Positions 1 through 64,000 of a stretch of 64,000 nucleotides of DNA are shown in pieces (position 1 is the stretch's first letter; every line of letters begins with the position of its first letter). Position numbers and translations under genes: made by a program. The notes under the pieces are model-generated. The model saw only the letters and a program-made list of their open reading frames with translations. It did not search any database and was not told the origin of the DNA. Source of the stretch: Trypanosoma brucei (Eukaryota); assembly GCA_000002445.1 (NCBI GenBank), contig CP000071.1, forward strand, positions 832,001-896,000. Reading direction: 5' to 3'.

Positions 1-3000
1 TCTTCTTTTCTTTTTTTTCCCATCCTTTTCCTTTTTTTTTGCTAGTTTTTGATCCGCTTTGCCTTTGCATCTTATCTTTCCATTGCTCCCACTTTTTTTT
101 TATTGTTTCTTTTTTTTTCCCCCTGTTGTTGTCACCATTATTATGTCATGTTATGTCATCGGTACTACGACAGTTGCATTATGATAGTTATTATTTTTGT
201 TCTTTCTTTTTTGTTCTCGTTTTGTGACGTTGATGTTTGGTTTCATTTTTATTTTTGCGGTTACCTTTTTGTTTTTATTCGCTTTTTTTTTCCTTTTTGG
301 TTTATTTATTTGTACTTGGTGAAAAGGAAAAAAAACAAAAAATATATATATATATAGATACAGAAGCAGAGGAAGAGAGAAAGAGAGAATGAATGAATGA
401 ATGAATACGATGAAGAAGATATTGGAATAGAGGTGGAAAGGGAGGGGGAAAAAAAAAAAAGAGGAAAGGGTGACGCGGTTGAGTTGACGGTAAACAAAAC
501 AGAAACGATAAGAAAAATAATGCACAAAATTCTTCCCCTTCTGTTCCTGTTTTTCGTTTCTTTGTTTGTTTTGTTTTGTTTCGTCTTCTGTTTGGTACCG
601 CATCACCCGTTACCATGGCCCTCAATATGTCTTTATTATCATTATTATTATTATTATTATTATTACTATCCGTTACTGTTATCCTTCATTGGCATGATGT
701 TTTTCCGCCGATATTTCACATCTTTTCATTGACTCTTATTATTTTTCACTTCATCCATGCCGACTCTGCAGTACTTGTAGAAATTTCATTGAAACAGTAT
801 TTTGACGAAAAGGAAGCAAGAAAGTTAAAAATTAATGTAATGTAATGCAATGCAATGTAATGTAATGTAATAAAAAAGTAATAACAATGACAAACCTAAT
901 AACTATCATAATTATAAGAGAAATTGAAAGAAAGGACAAGGTAGGGTGGAAAAGGAAGCAAAAGAGGGAGAAGGGGGTGAAAAAAAAAATTAATTGTTTA
1001 AGGCTTGAGAAGGGAAAACGGCACTGTAGTAGAGAATGAGAAGGAATAAAAATAAGTGCGTGAGTAAATGGATGAATCAACAACTAAGTGAATGAGCATT
1101 TTCATGTACACAAAAAAAAAAATGAAAAGACGTGTTTGACTCACAAAGGGGAGGAAGAATAGCATGAAAGGTAAATATTTGTGTCAGAATAAAAAAGAAA
1201 CTAAGAATAAAAAAGAAATAATAACAATAATAAAGTGAGGCAGAAAATGATGTTTCCACACCATTGGGATTGTTAAATGTTGCGATTTGGAGAGGAGGGA
1301 ACGCGTGTTGACTGACGTGGTGATGAAAATTTTTTTGTTTTGTTTTGTTTTGTTTTGTTTTGTTTTGTTTGAGGGTCACACGTGTTCCACAACTCCTCCT
1401 TTTGTTTTATTTTGTTTCCGCCCTCCCTCGTTCCCCCTTTCTGCGTTTCCCCTTTTTTTTTCTTTTTTTTTCTTTTTTTTTTTCTGTTTTCTGTTTTCTG
1501 TTTTGTTTTGTTTTTTTTTTTTGCATCCCATCGATTTGAGAGTTATAAAAGACGAGGAAAAGCGGAATGTTTCTCGTGCGACGAGAGCTGGACATGTAAA
1601 ACACAAAGGGAAATTAAGGAAGTAAATAAAAGTAAAAAAAAAAGAAAAGAAGAAAAACGAAAAAGAAAAAAGGAAAAAGGAAAAAAAAAAGCACCCGAGT
1701 GGGTAGAGGATATGCTGGCAATAGTGTGGTCAGTTTATTTTAAAGAGGGAATATGTGGAGGGAAGGGAAATTTTTTGAATATAAATATTTACTCCCACAA
1801 CATGCCGGAAATATATATTAATATTTGAAAAAAAAAAGAGAGAGAGAGAGAGAAAGAAAGAGATGGATTGGAAGGTAAGGTAAGGTAAAGAAGTAAAGTG
1901 AATGAAGCGCGTTGATAATAAATTAAGAGGAAATAAAAAATGTGAAGGATTTGAAGAAGTTTTGTTGGTGCTACTTTCAAGTGAAACTAAACAAAATATG
2001 TGAAGGACGTAATCAATATTTATTTGTTTGTTTGATGACGCTTCTATCCATCTGTCTTCCTTTTGCTTGTAATTTCACTTTTGTATTTTCCCTCCTTCCC
2101 CTCATCGTTTGTTTTTTCATACTTTTTTTACTTTTTTTTTGTGTTTGTATGGTTGGTTGTTCCGCGTATTGCGTTTAAAAAAAAAAAGTATTGAATAGCA
2201 TTGTCGTTCGTGGACCTGGCGCCCTATTTTTTTTTGTTTTTTTTTGTTTTGTTTTACTTTATTTTCACCTTGGATATGGGCATATGATACAAATAAAATA
2301 ATAATTAAAAAAGGGGAAGTGAGGCTTAGTGAACAAACGAAAAGGAAGTCAAATGAAATAATAATTTCTTTATTAAAGTGGTAAAAGAACAAGAATGACG
2401 TTAACGATGAAATGAGCTCCACATATGTCAGGTACTTGAAATCACGTAAAAGATAAAGAATGATTTAAAGGAAGATTAGAGAATATGAGGAGTTAGAAAA
2501 GAGCAAGTAAGTAAGGGTAAGTATATTCTAAGGGAAATGCTACTTGTACTTATAATTAATGACAATAATAGGGAGGGCAAACCAAATATATATAAATATA
2601 AATAAAGATATATATATATATATATATACATATATTTGATTAAAGGAGCGAGAGAAAAGGGGGGGCAGAAACGAACAAAATAAAGTTAGTGAAGGAAAAA
2701 AGAACTGAATAATAAGGTGCTTTCCTTACCGCATTTGTGAGCCACCCCTCATCCCCACATGTACGAGAGCATTTTTCATCGTTTTCGTTCCTCAACAAAC
2801 TTTTGTGCGATGAGGTGGTGGATGAGGAGTGGCAGTGCCAAAAGTAAACAAATGGATCTATATTTCCATTTTTGTTACTTATGAATGTTCACACCTTATC
2901 TTGTTTTTTTTTAAGTTTTCAGCCTTTTTTTTTCGTTTTTTTCTTTTAAATTGTGTGTGTGAGCTCTTTTTTTTTTTTACGCTTCCTCCCACCCCCATTG

Positions 3001-5400
3001 CGGGATCCGCTTTGCAAAGAGGAAATATTTTGAGGTATGTGGAGGGCTCCCGTGTCCTCATATATGTAAGCAGCGCTTTTTTTTCGTTATGCTAATTTGA
3101 AAAGGAATTTTCATGTATGTACATAGTTAATATAAAGAAATATATTTATATATTTATAATATACAATATATACAAGAAATATACATACATGTTTCTGTGA
3201 CCGTCTATCTAACTGTCTGACCATCTAATTGACTGACCGACTGGCTGTTTGTTTGTTGTTTTTTTTTTTTCGTTTGCGTGTAAACATAGATACATCATAA
3301 TGGAGTGGCCTCTCATGTGTATGTGCGGGTGCATCCATGTGTGCATGTCTCGTGTTTCCGTTTATTGTCATTATTATTGTTTGTATTCCTTGTTTCGCAC
3401 CTTGTGTGTGTTTGCTTGTTCGTGTTCGCCTACTTTTTTTTTTGCTTTTTTTTTGTTTTTGTTTTTCCTCCTTCCCTTTTATGTGAACCATGGCTATCAT
3501 TTCTTATTATTACTGACATTATAGCTATTGTTATTGTTTACTGTTGCTACTGACATTCCTCCCTGGGTGAATTTCAATTATTTGTGATCTCCTTCTCGTG
3601 TTTTTCCCCCATCTTCTTCAGTCTTTCCTTTTTCTTTTTTTTTGTCTGCTTCGTGTTGACGTTAGTTTTCTGTTTTTGATGTGCGTGCAGTTTTTGTTGT
3701 TTCAACTAAATTAATTTTTCTGTTTTTTCCTTGAGGTCCTGCGCGCGGTGGCGAGAAAAAACAAAAGTAAATGTCAAATAATGGCTGGTTTTTCGACAAG
3801 GTTAACAGAATTCAAAAGGAATAAACAGTTTTTAAAAGAGAAAAAAACGGTGAAATATATATATATATATATATATTTAAAGCTGACAGATATACAAATA
3901 CGTGTGTGATCCTGTGTGATTGTGTGTTTGTGCTCACATTAGAAAGTAAATAAACAAATTTAATGTGCTTTTCTGCCGTCGAAACTTCCCTCCGCTCCCG
4001 TGTTTTGTCTTTGACGTGATATGCAGTGTGCGGATGAGGTTGTTACCACTTTTCTTTTTGTTGTTGTTGTCGTTTCTTCGCTTTTTTTTGGGGGGGGGTT
4101 TCAGTTTTTGGCTTTTGGCTTTATTATTGCCGCTTAATGGATGGAGAAGGGAGAGGGAGGCGATAGAAGCAAAGAAGAGTTCTGTTTGTTTGCTCGCTGC
4201 GGACTTCTGTTCACTTTGATTTAATATCCGGAAAGGAGCAAAAAAAGAAAAGTATAATTCATTTGACATTTCTTGAGCAAGTCGTACAATGAGTGAGCAT
4301 ACAAATACTTGCAGCATCCGTTCTCTTCCCTCCTTAATCTTTCTCAGACTCTTCCCCTGTCATCTACTTTATTGTTTATTGTACTGTTCCCTTTCTATTT
4401 TGTTTCTGTTTTCGTTTGTGTTTGTGTTAAATCCGATAATCATCAACAGCATCTAACCGGTATTTTGTTTTATCCGTGGTAACGAAAAGAAAAAGAAAAA
4501 AGAGAGACAATAATATATCTCTGTTAATGCCCACGTTAAACTATATATTTTTGTAGGAAGGAGAGAAGAGGGTATGGACCTGCTAAGGGAATTACATATT
4601 TGTTCCCTTCTGTATGAACCACACTTACCTACGGTTTTTGTTGTTTTTTTTTTGTCTTTGTTCCTCTTGTTTTGGTTTGGTTTTTTTTTTTGGTTTCGTT
4701 TCGTTTCTATTTCCTTTTTTTCTATTTGTTTTACGTCTTTGATTGTCTCGTTGCGCGGGAAGAGGAATACGAGTAAGGGGAGAGAACAGAAGAAAAGAAA
4801 AGGAGACAAGAAGAAAAAGGAAATTTTGTTTATTCCTTATGCTTTCAAAACTCTTTTCCCGTATCAGTGTGCGTGTACGTGTGTGACTGCCTCGATACAA
4901 CTGGTTTCACTTTCGTGCCCTATCATCTGCTCCTTCTCTTTACCTCTTTTTTTTTCTTTTTTCTGTTCCTTTCATTCTGCTCTCACGTTCAACAACCACA
5001 CAGTGAATTTTATTATTTATTAACTTTATTATTACGACAATATATATATATACGGTCGCTACTGTTAGCTTACCGTCAATATCAGTAACCATGTCACGCG
5101 GTTCACAAATGTTAAATTTAATAACAGTAATAAAACGAATATACAATTGAATAGACGTGCAGAAGTTTCGAAGTTAAGTCGAAAGAGCAAAAAAGTTAAA
5201 GAAAAAAATATGTAGAGGGTGGAGCCAACAATAACGTATGGGAGGAATGAATGTGCTTTATGTCCGTGACGGAGGCGTAAAATGATGATGAACTGAAGTT
5301 ATGGAAACTAACAAAATAAGGGAAAGGACATATATATATATATATATATGCGTGCATATATTGTGCCGGAAGGAAGCGGAAATATACACTGAAGCGTACC
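1..5400. repeat. AT-rich, gene-poor low-complexity region dense in microsatellites and homopolymer tracts: (GAAT)5 387-406, (TTA)n 634-667, (TGTAA/TGCAA)n 833-872, (TTTTG)8 1331-1371, (GA)n 1829-1860, (AT)n ~2605-2632, 3857-3878 and 5327-5350, many poly-T/poly-A runs
   Basis: Direct reading: no ORF with protein-like composition. Track ORFs are F/L/K-rich translations of T/A runs. Confidence 0.7.
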
Positions 5401-5645
5401 GGTCAAAAATTGAAAGTGCGGAACCCCGCGTCTCCGCGTAGTGTCACCTGTTATCCGCGCATTTTCTTAGTGTCTCTGCTTTTAGCGTTGCACATCACCT
5501 TTGCAACAACCGAGTTATCGCCGTTTCACACCTGTGGCACAGATTTTCGTGGCTCCTTCATGACACTTATGCTCACTTTACATCTCACCTGCCGTTTTTC
5601 ATCAAAAGTAAAGACCTTCCGTAGGGATGTTGAGGAACGAAATGA

Positions 5646-6092
5646 CGAAGTATTAAGTCTGTCGTCACTGCGGACAGCTTCTGGCGTGGCACCAAAACAC
5701 TCCTACTGAAAGAGCTCAGTGACGCCGCGCTCGCCATTTGTGAGGCAGAGGGCCACAACGTCCAGTGCCTCGTGTACGATCGGTCCAAACGGGAAAATGT
5801 TCCCATGACAGAGGGCCGCGATGCGTGGTACAGCGACGTTGTAGAGACCCTCACGGCAAGTGAGCTCGCGGATTGCCCCGTTGTATGGATTGGGGCGGAG
5901 GATCCCCTTTTCCTCTTGTACACCTCTGGCAGCACTGGTAAACCCAAGGCAATCTTGCATACGCTGGGAGGTTACAATTCACTTTCTGTAATATGGTGCG
6001 CACACAGAATGAACTGCAGTTTCACCGCAGGGGGGCTGCTGTATTTTCCTGGTCTTGAACCAAATTTGCGCTCTCCACGGCGGAGACACTAG
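5646..6092 (+). pseudogene. Acetyl-CoA synthetase (AMP-forming acyl-CoA ligase) gene relic: about 150 codons of the central region, no start, bounded by stops
   Basis: Frame ending at 6092 translates to ...VVTADSFWRGTKTLLLKELSDAALAICEAEGHNVQCLVYDRSKRENVPMTEGRDAWYSDVVE...[34 protein letters not shown].... This matches the Acs region ITADEGVRAGR...DWQEGRDLWWRDL...[27 protein letters not shown], including the adenylate-forming motif [10 protein letters not shown]. In-frame stop at 5643-5645; homology decays after about 6080. The track start 5772 is a GTG. Confidence 0.55.
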
Positions 6093-6300
6093 ACACACCC
6101 AACCCGGTCTGCGTTCGTCTTTGACCTCCCGTTTCAAGGGTGGCACGGCATTGATTATTTACCTCTGCCATTTGGAACGGTCAGGCCATAATGTTCGACT
6201 CGCTCTCCTTAACCCCCCCTCCCCCACCTGCAGTCAGTCGGTGCCATGTTCGCCGTTGAGCGAAACTGATTTTTTTTAAGGTGAGTGGTGTTAACCTCTA

Positions 6301-6350
6301 TTTTCGTGCCCTTTGTCTCCAATCCCACACTGTCTCTGCTGTCTATTTAG
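6301..6350 (+). promoter_or_regulatory. Polypyrimidine tract plus AG dinucleotide (candidate trans-splice acceptor) 12 nt upstream of the EF-hand gene ATG
   Basis: ccctttgtctccaatcccacactgtctctgctgtctatttAG at 6311-6350; ATG at 6362. Confidence 0.4.
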
Positions 6351-6361
6351 GAAGCCAACGA

Positions 6362-7459
6362 ATGGGTTGTCTCCCTCCCGACGATTTGGGGCCGTTTGTT
6401 TCAGACCATGTTGATGTTAACGAGGCGGAGCCTGTTCCCCTGAGTGACGAGGACCTCGATCTACTTGTGCGGTACTCCCTTCTCCCCACTGATGTCGTGA
6501 GAGAAGCGTGGGCCGTCTTCAACCACTACCGTGTAGTAGAGTGCCTCCGGGCCCAGCAGCGCCATTACGCTATGACAGGTCATTTACCACAGAAGTCAAC
6601 GGTGTCCATGTCAGCGAGGCCGTTTCCGGTGGCGGAATGTGGTGGGAAGCTCTTCACAACTCCGGTTAGGGCCGCCAGTGGCGATTGCAACGCGGTGAAA
6701 GAGGAGGAGAAGGCTCCAGTTAGTCCGAGAGATTGTGTGACCGGTGAAAATTCAGAATGCAGAAAGGAGGAAGTGGAGGTGGCGGTTTTGGGCGCGGAAG
6801 GCCTCCGGCAATTCTTTGAGGATACCGGAGCGCCGATCCCCACGCTTGAGGTGACTTCCTTTCTTCGGCGGATGTCACAGCCCCCTGTAGAGTACTTGCT
6901 GTACCAGCGTGCACTGGAAGAGAAACTGACTGGCGCTGCAGCAGCTGCTGCACCTCCCAGAGAGGAATCGCCAGGGGTTGGCCAAAGAAAAAAGTCTCCA
7001 CAAACTGATCAATCGAAGCACAACAAAGGCCAAAGTGTAGGGCGTGGTCAACGACCGAATAACAACACGAAATCGCTGAATATTCTCGTTGATGACCACA
7101 TCGACCTGTTGGAGGAACAGAGGGGTTCTGGAGGGGAAACGGTGACATTTCCGCTTTTCCTCTACATCTTGTCGAATGCTGAGTTGGGAAAAAATTTCAC
7201 CGCTGATGTCCGCGAGAGTGAAATAAATACCTTGTTTCGGACATTAGACGTGGATGGTGATGGCGTTGTTTCCGTGGACGATATCCAACGGCTACTGGAA
7301 GAGCGGTGCTCACTTGGAGACACGTTGTATGAGGACCGTGACATTCGGTACCTGCGAGGAATGAACCTAACTGAGCTGAAGGCTGCGCTGCGGGAGTGCG
7401 ATGTTGACGAGGACGGGGCGGTGAGACTAAACGACTTTCGCTCAGTTTTGAGTTCGTGA
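6362..7459 (+). CDS. EF-hand calcium-binding domain protein (365 aa) with two C-terminal EF-hand loops
   Basis: First ATG after the AG acceptor (MGCLPPDD...); the track ORF 6281 starts at GTG. Canonical EF-hand loops DVDGDGVVSVDDIQRLL and DVDEDGAVRLNDFRSVL near the C-terminus. N-terminus starts M-G-C. Confidence 0.6.
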   Translation: MGCLPPDDLGPFVSDHVDVNEAEPVPLSDEDLDLLVRYSLLPTDVVREAWAVFNHYRVVECLRAQQRHYAMTGHLPQKSTVSMSARPFPVAECGGKLFTTPVRAASGDCNAVKEEEKAPVSPRDCVTGENSECRKEEVEVAVLGAEGLRQFFEDTGAPIPTLEVTSFLRRMSQPPVEYLLYQRALEEKLTGAAAAAAPPREESPGVGQRKKSPQTDQSKHNKGQSVGRGQRPNNNTKSLNILVDDHIDLLEEQRGSGGETVTFPLFLYILSNAELGKNFTADVRESEINTLFRTLDVDGDGVVSVDDIQRLLEERCSLGDTLYEDRDIRYLRGMNLTELKAALRECDVDEDGAVRLNDFRSVLSS

Positions 7460-7870
7460 GCTATACACAGCATTAGTTTCCTAGAGTATATGCAATTACC
7501 GGAGATCTCCAATTACCCTTACATATATATATATTATTTTTTCGACTCCTTTGTGAGTGGAAAAATTATGTGTAGGGTAGCAGGAGCTGAACTAATGTAT
7601 AGAACGTGGGTAAGAACATGGAAAGAAGGCAGTAACCGTCGTGAAAATGTTGTGCCGATGTGCACATTTGTGAGGCCTGATTTGTACTCGTCAGACGTGA
7701 GGGTCTACACCTCTGTTATACGCTGCGCTCACTCGCGTCCCCTATCTTATCCTTTATTTCTTTCACATCCGCATTCTTTCATTTTCGTTTCTTTTTTTAT
7801 TTTGCATGATGTCTTGTTCACGATAATCAATGTTAACCACCAATTTATCGGGTGGAGGGTCTTTGCAGAA

Positions 7871-10477
7871 ATGGGTGTCCCATTACTTCTCACTTGGTTA
7901 AGGCGACGGTTTGCGGCGTGTTTTCTCCCTAGCAACAGTAACGTGAGTGCCGACTGCTTGTACATCGATGTCAATGGACTGGTGTACCAGGCAGCCACCC
8001 TCGCTACTTCTGGTGGCGGGGACCCAGCAGACATCGAGGCAGCCATTCTGCGCAGACTGTTTGATCTCCTGGACGACATTGTGTTACGTCTCGTCCGGCC
8101 GCGCTCGCTGGTGTATCTGGCTGTTGATGGTATTTCACCCATGGGAAAACTCGCCCAACAGCGCTCACGACGACGACGGCGACGACGCCAGGACCCGCAT
8201 TCACACGTTCGTACCACGGAATGGGACAGCAACAGCATCAGCGTTGGAACGTCTTTCATGTCATCTCTGACGGATGCACTGCACTTTTATTGCGCAAGTC
8301 GCGCGGAGCGCATAAATGTGGAGCGGCTTCGTGAGTATAAGCAACGTGACGTTGGGAAAGACGTTGCAAGCGCTGGTTTCCCAGCCAACGAGAAAGCAGC
8401 ACCCTCGCTCATTACGTTTGTGTCAGATAACGTGTGGCGTCCCGGTGAGGGCGAGTCGAAGATCGCAGATGCCATACGGCGCTTTCGCTCGCAACCAAGC
8501 TATGATCCAAACACCGCGCACGTCATTTGTAGTTCAGACACGGATGTGACTGTGTGTTCTCTGATACTACACGAACCTAACATTCATGTACTGCGCTATG
8601 AACATGTTTCAGCTAGCACCGCCAAAGGTGGCAACAATAACTGGCAAACCTACGCAGGCGACAGCTGGGCGTCCACATTCTTCAGTATCTACGCTTTCCG
8701 TGAAGAACTTCGACTAAGGCTCCGGATAGAGCAAACTCGTAGTAACACTATGTCGGCTGAGGAGCTGGAAAAACTCAACAAACAGTTTGAGGCTGCTCTT
8801 CATGACGTGGTGTTTGTGTTGCTCTTGTTTGGAAACGACTTTTTACCATCCGTCGGATGTCGAATTGAGGAGGGCTTTCTTGACAGTCTCCTGGAGATGC
8901 TCGCCACTGACTTCGTTACACGGGGACGATCTATCGTTGATCCAGTTACTAACACCATTCAATTCGATGCTGCACGATACGCCCTGGAGTCTCTCGCAGA
9001 GATGCGCAACGAGCGTTCGAGTGGGCTCCAAGTTGACAACGGTGCAGAAGGTGCCGCAGATTGGGGGTTCGTTAATGAACAATTTCTGCAGCGGAAGGCA
9101 GCAGAGGAGGCAGAGAAGGCGCCTTGGTGTTACGCCTATTGGACAATGCTGCAGTGGTCACTGCAAAACAGCGCTGGTGTCGTGGAGCACTGGGGTTGCT
9201 ACTACCCCTATAGTACCGCGCCCCCGTTGCATCTGCTTCAAAAGTACTGCGGAACACTCTCATATGATGCCCTGATGGAGTTAGCGGAGAAGAGGAGCCG
9301 TAGGAAAGTTGGCCACCACAATCGGGCCCACGATGGGACTAACTCAGGCTCAGGGGAACGGGGGGTGAGGCTGCGGGGACCGGGGCCCACCGACGTGCTG
9401 GTGCAGCTGCTCGTCCTTCTGCCTACTCGTAGTATCGCGCTGCTCCCAACTGCAGTGCGAAAGGGATATTCGGAAATTGAGCCCATTGTAGTTGCCCCTG
9501 TGGAGGAAATCGACTTTGCTGCAGTCCAAACGTGGTGCGCAACGAAACGGGGGTTGTTCACGGAGGAGGAACGCGTGCGGTTCGATGCGTACGCACTCGC
9601 CGCGAGTGACCATCTGGTTGCGGGCGACGTGCATGCAAAATGTGTTCGGGGAAACGAGATGCTTTTTGTCGCTGACTGGAATGCTGAGGAGCTTGCCGCG
9701 GAGTTGAGAGAACTCGAGGAAATAGTGCAAGGTGGGGGTGGCACCCGCAGTGACGGATCGTCCAGTAGCAAAAAGCAGACAGACACCCTAAACAGTGCAA
9801 CCGGCGTTTTCACGTCTTTTTTCTCTGCGAGAAACGCAGGAAAGACATCGGCAGCGGTAGCAGCCTTACTTAGCGCCCCGAAATTCTCCAGAAATATCGG
9901 AGAGGGGGGCACCGGCAATGCCGACACTGTCACCACAAGCAGCGGCATCCCAAATATAAATGGCACCTCAAACAACACCGATAGAGATGTCTTACAGCAA
10001 TCGATTGACGTCGACGTGCTGAGTGCCGCAAACTTCACCTTTCATACTGTTTCGACATCAGCACTAAAGGGTGAATCGATGGTCCGTCGGGTTGGTAACA
10101 TCACTGGGGACACCTTCGAGTGTGGTTCGTACAGCGTCGGTCCGTTGTCGCGCAATCAGAAAACGATGCGCGTCAGATTGCGGTGGCGCGTTGCGTCCAG
10201 GCCGCCCCGAGACGCTGCACCATTTTTGCCGTATTTGCTTTCAGGCTTGAAGCCCCGGCAGAAAAGTGCAGAAGGTGATGGAACCGCCGGAAAGGAGGGG
10301 GTGAAGCGCCCCCGGTCGGAGGTAGCCAAATCGGCGGGGGATGATGACGCCAAGAAGAATGTTTTCGACGACTTCACACAGCAAACAATGTTACACGATA
10401 CCTTGCAGGAGAAAAAAGAGGCCCTGCGACGCCGTCTGGAGGCACTTCAGGGGGGAAATGCCACCCTGGGGACCTAA
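7871..10477 (+). CDS. XRN-family 5'-3' exoribonuclease (869 aa)
   Basis: MGVPLLLTWLRRRF...CLYIDVNGLVYQ matches the invariant XRN N-terminus (MGVPxFFRWL...NLYLDMNGIIH). LVYLAVDGISPMGKLAQQRSRRRRR matches XRN AIDGVAPRAKMNQQRSRRF. ATG at 7871 lies 3 nt after ttgcAG with a polyY tract 7776-7800. The track ORF extends upstream to 7490 only because there is no in-frame stop. Confidence 0.8.
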   Translation: MGVPLLLTWLRRRFAACFLPSNSNVSADCLYIDVNGLVYQAATLATSGGGDPADIEAAILRRLFDLLDDIVLRLVRPRSLVYLAVDGISPMGKLAQQRSRRRRRRRQDPHSHVRTTEWDSNSISVGTSFMSSLTDALHFYCASRAERINVERLREYKQRDVGKDVASAGFPANEKAAPSLITFVSDNVWRPGEGESKIADAIRRFRSQPSYDPNTAHVICSSDTDVTVCSLILHEPNIHVLRYEHVSASTAKGGNNNWQTYAGDSWASTFFSIYAFREELRLRLRIEQTRSNTMSAEELEKLNKQFEAALHDVVFVLLLFGNDFLPSVGCRIEEGFLDSLLEMLATDFVTRGRSIVDPVTNTIQFDAARYALESLAEMRNERSSGLQVDNGAEGAADWGFVNEQFLQRKAAEEAEKAPWCYAYWTMLQWSLQNSAGVVEHWGCYYPYSTAPPLHLLQKYCGTLSYDALMELAEKRSRRKVGHHNRAHDGTNSGSGERGVRLRGPGPTDVLVQLLVLLPTRSIALLPTAVRKGYSEIEPIVVAPVEEIDFAAVQTWCATKRGLFTEEERVRFDAYALAASDHLVAGDVHAKCVRGNEMLFVADWNAEELAAELRELEEIVQGGGGTRSDGSSSSKKQTDTLNSATGVFTSFFSARNAGKTSAAVAALLSAPKFSRNIGEGGTGNADTVTTSSGIPNINGTSNNTDRDVLQQSIDVDVLSAANFTFHTVSTSALKGESMVRRVGNITGDTFECGSYSVGPLSRNQKTMRVRLRWRVASRPPRDAAPFLPYLLSGLKPRQKSAEGDGTAGKEGVKRPRSEVAKSAGDDDAKKNVFDDFTQQTMLHDTLQEKKEALRRRLEALQGGNATLGT

Positions 10478-10912
10478 TTTCACGATTTTCTCCTCTCTTA
10501 CCATGTGCTCATTTCTTTTATCCGTTGCCATCATCGCTTCCGGGCATGACAGGAGGAAGGGGTACAACGCGGTGTTAACTATAGTCTGAGCTTCGCCCTC
10601 TGAGTTGCTGCACCCTAAGGGTTTTCCCTTATTCTAGTTACATGGTCTTTTTTTCCTTCTCGTTGCTCTTCGGCTTCCGTAATCATATCTCCACCGCAAC
10701 ACGCTGGAGGGATTTTGTGTGGTTTATGGGAAGTAAACAAAAAAAGAGAAAGATAAGGAATAGTGCTAGTGTTACTTTTTTCTTTTTGTAAAGGAAAATT
10801 ACTAAACAAGGGGGAAAATAAAGGCTGTCTGCACGCTGGTATATTCGTCTTCCAGCATACGCATACGTATCCAATTTGATTTCATCCTCCATCATCACCC
10901 CTCCATTACAAA

Positions 10913-13900
10913 ATGCCGCTATACAATATCACTATTCATCCGCTGAAGCTTGCTGCGCACTTCTGCAAACAGGGTTGTTCATACGTTGTCGTTGTTAACC
11001 GTAAGGGGGTGGAGCTGGCGACAAAACCCGCCATGTGTACCGTTGCCGATGAGGTGGCCTTCAGCACACCGGCGGAACTGAACCAGACCCGGACATTTCA
11101 ACTTGCCTTCGACTCACCCAAGGACCGACGTATGATCCAGTTTGCTATGTACGACGTTACCAATCCGAAGCATAGCATAAGGATCACAGGATTTGAAATC
11201 CCACTTGCGGGGATGTGCAGTGTGCTTGCCGGTGAGTCCATATGCGAAAGGAAGGCTGTCTCCTTCCGCATTTCTGGAAGGCCGGGGCGGTTGGACGTCA
11301 TTTTCCGCATGCACCCCACTACGAGCCCCGTACCCCCTCTGACGTTGTATGCGGGGCCGGCAACAGGTTCTGGAGGAAGCAGCTCACCAGTGGAAACAGT
11401 TCGCCTCCCCGCGCGCACCGTGGAGGTGCTTAAGAAGGTTGGTGTACTACCAAAAGATGTGGAAGAAGTTGAGGTGGACGCTGTCATCGCCCAGGAGGTT
11501 GTTGTGCGCACTTCCATGTTGTTTCCCAGTGAGGCCGAACTGCGTGAACGTGTGATGACGCTCGAACGTGAGGTAGCCCAACAGGAGTATAGCGTGCGGT
11601 ATGCTTCAAAGGACAGTGTGTCTTCAGGTTCGGCCGCTTGTGTTGCGCTGCGTAGCGAGCTTCAATACTGGAAGGACACTGTAGAAAGAGTGAATCTACA
11701 GTCAGCGCAAGAAACAGGGATTGCGTTGTTGCTTAAAGCTGGTGAAGAGGGTGAACACGACGACGGCAGTCGCGCCCTCATAGCCGATGTTGAAGGGCAA
11801 CTGGAGGAGGCGAGGAGAGAGCTAAAGACCATAGAAAGATCCCAGAATGATGAAGAGTTGAACACGAAATTAATTCCACTTCTCGGGCAGGTGGAGCAGT
11901 TGGAGGAGCTACTGGAACACCTCCGGAAGGAAGTACATGTACCACCCAAGACTGCGGGATCTAGTGAGAAAGCTGACGTCGTAGATCAGTGGGAACAACT
12001 TGCGCGCGAATTATTCGACAAGGAGCTGATGGTTGAACAACTTATGCACACAGTTCTTACACTCAACCAACTTCAGTTTGAACCATATCCTGCCGCAATT
12101 GAGATGGGCGCTGTTGGGGATACGCCATGTGAACTACAGTTCGTGCGTGACAACAAGAGACAGTTGAAGAACCTTCCTCAGGTCCCCACTCCTAAGCAAG
12201 CCACCGATCTCGCAGCAGCCTCCGGCGGTCCCACCAGTGACAACCTGCTGAACGATCTCTTCGGTTGTCCATCTCCCCCAAAACCAGTTCCACAACCGAC
12301 GGTACAGGCCGACGAGGTGACATCACAACCGCACTTCGAAAGAGAAAACGGGGGGCTTCCAGGCGCACCATCTGTTTTTTCTAGCGGTGTGGCCCCAATT
12401 TGGGGGCAAAAGCCAGTGGGGGCACCCCCCCAAGATGACGCTATGCAACCAGCGGCCACGGCAAACACTCTAGACACCACCGATGGCAAGGTCGGCGACA
12501 GCATGGCGTTCGAAAAGAAAACAACTGAACCGCAAATTATGGTCTCCGCCGGTCTTGCTGCAGCCGCCGCATCACCACCTGACACCCAAAACGGACAGCA
12601 GCTATCATTCCCATTTGACTCGAAGCAGCAGGGTCCAACACAGGGACAGCAGCAACCATTCCCATTTGACTCGAAGCAGCAGGGTCCAACACAGGGACAG
12701 CAGCAACCATTCCCATTTGACTCGAAGCAGCAGGGTCCAACACAGGGACAGCAGCAACCATTCCCACTGGGTTCGCAACAGCAGGGTCCAACACAGGGAC
12801 AGCAGCAACCATTCCCATTCGACTCGAAGCAGCAAGGTCCAACACAGGGACAGCAGCAACCATTCCCACTGGGTTCGCAACAGCAAGGTCCAACACAGGG
12901 ACAGCAGCAACCATTCCCATTTGACTCGAAGCAGCAGGGTCCAACACAGGGACAGCAGCAACCATTCCCATTTGACTCGAAGCAGCAGGGTCCAACACAG
13001 GGACAGCAGCAACCATTCCCATTTGACTCGAAGCAGCAGGGTCCAACACAGGGACAGCAGCAACCATTCCCACTGGGTTCGCAACAGCAAGGTCCAACAC
13101 AGGGACAGCAGCAACCATTCCCACTGGGTTCGCAACAGCAAGGTCCAACACAGGGGCAGCAGCAACCATTCCCATTTGACTCGAAGCAGCAGGGTCCAAC
13201 ACAGGGACAGCAGCAACCATTCCCATTTGACTCGAAGCAGCAGGGTCCAACACAGGGACAGCAGCAACCATTCCCATTCGACTCGAAGCAGCAAGGTCCA
13301 ACACAGGGACAGCAGCAACCATTCCCACTGGGTTCGCAACAGCAAGGTCCAACACAGGGACAGCAGCAACCATTCCCATTTGACTCGAAGCAGCAGGGTC
13401 CAACACAGGGACAGCAGCAACCATTCCCATTTGACTCGAAGCAGCAGGGTCCAACACAGGGACAGCAGCAACCATTCCCATTTGACTCGAAGCAGCAAGG
13501 TCCAACACAGGGACAGCAGCAACCATTCCCACTGGGTTCGCAACAGCAAGGTCCAACACAGGGACAGCAGCAACCATTCCCATTTGACTCGAAGCAGCAG
13601 GGTCCAACACAGGGACAGCAGCAACCATTCCCATTTGACTCGAAGCAGCAGGGTCCAACACAGGGACAGCAGCAACCATTCCCACTGGGTTCGCAACAGC
13701 AGGGTCCAACACAGGGACAGCAGCAACCATTCCCATTTGACTCGAAGCAGCAAGGTCCAACACAGGGACAGCAGCAACCATTCCCATTTGACTCGAAGCA
13801 GCAAGGTCCAACACAGGGACAGCAGCAACCATTCCCACTGGGTTCGCAACAGCAAGGTCCAACACAGGGACAGCAGCAACCATTCCCATTTGACTCGAAG

Positions 13901-14791
13901 CAGCAGGGTCCAACACAGGGACAGCAGCAACCATTCCCACTGGGTTCGCAACAGCAAGGTCCAACACAGGGACAGCAGCAACCATTCCCACTGGGTTCGC
14001 AACAGCAAGGTCCAACACAGGGACAGCAGCAATCATTCCCATTTGACTCGAAGCAGCAAGGTCCAACACAGGGACAGCAGCAACCATTCCCATTTGACTC
14101 GAAGCAGCAAGGTCCAACACAGGGACAGCAGCAACCATTCCCATTTGACTCGAAGCAGCAAGGTCCAACACAGGGACAGCAGCAACCATTCCCACTGGGT
14201 TCGCAACAGCAGGGTCCAACACAGGGACAGCAGCAACCATTCCCACTGGGTTCGCAACAGCAGGGTCCAACACAGGGACAGCAGCAACCATTCCCATTTG
14301 ACTCGAAGCAGCAGGGTGTACCGCAGACCCCGTCAGTGCCAGGACAACAGCAGCAATATATGGCCCCTCCAGAGACACCTGTTCCTCGGTATGTGCGACG
14401 TCCACTAGCGTCGGGAGTGTCTCCCTTTGCTCCTTTTATTAACATTCCCCTCGTAGCACGTGCTTGTCCCCTGGATATTTACCTTGATGGGCAGACCCCT
14501 ACACGCGGCACAGAGATTACCATTCAGAACAATGGTGGTTTTGACATTACTATTGGTGGGGTGGAGCTGCGGCAGGAAGACATGACATCAACTTCGCCGC
14601 ACGCAGGTCAAACTGTTCCCATACGTCGCTGGCCACAACAAATGCACGTACCGCGCGGCGGCGGTCGCGCTACATGCATTATTGCGCTGCACCCAAGTTA
14701 TGCTCGGGGGAGTTCGCTCATCCTCCTGGTCGTGGTGTATGTGCTGAATGAGGGTCGTTATACACCTTTTGCCGCCCGTTTTCCAGTATAG
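10913..14791 (+). CDS. Large repeat-containing hypothetical protein (1292 aa): N-terminal globular region, a coiled-coil segment, 34 tandem 17-aa repeats [17 protein letters not shown] / [17 protein letters not shown], and a C-terminal about 150-aa domain
   Basis: ATG at 10913; single long ORF through the repeats; codon usage consistent with neighbouring genes; heptad-like [17 protein letters not shown]...[12 protein letters not shown] segment. No family recognised by eye. Confidence 0.6.
12605..14320 (+). repeat. Tandem array of 34 x 51-bp coding repeats in two variants, F (cccatttgactcgaagcag...) x22 and L (cccactgggttcgcaacag...) x12
   Basis: Counted from the sequence. Order: FFFL FL FFFLL FFFL FFFL FFL FFL FLL FFFLL F. 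Synonymous sub-variants (cattcgac / cagcaagg) are also visible. The last unit degenerates into QQGVPQTPS. Confidence 0.9.
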
Positions 14792-16099
14792 CTTGCATTC
14801 GTGGAAGTGATATGAAGAACCCGTATAGAGGAAGTGAAGGAATTAATATCAAGGCTGGTTTGGTGAGAAAGAATCAGATGTGCCCCTGTAAGGAAGAGAA
14901 GAAGGGAAAACGTTACACAGATCAGTTTGTGCAACAAGGTGATAACATGAGAGGAGAAACACAAGTTTTTTTCCTTAAAGTGTGCGCATATGCGCAAATA
15001 TCTTTGCTAATGGAATCAACGTCGCCGTGTACCAGTGACGTTTCTCCTTTTTAGTCTGACGTAGCACGGCAGTTTGCTCGCCCTAACACGCTCGCGAGCC
15101 TTTGTCCATTATCCCTCCCTCCCCAATTATTTGGCTCCCTCATTGGCGGGGTGGCAGAGCCCTGTATGACGCACCATATGCACTTCGTTTCCTTGCTTGT
15201 GTGGGTTTCCTTTTTGGGGTAGATCGTCGGAAAAGGTCGTGTTGTCCGCATGGGACCGGTGTTAATGCAGTGAATAAGTGTGTCAACCACCCGCCCTTAG
15301 CCACACTGATGTGGCACTGTTGTGCTGTGAGCGGAAGCCGCCGGACGTGTGCAAGCCCTGTTGAAACGGGATCGCAAAGGTGTTTGCGCCCCATGGTGCC
15401 CTGCGCGTCGCGCGAAATTACGGGCCAGTGACGTTGCTCCCATGCCCTGATCCGCACTCTGTAGTGGGGGTCACGATGCGAACAAAAGCGTGTAGGCAGA
15501 CACCTTTCCCAACGATCAGCCGGCCAGCTCTCGTATCACCTGGGTACGACTTCCCAGGAAACTTAATGAAGTGACCGTTATGATGCGGCACCTCTCCCCC
15601 TTGTCCCTTGCGACTCAGGCGACGGAGTTATCGGAAAAGAGAGCCATTGGAGGAGGGCCCTGTGTACATCCCACTTGGACGGCGTCATTAACCCAGGCTA
15701 ATGCTGATGCTGGCCCCTTGGTAGGGGGGAGGAGGGCGCCCCTGCAATGTTTTGTCATAGCGTCGCTGCCTGTAGCAGTGTAAGCAGCAAATGGAATGAA
15801 GAGGTGAGAACGTCCTTCCCCAACTCCCCCGTCATTCCAAATAAGTGCCGGCGTGGAGTGAAGTGCGTCATTGTGTGGTTGATCTTTGAGACGGAGTGTT
15901 ACAGTTTCCTTTAAGGGGGGAAATGCTTGGTCTGCTTATTTATTATATCCACTCGTTTTAACGCTCCCGATAACCGCCAATGCGCCGCTTGGCGGGCACA
16001 CCGCCGCACACAAACAGGTGAGAAGACTCCCATATCATTTCTGATTCTCTTCTAGCTTTGGACTCAGTTACCTTAAGGGAAGGAAGGGCAAGGGAACGT

Positions 16100-16813
16100 A
16101 TGGAGGCTGTGGTCGCAGTGGATGGCAAACGTCCCAGCCCGGCGACTTTGTTCATTCATGAAAACACTAACTATAATGGAAGGGAAGCGGGTGCGGCGTG
16201 CGTTCCCATGCGAGTCAACGATAGCATTACTGTGCAACAACTCGCTGATGAGTACTGCATCACGAGTGTTGTGGAATGTGATGCCACGGGTAGTGTTCAA
16301 CCCCGAGCGGTGGCGCTAGATTCACCCCTTGATGTTCTCCACGGGGGAAAGTATTATATTGCCAGGCGTGATGTGAAACATTTTGCGCGGGAACCCCGGG
16401 TAACATTCCGTGGAAAAGTTACCGTGAGGGAGTTTAATGCGACACACGGGGTAATTGGGCGGGAAGGGGAAACAAACGCGAACCGAGGACAAGCTGTCGC
16501 TGCGGATCCCGTAGGCGTAGCCCCATCCCGCAAGCGGCCCGAACGGGAGGAAGACTTGTTCGATAGCGGCACACGCACTGAGATATATGCGAAGGAGTAC
16601 GAATTTGTGCCCTTCGTGGGGGATCTCTACAACGATGGAAGGAATGGCATGATTCATCTCAAAGATGTGAAGAAACTCTGTGAAAGCGTAGATTTAGACG
16701 AAGTTGAGTTCAGAGCGCGACACGTACAAGCGGAGAAAATCCTAACCCATGCAAAACAACTATTGCTTAGCTACGCGGACGGCAACGGCGGGAGGACCAG
16801 CCCCGAATACTAG
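16100..16813 (+). CDS. Hypothetical protein (237 aa)
   Basis: ORF with protein-like composition (MEAVVAVDGKRPSPATLFIHENTNYNGREAG...). First ATG at 16100; the track start 16058 is a TTG. No recognisable motif. Confidence 0.4.
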   Translation: MEAVVAVDGKRPSPATLFIHENTNYNGREAGAACVPMRVNDSITVQQLADEYCITSVVECDATGSVQPRAVALDSPLDVLHGGKYYIARRDVKHFAREPRVTFRGKVTVREFNATHGVIGREGETNANRGQAVAADPVGVAPSRKRPEREEDLFDSGTRTEIYAKEYEFVPFVGDLYNDGRNGMIHLKDVKKLCESVDLDEVEFRARHVQAEKILTHAKQLLLSYADGNGGRTSPEY

Positions 16814-18287
16814 ACTTAGATCTGGGCGGAAAGGATAGCGTGCGGCGAACCACGTTGTACTCTTTTGCCTTTCAGTTTTTCCATTTTTGATTATCTTTTT
16901 CTTGCTATGGGGATCTCTTTACAGCTCCAGTAGAGTTTTCGACCTGACTTACGGGCCTTCGGGGAAGGAGAGGTGCAAGTTCATTCCCTTTTCCCGGTAA
17001 CCTACCGGATGGAGAAATAGCGGTTACGAGGCGCACCTCTGCTGCATCTTCTGATCACTGACACAGGTGCGGGCAAGCTGCATCCGACTCTTCGCGTTTA
17101 GATTGTGTGCTACCCTCGCAAGTGTTTGAAATAATTCCCTTCATGTGGATACGTGAAAAGCCAATTCGGGTTGAGGTCGCTTATCTTTGTTTGCGCCTGT
17201 GCAAACATTCGCATACAGAAGTTGCGAAGCAGTCTTTTCGTGTTTAGATTTGCGCACGTCGCGGAGATAAGACGTGCTCGAAAAGTAATAAGGGATTCGG
17301 GGGACGACGAAGGTGTTCCTTTGTGTGGACACGTACATTTTATATGCCCCCCGCAGTCAGCAGACGACCACGTAAGGCGGTGTTGAGGTAGTGACTCAGT
17401 TTCGGGGTGCGGAGGCTCTCGTCCATCGATTTGATATCTTCCGTTTATGTGGCGTCAACGGGGGCAAGAAGAATGCGGCAGAGCGCACCAGCGGGCTGTC
17501 CGGTGGCCCCGTGTTTTACATAACTCTGGTTTTCCCTTTCCGTCTTCACCCTTCCCCACCCGTATCGACTTCAACGACCGGAGGGGAAAGGCCCCTTTGG
17601 CGAGAAGGGGGAGGACGCCTCCGTGCATTTATCCCCTCGCACCTTTCGGCTCCTCAGCGCTCACAGCGGAGGTGCAACTGAAGTGGCCGTGCATAAAAGG
17701 AGCGTTAGTTAAGGGGCCTAATTATGTTGGAAAGTATGACATGTACTTGTTCGTAACACTACAGCGCCTGGTAGAAGAGGGTCATTTGGCTCCCAGCGTC
17801 AGCCAGTGTCCTGTAAATCAAGGGCAGCCGCGGGTTGAAAAGCAACAAGTCGTTGACATGAGGGAAGGGGAAAAAGTGAGGGAAGCGAAGCCCTGCACAC
17901 GCGTGAAAGAAAAGAAGGGATAAACCTCCACCCCCGAATAACACCGGTGACGCTATAATGATAACAGGTTTTGGATGTTCATCCTCCCTCCTCCCCCCCC
18001 CCCGCTGCGCAAAGGAAGAGAAGTTGAAGGTGATGGCACTCGCGGGTTCTATTCCCTGTGCCCACTATTGTATTTGGCACAGTGTTGTTGTAAAGGTTTG
18101 GCTCAGCACTTCGAATACAAGTACCGTGTTTCTTCGGTTCATCCTTCATAACTTCTGTGTGTGGCCTTGTATCCACCTCTGTTGCCTGAGCCGCTTCCTC
18201 CCTCTTTCTCGTCTTCCCTAGATCCTCTATACCCGTAGCGTTGCTGCGTCATTCTTTCACAACCGTGCGATTGCATCGCTGGAGTGG

Positions 18288-19700
18288 ATGGACATCCTGC
18301 GGAGGACGACATCCGTTGAACTTACGCGGCTCCCCGTCAGCGCCGCTGACACACTGAGTGACGTCGTCTTTCCATGGCAATCGCTATGCTTCAGGTTGGC
18401 CATGGTATTCAACAACGAAGGGGGCAAGTACGACAAAGACGGCAGGGCGCTCATGGTTGCAGTGGGTGAGAGTAACTTTGTGCTTATGTGGCGTAAACTA
18501 TTTAATGCGTTATGCATCGCTCCTGTGGTGGTGGATGGGTCCGACACCCAACACAAGTTAAATGCGGAAAGCGGTTCCCTGCACACTAGCACCTCGTCTT
18601 CTTGGTGTACGTACGACCCCACGCGAACAGGCACACTCGGTAAAATCGCTGGAAAGCTCTTTGTAGTGACGGCCAAATGTGTGTCTGAAGGTGCCACGCT
18701 TGAGACCACGGCGCCGACCTCCGGCGAGGTGGAAGAAAGCGGCCAGGGAAAGGAGACACCGATCCCAAGACGCATCGAGTGTGTGTACGACTTTCATTAC
18801 ACGTTACCTGATTTTGATATTTGGGGAAACGACGTTACCATTGGCTTCTTGGTCATGTCCCATTATTCCGGGAACGGTAATGTTGATTTCGTCCGCTCGC
18901 TAGACCCAACGGCTTCTCGCGTGAAAAATTTGTTTAAGTCACCCACCGTGGTGTTGGGAACTTGTCACTACCGAGCGGTTGCGAGCCGGCTTCTGCGATG
19001 TACCTCCGTGGCGAGGCAAATATCAAGCACCAGCGTCATGATTTGTGTGAACGTAGCAAACGTTGCACATGTTCCTGTCCGAGTACAAGAGGTATCGTTC
19101 GACATTTACTCCACACAAATGGGCGAGGGTGACAACGACATCGGCGGTGTCCAACTCACCCATGAGCAGCGATTTGGGCCATGCGGCACAGATTTGAAGG
19201 CCATCAAGCTTCTGCAACGCACCGTCACGGTGACACCATTATTGTTACATGGGCGCTGTCTCGAGGAAACGCTCCAGCCGGGAGAGTCGGCTTGTTTTCA
19301 GTTTGCTATCGGAGTGCAGCCCCACCTGTGTCACCTCCTTGAGACACATCCACGACAGGAGCCGCACAGCAGGTACGCAAATAACACCGCCAGTGTCGCC
19401 GTCGAGGCGGAGAACGCTCCGTATTCGATGCGAAATGACGTATCACCCATTTTGCCCCACTCCCCTGTCGCTCCACAAACGGTGTGGAGACCCTCGCCCA
19501 TCGGGACTGTTGAATGTGTTCCATGTTCTGAACTTAAGCAGGTACTCTTCTCTAAATTCGTTTCGCAAGCGTATGTGAGCTACAATCCTATAGTTTCGGC
19601 AGGTGGGGAAATCACAGATCAGAGAGTGGCATCCCCCGCTTGTCTCACTATCCGGCACTCGGTGCCCTGGTCCATGCTCGCGACGAGGTTGGCCACGTAG
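18288..19700 (+). CDS. Hypothetical protein (470 aa)
   Basis: ATG-initiated ORF with balanced composition. No motif recognised by eye. Confidence 0.45.
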   Translation: MDILRRTTSVELTRLPVSAADTLSDVVFPWQSLCFRLAMVFNNEGGKYDKDGRALMVAVGESNFVLMWRKLFNALCIAPVVVDGSDTQHKLNAESGSLHTSTSSSWCTYDPTRTGTLGKIAGKLFVVTAKCVSEGATLETTAPTSGEVEESGQGKETPIPRRIECVYDFHYTLPDFDIWGNDVTIGFLVMSHYSGNGNVDFVRSLDPTASRVKNLFKSPTVVLGTCHYRAVASRLLRCTSVARQISSTSVMICVNVANVAHVPVRVQEVSFDIYSTQMGEGDNDIGGVQLTHEQRFGPCGTDLKAIKLLQRTVTVTPLLLHGRCLEETLQPGESACFQFAIGVQPHLCHLLETHPRQEPHSRYANNTASVAVEAENAPYSMRNDVSPILPHSPVAPQTVWRPSPIGTVECVPCSELKQVLFSKFVSQAYVSYNPIVSAGGEITDQRVASPACLTIRHSVPWSMLATRLAT

Positions 19701-19770
19701 TGGGAAGAGAGGCGCAGAGGCAACACGTGCAGTCAGTTAAAGTTGTCCCCAGCTACCTGCCTCCACATTC

Positions 19771-19773
<3 letters not shown>

Positions 19774-19801
<28 letters not shown>
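19774..19801. repeat. (GT)14 dinucleotide microsatellite in the intergenic region
   Basis: gcgtgtgtgtgtgtgtgtgtgtgtgtgtgtat. Confidence 0.9.
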
Positions 19802-19853
19802 ATTTGCGTTTGATGGAAGCAAAGGTGCAGGGCAATTTTACCGTGTTATTGGC

Positions 19854-19925
19854 TCCCTTTTTTTTTTCCGTTCTTTCTCCTTATTTTTGTGCCCCCTCCT
19901 TACCGTTTGTTTGCTTCGTGCCAAG
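19854..19925 (+). promoter_or_regulatory. Long polypyrimidine tract plus AG (candidate trans-splice acceptor and upstream polyadenylation-guiding tract) preceding the PARN gene
   Basis: ctcccttttttttttccgttctttctccttatttttgtgccccctccttaccgtttgtttgcttcgtgccaAG. The ATG follows at 20053. Confidence 0.4.
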
Positions 19926-20052
19926 ATATTCAATATTTGACCCCATCCACCAGTTGGGTCGACGGAAAGGGAGAGAAACGTACCTGCAAAGTTGAGAAGT
20001 AGAGGGAAGGAGTATCCAGTCGTTTTCTGACCGCATTAGCCCAAGTGTAACT

Positions 20053-21813
20053 ATGCAGGTGACACGGGACAATTTACCGACCGTGCTTCCCAAATTTGTA
20101 CAGCTTCTGAAAACCTGCGACTTCTATGCATTCGACGAGGAAATGACAGGAATCAATGTGCCTGAGCTCCCAGAGTCTGTCACCGATACGCCCCAGGAAA
20201 CCTACAACGCAAAGCGAGCAGCGGCAAGCCGCTACAATATAATTCAAGTCGGGATATGCCTCTTTCACAAAAATAGCGAAAACGGGCCTTCTACACCAGC
20301 GTCGTATGTTGCCCGCCCCTTCAACTTTGTTATTTTCCCCAATCATGAAGACGACTCGCCAAGCTTGGGGAGGGGAGACGACGTGGTGCTAAATCCTTCG
20401 TCCCTTGCATTCCTTCGGCGGCACGACATGAATTTTCAGTCGTGGGTGTACCGTGGCATGGGTTATTGCGATGCCGCCCGTGAGGTGGTATTGCGCCAAA
20501 ATCATGAAGAAAAGTACCACCCTAACCTAAATGACTCTACAGAGCAACGACGGCGCCACGCGCAGTCTATGGAACTCCTAACCCAGGAAGAGAGAAGTTG
20601 GTTTGATGGGGCCGTTGCCGCAGCGCAGAGCCTCTGTGAGCGTGCCCGGGCCGCAGTGGAGCGCGCACAGGCGCAATGTGCTGAAAAGGGAAGTCCTGGT
20701 GCAATTGAGCTGGATGCCGCGATGGATCTCCAGCGATCCGGCGGACGCGAAGTCGTCATCCAGCCGCAGAGAAACAAAAATGCCCGAGAATGTCTGCAGC
20801 GGCACATCGCGCAACACTTCCAAGATATTTCTCTCACGTTCCGACGGAGCGGTTCGACTTATCATGGCACCTTTAAGGTCCTCTTTCCCGGCGAGCAGGC
20901 TCGTATTCTCGAGAAGGAATGCGCGCTGAGAGAACGCGAATTGGTGGATATGCTAGGTTTCCGCCTCGTTTTTAAGGCACTTGTCGAAAGTTCGAAGCCT
21001 TGTGTTGGGCACAACTGCCTAGCGGACGTTCTCTTTCTACTAGCTTCTCTCGATGGAGAACTTCCCGCCGCATTGCCCGAGTTCAAGCATCGCGTCGTCC
21101 AGCTGTTCCCGAAAGTGTTCGACACCAAGTATATTGCCAGCCGCCAAGATCTCTTTCCGGCAGGCAGATTTGGGTCTCGCTACTTGGCGGGGTATTTTGA
21201 CGAATGTGGATTTTGCTCGGCAAACGTTCGAGTATCACTTCCGTTGGGCTTCGAGGAATATGACCCGCTGAAACTTTCTTCAGTGGGGAGAAGCGCAGGT
21301 GGCAATGGCGCACCGGTTCACGAAGCCGGATACGACGCCTTGTTGACTGGGACGCTGTTGCTTAATCTACTCGCGGAAATTGGAGGAGGTGACGTGACGA
21401 CGGCCCCAGCAGGGTTGACGAATAGGTTGGCCCTCTTTCGTTCCCTATTCGCCATTAACCTAAATCCCGACGGTGAAGATGAATACCTTCCTCAAAGCGG
21501 TGCGTTAACGCTACAACACGAAAAACACATCAAGTCTCATCATATCGACAGCTGCTTTTCAGCCTTCTCCTTGCAACATGTAGCCCTGTACCCGATCGAC
21601 GACATGCGCACCCTTGCTGTGCTCCCCTTGTCGTGGACAAAAGCGTGCAACCTCGACGTTGAGGATGTGAGTGGGCTTTCTGTGCAAATGACCTCGCGCT
21701 TCCCTCAGTACTTCCAGGCGTCTCCGTTCACATTCCCTGCAGGTACTAAAGGCGCCTTCCGCGCAACGCCCGTCTCTCTAGCAAGAACGGTTTGCAAAGC
21801 ACTAAGAAGGTGA
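20053..21813 (+). CDS. PARN: Poly(A)-specific ribonuclease (PARN) homologue, CAF1/DEDD deadenylase family (586 aa)
   Basis: N-terminus MQVTRDNLPTVLPKFVQLLKTCDFYAFDEEMTGI...YNIIQVGICLFHK aligns with the PARN N-terminus [34 protein letters not shown]...LLFQFGLCTF. The first DEDD acidic motif AFDEEMTG is present. Confidence 0.8.
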   Translation: MQVTRDNLPTVLPKFVQLLKTCDFYAFDEEMTGINVPELPESVTDTPQETYNAKRAAASRYNIIQVGICLFHKNSENGPSTPASYVARPFNFVIFPNHEDDSPSLGRGDDVVLNPSSLAFLRRHDMNFQSWVYRGMGYCDAAREVVLRQNHEEKYHPNLNDSTEQRRRHAQSMELLTQEERSWFDGAVAAAQSLCERARAAVERAQAQCAEKGSPGAIELDAAMDLQRSGGREVVIQPQRNKNARECLQRHIAQHFQDISLTFRRSGSTYHGTFKVLFPGEQARILEKECALRERELVDMLGFRLVFKALVESSKPCVGHNCLADVLFLLASLDGELPAALPEFKHRVVQLFPKVFDTKYIASRQDLFPAGRFGSRYLAGYFDECGFCSANVRVSLPLGFEEYDPLKLSSVGRSAGGNGAPVHEAGYDALLTGTLLLNLLAEIGGGDVTTAPAGLTNRLALFRSLFAINLNPDGEDEYLPQSGALTLQHEKHIKSHHIDSCFSAFSLQHVALYPIDDMRTLAVLPLSWTKACNLDVEDVSGLSVQMTSRFPQYFQASPFTFPAGTKGAFRATPVSLARTVCKALRR

Positions 21814-22288
21814 AGAAGGGTGTTTAAAAAAAAAAAAATTCGCGTTACTCTACTGCAAAAAAAAAAAAAGACATTCGGCAACGAACAATTCAATCCACTG
21901 GGGGATGCGTGCCCTTCGTCGCACCACAACCACAATCCTCTTCAATTTTCCCTCTTTCCTATTTTCGACCCCTAACCCGCCTGCCGGCACGCCCCAAATG
22001 GCGCGGCCCACATTTGACGTAGAAACCATTTGCATATATGACTCTCCCGAGGACCCGCGCCCCGGGCAGACTCGAAGGGGGGACGTTCTGCGCATAACGC
22101 TAAGTGGCGGCGAACAGCAAGCCTCCCGTAACGTCCCTGTAAACGCGGCCGACCCGATCCAATAGTAAAACACAAGGGCCACGTCCTCTTCCCGCCCCCG
22201 CCGCAGCAGTAAGGTTATGCGTGAGAGGTTTTGACTGCCACTTGGAACGCTGAACCGTGGCGTAAGAGTCTCCGCAAAGGAAAACGAA

Positions 22289-22362
22289 TGCTCCCGGCGG
22301 GGTTCGAACCCGCGATATTCGGTTCATAAGACCAACGTCCTAACCAACTAGACCACGGGAGC
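22289..22362 (-). tRNA. tRNA-Ile (anticodon TAT)
   Basis: Minus-strand cloverleaf: acceptor GCTCCCG/CGGGAGC, anticodon arm TTGGT-CTTATGA-ACCGA, T-arm GCGGG-TTCGAAC-CCCGC, discriminator A. Confidence 0.65.
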
Positions 22363-22456
22363 ATTGGCGCCGGCCACTTCGACAGATACAGAGGAAAGGA
22401 CCGCCGAGTAAACTTCTTCGTTTGTATTAGAAAAAAACAGCCTAACGGCAGTGGCC

Positions 22457-22528
22457 GGTCCTATAGTGTAGTGGTTATCACTTCGGACTTTGAATCCGAA
22501 AACCCAGGTTCGAATCCTGGTAGGACCA
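22457..22528 (+). tRNA. tRNA-Gln (anticodon TTG)
   Basis: GGTCCTATAGTGTAGTGGTtATCAC...anticodon arm TTCGG-ACTTTGAA-TCCGAA...T-arm CCAGG-TTCGAAT-CCTGG; acceptor GGTCCTA/TAGGACC; T-run follows. Its 5' end lies 95 bp from the 5' end of the divergent tRNA-Ile. Confidence 0.8.
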
Positions 22529-22585
22529 AATTTTCGTTTTTTTCAATTCACTAACTATGGTGTCTTTTCACCATCTGCGGCAGTG

Positions 22586-22658
22586 CGTGGGTGATCTAGT
22601 GGTTATGATGTCTGCTTTACACGCAGAACGTCGCGGGTTCGAACCCCGCCCCGCGTAG
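22586..22658 (+). tRNA. tRNA-Val (anticodon TAC)
   Basis: Anticodon arm TCTGC-TTTACAC-GCAGA; T-arm GCGGG-TTCGAAC-CCCGC; acceptor GCGTGGG/CCCGCGT with two G-U pairs; T4 follows. Confidence 0.65.
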
Positions 22659-22727
22659 CGTTTTCCAGTTTGCGGCTGCGTCTCTTCATGTATGGTTCCG
22701 ATTAATGAAATTGTTGAGGAACACGTA

Positions 22728-22800
22728 GCCCTTCTAGCTCAGTCGGTAGAGCGCACGGCTCTTAACCGTGTGGTCGTGGGTTCGAGCCCCACGGGGGGTG
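22728..22800 (+). tRNA. tRNA-Lys (anticodon CTT), copy 1
   Basis: GCCCTTCTAGCTCAGTCGGTAGAGC...anticodon arm CACGG-CTCTTAA-CCGTG...T-arm GTGGG-TTCGAGC-CCCAC. Near-identical to metazoan tRNA-Lys(CTT). An identical copy is at 29366. Confidence 0.8.
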
Positions 22801-25800
22801 CTTTTCTCCGATTTCCCTGATTTAACTTCCACAATGGGGTGCCTCGAGTGCTGTCCCGTAAGGCGGTGTGATGTGTCAACAGGCCTTCCTTCAGCAGCGT
22901 CACAGTGATATCGTCGTCACTAAAGGGGAAGTGCCTTCTTCAGGTTGTTGATCTAACATGTTATTGGCCGAAGGCTCCTGCGGTGGACGGCGCATCCCAC
23001 CACCACCTCCCCCCCCCCCCCCGAGAGATCGGGCCTGTGAACTTTTCGGTTATACCCCACACACCCTTTTTCCGGTGGTCTGTCACGGTTTAATTTACGC
23101 GACACGAAAGAGAGCAAACAGACCCCTCACATGAAGCGATGTGTGGGACCGTGTTTTCGGGGGGGCCGAGTCATTAGAACACTTGGAGTTCCTTCTTTTT
23201 TGCTTGTGTCAGACGTCACTGTGCAGCTTTCCTTTCCTAAGGACTAGCCCTTAGCTCGGTGGGGCCATTCAGTAAAGAAGTTCCACCTCCTCACAGTGGT
23301 TGCACAGGAAAATAGCTGCACCCAGGGGCTGGGCACAGGCGCCACAACAAACCACGGCTATTGTCCTAACCCTTGAAAACCAATAAACTTGTATGTACAT
23401 AATGGGTGTCACCTCTAATTGATTCGGAAGTGGACACGAGTATCTTGACGTCAAAAAAAAAAAAGAAAAAATAGCGACTAGCGAACTCCCATATGCTGGG
23501 ACCGTTGAGGTCTTCAGAGGGGACGCTGTACGGAACAAAGATACTGTTAAACATCACCCTGAAGTTGTGGAAAGGATAAAGGCGAAGTGGGGGGCTGAGA
23601 AAAATGGAACCTGAAGGAACAAAATGAAAAACTCGGGGACCTATTACGAAGGCTCGCTCCGAAATTTGATAGAAACTAAGGTTCGATAGAACCAAATTGT
23701 TTATTGTACGCCCTTTCTCTTTAATCTATTTTGTCAGGTGCCGACTAGGATGATGACCCCTAGTAGGGAACAAAAAAAGACACTCGAAACAAAATGCAAG
23801 TAGTCTTTTCATAAAAATAAAAGAGATCAGGCCCTCATCACATCACACAACGTTCTTAAACATGCAGAAACACGACATATACCAGTGTTCGCGCCTGTGC
23901 GAAGCTCCAGCATCCACCTACTTCCTACTCCCACAGACACACACCCTTCACCCCAGCCCCTGTGGTGAGACTATGTTTTTCCCTGCACATGATGGGAGCC
24001 GTGTCATCAACTGTTCGTGGGCTGAAAGCATGTACCCGGGGCCCCTCTGATGGGAGTGCCTGTGTGGTAAAGAGTCCGCCCCAAACACGGCAGTGGGTTG
24101 GTGTTGTTCGCCTTTACGCTCCAATCATACCCCATTGGAGCACACCACAGGCACCTGATCTTCCCACCCTGACTGATGTGCATGAACAGAGAAACACTCT
24201 GGGGTTTCCGGCTGCCCCGGGGCACCGATTCTTTTCGCAGAGATAAATTCCCTTTAGCTTGTCATAGAAGTGGTTTTACGTTCTGCGGATCAAGGCTTCA
24301 AACAAATAGGCACCCGATATTTCTTTTCCCAACTTTTTTTTTTCACCGCTGCCTATTCAATCATCCTCGAAGCGTGCAAAAGCGGCTAGTAAAAAAAGAA
24401 AACCTTATACCAACTCGAGATTAACATAATATATGTACACATAACTCGTGATCGAGCCCCTAGTTTTGAGCGCTAGCCACACATAGGTCCAATTTTTTTT
24501 TCTTTTCACCGTTGAAAAGTAACTTGCCCGAACCACTCAAATAAGTGCCCAAGGTGTGTGGGAAGGAAAGACACAAGACTCTTCTAAGTAATTTCAAAAC
24601 TGTGACATCACTGGAAGGCCAAATAACCAATGTCCATGGGATGGTCAGAGCTCAGTAAAGTGACAGCAGCGTCGGTGAAGACTGCGCCGGGTCTGCCGAA
24701 CGAGAATGGCAAACTCCAGGTGCAGAAACACCAGCACACGCTCACACACATTCGCATATAAACAGCCTCCGCCTTCCCAATGCCGAGCGAAAGAGAACAC
24801 GCTGTAACCTATGGAAGCGGCGAAACACAGCTATCGCTAACCTTGCTTTGCGGTCATTGCTAACGCTGATGGGACGAAAAATAAGGGCTGACAGCTGGAA
24901 GAATAACACCAACAGAAAAGGAAAAGAATGGTGGCTAAGAGGCTCATATGTTCGAGCTTTTAAACTGGTATTAAGCGCAATTTCATGGGGTAATATTGCG
25001 CTGGTCTTGGTACCTTTATCTGGGGCAACGGCTATTACACTAGAGGGCAGGATGTGTAAAGCCACGTATCTCCACAGTTTATTGAAAGGAGGAAGAAGTT
25101 CTTGAATTAAATAACTTTTTTGATAAAGATTTTAACAACAAGCTAAACAGAATGCTCTAAATTTGGAGGAGGTGACAAGTAAGGAGAGGGTGGGGAAGAA
25201 ATCCTGGGAAAACAGATGCGGTTAGAGGGAGTTTGTATTGGGCAACTTTTTTTTTTTTGCACGCAGGCACGATTTAAAAATATATACATTTGCTTCCAGT
25301 GTTGGCTCCTTGTTCTCTCTCAGTGTCTGAAGGCAAAGTAGGGCCTGGATTATCACTAGAAGTAAGTCAATGGAGGTAATATCCTGGAATGGGTGCGATA
25401 CCCGAGAGTTCCCCCCATTGGGGTCGAGGCGATATGCTTTTCGCATAAAACACCGGAAGCAGGTACGTGCAAAAGAGGAAAGGAGGAGCATCATCTACGA
25501 GAGTGCACCCTCACCTCATTAACGTGAATGCGCTCAGTTAGGAAACTTGGACTTACCCCCTTTTATCCTTCCCTTTTGGAAGCCGTATTCGGCCCAAACA
25601 CGAACCAGTACGTGGGGATTCGGCGTAGCAACGCCGCCGGTATTCAATACGAGGATGGACCAACCAACGTATACAAATAAAGAAAACGACGAGGAGACAA
25701 GACAACGCCAAGCTGTTAAAAGTTTACCCACAGAACGGCCCATACAAAACGATGCACGGAAGGACGAAAAGGAGGGACGCTTCCGTTCCCACTCAAAGTT

Positions 25801-26105
25801 TACTGCAAGCACGGCGCTTTCGTGATGACGCACTGCAGGTGAGTTGCCCCCACCCCGGAAAAACAGCCGTACAACCCAACATACCACAAAGAACAATATA
25901 AAAGGATCGTATACTAATAAATACTGCGTGGCCGCACCCCTTTTCATCTTGTCTGAATGCCGAGGATGATGGGTTGCAGACGCCGCACTCATCGCCTTGG
26001 GATCGGTGCCCGGTTCATGCGTACTTTGTCTTGACATCTCGATCGGGGCGGCATACTCCATAATATGCTATAGCGTACATAAAAAAACAGTGCTGGGCTG
26101 TAGCG

Positions 26106-26177
26106 GCAATCGTGGTCCAACGGTTAAGATTTCCGCCTTCCAAGCGGGAGACCCGGGTTCGACTCCCGGCGATTGCA
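26106..26177 (+). tRNA. tRNA-Gly (anticodon TCC)
   Basis: Acceptor GCAATCG/CGATTGC is a perfect complement; anticodon arm TCCGC-CTTCCAA-GCGGG; T-arm CCGGG-TTCGACT-CCCGG; T-run follows. Confidence 0.75.
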
Positions 26178-26263
26178 CATTTTTTCGTTTTTATCATTCG
26201 GCATATTGTTATGCTCTCGAAAAGCTTTGACACAACATTGCTACGTTAACTCAGGCGGCGGTG

Positions 26264-26345
26264 TGGCAAGATGGTCGAGTGGTCTAAGACGTGACGTTCA
26301 GGTCGTCATCTCTCCGGAGGCGTGGGTTCAAACCCCACTCTTGTC
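26264..26345 (+). tRNA. tRNA-Leu (anticodon CAG), 82 nt with a long variable arm
   Basis: GGCAAGATGGTCGAGTGGTCTAAG...anticodon arm TGACG-TTCAGGT-CGTCA...T-arm GTGGG-TTCAAAC-CCCAC; acceptor GGCAAGA/TCTTGTC. Close match to eukaryotic tRNA-Leu(CAG). Confidence 0.8.
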
Positions 26346-26429
26346 AATATTTTCGTCCGATCATATCGGACTCAGCGGTTTCAAGTGTGGTCTCAACCGC
26401 CGCCGAAGTGTCAATAGGCGCGAAAACAA

Positions 26430-26501
26430 AGGCCCCGCCGAGAATTGAACTCGGGACCCCTGGTTTACAAGACCAGTGCACTGCCACTGTGCTACGAGGC
26501 C
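26430..26501 (-). tRNA. tRNA-Thr (anticodon TGT)
   Basis: Reverse complement GGCCTCGTAGCACAGTGGCAGTGCA-CTGGT-CTTGTAA-ACCAG-GGGTC-CCGAG-TTCAATT-CTCGG-CGGGGCC, similar to eukaryotic tRNA-Thr(TGT). Confidence 0.75.
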
Positions 26502-26598
26502 AGCGGAAAGGGCTAATAGATATTTCTTGCAGAAACTTTTTTAGAGGAAAAAGGTTATTTCATATACGTTGGCATTTTCAGTATTGCGCCTCGCTGAC

Positions 26599-26670
26599 GG
26601 TCTCGTGGCGCAATGGAAGCGCATCAGACTTCGGATCTGAGGGTTGCAGGTTCGAGTCCTGCCGGGATCG
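26599..26670 (+). tRNA. tRNA-Arg (anticodon TCG)
   Basis: D-arm GCGC-AATGGAA-GCGC; anticodon arm TCAGA-CTTCGGA-TCTGA; T-arm GCAGG-TTCGAGT-CCTGC; acceptor GGTCTCG/CGGGATC; T4 follows. It starts 98 bp from the 5' end of the divergent tRNA-Thr. Confidence 0.75.
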
Positions 26671-29021
26671 CACTTTTCCTCAGTCACATTGGTTCGATAG
26701 CGCCGCGGCTTGTGTGTTAACGGCGCCGCCGGCTGAAAATAGCGGAAGTGGCTGCTAAAGGAGGGGGAGGAGGAGGGGACTAACGACACGGGCTAGCCTG
26801 GCTGGTAGCGGCGAATGTGCTTTCGCCCGACATGATGGTGACCTCTATTTTCTGCTTTATAAGGTTTCGCCTTGACGTTGGAAGAACCGCTTCTTGCACA
26901 TTTGCTCAATGTTGATCATTTCATAGTTTAAGTCAGCAACAGGTCGACCGCCTGTAAGGGTCATCTTTTCCTTACCCACTTATCCCTTTTGCCAATATAT
27001 GCTCATACACAGAAATTGACGGTCAGAGATTTTTCACATGGAACAGTTGAAGCTCGTTTTGCCAACATCCCGAGGAGCGGAGACGAAAATCGCAACCGCC
27101 TCTTTATTGGGCCCCGCATGGCTTAATACCAACCGTTTCTCCCTTCTTGTAGAGAAAAAAAGGTTCTGTTTAGTTGGTTGACTTTCTTGTGAAGATGCCA
27201 TGCATAGAGGGACGTTGTCAATTCGAAAATGATGCGTATGCTTGGAAGGGTCTCTCTTTTCACACGTTGGAATGAATTAAGGAAGCCTTTCTGCCAACGC
27301 CGCGGGACCGCATCAACCGTCATTGCAGGCGTCATTGTAAGGTGGAGTGGGGCTAGTGGATAAACGGAAACGTTTGTATGATGCCGAAATGAATCGAAGC
27401 AAGGCTCATAACACACATACGAGTCGCTCTCCGCTGAATCAACCGGCCTCCAGTCCAACGGGACGAGATGAGAAGTCGGGAATGCACCATAGCACTGAAG
27501 AAGTAGGGGTCGTCGGGATGTCGATGGAGGAACCCCGCCAACCTGGAAATTGACACCTTCTTCCACCTTTCTTTGGCATTTTAATAAGCGATATGTACGA
27601 ATGAAGCTCCCTAATCTTCTCGAAACGTCGGATTGCGGTTACGGCCACCGGAATGACCTTAGGATGCATCTTGGAAGGGGGTTTTTGTCTACTAGCCTGG
27701 TTTGCTTCTCCGAGGATTGGACACCGGTCCCCCTGACGTTGTGTTGACGGGGGTTGGGCAGGCCGCTGCAATGCAGGCTGTGAAAAACTCATTTTGTCCG
27801 CGCCACCGAAGCGCGGGAGACACGGTTGCTTTATTACTTGTTCCATAAGTTAGAAAGAGTCGCATTATCCAACATGTGTTGAGGAAGGGTTTCGACGCAT
27901 CTGCTGACGTTGCTACCCTCACGCTGACAGTTTAAGGGGGGCACTATAGCGAAGAAATCTTCCGCGAAGCGTTTGGAAGGTAACGAGCGGATTTTCGAGA
28001 ATTAGGGTCACGTAGCAATAACTGAAGAATCAGTGGGAAAGTAGAGAAGGAATATGCCAAAATTGAGAGTGGGTGTTGAAAAACTATCACGAATCCTGTT
28101 TGCCAGCTCAGGTTTCTCGCCTTGTTTCGCGGTGAGCGCGCTCAAATACATGTTGTCGACTCACACCCAGATTTCGGTGAGGGGGGGGGGCCGCCCGCCG
28201 ACACGGCAGAGTGTCACACTATTTCCGACTTTTCGTTCGCAGATAGCGGGGTGGGGCGATAGAAAGCGTGTCACATGATAGAACTTTGTGTTCGCTATTG
28301 TGTAGGTCTTAGGCTGTGGGACCCTAGAGGATAACAGAGAGTCAATCCCCTAAATAGCATTTCACACTATGAGCCCTGACTGCGGTTCCTTGTGGTAGAA
28401 TCGCTCCCCTTTTCATTTGGAAATTTGTTGTGGGGAAATGGATCACTCGATATTTAATGGGCATTGCTTGCTTTGGTATTGCCGCAAGTTGCACTCGTGA
28501 AATTGATGCCTGCGTGTGAGAGAGTCGACAAACATATGAATATATATATATTTTTGACTTTCACCTGGAGCTATTGTAGGGGGCCGCCCGAACGCACTTG
28601 GCTTCAGACCGTCATTGCGTGAGGGAGGGGGTAAGACAAAGATGGAAGAAATACATAATAGCGCCAACCAGACACAGTGTTTCGGACTGGCGAGCCAAAT
28701 AAAGTTAGCACCTCCTACCGCAGCTTATGAAGATGCCGGGGAATACTTTCTTGCGCATCTACTTTTATTCTGGTGGAGCGTTGAAATTTCCCCTCACCCC
28801 ACCGGAGAGTGCGTGATGTAACTCTGCGAATGTCATTGGGGCAAGGGGGGTGCAGCAAAATGGGCGGAGGCGGATGTTGTAAGGCATTTTTTCCCCCACA
28901 GTTCCTCCCATGAGGTGCTTGAATCGTGATCCTGTGACGAAAAGCCATAATCGGCAAAAGAAACCCACTTTGATCCGTTTTCAGCGGAAAACAAACCGCC
29001 TCGCGACGACACTTGGGGCGC

Positions 29022-29272
29022 AAAATCCTGAGATGCTCCTCGGTGTGCTTCTGCAACGGGAACGTGCGCAAGGTGGGCTGCTCCGTCACCGGCCTGACCC
29101 GTTCCCCCCACTTTAACGGCGCGAGAACGCCTCTCTACAGTGGCGACCTCAACACCGACACGCAACCAAGCAGAACACCAAGTCAACGCAACAGAACCCC
29201 CGCTTGTCCAAGACGTCCCCGCTAAGCGGGATCAGCCCCCGAAGGTTACAGAGCAATATGCTCCGGCTACAT
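29022..29272 (-). ncRNA. 7SL (signal recognition particle) RNA gene; the ends are approximate
   Basis: Minus-strand sequence contains an S-domain helix-8-like core CAGGCCGGUGACGGAGCAGCC...UCCCGUUGCAGAAGC. This matches the conserved SRP RNA motif (human GGUCGAAACGGAGCAGGUCAAAACUCCCGUGCUGAUC), including a GNRA loop. A 5' Alu-domain-like UGUAAC loop is present (GCUCUGUAACCUUCGGGG). The 5' end falls about 97 bp divergent from tRNA-Lys(CTT) at 29366, the spacing used by trypanosomatid tRNA-dependent Pol III small-RNA genes. The first T4 run on the RNA strand is at 29022-29025 (GGAUUUUGC); a longer UUUGUUUU lies at 28988-28995. Confidence 0.55.
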
Positions 29273-29365
29273 CAATCGTTTGACAAAGCCAAGTGATATT
29301 CTTATTCGACATAAACTAAGAAAAAATAAATAAATGTATGTTACAATACGCTTACGGAAGCGGCT

Positions 29366-29438
29366 GCCCTTCTAGCTCAGTCGGTAGAGCGCACGGCTCT
29401 TAACCGTGTGGTCGTGGGTTCGAGCCCCACGGGGGGTG
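29366..29438 (+). tRNA. tRNA-Lys (anticodon CTT), copy 2; identical to 22728-22800
   Basis: Same 73-nt sequence as copy 1, followed by T10. Divergent partner of the 7SL RNA gene. Confidence 0.8.
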
Positions 29439-29527
29439 CTCTTTTTTTTTTGACTTCCCTTTCAGCCGTCCTCATACCGAAAAACGGTGTCAAAACCGTC
29501 TGCCCCGTCCTTCTCTTAGGTGAAAAA

Positions 29528-29599
29528 CATCCGTGACAGGATTCGAACCTGCAACCCTCTGATCCGTAGTCAGATGCTCTTCCATTGAGCCACACGGAC
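29528..29599 (-). tRNA. tRNA-Arg (anticodon ACG)
   Basis: Reverse complement GTCCGTG-TG-GCTC-AATGGAA-GAGC-A-TCTGA-CTACGGA-TCAGA-GGGTT-GCAGG-TTCGAAT-CCTGT-CACGGAT-G. Divergent partner of the U3 gene. Confidence 0.75.
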
Positions 29600-29695
29600 G
29601 TGATCGCTACTCGGGTTGACGAGTGAGGTTGAATACATAAGAAACTGTTTATTACCGATATTAGACTATCGCGATAACTCTGGACGCCGGATGTT

Positions 29696-29839
29696 AAGAC
29701 CGTACTCTGAACAGAATCGTTTTATGAGTACAACCTCTTAAATGAGAAATAACCAACAACCAAATCCTGATGATGAAGGTTGCTGGCTCCGCCCGGAGAG
29801 CTGTTCGATGAACGGCAGGAGCCGGTTCCAGAAGGATCC
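29696..29839 (+). ncRNA. U3 small nucleolar RNA gene (about 144 nt)
   Basis: 5' end AAGACCGUACUCUGAACAGAAUCGUUUUAUGAGUACAACC resembles the U3 box A'/A region (vertebrate AAGACUAUACUUUCAGGGAUCAUUUCUAUAGU). UGAUGAUGA (box C'-like) at 29768-29776. A box C-like UCGAUGAAC lies near the 3' end. T7 terminator at 29840-29846. The start is 97 bp from the 5' end of the divergent tRNA-Arg(ACG). Confidence 0.6.
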
Positions 29840-32800
29840 TTTTTTTGTTCCACCTTGGCTCGCTGCAACGGGAACTGCCTGGCTCGCTTCTTTTGAGGCC
29901 CTGTGCCTCACGGGTCTCAACGACGTAAAATAAGCCTCCCGGATGCGGCATTCACACCTCCTGCGTATGGAGAGATTGCGTTTGGGTGTGAGACTGGGTG
30001 GGAAACCAACGGCCAACATCCTTTTCGGGGCAGTGTGAGGGCGATCTCTATGCGCCTAGGGTGGCAGTGTTCAGACCACGCTCTTTGATGAGACCCAGTA
30101 GACGACGATCACCTTATCCGGGCTGTCGAATCCTTTCCGCCGACCCTTCAACCGTGGGATGGATAGGAAACTTTCCGGCCAGCGGGGTGGCAGTGCTTAA
30201 GATGGATGGTGCCGTGTTGGAGAGCGTCGCGCTCAGACGGTAGGCCCCACAAGGATTTCTGTTAGGTCTTACTTTGTTCACCAAAATGATGGAACGGTTC
30301 GGCCGACCAACGCACGGAAGACTGGGGTGCCCAGCATTGTTCCTTCGTGGTGGCAAACATGGCAGTAATGTGATCGAATATCAATCGCCGACAACCGGGG
30401 TGTCATATTCGGGAAGAATTTGTCGGCTTCGTCCAGTGTTCAATAAATTGTTCCATGGGAGTGTCTGCTGAGATTGCGAGGTCCACACTGTTTGGGTCAG
30501 CGACAAAAACGGCTGGCCACCGCGGGCCCGCCGAAGCTAATAGAAAAATGAAGATACCGACACAACCAGGCCCCACCCTGCAATATATCAAGGGCGCCAC
30601 CAAGCATCTCCAAGGGGAATTCGAAATGGCTTAAACGAAATTTTTTTTTTTTGGAATTTTCTTCGTGCCTTCGTGGGAGTTTCCCCCCACTGGCGCGGCC
30701 ATCAGCCATCACCGTAGAGCCCTGAGATGCTATCGGTCTGGCGACTGTGGCAGAGTCTCCCTTTTTCATTCATCCTAACACACCCTCTATAATTTTTGTT
30801 GTATTTCCGCATATGAACGGAATACAGCAGATGGGGCGAGAAGCCCCCCACCCCAGACTCTCCAAAAGTTGTCAATTAGCAATCCTTTTTTTGAGGTCCA
30901 CATCACCAGACAGCAGCATCTTAGTGCGGATGATAGTGCCGATGGCACGCTTGCCACGTGCCCAGGGACCGACAAATGAAGAACGGTGTCCCAGCAAGAC
31001 GCTGCTGATCCCTGTGCTGTATGATGCCGTATCCGGAGCACAGCAGTGTTCCCCATGAAAGGAACGCTGTTGGCTCTTGGCTTCCCCCGATGATACGGGG
31101 TACTGGACCCTGGCACCACGTTGAGGTGGCCGGCATCGCCAGGGACTTAAACGAAAATCGCCCGGTTGCATGCGGTTTCCCCGTTGTAACATTTGCGGGA
31201 GAAACGCTGGGGCCGTTGCGTCACACCGTCGCGGGAAACAGTGCGCTTCCGGGTAGTGGCCATGTTGTTCTTCACCTCCCACCTGACGAAAAAAAATCTG
31301 CAGGGGCCCAAAGGTCAAGCGGCCAGCATCATAGCAAGCATTCCGTGTGGTTTAAACGGGAGCGGCGTGCTGAAAGAGGCAGGATCACCCGTTGTTGAAG
31401 GAGGTTTGCGAGAGCGTAATGGAATGCTAAATTATATTGGCTGCCGGAACCACAGAACGCAGCAGGACCACCGGAAAACTTTACCACGTGGTCAATCTGC
31501 TCATATGGAGTTGGGCGCTGCAGAGGGTTGGTAAAGCAGCTTCTAGGGGTCAAATTTTCTCCGTTGGGGCAAAAGCATCGCTACTAGTTGAAAGATTGCG
31601 AAAGCAGGCTGCCCCCGGGTAAAATAAAGGAGGACGTGCCGGAAGGAGAAAATGAGGTTTAAACGATAATGAGGGTTAGAAGGCGTCCCACAGCGCGCCA
31701 TCAGATCCACGCCGTTGACTCAACCACGTTGGTCATGACTATTTGGGCTGGGGCCATCATATTTGACGAGGATGAGGAACGGACCTGGTCATTTAAAGGG
31801 GCTCGCAGGCTAGGGTGCGGTTAACAAGGAGAGAACGTTGCGACGGAAGTGACGTTCGGAGAACCTCCGAAAAAAAAAGGTGGGGAGCAAGAGAGGAAGT
31901 TGGGTTTATGACGTTCGTTGACTCCGTGTCCCTCATTCCAAGCCTCTGGTGCAGCGCCGGTGTCCGCAGAATTTGCCACGTACACCGCACAAGTTGCCAG
32001 GAGCAATTCATCAACAGACCCGCGTGCACGTCGCCACGGCTTGTTTCCGGTCACTTCGGGATTGAGCACAATGAAATGACCGGAAAGGGGGACTCTCCGC
32101 CGCGAACCTGTCGCACACGCGGTGCCGACACCGTGACGCAGCTGCTCCGGCACAAGGGGGACGGGGAAGTGGCGGTGGCGGATATGTCTATTTTGACGGG
32201 GGGAAGGGCCCACTGCGCGCTGAGGAAAAGCCTTCGAACACACACGTCCTGCGCTCAAGTGGAAGGGGGTGACAACTTTGGAAGAGAGGTTTGCCGCTTG
32301 GCTCCGCAATGGTACAGCAAACGAGAAAGGCGAAGCAGTATACATCCCACTGCTTCTGCGTGTGGTAATTTTGCCCCTCGATATTGCTTCGCACTTCCTA
32401 GGGAACGCGGCGCTCCCTCTTAATGAGGTTGCTTCTGGCCAGAGGATTGTGAACGACTGCCCTCCCCCACTTACTTTGCTTGGATTACTGTGTGAAGGAA
32501 GACTTCGTCACGTTCTAAGAGCAGATGCGCGAATGGTGGTTGACGAGGGTGGTTGGGAGCTGCGAAAGTGCGTTGGGAACCGGAGGAAGGCGGGTAGGGA
32601 ACCTCTCTCTTAAGCTCGGCAGCACGTAACTACACAGCCTTTTTCTGTACTGCATGTGGATGCGCTTGCTGTTCATCCGTGGCTGCCTAGCTCGGCTGTG
32701 AAAAACCGGCAAATGAGGCACGTTTTTTTTTCTTTACTATGTACTCTTTCACGCTATTCACCGACAACGAAATGCGAATTTCCTAGCATCTCCAGCTTCG

Positions 32801-33607
32801 TTTCCAGGGGCTCACCAAGCTATTATCCATGCACACTGTCACGCATTTCATTTCCAAACCTGCAGTTTTCAAAGTACCGAATATGACCCAGTAAGTCTTG
32901 TGCTTTCCGTCGCTCTTCTGCTTGTTTACCGAAATTCTTTTCTCCTTTAAGAAAAAAAGGGTTCCAGTGAAATGTTCAAGGCGCCCGACCGCATACCTAC
33001 AGCATAGCCGCCGCGCGTTCCAGTTGAGGCAAAAGGCATGCATAATGGCAAGAAGGGATTGTTGGAAGGGGTACCTCCTGCCTCAATCGTTTGCATTATC
33101 TGACTGCGCTTCGGTTTTGAATCGCGATTATCCGCCTGGTACTGACCATTTTTTGCAGCATGACCGCCCCTGGGTACACACCACGGTTTGTCAGGAAACC
33201 TGTCGCGCGATTCGAGCGCCCAACGGTGAGGAGGGGTGTAAGTCTAGCATCCGTGAAATCAAATGTATTTTTGCCCTTAAAAGTAACAAGGTAGCGAAAA
33301 CTATAAAACATGAGAAATGAAGCAATGTGTATCCGGTCGTATCGCTTCCGGAGATGTTCGAGCCCCACATAACTCGGAATATCGGAATAAAGTGAACAAT
33401 GCGAAGGATCATGCAGAGCAACGCCAGCAACAAAAAAAAAAAACAGCGCCCAAAACAAACTCCCCTGCACGGGGCTAAAACAGGAGCTTCCAAAGGTGGA
33501 TACAAGTTCATAACGTTGCCCCTCATACAGGATACTAGGTTTTCGCGACACAAGGTAAGAAAAAAATATATATTTCCTTCTCCTCTCGGATATCGGAATA
33601 CGGGTTA

Positions 33608-36304
33608 CTAAGCAAATGGGTCAAACTCCGCGGCAAATGTACACGAGTTATCTTCCCGCGTCTCTTGGTAAGTTGCCGGTTGCGAAGCATTTGCGTCACA
33701 GAATAAATTTTCGAGCGCATTCTTCAACTGTCCCGTGTTTCTGCTTCCAGTTCCATCGTCTCCACACCCCTCGGAAGTAATTGCATTTGAGAACGACCCC
33801 CAAGACAGAGGACCGCTTTGTAGGTGTTGATGTGTGACGGGAGCTTGCGTCACGTGGCCTTCCGGTGCGCCGTGGGCCTCTGCGCACACCCCGCAGCCGA
33901 TTTCTCTTTTCGCACGGTATGGTGGGTGCGCATTGTCACTAAGATACGTTTCTTGGCTCGGTCCCGTGGCGAGTGGCGCTTTGGGGAGTGCTTCCGCGTT
34001 GCCGCGGCCTAACCCAGTGGTGCCGTCGTCAGTGGCTTCATGCAGTTTCGTTGTGTTGTCGGAGGGAAAGACATCAGAATCTGGAGGGAAAGCCAGCCAA
34101 TTCCCCCCTCTGAGACGCATTTGAAACTCCTCATCACCATCAGTGTCGACCAGGCCGGAAGGTTTGTTCGCGTCAGTTTCCGGCCCTTGAAGGTGAACGT
34201 CTCGATACGGAGGGGCTGCGCTGGCGGTGTTCATTTTTATTTCACTCCCTTTGATGCGAGTAGCATCTTCCCCCTCGGAGAGAGTTCTTAACACTGCAAT
34301 CTGCCCTTCCACGATTTCACTGTAAGCATCACAAACACAGAGCAAGGGTCCCCACGCTTCTGTCAAGGGCACTGCTTGGGTGAATACTTGTTGATTCGTT
34401 TTCAAGACATCAAACGAAGTGCTGCCCTCCCCTCCATCCTCAGGTTCGTTCACGTGGGCTTCCCGCAGCCTTCCGAGTTCCTCCACAAGACTTTCTTTCT
34501 GGTGTTCCAGAGATGAGACAAGTGCCTGTACTTCGGCTAGCCTGGTTTGAAGGCTGCTTACCTCGCTTTGCGCCCCCCTGGCTCGCGTCATCAGTTCTGA
34601 CGCGATCGAAAGCACGGCGATTTGGTTCCACATAAGTATACCGGCAAATGTTTCCTGCTCTTTGTAAGCGATATCCACTCTCTCATATTTCTCTACCATG
34701 TCCATATGGTACCATGTCCATTCACTGCCGGACAGCGGACAGCCTTCCTCAAAGGGTGCAAAAAGCTTGTTTTCCAGCGTACCTGAATGTTTTATTTTAG
34801 CAGTTTCGGACTGCCCTGTAGATGGTACCCCCTTGTTTTCGATACTGTTTTTCGAGTCACTACGCGCATTCTTCTCGTTTCCTACTGGCACAACTTCAAG
34901 TTCCGCTGCCCTTCCCTTTGGTACAAAGATGGTTTCACTGGAGCAAAGTGACTCAACTTCAGCAGACTTCGGTGTACCTTCTGCATGATAGGATCTCTTT
35001 GCTTGAATCCGACTCTCGCTATAGCCTTCCGTAACCAGAGCGATTTCCTTGTTTAAGCGTTGTATCTCTCGTCGTTGTTCATCAAGCTTAAAATTCATCT
35101 CCGTGAATAGCTCGGCACGAGCTTGCTCAATTTCGTCAAAGCTCCGTTGGCGGTCCACTTCGTGAGCACTCATCTCTTCAACGTGTCTCCGATACAATTC
35201 AACCCTCTCGAGCAACATCTGCTCCTGCCTAGTTGGGTTCAATAGGTGTATTTCAGGCAACGAATCAAACTGGAGCAGACTTCTACTCTGTCTTGGACTA
35301 GTTAGAAGTGGGTATTGCTCGTTCGCCGCATTTACCGAGGGACCTCTTTTGAGGTGCTTTGGGATCCGCTTACCCCCGTCTCCCTTGTACCGTATCGGCG
35401 TTACGACTTTTGCAAACGTACGTGATGTGACGGCGTCTCCGCCTTGCACAGGGGAACCTCCACAACCAGGGATTGCTAAACTAACGGGGGCGGGGCACTG
35501 TGCAAAACATTCTTCCACTTTCCACTTCTCCACAGCGACCACGTCAATCTCAAGACGAGAAAGCTCTTCCCGGAGGTCGCGGAGCTCTTTATTGAGGTTT
35601 TCCTTCTCGCGCTCGTTGTGGCGTAGCAGGCGGCGCAAATTATCTCGTTCACTTTCCAAGTTTCCAATACGCTCGTGAAGGCGTTCGAGATTGACAGACC
35701 CTTCTACCTTCGCTTTAATTGCCGTCGAACAGCATCCCTCGTCTGCTCTCACTCTTTCCTCCTCGTCGTGGTGTTCGACGATGGCAGTGTAAAATGAATT
35801 TACTTCCGTAAGTTCTCGTACTTTCTGCTCCAATTCTGCAATCTCATCGTTTCGAGAACGCAGCGCTGTAGGGTTTAGAGAGGCCTCCCCCATGCCAGTG
35901 CGTTCCTTATCCGCATTTGCTTCAGCTCTTTTCAATCCTGTTGGGGTTATCTGAGCATTGTTTTCTGCACGGAGGGCGCTGGATGCACGGGACACCGTAA
36001 TGCTGGAATCACACTCTCTTGTTTTACCTCCGACACACGACTCTTCCATCTGAAGGAGTAATATTCTTTTAGTCTCCTCGTCAGCTACCAACATCTCCGA
36101 GAGCATCTTGCTTTGTTCCGTTAGCGCAGCCACTGCACCGTTTTTTTCCTCCAACTTTTGCTTTAAGGTCTCCACCTCTTCTTCGAGCTTATCAATCTGC
36201 ATTAACTTCACTTCGCCTTCCTTTAAATGCTGCTGAAGCTGCTTCACATAGGCGACAAGCTCTTCTCGGCTTGCCGCACTGATCGTTGGGGCGCTAACAG
36301 ACAT
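33608..36304 (-). CDS. Large coiled-coil hypothetical protein (898 aa)
   Basis: First ATG MSVSAPTISAASREELVAYVKQLQQHLKEGEV...; the track start 36394 is a GTG. Long heptad-rich stretches (LEEEVETLKQKLEEKNGAVAALTEQ; LRRLLRHNEREKENLNKELRDLREELSRLE). Confidence 0.55.
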   Translation of the reverse strand: MSVSAPTISAASREELVAYVKQLQQHLKEGEVKLMQIDKLEEEVETLKQKLEEKNGAVAALTEQSKMLSEMLVADEETKRILLLQMEESCVGGKTRECDSSITVSRASSALRAENNAQITPTGLKRAEANADKERTGMGEASLNPTALRSRNDEIAELEQKVRELTEVNSFYTAIVEHHDEEERVRADEGCCSTAIKAKVEGSVNLERLHERIGNLESERDNLRRLLRHNEREKENLNKELRDLREELSRLEIDVVAVEKWKVEECFAQCPAPVSLAIPGCGGSPVQGGDAVTSRTFAKVVTPIRYKGDGGKRIPKHLKRGPSVNAANEQYPLLTSPRQSRSLLQFDSLPEIHLLNPTRQEQMLLERVELYRRHVEEMSAHEVDRQRSFDEIEQARAELFTEMNFKLDEQRREIQRLNKEIALVTEGYSESRIQAKRSYHAEGTPKSAEVESLCSSETIFVPKGRAAELEVVPVGNEKNARSDSKNSIENKGVPSTGQSETAKIKHSGTLENKLFAPFEEGCPLSGSEWTWYHMDMVEKYERVDIAYKEQETFAGILMWNQIAVLSIASELMTRARGAQSEVSSLQTRLAEVQALVSSLEHQKESLVEELGRLREAHVNEPEDGGEGSTSFDVLKTNQQVFTQAVPLTEAWGPLLCVCDAYSEIVEGQIAVLRTLSEGEDATRIKGSEIKMNTASAAPPYRDVHLQGPETDANKPSGLVDTDGDEEFQMRLRGGNWLAFPPDSDVFPSDNTTKLHEATDDGTTGLGRGNAEALPKAPLATGPSQETYLSDNAHPPYRAKREIGCGVCAEAHGAPEGHVTQAPVTHQHLQSGPLSWGSFSNAITSEGCGDDGTGSRNTGQLKNALENLFCDANASQPATYQETREDNSCTFAAEFDPFA

Positions 36305-36586
36305 TTCTGGTATCTTACTGTACGTATCTATCGCTCGCAAGCTAGGACAACTGAACAATTCTGCTTCCACTACTAAGTGACACGCCAACTTCACAGCAAC
36401 AACCTCTTCGCCATATCAAAAAAAAAAAAAGGAACAGAAGCGGGACTTGAAGGGTTTCTTTTGATGCACAAAAGAGTTCGAAGCGATATTTTTAGAAACT
36501 AGAACGTGTAGTACAAGACAAACACCGACTGTTCTTCTCCCGCTGCACTGCCCACTGTATGGTCAAGCCTCAGCCTATTCATCCCC

Positions 36587-38833
36587 TCAAAGAAGGGCGA
36601 GAGTCTCGAGCAAATGGTCCAACTGCAACCTAAACCCTTGTATTTGTTGGTTTTTCTCCTCGACAATCATTTCTGCCTTCTGTTTCGTCAGCACAATTTC
36701 GAAGTCTGCAACCCGCCTGATTTCTTCAATTCTGTGCAGGGCTTCCTTTTCTTTTTGAGCTTGGCGCTTCTCCAAGTAAGACAGTCGTTCCGACACACTC
36801 TGGAGAAACGCCTGAATACGCGACCTGTTGAGTGGGAGTCTTGAAATGTCTTTGCATATCCATGAGTTTCCTTCACACACTTGCTTCAACTCTGTGATTG
36901 ACATCAATTCTTTTTTATGAGAGTCTTTAATGTGCTCAATGTCGTCCCTGTAGCTTTGCTGTATGCACTGCAGCTGCGCTTGATATTCTCGCCTTGCTGA
37001 ACGTAGTCGCTCATCCAAGCGAGCATGGGCCTCTCCAAGGGACTGCTGGCTCTCCTCCAGCAATCGCTTCGCCACCTCCAGCTGGGAGGTCAAACTAGCG
37101 ATTTGCGCTTGCATGGTTGATATTACCTGCATCGGTGGAGGGATAATAAAGGCATCATACGACGGTGATGTCAAAGCTATTCCCGCCTTTGGTTCACGCT
37201 CCAGCTGTGACAATTGGGGCTCCGGTGCACCGTTTTCCCTAAGCAATGCAATTGAAGTTTCTTTTGGTGGACCACTCGCAGCGGGCGCTTCCGACAGCAC
37301 CGTGTCTTTTGTTGCCCCTTGGGTGACGCACTGTTCGTTCCCGTTCCCTCGAGGATACCTGCCACTGGTAAGGTTATTGGCTCCAACGACAGATGAAGGG
37401 GGGTTCACCTGTTCCTTGTCACGTAAGGACTGCTTGGCTTCGGTCAATTGCTTTTCCAGATCGTGAACCCGGCGTGACTGGGCTTGTAAGAGTTTAAACT
37501 TCAGCTGTTCTTCTAGCTTTTCAATTTTTTCTTGATATTGCATTCTCATGCGGTCAACTTCGACCCGGAGCCGAGTGACTGCCGCTTCGGCGCAGCGGTC
37601 CTTTTCTACAAGTGCGTCTTCGAGTTCTTTTATTCTATGGTTGAGTTGCTTAAATATCTTGGTATCTTGAACGGGTGGCTGACAACTTCTGATCAGCTGC
37701 GCTATGCTGTTGGGGTGCTTTTGGCCTAGGGTTTCCTCCAACTCGATAATTCGCCTTGTGAGGTGTTGCACGCGAGTGTCTTCCTTTGCTTTCGTACCTT
37801 TGCTGATATCCTCTGCTTTCCCGGACCCGCGCAACTTCGCCCGCAGGCAGCGGATGGTGTCCTGCTGCTCTTTGAGAAGCTGTTGCTGGGAGTCGTTAAA
37901 TTCTTGGTTGTTGACGTACCATGCGATCTTTCTTGCCATTTCTTTCACCACCTCTTCGTGCTCTGTTTCTCTTCGTTTTAAGTCGACACGCAGATTGCGA
38001 TTCTCCAATTCGAGTTCTTCAAGCCTTTTCATGTCGACGCTACTTCGATGGATGTTGAGGTCCCCCCTTTCCCTCCGAAGAAGCTCAAGTTCTAGCTCAA
38101 GTTCTCTAACCCGCATCCTTTGCTGATTTGTCTCCATGAGCAACTCATCAGTGCTATGATGTGTCCCCTGGCGCGTCTCCATCCTAGTGGTTAAGTCACC
38201 ACTCCGAAGTGTCTGCTTACTATTGGGCTGCCCGTCTGAAACGGGCGTGTGAGCCCCCCTCCCACTAAGCGCGCTAGTCAGTTCACGCACTTTCAACAGC
38301 AGAGCCTTCTTTTCAGTATGCAACTTTTCATTGTCCTCATCCAACGCCCTAACAACACGTTCTTGCATTGCTATTTCCTTCTGGATCTCCTCCAATTCAG
38401 CTCTGGTTACCGGCTCTCCCGAGAGAAGCGCTTCCCGAATCACACTGCACTTACTCTGGGCATCCGTACAGTGTATGCTGTCTCCTTGAGCCCTCGTTGA
38501 TTCCACCCGATTGGGGGCTTCAACAACTGTTTCCAATGGCTGATTTGCATCCACCACAGTGTCCATTAGAATTTCCTCCGAATGTTTTGACCATGATGAT
38601 GAGACACCCCCCTTTCCTGCCGTAGCAAAGCATGTCGTGCCCTCCTTGTTTCGATGTGCGCACTGTCCTTGTTCCGCGCGGGTAGCGCCCTTTTCAACCT
38701 CTCGCCACACCGTTAAGGGGGCCATAGGGTTTGTGGAGTATCTCTCCCCGGGAGAAGTTGTGCACTGGTCCCCGTCTTGCCCTTCGTCTTGAACAAAACG
38801 CTCACTGATCTCTTTGACACTGTGATCCGCCAT
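36587..38833 (-). CDS. Large coiled-coil hypothetical protein (748 aa)
   Basis: The track ORF extends to 39391, but its first 186 codons are R/W/C-rich non-protein-like sequence. Protein-like sequence begins at MADHSVKEISERFVQDEGQDG (ATG at 38833). Extensive coiled coil (LEELELENRNLRVDLKRRETEHEEVVKEM...; IASLTSQLEVAKRLLEESQQSLGEAHARL). Confidence 0.5.
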   Translation of the reverse strand: MADHSVKEISERFVQDEGQDGDQCTTSPGERYSTNPMAPLTVWREVEKGATRAEQGQCAHRNKEGTTCFATAGKGGVSSSWSKHSEEILMDTVVDANQPLETVVEAPNRVESTRAQGDSIHCTDAQSKCSVIREALLSGEPVTRAELEEIQKEIAMQERVVRALDEDNEKLHTEKKALLLKVRELTSALSGRGAHTPVSDGQPNSKQTLRSGDLTTRMETRQGTHHSTDELLMETNQQRMRVRELELELELLRRERGDLNIHRSSVDMKRLEELELENRNLRVDLKRRETEHEEVVKEMARKIAWYVNNQEFNDSQQQLLKEQQDTIRCLRAKLRGSGKAEDISKGTKAKEDTRVQHLTRRIIELEETLGQKHPNSIAQLIRSCQPPVQDTKIFKQLNHRIKELEDALVEKDRCAEAAVTRLRVEVDRMRMQYQEKIEKLEEQLKFKLLQAQSRRVHDLEKQLTEAKQSLRDKEQVNPPSSVVGANNLTSGRYPRGNGNEQCVTQGATKDTVLSEAPAASGPPKETSIALLRENGAPEPQLSQLEREPKAGIALTSPSYDAFIIPPPMQVISTMQAQIASLTSQLEVAKRLLEESQQSLGEAHARLDERLRSARREYQAQLQCIQQSYRDDIEHIKDSHKKELMSITELKQVCEGNSWICKDISRLPLNRSRIQAFLQSVSERLSYLEKRQAQKEKEALHRIEEIRRVADFEIVLTKQKAEMIVEEKNQQIQGFRLQLDHLLETLALL

Positions 38834-40794
38834 CTTAGAAACTATCTGAAAGGCAGAAAAGCATTGACGTACATTGTAAACAAAAGGTTTGCTTATACTT
38901 GTCAGGCATTGAACCAAAACTGAGAAGACAGTAGTGACAAAAAGCCTGCGACTAAAATTGATTGAAAAAGCTGTCAAGGAAGGGCGTCGTCGAAACAACT
39001 GTTTGTAGATAATGAGCCACGGAAGTAACTCCTCTGTGCGAAACCGAAGCAGAGTCCCCGTGTGACTGACACTTTGCGGATGAAAAGTGCGATACGTCCC
39101 CCCAAAACAGAACCCCTTTGGTTCCCGGAGGCTACAAAAGCCTGTATTGTGTAAAGAAAGACACAGCCTGGCAGTCGGCATCCAGCCTATCATTCTCTGT
39201 TTAACCCCTGTGCGGACATTTTCGTCTTGCACTTGTCGTCGACGTGACACCCGCCTCCACCAATGCCTAAGTAGTTTCAAAAGATTACATGCACCCAATA
39301 CCTCATCACGATGCCGTAAATGTGATGGTTGTAGAGCAAAGTTTCCTATGCTAGTCCACCGATGTTTGCCTACGCGTCCCACTAGTTCCATAGCACCCCT
39401 TTTAATGGAAGCGGAGACTTTCGCGCACGGCTACATAACCTGCCGCCCCCCCCGCTGTGGAGAGGCGGGTGCATGAGTATGGACATGTGTTGTAGCAACC
39501 AAAAGGCCCGTTTCCAGTTGCTGAGCGAAGGCGGTGACAACAACATAACCCCGTCCGGGTTGACATTGTAATAAACACACATAGCGCTAAACACTGTGAT
39601 CCCTTCACGCTGTTCCCACCGCACTCACGTTTTATTTTCACTCTGCAAGAAATCCTTATCTACCAATACAGGTTAGCCTCAGTCTCCTTACCACTAGATC
39701 TGCTGCGGAATACTCCATTAAGCCACCCACACAAAAATTGTCTAAGATGATAACCTTTTGCAAACTGCACACCGTATCGTGTAGTAAGAGCCAAGGTTGG
39801 TTAACTTTCCATCGCCTTAGTTAAGAGCTGCCGGCGTGGTTAGTAGGGCATTGAGTTAACCCTCATATTGAGCGACCAGTGCCAATGCACCAAAAGCCAG
39901 GGCAGAACTGCATTCATCTGTCTCAGCGGGCCGCATGACTACACGTATCTGGTCTCGCATCAATTTTCACTCAGTTTAGGACATCTACCGAATAGCAGCT
40001 AGCGCTGCAACTCTCCTGAGACACCAGACGCTCCAAGCCACTACTGGGTGCCGGTGCCCCACTTGTGGGGCAAAAGCAAGAGCCAATGGAGTTCGGTCTC
40101 AGGAGAAAACTATTGCGGCCTGGTTATGTTGCCATCAGACTAGGGAACCGCCGAGTCGTGCTGTGACATCGGTTTTCCATTAGCAGCCCCTCGGCACGTT
40201 TCATTGCATCGTCAGCAGTGCCACACGTACCAAGGTGACGTAAACCTTCTATACTAGAAGCAGCAACCGGACGAGACACCATTGAGACTAAACCGGTACA
40301 TCAAGCATTTGGCCATCCCCCAATCAGCAACACCCACGTGACGGCCACGGCAGCTAGCCGTACACACTGTTGAGGGCGTTTATTTTGCCAATCCTCTACG
40401 TTTAGGGAGCTTGCGACTGCTATGATAGTGAAAACTAGCATTTAGTGGCTTGTTGATGCACCCTACTATGCACCGAACAGTCACACCCTTTGCCCCAGCT
40501 CCCACCGTTACCGGTTGCAACGGAAGACACCACCACACACAATCTCGGAAAGTTCCTGTATGCACAGCAACATGTTCATAATGGACCAACATCCCAGATG
40601 CCTTCTCAGCAACAGCATCCGTACTTCACTTTCGTGACCTCTACTGTGCACCACATGCATGCGGAAGCTCATCAAAGAGCCCGAGCAATATGCTTTGCGT
40701 GGACTGCCGTGGCAATTTGCAGTACTTGCAGATAATGAATGTGCGCATGCTTTGTCCCACCAATACAAGTAACTATTTTGCATCGAAAGCGATC

Positions 40795-43700
40795 CTACTG
40801 ACTGTAACAATGAATCATCCGCTTCATTTCCTCAGTCGCTAGACATTCGGCAGGGTCAGTCTTTTCACGGAGCTCAATAGACGCGCCAACCTTCTGTAAG
40901 AAACACAAAACAGTGGCAGGTGACACTGTGTTGGTCTTCCAACCTAAAACAATATTAAGGGGACGAACAAGTTCCACAGTGGGTGTGTCATCTATCGCTT
41001 TGGTATCACAAATCAGTCGCAATAACGGGTTTGCTGCGTTCGCAGGGACAGTTTCGACAAGCTTCAAGAGTTCCCCAGAACCAGCGAGCCGATCCATTTT
41101 TAGTACAAGAGACGCCCACACAAGGGACAATAGCATCTCCACTTTTGAGAGTCCGAGTGCAACCTTCTCTGCATCGCGCGCGAAGAAGAGCAACAGTGAG
41201 CAAAGGGCAGCCGCTGGCAGATTGTCCAGGGGTAGCTTTTGGGAAAAATGAGCTATAAATTGCGTCGCTATTGGCCGCCTCTTCCCATTTTTTAACAGTC
41301 CCTCAGCAATCAAGCAGACGTCTAGCATACTTACTTCATCTCCGCTATCTACTAGGGATGCCATAAACCTGTCGAAGGTTTGGCTGCTCCCACCGAAACG
41401 AACGCAAAAAGTTACCGTATTCATCAGTGTCCTGTCAGTGAGTGGGGCCTTTTCAATATGCTTAAGACAGAAACGCCATAAACCGATCGCATGTGGCGTA
41501 AATCTTTTCGCCGAGTCGTTGTTCATTTGAATCAGACGTTGTAAAGCATGGGATACGACAAGAGAACACGTTAAACTGTTGCATTGGGGAGGAAATAGCG
41601 CCCCGGACTCACTACGTAGCAGTGCTTCTGCACGAGGTAAAGAAAACGATACACCATCTTCGGAGAACAGGGGAGCGACAATGTTGAGGAACGCAGTAAC
41701 GATATCATCATTTACTTTCCCGTCAGCATAACCCATTGAGCTGTTATCAAGATCGTTAATAATGACAGTAGCAATAGCTAGTGCTGCCTGAAGTGGATAC
41801 ACCCCTACCTCCCCATCACGAATTCTTTTGATCATAACAATAACAAGTTTTCGGGTCACATGGATCAGTGATTTCCACACGGCCTTTGCCGCTGAAGTCC
41901 ACATTGCGTTCACTAGTACCAGGGCTGCCCTCCAATCGGCCTCTACCCACTTTTCTCGTTCCACTACGTGGACGCATAACGAATCAACTCCGTGTAGTGC
42001 GCGCTCAAGGACGCACTTTTCATCAATGCCGAAGGCGCACAGCGCACCTACAAGACGGACTAGTATGTGGAAGGGGAGAGTCTGTAGACGTTGTTGGTCA
42101 CGAATAGTCCCGACAATATGGGGATGCAGCACACTGTATCGAGCATCTAATTCGTGCGCAGCAATCAAATAGAAGACAGCGCTCTCGTATCTGTTTCTGC
42201 CCAAGTCGTTCTGAAGCAACCGCGTTCCCACTGCCGACAGAGAGTTCAAAAGTACTGTGCGAGAGACACCGGCAGCTGCTCCGTCGAGGATCAGGGACAA
42301 ACCCCAATCTGGGTACTGAAGCACTTCCAGTCGAAGAAAAATAGGTGTCGAAACAGCAGTATACGGTTTGAAACCTCTTGAAGGGATGCGGAGTTTCGAA
42401 AGTGATCCCACAATCGCTGCACACTGAGTCATGGTAGAGCTCTTCATTCCTTTACAAGTGCACAAGGTCTCTAGTGAATGTGTCAGTCGTTCTAAGGGCA
42501 CACCCTCACTTTCAGACAGCATGAGTGCCTTTTCACATATCTGTAAAGCTACATCGCTAGAATTCGTGTCTTCTTCCGAGCATTTGCCCGAGACTTCATG
42601 TCTTTTCGTGTCTGTTTGCGGATAGCCTCCACCACGACACCCATGTTGGTAACCAAGCTCCCGACTGCGCTCGCGGATGGCGCACCAAATGAAATTATCC
42701 TTAATAGACAGTTTCATCACAGCATTGATAATGCGGGGTAGTTCCCACCGTGATGCATTACGAACAATTCCAGGTACAGTTTTAAAACACTCTCCAAGAT
42801 AAAATTTCCTTGAATTAACAGTCAAATTCCCATATGCTAACGCTTCAAGAATTATCCTCACCTGCTTGACGGTTGCTTTTTCAAGAGCGCACTGGGATAC
42901 CGGAGGAAACACACAAAAATTAAGGCGGTACATAAGGCGATCGAGAAAAGCCACATCAGCTGCCACCGAATAAACATTCACCAGTGGTCCAATTGCTTCT
43001 GCGCGAGTGACTGCAGCAGCGTCTCCCAATGGACGTAGCCAGAAGTCAATTCCATTGTACATCAACATGCGTAGAAGTATGTGAAACAAAATTTGTGCGT
43101 TTTTTTGTAATTTTGTCAGCCCACAATATGTAAGCGACTCCAAGACTGTGGAAATAATGAACCTATTTTGTATCTCCCCCTTTACTACCCGATGCACAAA
43201 GGTAAGCACAACACTGTCCAGGATCGCAAGAAGTTTTACCGTAAAGCTAGGGGAGAGGCAACCCAAACAATCGTTCTCCGGCCAAGAGACGTTGTTTATT
43301 ACACCTTCACTTTGGATTGGTACAACTCTATCTCCCGATCCAGATACGGAAACAATCTGACACAACCCGCACAGCAACAACAGGTCATTCCGAGGGGATG
43401 CACTTTCTACGCCGCCTGTTCGAATACCGTTCGCGACAATCGCTTCACAAACCTCAATGTACACTAGCCGCACTGGAATGATACTGGAGCAGAATGTGGA
43501 CAAACTCCAAAATAAATACACCAGCTTTTCCTGAGTGAGGAGTGTATAATCAACGCGCCTTACTCGTTCAAGCAACTCTTTCAAAATTGAGCTCTGCGCC
43601 TCTGCAGAAATACCGTTATCTTCTGAAGTAACGAGGCAACCCACCACATATGACAGTTCCGGAAGGAGTTCCACCTGGGCCCCACTTATAATTACTCTGA

Positions 43701-44190
43701 GGGCCTCTTGCGCATACGGAATAAACTTGGGGGATAAACGTGAACCCACAATCACGATGCTAGACAGTGCTTCCATTTGTTCTTCAGTTTTTAGAGTTGT
43801 CAGGAAGTGTGACTCGGCCAGGCGGTCCTGTATGCTGACGCACTCTACCAAACCACATGCATCGTTTTTCACCAACTGCCTTAGAAGCATGACAACTGTA
43901 GGACAAGGTAGCTCTGGAAGCCGGGCTAGATAAACCTTCTTGAGCCTCAACCAGTCTTCTCTTGAACCAACCCCAAGAGCCGAAGCTGACACAAGTAAGT
44001 CCGAAAAGATGTCTTTTGCGGGCAAGTGTTGAACATGACTGTGAAAAGCCTGTTGCTGCTCGTCAAAAGGCGGTTTACGGGGTTGTACTGAGGAAATTTC
44101 CGCTAAGACACCGACGCTTCTCGTCAATATTAACCTCAGCCTCTGTTGTGGCAACATGTATATGTATGTGGGCAGCGCCCTTGAATACAT
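40795..44190 (-). CDS. Large hypothetical protein (1131 aa) with an N-terminal R-rich amphipathic segment suggestive of a mitochondrial presequence
   Basis: Real ATG at 44190 (MYSRALPTYIYMLPQQRLRLILTRSVGVL...); the track start 44193 is a TTG. An alternative ATG is at 44158. Mostly helical-repeat-like composition; no motif recognised. Confidence 0.5.
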   Translation of the reverse strand: MYSRALPTYIYMLPQQRLRLILTRSVGVLAEISSVQPRKPPFDEQQQAFHSHVQHLPAKDIFSDLLVSASALGVGSREDWLRLKKVYLARLPELPCPTVVMLLRQLVKNDACGLVECVSIQDRLAESHFLTTLKTEEQMEALSSIVIVGSRLSPKFIPYAQEALRVIISGAQVELLPELSYVVGCLVTSEDNGISAEAQSSILKELLERVRRVDYTLLTQEKLVYLFWSLSTFCSSIIPVRLVYIEVCEAIVANGIRTGGVESASPRNDLLLLCGLCQIVSVSGSGDRVVPIQSEGVINNVSWPENDCLGCLSPSFTVKLLAILDSVVLTFVHRVVKGEIQNRFIISTVLESLTYCGLTKLQKNAQILFHILLRMLMYNGIDFWLRPLGDAAAVTRAEAIGPLVNVYSVAADVAFLDRLMYRLNFCVFPPVSQCALEKATVKQVRIILEALAYGNLTVNSRKFYLGECFKTVPGIVRNASRWELPRIINAVMKLSIKDNFIWCAIRERSRELGYQHGCRGGGYPQTDTKRHEVSGKCSEEDTNSSDVALQICEKALMLSESEGVPLERLTHSLETLCTCKGMKSSTMTQCAAIVGSLSKLRIPSRGFKPYTAVSTPIFLRLEVLQYPDWGLSLILDGAAAGVSRTVLLNSLSAVGTRLLQNDLGRNRYESAVFYLIAAHELDARYSVLHPHIVGTIRDQQRLQTLPFHILVRLVGALCAFGIDEKCVLERALHGVDSLCVHVVEREKWVEADWRAALVLVNAMWTSAAKAVWKSLIHVTRKLVIVMIKRIRDGEVGVYPLQAALAIATVIINDLDNSSMGYADGKVNDDIVTAFLNIVAPLFSEDGVSFSLPRAEALLRSESGALFPPQCNSLTCSLVVSHALQRLIQMNNDSAKRFTPHAIGLWRFCLKHIEKAPLTDRTLMNTVTFCVRFGGSSQTFDRFMASLVDSGDEVSMLDVCLIAEGLLKNGKRRPIATQFIAHFSQKLPLDNLPAAALCSLLLFFARDAEKVALGLSKVEMLLSLVWASLVLKMDRLAGSGELLKLVETVPANAANPLLRLICDTKAIDDTPTVELVRPLNIVLGWKTNTVSPATVLCFLQKVGASIELREKTDPAECLATEEMKRMIHCYSQ

Positions 44191-46179
44191 CAACCTATAC
44201 TGCAGAATAAAGCAAACAGATAAAAGCGTGGTCTCAAAGGTGGCTCATTTGAATATAAAGCATTGTTACAGCGACAGTCCTCGACTGCTCGTTCCTTCGG
44301 AATAGGCCACCCTCCGCAAGTCCCCCACACCAGAAGATGTGCTACAACGGAAACGAGCAACACCCCTCGCGTCTTTAGCGCACGGTAGGGGACCCGGTGT
44401 ATCTAGAAAGAACGAGGGGGGAAGGGGCCACAGCCGATGCCACTCCTAGTACCTGGTCACCAACTGCCCTCCATAAATTCTAGTCCTTCCTCACAGTGAC
44501 GCATCCCTCCATGCTGTGCCAGCCGTAACGGCCCGCGCACCGCACTCGCAATGTTCTCCAGCTCTGGCCGCAAATCGTAAGTGCAACAGCTCATTACCGT
44601 CGTCATGGCTGTAGTAAGCACCAGTGGTCGGTGCCACGGCTACGTCACCTACCACCTCTAAGACTCCATCATCGGCGGCTTGAGAGCCTCCGGATTCCTG
44701 TGGAAACGGGGCTGACGAGAAGTTCACGACTCCGGTTCACAGCGACAGCGGCATATTCTGCGGCCTCACTGCTAAAATGAAGATCCGCCTCCTTCAAAAA
44801 CAAAGCGCGGTTTTGAAGCAGTAGCTCACCAGGCAAAAAAAGGAACTACTTCGGCCCCCCGTTCAATGACGATCTCCACGGGAACCCAACCTCTTTGGCC
44901 AGTGACGGCGAGGACCCCTCGCGCTTCCACGCTCCGGTATAGTGCTTGCCCTTTCCTCACTCACCAGCGCGACCGCGCTTCTCAAACAGACTCGGCGTTT
45001 GCTGGTTTGGTGCGCCAACAGGTCCATACGCGGCACAATCCCGACGCAGGGAACACACCAGTACGTGGCGTGGCGACTGTGAGTTGGTGCCTGAAGCAGC
45101 ACATTCGTGTCGAACTGGTTTCTTGGGGTGCACGCATAAAGTGCGTGTCTGCCGCTGCAGTCATTAACATAACATTCTCTTTCCATGCCCTTCTCGATGG
45201 TGTTCCCCTTGTATGGGCACCGACGGTCTATCGCTTTACCTCCTTTTTTACTTTTTCTTTTTTAGGGTGGGGAACACAACCACCATGCACCATGCTACAG
45301 GGGTAGCGAACGGCAGCTATCACTCGCATGCCCACTTTCCGGGGACGGTATGAGCGTTCCAAGGTGACTCCTTTTTGCTTAGCAACAGAGGCAGGGAGGG
45401 ACCGCCACGAGCTGGATCGGCACAGCCGAACGTCGCGCCGCATGGCCGTATACGGGACTGGTTGACCTCCGCGCTGGCTGACGCCGGCCTATGAGTTCAA
45501 AGATCGAGAGCTGGAGCGTTTTCTCTCTTTGACCCACGGCTGGTCGTGGCGTTCTAATCCTACGTTGTGGCAGGAGGAGGGTGTGGAGTTCACTTTCCTC
45601 CGGGTGCGAGAAGGCGCCCTAATAGGGAAGATAGCTTGTGAATGCTTTCCCTTCTGGTGTGTTACCAGTCGGTGTCTGCTCTAAGCGGGGATGCCTGTGA
45701 GACGCGTTGGGTGCCGGCGCAGCAACGTGATTCTCTGTGGGCGTAGCCGTTGGTGGGGCGCGTAGCTTTATCTCTGGGGATGCTTAGTGTGCCACCACCA
45801 GTCTCGTGAGAGGGGTGTCGTGAATTTCCGCTGTCGGTGATGTTGGGGATTTTCGTTGTGTTTTCATCATGCCAGGGTGGGTAGGGGAGTTTTTTTTTTC
45901 GTTTTGAATGATGGTACGACCCGTGCGTCTGTGTCGGGGGTTGGGCAGGTCGTATTAATCTAGCTTTTCATTGCATTGATTTGCACGTCATTATTTTTAT
46001 TATTGATGTGTAGGAAACGTTGATGTACTTACGTGCTTGCAAGCACGCAGGCGCGTAAACTCTTCTCGTCTATACCAATTTAATGTTTTCATTTGCTTGT
46101 ATTAACACACATTGAATCCCGCCATATGGGGTCAAGTTTGTGGTACCCCACTGAGTTGCTAAGCGACAAATAGAGTTGA

Positions 46180-47448
46180 ATGATGTCGAGTTTATTAGCG
46201 GACACTCAGTTTTCGGGGAGGGCAGGCTTACTCTCGTGGATCAACAAAATGTGCTCAGCGCAGTACCCTAGCGTTGTGTCGTTGCGCGACGGTGCTGCGT
46301 ATTGTAGTGTCGTTGATGCTACTGCTAACCGTGTTGCAGAGAACTGCGCAGCATTTGGCGTACCTGAACTTACTGTTTATCAGAAGCGTGCGAAACGGTC
46401 GTCACAGCTTCTTGCTCGAGTTTCATGGGGGGCAACCCTAGCAACTTGCGCCAACCAGGATCCCTCTCTGGACAGCATTAAGGAACGAAATCAGTGTGAA
46501 AGGAACATGCAAACGCTGCAAATTATGCTTTACGAGTGCCTGCCACCGGAGTTTTCTTTGGAGATAGACGTGCCGCGCTTGGCATGTGGTAAACTGCAAG
46601 ATCACGTGCAGCTGCTGAAGCGGATGCACATCATTGTAGGTAAACTTTTGACGTTATTTTCGAAACAGAGTCTTGAGCTAAGGATCCGATCGTCCAGCAA
46701 CTTCGGATGTGTGGAAGGTGTGAGAATAACGCGGGCAATGATGCTCCATCGTAAAGCATCACAAAAATATATAAACGACCATTCTCCTAGTCGGCTTAAG
46801 AGGGAAGATGCCGGCATTTTTGGCGATACTCGTGGTCATTTAAGCCTGAGTACAAATCAGAAAAGTGCTCCCAGGTGCGGTAATGACAATGTTATGCCCG
46901 TAACTCCTGGAAGATATACAGTATTATCTAAAGGACAAAAAGGACCCCCTAATTCCAGGGGGACACATTCTGCTGAAGGGACTGAGCTGCGCAGCAGCCT
47001 TTTTTCGACAGCAGGTTCTGATGGTTGTGGTTCCCTTGAATCCCGCTGCAGCTCAACTACGGGGATGTCAAAACCTTTTTTTACAGTACCCCAAAGGTAC
47101 TGTCATCTGCTTGGCGATTTACGGCAAGAGGTTGAGTCATACGAGGCCCTAGTGCAGGCCTCGCAGGGCCGGCATCAGCGGGGCCTCTTGGCAGGTGAAT
47201 GTGGTAGTAACGATGATGCCCAGATGGTGGAACGAAGTGGTATTAGCACGTTTCATGGGGATGCGCCAGTTGTATGCTTGGAGAGCTTGGGCACACTATC
47301 TGGGAAGAGGGATAAGCTTTGGCAAACTCTTAGTGTGATACATGGCACCGCAGCTCACAGGGCAACTGAATTGGGTATAGGGGGCAACGGTAAAGCGTCA
47401 GCGCCGCCCTTGCTAGGAGATATCTTGTCAGCACTAACCTTGCAGTAG
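46180..47448 (+). CDS. Calponin-homology (EB1-like) domain protein (422 aa)
   Basis: N-terminus RAGLLSWINKMCSAQYPSVVSLRDGAAYCSVVDA resembles the EB1 CH domain ([33 protein letters not shown]). First gene after the 2-kb divergent strand-switch region. Confidence 0.55.
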   Translation: MMSSLLADTQFSGRAGLLSWINKMCSAQYPSVVSLRDGAAYCSVVDATANRVAENCAAFGVPELTVYQKRAKRSSQLLARVSWGATLATCANQDPSLDSIKERNQCERNMQTLQIMLYECLPPEFSLEIDVPRLACGKLQDHVQLLKRMHIIVGKLLTLFSKQSLELRIRSSSNFGCVEGVRITRAMMLHRKASQKYINDHSPSRLKREDAGIFGDTRGHLSLSTNQKSAPRCGNDNVMPVTPGRYTVLSKGQKGPPNSRGTHSAEGTELRSSLFSTAGSDGCGSLESRCSSTTGMSKPFFTVPQRYCHLLGDLRQEVESYEALVQASQGRHQRGLLAGECGSNDDAQMVERSGISTFHGDAPVVCLESLGTLSGKRDKLWQTLSVIHGTAAHRATELGIGGNGKASAPPLLGDILSALTLQ

Positions 47449-49698
47449 GGTACTGGAAAGATTCTAGTGGCTATGTGGTGGATTGTTCCCGCACATTTTG
47501 ATACATATATTTTTTTCTTAGTGCTGTCTTAAATATTTATTTCATTTACTCCCCCTCTTTGTTCGCTCTACTACAATTGTGCTTGCTGGTACTATACCCG
47601 ATACTAGTGAAAGTATTTCTTGCACGTGTCCTCTCTTCACCACGGTAGGATGTCTTTCAAAAAAGTCTTATCGTGTAGAATATTCACGGAGATACGACGG
47701 GTTTACATGTGGCGTTTGTTCTACCTAGGATATCTATTCTAATGGTGACTTGAAGATCATTGTTGTGGGAATTTTTGACTGCTGTTAACTTCCCCTCCAA
47801 TTGTCGCTGGTGAACTGTGAAATTGGATTTCCATATCTGTACGTCTGTAGGAAACACATCAGCAAACCTCTATTACTGGCTTACGCACTTTTTCTGCTAT
47901 CGATGTTGATGTTTCTGGGAGCTATCGGGGCAAGTGCTGTGTCGCCCGACTTTTTTTTTTTGAAACAGATATCATTTGAATGTTGACGTTTGCTTGGTTT
48001 ACTTGGTGTTACCGAATCTCTCGTGTTCACCATGGAGTGTGGAGCATTGTATGCTGCGACGGTGCTAAGTATCACTGACAGTGAGGGCACGCGTGAATTA
48101 CGGTGGAGCACATTATATAGGCTTTTCTCCACACAGTCACTCAGTGCGCCCTCGTGGATTCTTACAAGAGTTCTGCGCTTCCCAACACCAGAGGGTTGGG
48201 AACATAGAAAATGGAAATCTAACTGCAACCAAGCACGGCTTCGTCGCTTCAGTCTACCGGATGCAGTTTTTTTTTTTTTACTTTGCCGTTGGCTGAACTT
48301 CTTTTTTTCTTGTTGTGCCTTGAAGATGCGTTCGGAGTGGAAGGAAGAGAGATGCTCTGGACGTGGGGCCAAGGGTGTGGGATGCCATGAAGAAGTAATT
48401 TCCCGGAGGATGATTGCAAGAATATTGGTTTACATAAATGATCAGCAATAGAATATCTGTTTAGTCACAAGTATAAGGATGTGATTTTGCATTTGCTGAA
48501 TCTGCACCTTTGTTCAGCGAGGCACATATCGGTTGAAGCGTCGTCCAGTGATGTGGGCAGCAGTGTTTTTTTTCTTGATTACTAGGATAGGTTATTAAAC
48601 AACAACGCGATATGAGGAGATATATAACTGTGATACATGTAACCTTCTTTGCATTATTTTTCACAGATGAAAGCAGACACCGTGAGACATCCTGCCTTTG
48701 GTCCTTCAACTTACGTTGAAGGGTGTGTACGTGTGGTGAGGGAAATCCGCTGCGTAAGTTCACTAGATTGGGTAACAGAATAGATCGGCGTATTCTGCGC
48801 GATGCGTTTGCAATGTAATGAATCTTTCCATCAGAACAGGGTGATGCCCACGGGGACTTTAGACATGAAGGCTGTTGATGTCAAGCCTTTTGGGCCTTTT
48901 TTTTTCACCCTTTCTCCGCCTTTTCTACATCGTGCGTATATTCTACGTAGAAGATTTTCATTTACTCCATCGCAACTGGTCGATGTCCGCGGATAATATG
49001 TCATGAAATAACTTTCCTCTCATCATGCCTACCCCGCCATTTTCTCACGACAGCACAGTAGCAGTCACACGCCTAAAAGTCGGCAAACAACATTAAAAAG
49101 GCAAGTATTTAGGAGTTTGTAACTCAAAGATGTATTACGGGTACTTCTGAGTGGATCAGATGAGTACTGTTACACTGGTTACCGCCTGCACGCATGTTCC
49201 GCTGTAGCAGATTATTTCATCAAGTGAAACTTGGGTTCACAAAGGCCCAGCGGGAACACCAACGCAGTAAAAGAATTCGGCCCAACGTCTGCTATCGCCC
49301 GCCCATTTTAAAGAAAAGGAACCAATGATGGAATTGCAGAAGGAATATAATTGGGATACAGTACCATTTAAGAAATAGAAAAAAACAAAAATATGTTGTA
49401 ATAACCATTTCAGGTACTAAATCAGAGAAAAAAAATATAAATATTTAAATAGAAGATCGATACAACAGCAAAACTGTCACACATCTCCAACAAACATGTA
49501 TTACGAGAAACCCATGCTACAACACGTACAGATGAAATGAAGGAAGCGAAGAAAGCTTATAAAAAAATTAAAAGTTTAATAGTGAAATCAGTCATCGACA
49601 GCTGTATCATTATAAGACGGGCTAAAACGCTCATAGAACATTCGTAAAACAATGAAAGACCATAAAAGGATGATTAAAAAACAACAACAACAAAAAAG

Positions 49699-50493
49699 CG
49701 GCTGCAGACGTCCCAGGAATCTTTGTCATCATTTTTTCCTGGGAACTTGGTTCTTGGCGGCCATCTCCACGAGGCTGTAGAAAGTTCGTGGCCAATTCAT
49801 ACGTTCTTCAAACATTTTGGCGTTCTGCCGGAGATATTTTCCTTGGAATCTGGCGAGCCGTCGTGGAGGTCACATGACTACATTGGTCGACCTGAGCATA
49901 TCGAGTCTCTGTATATGCTTTACCGTGCAACACGAGATCCTACATACCTCTTGATGGGAAAAGAACTGGCACTGGCCATTAACTTGCGTATGCGCACACC
50001 ATATGGGTTTTCTTCCGTAAGTGATGTAAGGTACCCGCATCATGATGGTGTTCACAGAGACTCGATGGAGAGTTTCATGATCGCGGAGACCCTGAAATAT
50101 TTGTATCTCTTGTTTGACGAGTGCAACGCTGTTCACATGCAGGGACGGATGGGCGGTCGCGCCTCACCGCATTGTGTTATGGACAGCGGTAGCGGCAGTA
50201 GCGTCAGCCACGTGGGGTGGGTTTTCAACACTGAAGCTCATCTGTTTCCTAATTCTGCCGAGTGGTGGGCGCCTACTTCCTTGGAGACCTTGGACAAGGA
50301 GGCTGAGGATCCCGCTGCTGCGCTCAGGCGCCAGCGTTTGGAGGTAATTGACGGTTTGCTCGCGAGTTTTGAGGAAGTGGACGGTGAGGTTGTTGGGGCG
50401 AATGATAAGGGTGGTGCAGCCCTGTACCAGTTCCACTGTGCCAATCACGCCCTGAGTGATATAGGGAGGCTGTCGAAGTCTGTGTTTCGATAA
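49699..50493 (+). pseudogene. 3'-terminal fragment (about 264 codons) of a GH47 alpha-mannosidase gene at the left array boundary
   Basis: Identical to the C-terminal 40% of the full copies (RRLQTSQESLSSFFPGNLVLGG...SKSVFR*). No 5' part; it is preceded by unrelated AT-rich DNA. Confidence 0.65.
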
Positions 50494-50716
50494 TTTGTCG
50501 AGGCGCAAGGATGTATTAGCATAGTTTGCGCAGCGTACCGTTCTTGGTTTTCACCCCGTGGTTGCTTGGACTCCTCCCCTGCTTGAAAGTTCTGTTTGTC
50601 CCTCTGTACACGAACTTGCTGTGCGTAACTGCCGTTCTTTATTGCTTTGTGCTTGAGCTGCTTCTCTCCGCTGTTGGCTCCACGATGAATGCTCACGAGG
50701 ATCAACGTTTTTGAAG

Positions 50717-52483
50717 ATGCCGTGGGTTCGTGCTTTACTAGTTCTCGTGACGGTATTTTTTGTCCGTCTTCCGTCCGTGATGAGAGAGGAAAGGTTCCAC
50801 CAGTACGGAAATGGTGAAAGTAGAAAGTTGCATAATGTCAGCGATATGCATCCTATTCAAGCTGAGATGCTTCCTTATGTGCGTGACATGATTGACCACG
50901 CGTTTGGTTCATACATCAAATACGCCTTTCCCAAAGATGAATTGTGTCCTGTGAGTGGTACTGGGAAGAATACGATGGGTGGCTATGGCTGGACCCTTAT
51001 TGACTCTCTCGATACACTAGCAATTGCCGGGTTTCACAAAGAATTTCGTCGCCACGCGAAGTGGGTGGAAGAGCACTTGACCTTCGATATTGACGAATCA
51101 GTGTCGGTATTTGAGACGACTATTCGAGCTCTTGGAGGTCTTCTGGCTGCTCACTTCATGTACGAGGAGGGCATAGTCCCAATTATCCCTTCGGAGCACG
51201 ACTACAACGGCGGGTTCTTGCGGCTCGCTGTGGATCTTGCAGATCGTCTGATGCCCTGTTTTGACACGCCCACTGGGATACCATATGGGGCGATTAATTT
51301 ACGCCGTGGGGTTAGTGGTGGGGAATCGCAGCTGGCCAACACGGCCGGCGCTGGGACGTTGTTAATGGAGATGACGGTACTGTCGAGGATCACAGGCGAT
51401 GAAAAATACGAGCGTGCGGCGCGGCGTGCATCTGAGGCTCTTTTTGCGGCCAGAGATTCTCAAACTGAGCTTATGGGGAATCACATTCATACTCATACAG
51501 GAATTTGGAGACATGGTGAATCATCCGTTGGAGGGAACATTGATAGCGTCATTGAATACTTTATCAAATCACATAGTATGAGTGGGGACATTGGGGACTG
51601 GGAGCGGTTCGAGAGGACTGCGAGAGCTGTGAACCGCTATGTGCGGAAGGGTGGAATGCTGCTAGCAGCTAGCATGTATAGTGGACGGCGGCTGCAGACG
51701 TCCCAGGAATCTTTGTCATCATTTTTTCCTGGGAACTTGGTTCTTGGCGGCCATCTCCACGAGGCTGTAGAAAGTTCGTGGCCAATTCATACGTTCTTCA
51801 AACATTTTGGCGTTCTGCCGGAGATATTTTCCTTGGAATCTGGCGAGCCGTCGTGGATGTCACATGACTACGTTGGTCGACCTGAGCATATCGAGTCTCT
51901 GTATATGCTTTACCGTGCAACACGAGATCCTACATACCTCTTGATGGGAAAAGAACTGGCACTGGCCATTAACTTGCGTATGCGCACGCCATATGGGTTT
52001 TCTTCCGTAAGTGATGTAAGGTACCCGCATCATGATGGTGTTCACAGAGACTCGATGGAGAGTTTCATGATCGCGGAGACCCTGAAATATTTGTATCTCT
52101 TGTTTGACGAGTGCAACGCTGTTCACATGCAGGGACGGATGGGCGGTCGCGCCTCACCGCATTGTGTTATGGACAGCGGTAGCGGCAGTAGCGTCAGCCA
52201 CGTGGGGTGGGTTTTCAACACTGAAGCTCATCTGTTCCCTAATTCTGCCGAGTGGTGGGCGCCTACTTCCTTGGAGACCTTGGACAAGGAGGCTGAGGAT
52301 CCCGCTGCTGCGCTCAGGCGCCAGCGTTTGGAGGTAATTGACGGTTTGCTCGCGAGTTTTGAGGAAGTGGACGGTGAGGTTGTTGGGGCGAATGATAAGG
52401 GTGGTGCAGCCCTGTACCAGTTCCACTGTGCCAATCACGCCCTGAGTGATATAGGGAGGCTGTCGAAGTCTGTGTTTCGATAA
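50717..52483 (+). CDS. Glycoside hydrolase family 47 (EDEM-like ER class I alpha-mannosidase), copy 1 (588 aa); N-terminal 50 aa and upstream region differ from copies 2-4
   Basis: Signal-peptide-like MPWVRALLVLVTVFFVRLPS. GH47/EDEM hallmarks: HAFGSYIKYAFPKDELCPVSGTG, FETTIRALGGLLAAHF, GAINLRRGVSGGESQLANTAGAGTLLMEMTVLSRITGD. Real ATG at 50717; the track start 50711 is a TTG. Confidence 0.8.
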   Translation: MPWVRALLVLVTVFFVRLPSVMREERFHQYGNGESRKLHNVSDMHPIQAEMLPYVRDMIDHAFGSYIKYAFPKDELCPVSGTGKNTMGGYGWTLIDSLDTLAIAGFHKEFRRHAKWVEEHLTFDIDESVSVFETTIRALGGLLAAHFMYEEGIVPIIPSEHDYNGGFLRLAVDLADRLMPCFDTPTGIPYGAINLRRGVSGGESQLANTAGAGTLLMEMTVLSRITGDEKYERAARRASEALFAARDSQTELMGNHIHTHTGIWRHGESSVGGNIDSVIEYFIKSHSMSGDIGDWERFERTARAVNRYVRKGGMLLAASMYSGRRLQTSQESLSSFFPGNLVLGGHLHEAVESSWPIHTFFKHFGVLPEIFSLESGEPSWMSHDYVGRPEHIESLYMLYRATRDPTYLLMGKELALAINLRMRTPYGFSSVSDVRYPHHDGVHRDSMESFMIAETLKYLYLLFDECNAVHMQGRMGGRASPHCVMDSGSGSSVSHVGWVFNTEAHLFPNSAEWWAPTSLETLDKEAEDPAAALRRQRLEVIDGLLASFEEVDGEVVGANDKGGAALYQFHCANHALSDIGRLSKSVFR

Positions 52484-52733
52484 TTTGTTGAGCCGCAAGG
52501 ATGTATTAGCATAGTTTGCGCAGCGTACCGTTCTTGGTTTTCACCCCGTGGTTGCTTGGACTCCTCCCCTGCTTGAAAGTTCTGTTTGTCCCTCTGTACA
52601 CGAACTTGCTGTGCGTAACTGGCGTTCTTTATTGCTTTGTGCTTGAGCTGCTTCTCTCCCCTGTTGCATAGGAATTTGTATACCGTTTTGGGTTTTGTAG
52701 GCGGTGATTATGAAAGGCGCTCAGTTTTTGAAG

Positions 52734-54503
52734 ATGCCGTGTGTGCGTGTTTTACTAGTTCTCGTGAGGGTATTTTTTGTCCATCTGCCTTCTTTTGCTT
52801 TTGGGGATGCGTTTCCTGTGAATGGTGCGCGAGGAGGTAACAGCCAGGGCTACAATACCGATGGCATGCATCCTATTCAAGCTGAGATGCTTCCTTATGT
52901 GCGTGACATGATTGACCACGCGTTTGGTTCATACATCAAATACGCCTTTCCCAAAGATGAATTGTGTCCTGTGAGTGGTACTGGGAAGAATACGATGGGT
53001 GGCTATGGCTGGACCCTTATTGACTCTCTCGATACACTAGCAATTGCCGGGTTTCACAAAGAATTTCGTCGCCACGCGAAGTGGGTGGAAGAGCACTTGA
53101 CCTTCGATATTGACGAATCAGTGTCGGTATTTGAGACGACTATTCGAGCTCTTGGAGGTCTTCTGGCTGCTCACTTCATGTACGAGGAGGGCATAGTCCC
53201 AATTATCCCTTCGGAGCACGACTACAACGGCGGGTTCTTGCGGCTCGCTGTGGATCTTGCAGATCGTCTGATGCCCTGTTTTGACACGCCCACTGGGATA
53301 CCATATGGAAAGGTTAATTTACGCCGTGGGGTTAGTGGTGGGGAATCGCAGCTGGCCAACACGGCCGGTTCTGGGACGTTGTTAGTGGAGATGACGGTAC
53401 TGTCGAGGATCACAGGCGATGGAAAATACGAGCGTGCGGCGCGGCGTGCATCTGAGGCTCTTTTTGCGGCCAGAGATTCTCAAACTGAGCTTATGGGGAC
53501 GTATGTGTCTGTGAGTAGTGGCGGTTTTTCCTCTTCGGAGTCTTCTGTGGGTTCTGGATTAGACAGCGCCATTGAATACTTTATCAAATCACATAGTATG
53601 AGTGGGGACATTGGGGACTGGGAGCGGTTCGAGAGGACTGCGAGAGCTGTGAACCGCTATGTGCGGAAGGGTGGAATGCTGCTAGCAGCTAGCATGTATA
53701 GTGGACGGCGGCTGCAGACGTCCCAGGAATCTTTGTCATCATTTTTTCCTGGGAACTTGGTTCTTGGCGGCCATCTCCACGAGGCTGTAGAAAGTTCGTG
53801 GCCAATTCATACGTTCTTCAAACATTTTGGCGTTCTGCCGGAGATATTTTCCTTGGAATCTGGCGAGCCGTCGTGGAGGTCACATGACTACATTGGTCGA
53901 CCTGAGCATATCGAGTCTCTGTATATGCTTTACCGTGCAACACGAGATCCTACATACCTCTTGATGGGAAAAGAACTGGCACTGGCCATTAACTTGCGTA
54001 TGCGCACACCATATGGGTTTTCTTCCGTAAGTGATGTAAGGTACCCGCATCATGATGGTGTTCACAGAGACTCGATGGAGAGTTTCATGATCGCGGAGAC
54101 CCTGAAATATTTGTATCTCTTGTTTGACGAGTGCAACGCTGTTCACGTGCAGGGACGGATGGGCGGTCGCGCCTCACCGCATTGTGTTATGGACAGCGGT
54201 AGCGGCAGTAGCGTCAGCCACGTGGGGTGGGTTTTCAACACTGAAGCTCATCTGTTTCCTAATTCTGCCGAGTGGTGGGCGCCTACTTCCTTGGAGACCT
54301 TGGACAAGGAGGCTGAGGATCCCGCTGCTGCGCTCAGGCGCCAGCGTTTGGAGGTAATTGACGGTTTGCTCGCGAGTTTTGAGGAAGTGGACGGTGAGGT
54401 TGTTGGGGCGAATGATAAGGGTGGTGCAGCCCTGTACCAGTTCCACTGTGCCAATCACGCCCTGAGTGATGTAGGGAGGCTGTCGAAGTCTGTGTTTCGA
54501 TAA
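52734..54503 (+). CDS. GH47 EDEM-like alpha-mannosidase, copy 2 (589 aa from MPCVRV; an in-frame upstream ATG at 52710 would add MKGAQFLK)
   Basis: Same motifs as copy 1; signal-peptide-like MPCVRVLLVLVRVFFVHLPSFAFG. Differs from copy 1 in the N-terminal 50 aa and a TYVSVSSGGFSSSESSVGSGLDSA patch. Confidence 0.8.
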   Translation: MPCVRVLLVLVRVFFVHLPSFAFGDAFPVNGARGGNSQGYNTDGMHPIQAEMLPYVRDMIDHAFGSYIKYAFPKDELCPVSGTGKNTMGGYGWTLIDSLDTLAIAGFHKEFRRHAKWVEEHLTFDIDESVSVFETTIRALGGLLAAHFMYEEGIVPIIPSEHDYNGGFLRLAVDLADRLMPCFDTPTGIPYGKVNLRRGVSGGESQLANTAGSGTLLVEMTVLSRITGDGKYERAARRASEALFAARDSQTELMGTYVSVSSGGFSSSESSVGSGLDSAIEYFIKSHSMSGDIGDWERFERTARAVNRYVRKGGMLLAASMYSGRRLQTSQESLSSFFPGNLVLGGHLHEAVESSWPIHTFFKHFGVLPEIFSLESGEPSWRSHDYIGRPEHIESLYMLYRATRDPTYLLMGKELALAINLRMRTPYGFSSVSDVRYPHHDGVHRDSMESFMIAETLKYLYLLFDECNAVHVQGRMGGRASPHCVMDSGSGSSVSHVGWVFNTEAHLFPNSAEWWAPTSLETLDKEAEDPAAALRRQRLEVIDGLLASFEEVDGEVVGANDKGGAALYQFHCANHALSDVGRLSKSVFR

Positions 54504-54753
54504 TTTGTCGAGGCGCAAGGATGTATTAGCATAGTTTGCGCAGCGTACCGTTCTTGGTTTTCACCCCGTGGTTGCTTGGACTCCTCCCCTGCTTGAAAGT
54601 TCTGTTTGTCCCTCTGTACACGAACTTGCTGTGCGTAACTGGCGTTCTTTATTGCTTTGTGCTTGAGCTGCTTCTCTCCCCTGTTGCATAGGAATTTGTA
54701 TACCGTTTTGGGTTTTGTAGGCGGTGATTATGAAAGGCGCTCAGTTTTTGAAG

Positions 54754-56523
54754 ATGCCGTGTGTGCGTGTTTTACTAGTTCTCGTGAGGGTATTTTTTGT
54801 CCATCTGCCTTCTTTTGCTTTTGGGGATGCGTTTCCTGTGAATGGTGCGCGAGGAGGTAACAGCCAGGGCTACAATACCGATGGCATGCATCCTATTCAA
54901 GCTGAGATGCTTCCTTATGTGCGTGACATGATTGACCACGCGTTTGGTTCATACATCAAATACGCCTTTCCCAAAGATGAATTGTGTCCTGTGAGTGGTA
55001 CTGGGAAGAATACGATGGGTGGCTATGGCTGGACCCTTATTGACTCTCTCGATACACTAGCAATTGCCGGGTTTCACAAAGAATTTCGTCGCCACGCGAA
55101 GTGGGTGGAAGAGCACTTGACCTTCGATATTGACGAATCAGTGTCGGTATTTGAGACGACTATTCGAGCTCTTGGAGGTCTTCTGGCTGCTCACTTCATG
55201 TACGAGGAGGGCATAGTCCCAATTATCCCTTCGGAGCACGACTATAACGGCGGGTTCTTGCGGCTCGCTGTGGATCTTGCAGATCGTCTGATGCCCTGTT
55301 TTGACACGCCCACTGGGATACCATATGGAAAGGTTAATTTACGCAGTAAAAGTAAGGAAATGTGGATTTCGAGATCAAATACAGCTGAAGTTGGCACGAT
55401 GTTAATGGAAATGACGGTACTGTCGAGGATCACAGGCGATGAAAAATACGAGCGTGCGGCGCGGCGTGCATCTGAGGCTCTTTTTGCGGCCAGAGATTCT
55501 CAAACTGAGCTTATGGGGACGTATGTGTCTGTGAGTAGTGGCGGTTTTTCCTCTTCGGAGTCTTCTGTTGCAGGGAACATTGATAGCGCCATTGAATACT
55601 TTATCAAATCACATAGTATGAGTGGGGACATTGGGGACTGGGAGCGGTTCGAGAGGACTGCGAGAGCTGTGAACCGCTATGTGCGGAAGGGTGGAATGCT
55701 GCTAGCAGCTAGCATGTATAGTGGACGGCGGCTGCAGACGTCCCAGGAATCTTTGTCATCATTTTTTCCTGGGAACTTGGTTCTTGGCGGCCATCTCCAC
55801 GAGGCTGTAGAAAGTTCGTGGCCAATTCATACGTTCTTCAAACATTTTGGCGTTCTGCCGGAGATATTTTCCTTGGAATCTGGCGAGCCGTCGTGGATAT
55901 CACATGACTACATTGGTCGACCTGAGCATATCGAGTCTCTGTATATGCTTTACCGTGCAACACGAGATCCTACATACCTCTTGATGGGAAAAGAACTGGC
56001 ACTGGCCATTAACTTGCGTATGCGCACACCATATGGGTTTTCTTCCGTAAGTGATGTAAGGTACCCGCATCATGATGGTGTTCACAGAGACTCGATGGAG
56101 AGTTTCATGATCGCGGAGACCCTGAAATATTTGTATCTCTTGTTTGACGAGTGCAACGCTGTTCACATGCAGGGACGGATGGGCGGTCGCGCCTCACCGC
56201 ATTGTGTTATGGACAGCGGTAGCGGCAGTAGCGTCAGCCACGTGGGGTGGGTTTTCAACACTGAAGCTCATCTGTTCCCTAATTCTGCCGAGTGGTGGGC
56301 GCCTACTTCCTTGGAGACCTTGGACAAGGAGGCTGAGGATCCCGCTGCTGCGCTCAGGCGCCAGCGTTTGGAGGTAATTGACGGTTTGCTCGCGAGTTTT
56401 GAGGAAGTGGACGGTGAGGTTGTTGGGGCGAATGATAAGGGTGGTGCAGCCCTGTACCAGTTCCACTGTGCCAATCACGCCCTGAGTGATGTAGGGAGGC
56501 TGTCGAAGTCTGTGTTTCGATAA
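54754..56523 (+). CDS. GH47 EDEM-like alpha-mannosidase, copy 3 (589 aa), carrying a 66-bp in-frame replacement of the conserved GVSGGESQLANTAG motif
   Basis: Identical to copy 2 except at 55345-55410, where LRRGVSGGESQLANTAGSGTLLV becomes LRSKSKEMWISRSNTAEVGTMLM (AT-rich DNA), plus a few point differences. Confidence 0.75.
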   Translation: MPCVRVLLVLVRVFFVHLPSFAFGDAFPVNGARGGNSQGYNTDGMHPIQAEMLPYVRDMIDHAFGSYIKYAFPKDELCPVSGTGKNTMGGYGWTLIDSLDTLAIAGFHKEFRRHAKWVEEHLTFDIDESVSVFETTIRALGGLLAAHFMYEEGIVPIIPSEHDYNGGFLRLAVDLADRLMPCFDTPTGIPYGKVNLRSKSKEMWISRSNTAEVGTMLMEMTVLSRITGDEKYERAARRASEALFAARDSQTELMGTYVSVSSGGFSSSESSVAGNIDSAIEYFIKSHSMSGDIGDWERFERTARAVNRYVRKGGMLLAASMYSGRRLQTSQESLSSFFPGNLVLGGHLHEAVESSWPIHTFFKHFGVLPEIFSLESGEPSWISHDYIGRPEHIESLYMLYRATRDPTYLLMGKELALAINLRMRTPYGFSSVSDVRYPHHDGVHRDSMESFMIAETLKYLYLLFDECNAVHMQGRMGGRASPHCVMDSGSGSSVSHVGWVFNTEAHLFPNSAEWWAPTSLETLDKEAEDPAAALRRQRLEVIDGLLASFEEVDGEVVGANDKGGAALYQFHCANHALSDVGRLSKSVFR

Positions 56524-56773
56524 TTTGTCGAGGCGCAAGGATGTATTAGCATAGTTTGCGCAGCGTACCGTTCTTGGTTTTCACCCCGTGGTTGCTTGGA
56601 CTCCTCCCCTGCTTGAAAGTTCTGTTTGTCCCTCTGTACACGAACTTGCTGTGCGTAACTGCCGTTCTTTATTGCTTTGTGCTTGAGCTGCTTCTCTCCC
56701 CTGTTGTATAGGAATTTGTATACCGTTTTGGGTTTTGTAGGCGGTGATTATGAAAGGCGCTCAGTTTTTGAAG

Positions 56774-58063
56774 ATGCCGTGTGTGCGTGTTTTACTAGTT
56801 CTCGTGAGGGTATTTTTTGTCCATCTGCCTTCTTTTGCTTTTGGGGATGCGTTTCCTGTGAATGGTGCGCGAGGAGGTAACAGCCAGGGCTACAATACCG
56901 ATGGCATGCATCCTATTCAAGCTGAGATGCTTCCTTATGTGCGTGACATGATTGACCACGCGTTTGGTTCATACATCAAATACGCCTTTCCCAAAGATGA
57001 ATTGTGTCCTGTGAGTGGTACTGGGAAGAATACGATGGGTGGCTATGGCTGGACCCTTATTGACTCTCTCGATACACTAGCAATTGCCGGGTTTCACAAA
57101 GAATTTCGTCGCCACGCGAAGTGGGTGGAAGAGCACTTGACCTTCGATATTGACGAATCAGTGTCGGTATTTGAGACGACTATTCGAGCTCTTGGAGGTC
57201 TTCTGGCTGCTCACTTCATGTACGAGGAGGGCATAGTCCCAATTATCCCTTCGGAGCACGACTACAACGGCGGGTTCTTGCGGCTCGCTGTGGATCTTGC
57301 AGATCGTCTGATGCCCTGTTTTGACACGCCCACTGGGATACCATATGGAAAGGTTAATTTACGCAGTAAAAGTAAGGAAATGTGGATTTCGAGATCAAAT
57401 ACAGCTGAAGTTGGCACGATGTTAATGGAAATGACGGTACTGTCGAGGATCACAGGCGATGAAAAATACGAGCGTGCGGCGCGGCGTGCATCTGAGGCTC
57501 TTTTTGCGGCCAGAGATTCTCAAACTGAGCTTATGGGGACGTATGTGTCTGTGAGTAGTGGCGGTTTTTCCTCTTCGGAGTCTTCTGTTGCAGGGAACAT
57601 TGATAGCGTCATTGAATACTTTATCAAATCACATAGTATGAGTGGGGACATTGGGGACTGGGAGCGGTTCGAGAGGACTGCGAGAGCTGTGAACCGCTAT
57701 GTGCGGAAGGGTGGAATGCTGCTAGCAGCTAGCATGTATAGTGGACGGCGGCTGCAGACGTCCCAGGAATCTTTGTCATCATTTTTTCCTGGGAACTTGG
57801 TTCTTGGCGGCCATCTCCACGAGGCTGTAGAAAGTTCGTGGCCAATTCATACGTTCTTCAAACATTTTGGCGTTCTGCCGGAGATATTTTCCTTGGAATC
57901 TGGCGAGCCGTCGTGGATATCACATGACTACATTGGTCGACCTGAGCATATCGAGTCTCTGTATATGCTTTACCGTGCAACACGAGATCCTACATACCTC
58001 TTGATGGGAAAAGAACTGGCACTGGCCATTAACTTGCCTGCGTTGAGCTGTTTTTTTTTTTGA
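56774..58063 (+). pseudogene. GH47 alpha-mannosidase copy 4, 3'-truncated at the right array boundary (429 aa from MPCVRV, then a 9-aa unrelated tail and stop). It carries the same 66-bp replacement patch as copy 3.
   Basis: Identity to copy 3 stops at 58035 within ...LALAINL. It is followed by PALSCFFF* and a T11 run. Confidence 0.6.
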
Positions 58064-58665
58064 AAGGGTGCATCATGAATGGTTTTGGACTTAGTATTGC
58101 AGAGTATTGTTGTTTACCGTTATCTTTCTCTAAACGCACCTGTCTTCCCCGTTTATTTACATAGCTGCGTGCAAGAGGGTGAAAATTTTAGAAAGCCTAC
58201 CCAACCCAACCCTCTCCGCCAGCACGGGAGACGGGTTAAAGACGCTTTCAGTACTTCCATGTCTTTGGTAAACTATCGTTAAAATTCATATTTTGTGTAG
58301 GATGATGAGGAACGCTTACTGGTTCTTCAGCATGATAATTATTTCTTATATCTTTCTTGTGGGTGGTAAAAGGGAAGCTAATGACTAAACTATTTTGCTT
58401 TTTTTATAATTTGATGATTCTGTTGGTGGATGTTTTTTATGTCCTCTGTTTTATTTTATTTAAGTTTATTTTTTTGTTTCTTTGTTGATTCTTTCCCTCT
58501 ATTATATATATATTTACTGTTTTTTTTATTTTTTATTTTTTTTGTTAAACACACCAATTTATGCGCTAGTTGGTGAGTATTCCTTGAAAACATATGCTGT
58601 TTTCTTGTGTTGACCCTGTTGTGTTTCTTTATATATATGCATATATATATTTCCTGTAGATTAGC

Positions 58666-60135
58666 ATGTTGTCTCGTTCATCTCAGGATCCCTTTACTGG
58701 GGAACTGGATTCTCTTGCCATGGTGCACGAGGTCATGAAGTTTGTTCCTTATAATCGTCGTACGTTGTGTACAATGCGGTGTGTTTCCAAACCGTATCGT
58801 CGTGCCGTGCAGCATCCTAAGGGGCCGTGGTCTTGTCATGAGGATATGATGATATCAAGATACGGTCAGTGTATTATATTTAATGCTATGGATGATGAGG
58901 ACGGTCGCTCAAGCTTCCGTCTTTGCTCTGTATCGCCGGTGGGCCGGAAATTCGAGACGTTCAGCGCGAATATGCTTAGTCGGTACCACCAACGTGTAGC
59001 AGACGGGTTAACTCGCCTTGTTCTTCATCATTCCCCTGTGGAAGTGGAGTTCTTCGAAGCCCTAGCTGCGTTGACGAACCTGCGTGCACTTGAACTAGTG
59101 GCATGTCGTAACATTAAGTCGATTAGCGGAGCCAGCCATGCGGCTAACCTCGAGTCACTTGAGGTGCACCTATGCCCTCTGGAAGCAGACGGCGTTGTAG
59201 GTCTTTGCTTGCCCAGGTTGAGACGGTTGAAGTTGCGTTCTTGTTATAAGCTAACCTTTGTTAATGGGATTCCTCCAGAAACGGCTGCATCCCTGGAAGA
59301 GTTGTACCTGGAGAACTGCAATGTTTATGATGGCAGCGTTAACGAGCTGTTTGGCAACCTCACGTCGAAACTTCGTGTGCTTCACTTGCCGAGCACTCAT
59401 GTTGATGCCGCTCTCACCGCTATTCCTGAGGAGGTACGTAGTGCGGGGCTTATGTCTCTGCATCTCCGTGAGACTCCCTTGAGATTTGAAACGCTATGTG
59501 AGCTGGCACCCTCGCTACAGGATAAACTGGAGTTCCTCTCGCTGGAGGGGTGCACAGGGTTGGAGAGTTTTGAACCTCTGGGAAGGTTGCAGCAGCTTCG
59601 ATTCCTGGATGTTTCCGGATCATTCCATGGTGAAGGCCTGCACTTTCTCACATGCTGTACAAAGCTAGAACTGTTCCGGATGGGTGATTCACAGATAGAG
59701 AATATCATGTTTCTTTCGTCCTTGCAGTTTCTTCGTGTGTTGGACGCACCAAAGTCTGTTCTTAGCGATCCTTCGCTGATGTTTCTTGAAGCTCTCCCCA
59801 TGTTGGACACGGTTGTCCTTACAGGTTGCATCCTTATCACTAATGTCAATGTACTGTCCACGTGCCCGAGAATTCGTCGGATATTTTGTGCCCGAACAAG
59901 CGTCACAAATGAAGGTGTTACGCTCTTATCGGACTGTCCTGAGCTAGAGGAGCTTGATCTTCGAATGACTGCGGTCACCGATGTTAATTTCCTCGCAGAT
60001 TGTTCTTCTTTAAAGAGCATAAACGTGGGAAGCGCAGTGACAAGTATTGATGGCCTTCAGTTATTGTTAAATAAAAAGGGATTAGAGGTAATTCACGACT
60101 CTTTTGATATGGAAACGGATCTCACGGACATGTAG
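58666..60135 (+). CDS. Leucine-rich repeat protein (489 aa)
   Basis: ATG start. Repeated LxxLxLxxC/N motifs (LRALELVACRNIKSISGASHAANLESLEVHLC; LEELDLRMTAVTDVNFLADCSSLKSINVG). Confidence 0.6.
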   Translation: MLSRSSQDPFTGELDSLAMVHEVMKFVPYNRRTLCTMRCVSKPYRRAVQHPKGPWSCHEDMMISRYGQCIIFNAMDDEDGRSSFRLCSVSPVGRKFETFSANMLSRYHQRVADGLTRLVLHHSPVEVEFFEALAALTNLRALELVACRNIKSISGASHAANLESLEVHLCPLEADGVVGLCLPRLRRLKLRSCYKLTFVNGIPPETAASLEELYLENCNVYDGSVNELFGNLTSKLRVLHLPSTHVDAALTAIPEEVRSAGLMSLHLRETPLRFETLCELAPSLQDKLEFLSLEGCTGLESFEPLGRLQQLRFLDVSGSFHGEGLHFLTCCTKLELFRMGDSQIENIMFLSSLQFLRVLDAPKSVLSDPSLMFLEALPMLDTVVLTGCILITNVNVLSTCPRIRRIFCARTSVTNEGVTLLSDCPELEELDLRMTAVTDVNFLADCSSLKSINVGSAVTSIDGLQLLLNKKGLEVIHDSFDMETDLTDM

Positions 60136-61584
60136 AAGAGGTTTAAAATGAGGAAAATATACTTTGGAGCGGTGGAGAGTGCTTGCTGAGGTCGGAGAGA
60201 GGAGCTGAATGGGGGATTTTGTGGAGGAGTTAGAACATTGTGTTTGTTGTTGATGGGGATCGTGCGATGTCCCTCTACCGTTTCGATTCCGCCTCCTTTC
60301 TTCCTTACTCGTGTAATGCCGCTGTGTGAAGCGTTGGCCGTTTGGCGTTACCGTTTTCCCTTATTTTCTGTTTCTACCACTGTCGTTACGCTGCCCAAGT
60401 TTCTGGTTATGATAAATGCTACCGTACCCCGCTGCTCCCTTTCGTCTGCTTTGTAGACGTATAAATGTTTGTGTGTGCTCTTCGCCGTGCGTACCTCATC
60501 GGGGATCGCTGATTATATCCGACTTTTTACTCACATTTGTACGGGGGATGCTCTGTGCCCTTGTGCCGCAGGGCGGTAGTGCTGGTTGGTTTCGTTGCGT
60601 CCTCAAAGTGCGAATGATGTGCGACATGTCTGTTGGGGCAACTCTATGTGTAAGAGTGCCAGGATGTGACAGCTACGGCTTTCACTGCGTGGCGGACCAG
60701 AACGTTAGTTCTGTTTGATGTCGTACTGCGTAAATGCAGTCGAACAAACGCTAGTAATCCCTACTTCTGGTCACGATGTGCGGTCGCGGCCAGTAGAAGT
60801 TGACATATCGAACTTTGGTGTGTGTACAGGTTGTGTGTTTGCTTTTTACTGACCCTCGACGTTTTTGAGAGGTGCATTTCACGGGCAGCGGGGAGCCTTT
60901 GAGGTGTGCGGTAGGTATACCATTGTGTTTGTCGAGGGTTTTCAACCCGTACCCACGTCCACTAAACCAAGGTGGAAAGAGTTTAGTTGGTTTCGCGGGG
61001 AAATACGGGTGGTGCCGCCTGTTTTCCTTCGGGGAATTGAACCATCTCTTTTTCTCATTTTGTGCTTGCATGTGTGCGTAGGAGCAATGAGAAAAGATAC
61101 ACCCTCTAGCTTTTTACACTTGTCGAGAGTGCGGCGGAGCGAGCGAAGGGGCATTTTTTACCCGCCGACAGAGCTCCCGTGGTGCAAATGTTTGCTCTCT
61201 GAAACGCGTTTAGGGGTTAGAAGGAAACGTTGGTGTGCACCTCTTCCCCATGTTTCCCTTTTCCCCCCTTGATGCTACTCTTCGTTCCTTACCGCTTCTC
61301 CCTGATCTTCCGGACTTCGGTTTACTTAGGCATCTGCTTCCGTCTTTCCTCACTTTCTCCCTTCACGTCGTGCTGTGCTGGCAACACAATAGCTTTTCCT
61401 TGCCTCACCCGTGGAAGCTAGCACTGCCTTTCTGAAGGGGAGGCGCACCGTTTCAGCTGTGCGGAAGGGTAACGTCTACGCGTTTTTGTGAGTCGCTTGC
61501 GCTCTACCATCTGCGTCTTTGTTTGAAAGGGGCGTGGAGGAAGAGGAAAAGGTGAAGTGTTGGTGAGGCGCGAGAGAAGATCGG

Positions 61585-63249
61585 ATGGGCGGGAACCGAC
61601 GGCACATGGGCAGCATCCCTGGCAAAAGTGATGTCGGGGAACCGGGAGCTGATTTGCCTCCAGCACCACCTGTCGATCTGTGCGATGATCAGTTACGGAT
61701 GGCTAGCACCATCAAATCGTTTCATTACAAGTTACAGCAACGGATGACTACTGCAGGTGATAGGACTTGCACCCAAGAAACGGAGGAGGAGAGGTGGTTT
61801 CGCCTAATTGCCGAGGAGAGCGAGCAAATGAAGTCGTACACAGCTGCCATGCACGGCATTGCTACGCAATATTGGGACCCACAAGAGGATAAGTTGAGGG
61901 ATGGAGGGCAAACAAAGAGTTGTGTTACTTGTCCACCCATCACCACCAGAGTTATTCCTTCTAATGATGCTATTTGCGTCACAAAGCGTGTGCGGGATAC
62001 CGAAACTGTAGTAGTCGGAAGTGCGTGCGAGAGACAGAGAGCAGCTTGCTTGCGGCACAATGACCGGATCAAGTATTCATTGCAGTGTGTGACCGAGTAT
62101 TTTCTTGGAATCTGTCGCGTACCACCGTTGATAGCATCAGGAGACACCAACCGCAGCACCTGCAGTGAGGTAGCAGATGTGTTGTCTTGCTCAGCGGTGG
62201 CGGGGGCCGTATACTATGAGAAGCTTCCCCTCTTAGCCTCTTCGTCGGTGAAGAGGTGGCGAAGGACTTATTACGATACTCATGGTCGGCAGGCATATCC
62301 TTATGAGATCGACGCCGAAGCTTACCGAGTGTTGTTGGCGTCGGAAAGAACCGTGAGAGATGGTAATACTGCAGCGCCAGTGTGCCCGCTATCGTCGTCT
62401 GGGCTTGTTACTACCGGCACTGCCGGAGGTACAGCAGCTAACTACATGACGATGTCACGCACGGAGGCTTGCCGCCGGATCAATCTTGACTGCCCGCATC
62501 CACGGTTACTTGGCCAGCAGAGGGTCCCACCGTTGCTTGTTCTCGACATTGGTTCGTGTTACGGTCCGTTTGGTGGTAGGATCGTTACGAACGGCGTTCT
62601 GCAGGTGCCGTTGGCGGTGACGGCGCTAGATTTGAGTCCCTACGAGGGTAGTGGTGTCATTAAGGCTGACTGGCTCGCTATCCGTTTTCACGATAGTGAC
62701 GGAGCTACGGGGCGGTGTAGTTGTGATGATGAGGGCTGTATAAGTGGGACGACTTTCGATGACCATGGCCACGCTGATTGCGGTGTATCACTCGTTAGGT
62801 GGTGTGATGAAGAGAGTGGTAAATACGAAGGGACGGGAAGTGCCAGGAGGATTCTTTCTCTTGCGCGTGGTGCGTTCGATGTGGTTTTCTTTTGCCTGCT
62901 GCTTTCATTCTTGCCACATCCTAGGTTACGATACCGTGCCTGCCTGCATGCCTACCTGGCCCTGAAGGACGGGGGTCTGCTTGTGATTGTTAGCACGCGG
63001 ACTCAGGGCGCTCGACGCAGCCTCTGGGTTGACGAATGGATTAAGTGCATAGAAGGAATCGGGTTTAAGAGAGTGCACAAAAACGTAATGAAACAGATTG
63101 TCGGGTTGAGTTTCAGCAAACAGCCAGCCAGTGAGGTCAGCGGTGACGACTCTGTGTTGTGTGGTGCGGAGGCGTGGGTGGAACGCATGATGAACCGCGC
63201 AGATGCGCTAGGTGGTCTCCGCACCATCGGCGATGAAAGCCCATGGTGA
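61585..63249 (+). CDS. Hypothetical protein (554 aa) with a C-terminal class I SAM-dependent methyltransferase-like fold (Rrp8-like motifs)
   Basis: Motif I-like PLLVLDIGSCYGPFGG, acidic beta2 end VTALDLSP, and DVVFFCLLLSFLPHP...LHAYLALKDGGLLVIV. The last resembles the Rrp8 family DVAVFCLSLMG...VLKPGGLLKVAE. Confidence 0.45.
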   Translation: MGGNRRHMGSIPGKSDVGEPGADLPPAPPVDLCDDQLRMASTIKSFHYKLQQRMTTAGDRTCTQETEEERWFRLIAEESEQMKSYTAAMHGIATQYWDPQEDKLRDGGQTKSCVTCPPITTRVIPSNDAICVTKRVRDTETVVVGSACERQRAACLRHNDRIKYSLQCVTEYFLGICRVPPLIASGDTNRSTCSEVADVLSCSAVAGAVYYEKLPLLASSSVKRWRRTYYDTHGRQAYPYEIDAEAYRVLLASERTVRDGNTAAPVCPLSSSGLVTTGTAGGTAANYMTMSRTEACRRINLDCPHPRLLGQQRVPPLLVLDIGSCYGPFGGRIVTNGVLQVPLAVTALDLSPYEGSGVIKADWLAIRFHDSDGATGRCSCDDEGCISGTTFDDHGHADCGVSLVRWCDEESGKYEGTGSARRILSLARGAFDVVFFCLLLSFLPHPRLRYRACLHAYLALKDGGLLVIVSTRTQGARRSLWVDEWIKCIEGIGFKRVHKNVMKQIVGLSFSKQPASEVSGDDSVLCGAEAWVERMMNRADALGGLRTIGDESPW

Positions 63250-63733
63250 ATGTGCTGGTCTCTGTTAGGTTTACCGATAACATGGGTGTGGTACTAGTCT
63301 CCACTTCTTGGAGCGAAATCTATCGCTTGCCCTGTTTCATATCTTGTGTTTCTTCTCGTTCGTCTGACGTGGCCAATGTGGTTGTGTGTGCTAGTTATTT
63401 TGCTGCTACACTGTGCGTACCATGTGGTTGCATGCATGTTCGTCGTGTGTGGTGTGGGGGCAGTTTGTGCGCGGCATTTCGAGAGGGATGTTCCCACTTC
63501 CCTCGTTGCTACTGTTTGTGTTTCCTCTCCGTTGTGGTTTGCGAGCAGCGCTTGACCGTAGGCAGATGTCGGCCCTTCAGGGTTGGCACCAAGTAACGTG
63601 CATCTGCGTTTTTACCCATTAATGAGGAAACACTGTTCTGAAGGTGCGGTACACTGTTCTTCACATTTTCTTACATTAGCCCTCGTAGAAAACGCGTAGT
63701 ACCCAAATTTTTTATTGTTTTACCCGGCGGAAG

Positions 63734-64000
63734 ATGGAGTTGCATATTTTCGACTTCGACGGGACCATATTCAACTCTCCAACGCCCTCCGCCCGTTTGA
63801 AAACCACGCAGGGATCGAGGGTATATGGGCAACTGATGCGGCCGCTCCAGGACAACGGTTTGGGTTGGTTTCAGAGTCTCAGTACGCTGTCACCACCTGC
63901 GGTGCCGGAGAAGCCAGAGGAAGAGAAGTGGTACATCGCCCCTGTCCTCGCGCGGATTCGTCAGCTGAATGAGCGCCGCAGGGATGACAAGCTTCGTGGT
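63734..64000 (+). CDS. 5' end (89 codons, runs off the window) of a HAD-superfamily-like protein
   Basis: ATG at 63734 gives MELHIFDFDGTIFNSPTPSARLKTTQGSRVYGQLMRPLQDNGLGWFQ... with HAD motif I (hhhDxDGTh). The frame is open to the window end. The track omits it because it has no stop. Confidence 0.4.
   Translation, partial: MELHIFDFDGTIFNSPTPSARLKTTQGSRVYGQLMRPLQDNGLGWFQSLSTLSPPAVPEKPEEEKWYIAPVLARIRQLNERRRDDKLRG

Follow-up and report, generated by a model that had tools for sequence, protein, structure and literature searches.

A 51-bp coding repeat in the disordered region of the trypanosome clathrin-associated protein TbCAP141

The disordered tails of monomeric clathrin adaptors carry repeated motifs, such as DLL/DLF in AP180/CALM, DPF in Eps15 and NPF in epsin. 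The AP-2 adaptor is not known from African trypanosomes, and TbCAP141 is a kinetoplastid-specific protein. It associates with clathrin, with which it co-purifies and colocalises, and is essential for endocytosis at the T. brucei flagellar pocket, its depletion by RNAi leading to a block of uptake and an enlarged pocket (Manna et al. 2017, J Cell Sci 130:1379, PMC5399782). Removal of its disordered region left localisation at the pocket unchanged, localisation being the only readout of that deletion, and the same authors proposed that disordered regions, through molecular crowding, give rise to curvature (PMC5399782). The T. cruzi orthologue was found in clathrin and EpsinR isolations (PMC4977521). 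Like the adaptors named above, TbCAP141 combines a folded, membrane-addressing N-terminus with a long disordered region in which a short aromatic-containing core is present in many copies. It differs from AP180/CALM, Eps15 and epsin in that it has no sequence homology to them, their canonical motifs are absent from its array, its conserved DLF motif is present in a single copy outside the array, and an additional folded domain follows at the C-terminus; binding by its array is, moreover, putative. The array also recalls those of the trypanosomatid antigens GM6, K39 and CRA/FRA, being long, homogeneous and in frame in an intracellular trypanosomatid protein, but its host belongs to the endocytic machinery and is not a cytoskeletal or kinesin-type protein.

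The array was analysed within a window of 64,000 nucleotides of Trypanosoma brucei (contig CP000071.1 of assembly GCA_000002445.1, positions 832,001 to 896,000 of the forward strand), to which all coordinates given below refer. Its host gene is almost certainly the published TbCAP141 gene. The open reading frame at 10913-14791 on the + strand, stop codon included, is the complete TbCAP141 (Tb927.8.2820) coding sequence, and its 1292-amino acid translation was identical, in an exact protein look-up, to XP_847114.1 / AAZ13048.1 / UniRef100_Q57W90 of T. brucei brucei TREU927. Its predicted mass, 141.1 kDa, is that of TbCAP141. A scan of the window with the primers of Manna et al. (PMC5399782) located each of them at a single site with 0 mismatches: the forward primer at the start codon (10913-10938), the reverse primer of the full-length construct at the last codons (14771-14788, - strand) and the residue-440 reverse primer at 12214-12232 on the - strand. 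The array is thus an ordinary trypanosomatid coding repeat within a known gene, and the finding is largely ordinary, because the gene is known and a super-repeat order of the units is weakly supported, as discussed below.

The first-pass annotation had placed the repeat between a structured N-terminal region with a coiled coil and a C-terminal domain, an architecture that agrees with the models and with published data. The first 135 amino acids (10913-11317, + strand) form an eight-stranded beta-sandwich that is clearly a C2 fold. No Pfam C2 or NT-C2 sequence model matched at E<=1, and the UniProt entry bears the label 'C2 NT-type domain-containing protein'. A Pfam 'Clathrin' match within the N-terminal half fell below threshold, with E=0.021 and 15 bits where the cut-off is 29.6, and was dropped. 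The remainder of the N-terminal folded domain up to residue 440 (11318-12232, + strand) is mainly helical with predicted coiled coils, according to the published secondary-structure predictions and the 1-440 construct (PMC5399782). It is followed by a disordered region of 698 amino acids, occupied mostly by the array and composed of 32.5% Q, 17% P and 8.7% aromatic residues. The last 143 amino acids (14360-14788, + strand) are confidently modelled as a conserved all-beta sandwich (pLDDT 84), rather than as a disordered tail. This description departs from that of Manna et al. (PMC5399782) at three points: their main text makes no mention of a 34-unit tandem repeat, they regarded everything after residue 440 as one large C-terminal disordered region, and they described the C2 domain as degenerate with 'very weak support', where we find a clear C2 fold.

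Two short motifs of the disordered region are conserved across the family, and both are located upstream of the array, none of the family-wide motifs falling inside it. The first, LLNDLFG (aa 445-451, 12245-12265, + strand), is a candidate clathrin-binding motif of DLF type, present as [LF]L[DN]DLF[GADS] in 24 of 24 orthologues, with G or A at the last position in all but two. Clathrin-binding motifs have been described in the TbCAP141 disordered region (PMC5399782), and LLNDLFG, judged from its sequence, would be one of them. The second, PIWGQ (aa 495-499, 12395-12409, + strand), corresponds to P[VI]W[AGT] in 22 of the 24 orthologues, in most of them 40-55 amino acids past the DLF motif and in one 72.

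Tandem Repeats Finder (TRF) reported a single array at 12593-14317, with a period of 51, 33.8 copies, 92% matches, 0% indels and a score of 2792, and no other tandem repeat in the 64 kb scored 150 or more. The 51-bp coding repeat announced by the first-pass annotation was hence recovered in frame and free of indels. Parsed in the gene frame, the 17-amino acid units begin at 12605, a start that differs from that of TRF because the phase of the unit is arbitrary. The array so delimited (12605-14317, + strand) consists of 33 full units (12605-14287) and 30 nt at the start of a 34th, which spans 14288-14338 and is divergent past base 30; both the count and the order of units are those of a single, Sanger-era reference assembly. 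The repeat-encoded stretch amounts to about 575 amino acids, some 45% of the protein, close to the 'about 580' anticipated. Two peptide variants occur along it, an F-type (PFPFDSK...) in 22 units, the partial one included, and an L-type (PFPLGSQ...) in 12, in the order FFFLFLFFFLLFFFLFFFLFFLFFLFLLFFFLLF, a string identical to the one already written down from inspection of the letters.

Pairwise identity among units is 88-100% across 1.7 kb. F and L units differ by 6 nucleotides, all within a 12-nt core and perfectly linked, with no intermediates (clustering p~0.001), and outside this core the sequence does not vary between the two types. No external template for the L-type core was found within the window. 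The minor polymorphisms are synonymous in three cases out of four (Fisher p=0.02). The synonymous sub-variants, also foreseen by the first-pass annotation, lie at unit column 12 (TTT/TTC, TTC in 2 units), at column 42 (GGA/GGG, a single unit) and at column 27, where CAG is found in 17 and CAA in 16 of the 33 full units; the non-synonymous one, P>S at column 1, affects units 1 and 29. A period that is a multiple of 3, the lack of indels and the preponderance of synonymous changes point to coding constraint on the array.

The order of the units had been taken as non-random and as a sign that blocks of 3-5 units were amplified. Random order of F and L was not rejected by a runs test (p=0.23), agreement between F and L at lags 1-11 gave a best-lag p of 0.85 (best taken over 2-11), and DNA distance at lags 1-16 reached its lowest z, -1.38, at lag 5 (best-lag p=0.75 over 2-16), so that no lag beats the shuffles. 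Counts of distinct k-mers and the longest repeated block were likewise not significant (p=0.06-0.4), nor were exact block matches and k-mer diversity (p=0.08-0.4), TRF reported no 153-255-bp period, and a repeat search showed no 300-nt block recurring at more than 96% identity. On the other side, and with the reservation that the significant statistics were picked after the data had been seen and among several non-independent tests, no run is longer than 3 units for F or 2 for L (p~0.007-0.01), the variance of F gaps is 1.44 against an expected 3.90 (p=0.026), which makes F/L spacing more even than random, 4-unit pairs with at most one mismatch number 9 against 2.65 expected in shuffles (p=0.014), and near-identical 3-unit pairs number 24 against 13.5 (p=0.013); the enrichment is modest and extends to blocks of 4-6 units. 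FFFL occurs several times; units 5-10 and 14-19 show 1 mismatch over 306 nt, the adjacent blocks formed by units 12-15 and by units 16-19 are the same but for 1 of 204 nt, and the TTC sub-variant, both times it occurs, is followed by the same L sub-variant.

These features would be accommodated by a true higher-order repeat in which an ancestral block of 3-5 units, for example FFFL, was amplified and then blurred by gain and loss of single units. Given the failure of every periodicity measure and the post hoc nature of the favourable statistics, we consider such a history possible but doubtful. The comparison with alpha-satellite higher-order repeats illustrates the point: the TbCAP141 array shares with them the interleaving of two unit types and a few near-identical multi-unit blocks, but it has no fixed multi-unit period, and units n apart are no closer to each other than neighbours. 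Non-random order by amplification of 3-5-unit blocks is therefore weakly supported. The array shows no regular super-repeat, but some multi-unit duplications have probably occurred.

The array may be collapsed, expanded or mis-ordered in this reference, since 1.7 kb of such similar units are hard for Sanger and short reads. The contig of a public short-read run ends at the array edge, 44 nt upstream of the ORF of the C-terminal domain. The gene models of orthologues suffer at their own repeats, that of P0001 being frameshifted and those of T. vivax and T. theileri truncated. An assembly artefact is nevertheless unlikely, because the frame is perfect and free of indels, the ORF continues into the conserved C-terminal domain, the variant units serve as assembly anchors, and the flanking primers amplified the full-length ORF, the text giving no product size (PMC5399782).

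The 51-bp unit has a further consequence for annotation. The array is stop-free in 4 of the 6 frames and a fifth has only 2 stops, and it is because the unit lacks stops that long ORFs overlap the gene on other frames and strands. Three of them had been set aside beforehand as artefacts and were found at exactly the positions given: one of 755 amino acids with a Cys-rich translation at 12178-14445 on the - strand (76% of its length within the array), one of 641 in the +2 frame at 12483-14408 on the + strand (90%), which overlaps the validated gene frame, and one of 622 at 12537-14405 on the - strand (92%). A fourth spurious ORF, absent from that list, encodes 475 amino acids from a TTG start at 12605-14032 on the - strand and lies entirely (100%) within the array. 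Transcription in trypanosomes proceeds through long units of genes that share a direction, and the + strand ORFs of this region run from 6281 to 21813, with 12178-14445 antisense inside the run. That ORF is long and begins with ATG, and three of the four minor polymorphisms are synonymous in its frame too, which would favour a real second gene; this synonymy, however, arises because the antisense frame shares its wobble positions with the sense frame. The synonymous-site pattern consequently fails as a discriminator of sense from antisense, one antisense frame looking equally constrained. With three quarters of its length made of repeat, an antisense orientation within the run, and a sense product backed by tagging and mass spectrometry (PMC5399782), the existence of a second gene is extremely improbable.

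Comparison with other species indicates that the array is a feature of the T. brucei lineage. The disordered region, 698 amino acids long in T. brucei, measures 149-346 in 14 complete orthologues, so it is 2-4.7 times longer. Some orthologues possess unrelated Q-rich, aromatic-containing repeats at the equivalent position, just upstream of the C-terminal domain: 18 amino acids repeated at least 5 times in P0001, 34 repeated 3 times in T. melophagium, 17 repeated 2.4 times in T. cruzi and 3.9 times in T. cruzi marinkellei, and 18 repeated 7.2 times in P0023. No repeats were detected in several other orthologue lineages. The units cannot be aligned between species, BLASTP of the T. brucei units against the repeats of P0001 and T. 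theileri giving only E>=1; for the same reason the idea that the L-type unit is ancestral, based on its resemblance to orthologue repeats, was rejected. The repeat together with the upstream disordered region, used as query, had no match among 5.8 billion cluster representatives. No further protein of the T. brucei group came up with an N-terminal query, the 90% cluster of TbCAP141 consists of the reference protein and a 143-amino acid short-read fragment, and the full protein, looked up exactly, matched no contig.

The unit nevertheless contains a putative core, FPxx[ST] (PFPFDS/PFPLGS), which could make of the array a multivalent series of short linear motifs, with clathrin, some other endocytic protein or the C-terminal sandwich of TbCAP141 itself as binding partner, its 34 copies resembling the DLL/DLF of AP180 or the DPF of Eps15. 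The clathrin association and monomeric-adaptor-like architecture of the host (PMC5399782) agree with this reading, as does the confinement of all F/L differences to the 12-nt core of an otherwise invariant unit. The core is also the repeated element of the closest orthologue, P0001 (SLFPGPT), it appears once each in T. melophagium and T. theileri, and the fold class of the C-terminal domain includes peptide-binding ears and MSP domains, a specific likeness to adaptin appendage/GAE ears over other Ig-like sandwiches being tentative. However, the core is missing from the T. cruzi clade and from most Leishmaniinae orthologues, for which reason it was rejected as a family-wide conserved motif, and the units themselves are not conserved between species. 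Furthermore, a regular-expression scan of the whole protein found no canonical clathrin-, AP-2- or EH-binding motif per unit: clathrin box, DPF/W, FxDxF, NPF, WxxF, PWxxW, gamma-ear and LLGxL are absent from the entire sequence, and DLL/DLF from the array, [DE]L[LF] occurring only at aa 332, 366 and 448, outside it. The literature searched gave no report of the repeat binding a coat or accessory protein. A binding-motif array is thus an unlikely explanation. Less likely still is the extended proposal that the 34 cores constitute a lineage-specific putative multivalent array, engaging clathrin, a further endocytic factor or, in trans, the ear-like C-terminal sandwich of the protein itself, and so make of TbCAP141 a scaffold or condensate-forming hub that would help African trypanosomes to sustain very fast clathrin-mediated endocytosis. 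Were it true, the even interleaving of the two unit types would be functionally selected, and the array might compensate for the absence of AP-2.

The best explanation of the array, with a probability of about 0.7, is that the disordered Q/P/G-rich region of TbCAP141 expanded in frame in this lineage and that the array acts through its bulk properties. This value blends parts of different strength, the identity and anatomy of the array being near-certain and the bulk-property mechanism standing at about even odds. Growth of the array would have come from single units, through replication slippage or unequal recombination, and occasionally from duplications of 2-6 units; concerted evolution would account for its homogeneity, and selection would have kept the frame. 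Set between a C2-fold and helical module that targets the membrane and the pocket and the C-terminal beta-sandwich, it may act as a long flexible tether or as a crowding agent, perhaps together with weak multivalent aromatic contacts, and a conserved sequence-specific motif would not be its mode of action. Such a role fits the molecular-crowding proposal made for the disordered region (Manna et al., PMC5399782). Two discrete linked haplotypes and their even spacing (p=0.026) are not predicted by a bulk role, and sequence-specific selection could be responsible for them.

A last alternative places the main significance of the array in its being an immunodominant B-cell antigen. Trypanosomatid tandem-repeat proteins are often serodiagnostic, as is GM6 (PMC3808341), and the TbCAP141 array is high in copy number and in unit identity. 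TbCAP141 is a cytosolic protein on which endocytosis depends (PMC5399782), antigenicity would be a side effect and not a function, and no report of serology for Tb927.8.2820 or CAP141 was found in the searchable literature; we regard this explanation as quite improbable.

For practical work, short-read assemblies break at the array and read counts across it may be inflated, and orthologue gene models are frameshifted or truncated at their own repeats. The claim of higher-order structure is too weak to be relied on unless long reads of several strains back it. What is added to the knowledge of TbCAP141 is modest: close to half of the protein is one 17-amino acid repeat, its disordered region is 2-4.7 times longer than that of its relatives, its C-terminus is a folded beta-sandwich and its N-terminus a clear C2 fold. 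Endocytosis in trypanosomes is relevant to drugs and to immune evasion, and the map of array and domains is useful for the design of truncation and complementation constructs and for weighing crowding against motif-array models of adaptor tails.

The array of 51-bp units lies inside an ORF of 1292 aa (10913-14791, + strand) whose translated sequence exactly matches XP_847114.1/Q57W90 from Trypanosoma brucei brucei TREU927. The three primers used to clone TbCAP141 (Tb927.8.2820) by Manna et al. 2017 (PMC5399782) all have unique, zero-mismatch matches in the window, at the start codon (10913), at residue 440 (12214-12232) and at the last sense codons (14771-14788), and the calculated mass of the product is 141.1 kDa. 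Therefore, the array-bearing gene is TbCAP141. The protein co-isolates and colocalises with clathrin, is confined to kinetoplastids and their relatives, and is required for transferrin and concanavalin A uptake as well as for normal flagellar-pocket size and coated-pit maturation; its pocket localisation is unaltered when the disordered region is removed, and molecular crowding has been proposed as the role of disordered regions (Manna et al. 2017, PMC5399782). The tandem repeat is mentioned neither in the main text of PMC5399782 nor in other searchable papers. In a table of a CTR9-depletion RNA study (PMC3332058), Tb927.8.2820 is given a value of 1801, against 9-135 for most neighbouring genes in the column; the former may be inflated by reads multi-mapping within the array.

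Tandem Repeats Finder reported one array (12593-14317, period 51, 33.8 copies, 92% matches, no indels), the sole strong tandem repeat within the 64-kb window. Parsed in the ORF frame from 12605, it contains 33 complete 51-nt units and a 34th that diverges past 30 nt. The nine distinct unit sequences group into two peptide types, the F-type (PFPFDSK...; 22 units, the partial one counted) and the L-type (PFPLGSQ...; 12 units), which follow the order FFFLFLFFFLLFFFLFFFLFFLFFLFLLFFFLLF. This order is identical to that given in the first-pass annotation, whose observation of the repeat was correct and careful; for a trypanosomatid the coding repeat is an ordinary one, and its gene was already in the literature. 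A short-read contig that stops at the array edge was the only further sequence of the locus retrieved. The two types differ by six nucleotides, all inside a 12-nt core (unit columns 10-21) in which three codons carry two changes apiece (F>L, D>G and K>Q), and the chance that six random differences cluster in so short a span is about 0.001. There are no intermediates among the array units, and no template for the L core was found elsewhere in the window. The clustered differences may stem from one complex mutation or from selection on the core.

A regular super-repeat is absent from the array. Compared with random orders of the same units, the F/L order showed 19 runs for 16.5 expected (p=0.23), the best lag had p=0.85 for F/L agreement at lags 1-11 and p=0.75 for DNA distance, and counts of different words 2 to 5 units long, like the length of the longest recurring word, gave p=0.06-0.4; none of these measures rejected a random order. 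Three others did reject it. The longest runs, of three F and two L units, had p ~0.007-0.01, for a statistic picked post hoc. F-unit counts in the gaps from one L unit to the next had a variance of 1.44 against 3.90 expected (p=0.026), and nine pairs of 4-unit windows had one mismatch or none, where 2.65 such pairs were expected (p=0.014). Units 5-10 and 14-19 show one mismatch over 306 nt, and the adjacent blocks of units 12-15 and 16-19 are one nucleotide apart. The array has probably undergone a small number of duplications spanning 2-6 units, and its two unit types are more evenly spaced than chance, with modest support given the number of tests. The earlier proposal of a non-random order generated by amplification of 3-5-unit blocks is weakly supported, as near-identical blocks and even spacing favour it but a lag period is lacking.

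Four of the six frames of the array are stop-free and a fifth has just two stops. Because of this near absence of stops in five frames, the array gives rise to the three overlapping ORFs listed previously and to a fourth (12605-14032, - strand), which have 76-100% of their length within it; their dismissal as by-products was thus well founded. The sense frame runs on into kinetoplastid-conserved domains and encodes a protein that Manna et al. 2017 (PMC5399782) tagged and detected, and every neighbouring ORF between 6281 and 21813 lies on the + strand. Synonymous polymorphism was discarded as a discriminator between sense and antisense, because its wobble positions are common to the sense frame and one of the antisense frames, which therefore shows the same apparent constraint. 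The same-strand neighbours include an XRN-family 5'-3' exonuclease (7490-10477, +) and a CAF1-family ribonuclease (20053-21813, +). Farther along lie a small RNA gene cluster (22289-29838) with ten tRNAs, the signal-recognition-particle (7SL) RNA (29030-29255, -) and a U3 snoRNA (29696-29838, +), then minus-strand coding ORFs between 33608 and 44193, and at least four tandem ORFs (50711-58063, +) starting at 50711, 52704, 54724 and 56744, with a spacing of ~2.0 kb; the one scanned (52704-54503) matched glycosyl hydrolase family 47 (mannosidase, E 3.7e-109). Positions 1-5000 are AT-rich (GC 0.32-0.41 vs ~0.50 elsewhere) and devoid of long ORFs.

Up to residue 440, TbCAP141 is predicted to be helical with coiled coils, and Manna et al. 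2017 (PMC5399782) described the part beyond only as one large region of disorder, whereas here it is predicted to end in a folded sandwich. These last 143 aa (14360-14788, +) are conserved, with 75% mean column identity over 15 orthologues, and were modelled as an all-beta sandwich (pLDDT 84, pTM 0.79). Foldseek gave no match at E<=0.001 (best E 1.3e-3), and the modelled fold is a generic Ig-like sandwich whose matches include adaptor ear domains without specificity for them; for a fold so generic, an ear-like, peptide-binding role is no more than a lead. Searched as a profile against 1.84 billion proteins, the domain gave nine strong matches of the same kinetoplastid-type architecture and one distant protein of the same overall architecture, P0031. 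This protein (674 aa) has two LLxDLF motifs and a weak C-terminal-domain match (E 1.7e-5), and the TbCAP141 family may extend past the close kinetoplastid set.

The motifs conserved in the family are both outside the array, upstream of it in the non-repetitive disordered part: LLxDLFG (12245-12265, +) and P[VI]W (12395-12409, +). The pattern [LF]L[DN]DLF[GADS] occurs in 24/24 orthologues, its final residue being G or A except in two, and LLxDLF[G/A] is a candidate DLF-type clathrin-binding motif; P[VI]W[AGT] is found in 22/24, in most of them ~40-55 aa from it. The canonical endocytic motifs sought in the array were not found. From LLxDLFG to the C-terminal domain, T. brucei has 698 aa vs 149-346 aa in the 14 orthologues with complete sequences, and its span has the highest Gln content (32.5%) and the highest aromatic content (8.7%) of the set. 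Several orthologues carry their own tandem repeats directly upstream of the C-terminal domain, namely P0001, the closest orthologue (18 aa, at least 5 copies), T. melophagium (34 aa, 3 copies), T. cruzi (17 aa, 2.4), T. cruzi marinkellei (17 aa, 3.9) and P0023, a Leishmania-like sequence (18 aa, 7.2); none was detected in T. rangeli, L. donovani, Phytomonas or the family members that diverge most. The units cannot be aligned across species, and the T. brucei repeat had zero matches among 5.8 billion cluster representatives. The gene models of relatives (P0001, P0003 and P0004) break at their own repeats: that of P0001 reads a single repeat in two or three frames and is frameshifted and truncated, the T. 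vivax model ends at 453 aa and that of T. theileri is partial, so that public repeat lengths in these species are unreliable.

The identity and anatomy of the gene are established. Slippage or unequal exchange, together with concerted evolution, would have given rise to the array and would maintain it. Its minor variants comprise three synonymous sites, TTT/TTC (2 units), CAG/CAA (17 vs 16 units) and GGA/GGG (1 unit), and one amino-acid change, P>S, in units 1 and 29; selection would hold the array in frame and keep these sites largely silent (3/4 synonymous, p=0.02). The T. brucei array and the P0001 repeat have in common an FPxx[ST] core, present in single copy in T. melophagium and in T. 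theileri and not found in the T. cruzi clade or most Leishmaniinae orthologues. A sequence-specific multivalent role of this core is the main alternative, and would explain better why the F and L cores are discrete and why the two types are evenly spaced. In the preferred reading, the array would serve as a long, flexible tether or crowding element of low complexity, situated between a membrane-addressing module and the C-terminal domain of TbCAP141.

What the first reader, a model, noticed from the sequence alone, without database searches (positions are those of the whole stretch)
28988..29846. Pol III small-RNA locus: 7SL RNA and U3 snoRNA genes, each 97 bp from a divergently oriented tRNA
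Two non-coding RNA genes sit in a 900-bp stretch of the convergent strand-switch region. Each is positioned about 97 bp from the 5' end of an oppositely oriented tRNA gene (7SL with tRNA-Lys CTT, U3 with tRNA-Arg ACG). In trypanosomatids the A/B boxes of such companion tRNA genes act as extragenic promoters for U-snRNA and 7SL genes, so the fixed spacing is functionally meaningful. The bacterial-style ORF track places spurious ORFs over both RNAs. The exact 7SL ends and the identity of its Alu domain are uncertain from the sequence alone.
Basis: partly seen in the sequence, partly recalled or inferred. Interest (0 to 1): 0.6.

Follow-up and report, generated by a model that had tools for sequence, protein, structure and literature searches.

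The report
Trypanosome 7SL/U3 genes with tRNA promoters

Summary
Confirmed and already known. Rfam finds a protozoan SRP (7SL) RNA at 29030-29255 (-) at 113.8 bits and a U3 snoRNA at 29696-29838 (+) at 76.9 bits. tRNA-Lys(CTT) at 29366-29438 (+) and tRNA-Arg(ACG) at 29528-29599 (-) lie between them, each divergent from its small-RNA neighbour. Flanking proteins are 99-100% identical to T. brucei-group proteins. The locus lies in a convergent strand-switch region. U3 +1 is 97 bp from tRNA-Arg +1, which puts box A at -104 and box B at -147. In L. major and Leptomonas pyrrhocoris, U3 uses other tRNAs (Lys-TTT, Trp-CCA) at 98 bp. Their spacers share no sequence but keep their length. Divergent tRNA-tRNA pairs vary from 73 to 121 bp. 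Published work states that these tRNA A/B boxes are the upstream promoters and that box A lies 104-106 bp upstream. The 7SL ends are most likely 29268 (5') and the T-run at 28988-28995 (3'), about 275 nt, which gives 98 bp to tRNA-Lys. One published numbering starts at 29256, so the 5' end is not fully settled here.

The parts
28996..29268 (-). 7SL (SRP) RNA gene. The 5' end is most likely A29268 (range 29267-29269). The 3' end falls in or at the T-run that follows, giving about 273-275 nt.
   Evidence: The Rfam Protozoa_SRP core is 29030-29255 at 113.8 bits. The 5' end comes from the box-A rule (tRNA-Lys T8 at -105). The 12 extra nt form AGCC/GGCU and GGAGCA/UGCUCU helices that close a small three-way junction. 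The 3' end nucleotides pair with nt ~40-65 as helix 5. A 275-bp gene size is published (PMC6413958). The alternative numbering origin at 29256 makes 9 of 9 published pseudouridine positions fall on U.
28988..28995 (-). Pol III terminator of 7SL (TTTGTTTT on the - strand)
   Evidence: Sequence read. The terminator-like stem plus T tract was reported.
29269..29365 (.). 97-bp AT-rich (68%) spacer between 7SL +1 and tRNA-Lys +1
29366..29438 (+). tRNA-Lys(CTT), the companion of 7SL. Box A is TAGCTCAGTCGG (29373-29384) and box B is GGTTCGAGCCC (29417-29427). A T10 terminator lies at 29442-29451.
   Evidence: ARAGORN. Rfam tRNA at 63.4 bits. Box positions. The tRNA body is identical to the second copy at 22728-22800.
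29528..29599 (-). tRNA-Arg(ACG), the companion of U3. Box A is TGGCTCAATGGA (29581-29592 on the - strand) and box B is GGTTCGAATCC (29539-29549). A T5 terminator lies at 29523-29527.
   Evidence: ARAGORN. Rfam tRNA at 66.3 bits. Box positions.
29600..29695 (.). 96-bp spacer between tRNA-Arg +1 and U3 +1. Its length is conserved across genera (96-97 bp) but its sequence is not (46-55% identity).
29696..29838 (+). U3 snoRNA gene, 143 nt, with GAC/A'/A, C' (UGAUGA), C and D-like boxes
   Evidence: Rfam ACEA_U3 at 76.9 bits over the full model. It is 143 nt, as published for T. brucei (PMC2784804). It is 87-88% identical to L. major and L. pyrrhocoris U3, with the first 41 nt identical.
29840..29846 (+). 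Pol III terminator of U3 (T7)
25771..25845 (-). U1 snRNA gene (about 75 nt) in the same Pol III cluster. It is outside the finding's coordinates and was not detected by Rfam.
   Evidence: The 5' AACUCACCUGCAG motif occurs once in each of the four syntenic loci and always inside the tRNA cluster. Conservation starts exactly at +1. There is an Sm-like site and a conserved stem-loop with one compensatory pair, followed by a T4 terminator. In three species it lies 98-100 bp from a divergent tRNA. The literature lists U1 in this 13-gene cluster (PMC2695483).
26000..26010 (+). B-box-like element GGATCGGTGCC of a degenerate tRNA-like sequence, 155 bp upstream of U1 +1. A weak A-box-like TGTCTGAATGC lies at 25951-25961 (-106).
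   Evidence: The B box came from the motif scan (7 of 9 specified positions). The A-box candidate was found by eye (6 of 9). The positions match the published -105/-150 geometry of tRNA-like promoters (PMC4950102).

Best explanation
This is the Trypanosoma brucei-group chromosome-8 Pol III small-RNA locus (cluster 'chr08-II'). The single-copy 7SL RNA gene and the single-copy U3 snoRNA gene are each transcribed by RNA polymerase III from a composite promoter. The essential upstream elements of that promoter are the intragenic A and B boxes of a divergently oriented neighbouring tRNA gene: tRNA-Lys(CTT) for 7SL and tRNA-Arg(ACG) for U3.

TFIIIC bound to those boxes, together with TFIIIB, sets initiation of the small RNA at a fixed distance. 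Box A lies about 104-106 bp upstream and box B about 147-150 bp upstream. Sequences at the very 5' end of the small RNA contribute as an internal element. Transcription stops at the T-runs.

Shown here: the gene identities, orientations, box sequences, distances and terminators, the cross-species conservation of distance without conservation of spacer sequence or of tRNA identity, and the organism.

Taken from the literature and not tested here: Pol III dependence, and the requirement for the A/B boxes and for correct spacing.
For: Rfam hits well above gathering score for SRP RNA, U3 and both tRNAs. ARAGORN anticodons.

Flanking PARN-1 is 100% identical to the T. equiperdum/brucei cluster, and the neighbouring gene is 99% identical to T. 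b. gambiense.

Consensus A and B boxes lie at -104/-147 for U3 and -105/-149 for 7SL with +1 at A29268. Box A lies at -104 to -107 and box B at -147 to -150 in all seven small-RNA/tRNA pairs examined in T. brucei, T. melophagium, L. pyrrhocoris and L. major.

U3's companion differs between species: Arg-ACG, Trp-CCA and Lys-TTT. The spacers are only 46-55% identical, yet their length is 96-97 bp. Divergent tRNA-tRNA pairs in the same loci vary from 73 to 121 bp.

T-run terminators follow every gene.

Literature: the A/B boxes of these tRNAs are upstream promoter elements for U3, U6 and 7SL, transcribed in the opposite direction (PMC2943599). Box A is consistently 104-106 bp upstream, with an internal element in the first ~21 nt (PMC4950102). 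T. brucei U3 is 143 nt with an upstream divergent tRNA-Arg(ACG), and the spacing is critical (PMC2784804). There is a syntenic 13-gene Pol III cluster (PMC2695483). TFIIIC subunit Tau95 occupies tRNA genes and a tRNA-like snRNA promoter in T. brucei (PMC10781861).
Against: Nothing contradicts the overall picture.

The weak point is the 7SL start. Nine published pseudouridine positions all fall on U only if nucleotide 1 is window 29256. That would place box A at -117, outside the 104-106 rule.

The primary promoter papers (Nakaar 1994; Ben-Shlomo 1997) were not available to read, so the functional claims rest on how later papers cite them.

I obtained no second 7SL locus for comparison.
Confidence: 0.95

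Rival explanations
1. The tRNA genes help only indirectly. As highly occupied Pol III genes they keep the neighbourhood nucleosome-free, or concentrate TFIIIC/TFIIIB there. The small-RNA start site would then be chosen by the small RNA's own 5' internal element and not by a direct ruler from the A/B boxes.
For: PMC2784804 notes that TFIIIC binding to the B box has been postulated to act through chromatin remodelling. In L. major U2, a second, more distant tRNA-Ala B box also contributes (PMC4950102). The first 41 nt of U3 and the first ~13 nt of U1 are invariant across genera, consistent with an internal element.
Against: A purely chromatin-opening role does not predict a distance held to within 1-3 bp across genera while the spacer sequence and tRNA identity change. 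Divergent tRNA-tRNA pairs in the same open regions vary from 73 to 121 bp. The literature states that the spacing is critical.
Confidence: 0.15
2. The mature 7SL RNA begins at window 29256 (UUGCUCUGUAACC...). On this reading the 7SL gene lies 110 bp from tRNA-Lys, not 97, and is an exception to the spacing rule.
For: All nine published pseudouridine positions on T. brucei 7SL (PMC9283944) fall on U only with nucleotide 1 at 29256; the next-best offset gives 5 of 9. The Rfam model also starts at 29255.
Against: A start at 29256 is a U, which is unusual for Pol III initiation, and it puts box A at -117, against 104-107 in every other pair.

The 12 nt upstream (AGCCGGAGCAUA) pair perfectly with nt 14-19 and 32-35 to close a three-way junction. 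From my own memory of the human sequence, they also begin with the same GCCGG as mammalian 7SL.

A 275-bp gene (PMC6413958) starting at 29256 would run 6 nt past the T-run terminator, whereas 29268 to 28994 is exactly 275 nt.

The numbering could simply come from a database gene model.
Confidence: 0.2
3. The adjacency is only a by-product of Pol III genes piling up in a convergent strand-switch region where Pol II terminates, and the 97-bp spacings are coincidence.
For: Ten tRNAs and three small-RNA genes do cluster between the converging gene arrays. Two divergent tRNA-tRNA pairs in this window happen to be 95 and 98 bp apart.
Against: The same 97-100 bp spacing recurs for U3 and U1 in other genera after rearrangements that changed the partner tRNA. 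The tRNA-tRNA spacings are not conserved (73-121 bp). Functional dependence is reported in the literature.
Confidence: 0.02

Closest known systems
T. brucei U3 (snRNA B)/tRNA-Arg(ACG) and 7SL/tRNA-Lys companion-tRNA promoters (Mottram et al. 1991; Nakaar et al. 1994, as cited in PMC2784804, PMC2943599 and PMC4950102)
   Same: Same organism group, same genes, same anticodons, same divergent orientation, same 143-nt U3, no gene close downstream of U3, and box A at -104/-105. This is that locus.
   Different: Nothing substantive differs. My inferred 7SL 5' end (29268) is 12 nt upstream of the numbering origin implied by one later paper (PMC9283944).
Syntenic 13-gene Pol III cluster: T. brucei chr08-II / T. 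cruzi contig Tc6288 / L. major chr23 (Padilla-Mejia et al. 2009, PMC2695483)
   Same: The window holds 10 tRNA genes plus U1, U3 and 7SL, flanked by the PARN-like gene. The tRNA set Ile, Gln, Val, Lys, Gly, Leu, Thr, Arg, Lys, Arg matches. L. major has a 5S rRNA gene in place of 7SL, as published.
   Different: In the window the cluster is spread over three sub-clusters separated by 3.0 and 2.3 kb of non-coding DNA. In the T. cruzi, T. conorhini and T. rangeli assemblies I fetched, no tRNAs lie within 10 kb of the PARN orthologue.
tRNA-like-driven snRNA promoters (T. brucei and L. major U2, L. collosoma U4; PMC4950102)
   Same: The A/B boxes lie upstream in opposite orientation, with box A about 104-106 bp and box B about 150 bp from +1. 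The window's U1 gene fits this type, with a B-like box at -155.
   Different: 7SL and U3 in this window use bona fide, presumably functional tRNA genes, not degenerate tRNA-like sequences.
Vertebrate and yeast type 3 / mixed Pol III promoters (U6, 7SK, vertebrate 7SL, tRNA-Sec)
   Same: Pol III genes whose key promoter elements lie upstream of the transcribed region.
   Different: There is no PSE/DSE/TATA architecture here. The upstream elements are the internal promoter of another, oppositely transcribed gene. In trypanosomatids all U snRNAs are Pol III products (PMC2943599).

Membership tests
Protozoan SRP (7SL) RNA, Rfam RF01856 | Covariance-model score above the curated gathering threshold over the full model, including the S-domain helix 8 motifs (AGG...GNRA loop...AGCA) | tested here: met
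   113.8 bits against a gathering score of 65, model positions 1-228 of 228, E=1.9e-23. The alignment shows AGGCCGG-UGA-CGGAGCA.
Protozoan SRP (7SL) RNA, Rfam RF01856 | 5' and 3' parts pair to form helix 5, with a discrete Pol III terminator | tested here: met
   The MFE fold pairs nt ~40-65 with nt ~240-273. TTTGTTTT follows.
Protozoan SRP (7SL) RNA, Rfam RF01856 | Canonical Alu domain (helices 3 and 4 with interacting loops; SRP9/14 binding) | tested here: not met
   Only two very short hairpins (6 bp and 2 bp) are predicted at the 5' end. The literature says trypanosome 7SL lacks the L1.2 loop and SRP9/14, and uses the tRNA-like sRNA-76 instead (PMC2800229; PMC9283944). This is the known trypanosomatid condition and not a reason to exclude membership.
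U3 snoRNA (Rfam RF01848 ACEA_U3, clan CL00100) | Covariance-model score above the gathering threshold, a 5' GAC/A'/A region, box C'/C (UGAUGA-type) and a terminal stem with box D | tested here: met
   76.9 bits against a gathering score of 55, full model. AAGACC at the 5' end, and UGAUGAUGA and CGAUGAA are present. Box D is a CAGA variant aligned to the model's CUGA.
U3 snoRNA (Rfam RF01848 ACEA_U3, clan CL00100) | Size and sequence of trypanosomatid U3 (143 nt, single copy) | tested here: met
   143 nt. 87-88% identical to L. major and L. pyrrhocoris U3, which are also 143 nt. Only one hit in the window. The 143-nt size is published.
Trypanosomatid companion-tRNA (extragenic A/B box) Pol III promoter | A tRNA or tRNA-like sequence immediately upstream, in divergent orientation | tested here: met
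   7SL (-) with tRNA-Lys (+), and tRNA-Arg (-) with U3 (+).
Trypanosomatid companion-tRNA (extragenic A/B box) Pol III promoter | Box A 104-106 bp upstream of the small-RNA start (PMC4950102) | tested here: met
   U3: -104, which is unambiguous. 7SL: -105 if +1 is A29268, but -117 if +1 is 29256, so this is met for U3 and only probably met for 7SL.
Trypanosomatid companion-tRNA (extragenic A/B box) Pol III promoter | Consensus A and B boxes intact in the companion | tested here: met
   TAGCTCAGTCGG / GGTTCGAGCCC for Lys and TGGCTCAATGGA / GGTTCGAATCC for Arg.
Trypanosomatid companion-tRNA (extragenic A/B box) Pol III promoter | Distance conserved in evolution independently of spacer sequence and tRNA identity | tested here: met
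   U3 at 97, 98 and 98 bp with Arg-ACG, Trp-CCA and Lys-TTT. U1 at 98, 99 and 100 bp. Spacers are 46-55% identical. Control tRNA-tRNA pairs vary from 73 to 121 bp. No second 7SL locus could be obtained.
Trypanosomatid companion-tRNA (extragenic A/B box) Pol III promoter | Expression of the small RNA requires the tRNA A/B boxes and correct spacing; transcription is by Pol III | not testable with these tools
   Reported for this T. brucei locus by Nakaar et al. 1994, as cited in PMC2943599, PMC4950102 and PMC2784804. The primary paper is not held. The oligo-T terminators seen here are consistent with Pol III.

The most novel reading that the evidence does not exclude
The mature T. brucei 7SL RNA may start 12 nt upstream of the numbering used in a recent modification map, at window 29268 rather than 29256. 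Those 12 nt (AGCCGGAGCAUA) would form helix-2-like and helix-3-like stems that close a minimal three-way Alu-type junction, in a region the map's authors call 'of unknown structure'.

Separately, the ~97-bp ruler appears indifferent to which tRNA supplies the boxes. tRNA-Arg(ACG) serves U3 in T. brucei but U1 in Leishmaniinae. L. pyrrhocoris U3 uses tRNA-Trp, a pairing not mentioned in the papers I read.
Probability: 0.55. Interest if true: 0.15.

Novelty: already known. Interest (0 to 1): 0.1.

Why it matters
It matters mainly as an annotation check. A bacterial-style ORF track mislabels this stretch, and a covariance-model pass recovers four of the five Pol III genes here. It misses the very short trypanosomatid U1.

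Biologically this is the classic example of one gene's internal promoter being reused, at a fixed distance and in the opposite direction, as the upstream promoter of another gene. The cross-species data gathered here illustrate the 'distance, not sequence or tRNA identity' rule cleanly, but they do not extend it.

The 7SL RNA of this locus also has practical relevance, as the source of the 7SL-sRNA used as a diagnostic marker for trypanosomiasis (PMC6413958).

Tried and rejected
1. The other flanking gene (33608-36394, -) as a synteny anchor. Its orthologues in T. cruzi, T. grayi, T. theileri and T. rangeli (L008-L011) have no tRNA or small-RNA gene within 10 kb, so synteny is broken on that side.

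2. PARN-side loci of T. cruzi, T. conorhini and T. rangeli (L001, L003, L005) have no tRNAs.

3. Metagenome scan with the conserved 7SL 5' sequence. The single hit, L012, is a chance match in a GC-rich contig with no SRP RNA or tRNA.

4. Two genome-contig scans, one with a 7SL pattern and one with a U3 pattern, found nothing.

5. Protein search with the open sense-frame translation of 7SL, hoping for spurious ORF calls over 7SL genes in other assemblies, found nothing.

6. The primary papers by Nakaar 1994 and Ben-Shlomo 1997 are not held. The supplement of PMC6413958 had no 7SL alignment.

7. A permissive Rfam scan of 21000-31500 found no further RNA families beyond tRNAs, SRP and U3.

8. Exact B-box matches in the strand-switch region all belong to the ten known tRNAs. 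The repeat search found only the tRNAs themselves.

9. Rejected: that the ORFs over the RNAs are real genes. They have no Pfam hits and overlap high-scoring RNA genes.

10. Rejected: that the internal UUUU at about 29021-29024 is the 7SL terminator. The downstream nucleotides are needed for helix 5.

Full report
**1. Observation.**

A gathering-threshold Rfam scan of the whole window gives these hits:
- Protozoa_SRP (RF01856) at 29030-29255 on the - strand, 113.8 bits (threshold 65).
- ACEA_U3 (RF01848) at 29696-29838 on the + strand, 76.9 bits (threshold 55), full model.
- Ten tRNAs.

ARAGORN names the two tRNAs inside the finding as tRNA-Lys(CTT) at 29366-29439 (+) and tRNA-Arg(ACG) at 29527-29600 (-). 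Rfam trims these to 29366-29438 and 29528-29599.

The order is therefore 7SL(-), tRNA-Lys(+), tRNA-Arg(-), U3(+). This is two divergent pairs placed back to back.

Long ORFs run on the + strand up to 21813 and on the - strand from 33608, so the locus lies in a convergent strand-switch region.

The mechanical ORFs lying over the RNAs have no Pfam match.

**2. Organism.**

The CAF1/PARN-type gene at 20053-21813 is 100% identical to PARN-1 of the T. equiperdum/T. brucei cluster. The gene at 33608-36394 (-) is 99% identical to a T. b. gambiense protein.

The window is therefore Trypanozoon (T. brucei group) DNA.

Padilla-Mejia et al. 2009 (PMC2695483) describe a 13-gene Pol III cluster of 10 tRNAs plus U1, U3 and 7SL. 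They call it chr08-II in T. brucei, syntenic with T. cruzi and L. major. The window's ten tRNAs plus 7SL and U3 match that cluster.

**3. Geometry.**

U3 +1 (A29696, AAGACCGUACUC...) is 97 bp from G1 of tRNA-Arg (29599). This puts the tRNA's box A (TGGCTCAATGGA) at -104 and its box B (GGTTCGAATCC) at -147.

I fetched orthologous loci through the PARN gene and scanned them:
- In L. major, U3 (13417-13559, -) lies 98 bp from tRNA-Lys(TTT).
- In Leptomonas pyrrhocoris, U3 (17931-18073, -) lies 98 bp from tRNA-Trp(CCA).

U3 is 143 nt in all three species and 87-99% identical. The spacers are only 46-55% identical but are 96-97 bp long.

As an internal control, eight divergent tRNA-tRNA pairs in the same loci are 73-121 bp apart.

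The constraint is therefore on distance. It applies specifically to small-RNA/tRNA pairs and does not depend on which tRNA is used.

**4. The 7SL ends.**

The Rfam model covers only 29030-29255.

At the 3' side, the - strand continues to TTTGTTTT at 28988-28995. The MFE fold pairs these last ~30 nt with nt ~40-65 as helix 5. The internal UUUU near 29021 is therefore not the terminator.

At the 5' side, the box-A rule of 104-106 bp (PMC4950102) predicts +1 at 29267-29269. A29268 gives box A at -105 and box B at -149, identical to the L. major U3/tRNA-Lys pair.

The extra 12 nt (AGCCGGAGCAUA) form GGAGCA/UGCUCU and AGCC/GGCU stems that close a small three-way junction.

The stretch 29268 to 28994 is 275 nt, the gene size quoted in PMC6413958.

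Against this stands one result. The nine pseudouridine positions published for T. brucei 7SL (PMC9283944) all fall on U only if nucleotide 1 is 29256 (9 of 9; the next-best offset gives 5 of 9). At least one current numbering therefore starts 12 nt further in.

I consider that more likely a reference-sequence convention than the true 5' end. I could not settle it, because no second 7SL locus could be retrieved.

A separate tRNA-like RNA, sRNA-76, pairs with the 5' domain (PMC2800229; PMC9283944). That RNA is encoded on chromosome 4 (PMC2695483).

**5. Mechanism and comparison with what is known.**

[quoted passage not shown] 1994).
- PMC4950102 gives the 104-106 bp box-A distance and an internal element in the first ~21 nt.
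- PMC2784804 describes T. brucei U3 as 143 nt with an upstream divergent tRNA-Arg(ACG) and nothing close downstream, and notes that the spacing is critical.
- PMC10781861 shows a TFIIIC subunit on tRNA genes and on a tRNA-like snRNA promoter.

The window reproduces each sequence-level feature. This is the published locus, so the finding is correct and already known.

**6. Extra: a missed U1 gene.**

The literature places U1 in this cluster, so I looked for it. AACTCACCTGC occurs once in the window (25835-25845, -). It also occurs once in each of the four syntenic loci that carry the tRNA cluster, and always inside that cluster.

Several features support it as U1:
- Conservation starts exactly at that A.
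- It runs through an Sm-like site, with a conserved stem-loop that has one compensatory pair.
- A T-run follows.
- In T. melophagium, L. pyrrhocoris and L. major it lies 100, 98 and 99 bp from a divergent tRNA (Gly-TCC, Arg-ACG, Arg-ACG).

In T. brucei the nearest tRNA is 261 bp away. However, a B-box-like GGATCGGTGCC sits at -155, as expected for a tRNA-like promoter.

tRNA-Arg(ACG) is therefore U3's partner in T. brucei and U1's partner in Leishmaniinae.

**7. Verdict.**

Novelty: already known. Interest is low.

The only open detail is the exact 7SL 5' end.

Noticed in passing
It is conserved in four other trypanosomatid loci. There it lies 98-100 bp from a divergent tRNA, or, as here, near a degenerate tRNA-like B box at -155.
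   Followed up: yes
window 29256 versus 29268 (- strand): Nine published pseudouridine positions on T. brucei 7SL RNA all fall on U only if numbering starts at 29256. This is 12 nt inside the start predicted by the box-A distance rule, the 275-nt gene size and the 5' helix predictions. It is either a numbering convention or a real 5' end that breaks the rule.
   Followed up: partly
window 22289-22362 (-) / 22457-22528 (+), and 26430-26501 (-) / 26599-26670 (+): Two divergent tRNA-tRNA pairs (Ile-TAT/Gln-TTG and Thr-TGT/Arg-TCG) are 95 and 98 bp apart (+1 to +1), close to the small-RNA ruler. The same pairs are 73-121 bp apart in other species, so this looks like coincidence.
   Followed up: partly
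L006 17931-18242; L007 12688-12868 and 13417-13729: Companion tRNAs are swapped between lineages at constant distance. tRNA-Arg(ACG) partners U3 in T. brucei but U1 in L. major and L. pyrrhocoris. U3 partners tRNA-Lys(TTT) in L. major and tRNA-Trp(CCA) in L. pyrrhocoris.
   Followed up: yes
window 22728-22800 and 29366-29438: There are two tRNA-Lys(CTT) genes with identical bodies and unrelated flanks. Only the second is paired with 7SL.
   Followed up: yes
window 22802-25770 and 26672-28987: About 3.0 kb and 2.3 kb of apparently gene-free DNA separate the three Pol III sub-clusters. There are no Rfam hits, no exact B boxes and no repeats. The orthologous T. melophagium cluster is far more compact, with 478 bp between tRNA-Lys and tRNA-Gly.
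   Followed up: partly
window 12593-14317 (inside ORF 10913-14791, +): A tandem array of 33.8 copies of a 51-bp unit (92% matches) encodes a 17-residue repeat protein. It produces strong AT skew and long spurious ORFs on both strands.
   Followed up: no
window 50711-58063 (+): A head-to-tail array of about four glycosyl hydrolase family 47 (alpha-mannosidase-like) genes with a 2020-bp period.
   Followed up: no
window 1-5000: A markedly AT-rich stretch (GC 0.32-0.41, against about 0.50 elsewhere) with no long ORF, upstream of the first + strand gene.
   Followed up: no
window 44193-46180: A second strand switch, divergent this time, between the - strand genes ending at 44193 and the + strand genes from 46180. 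No tRNA or Rfam hit lies there.
   Followed up: no
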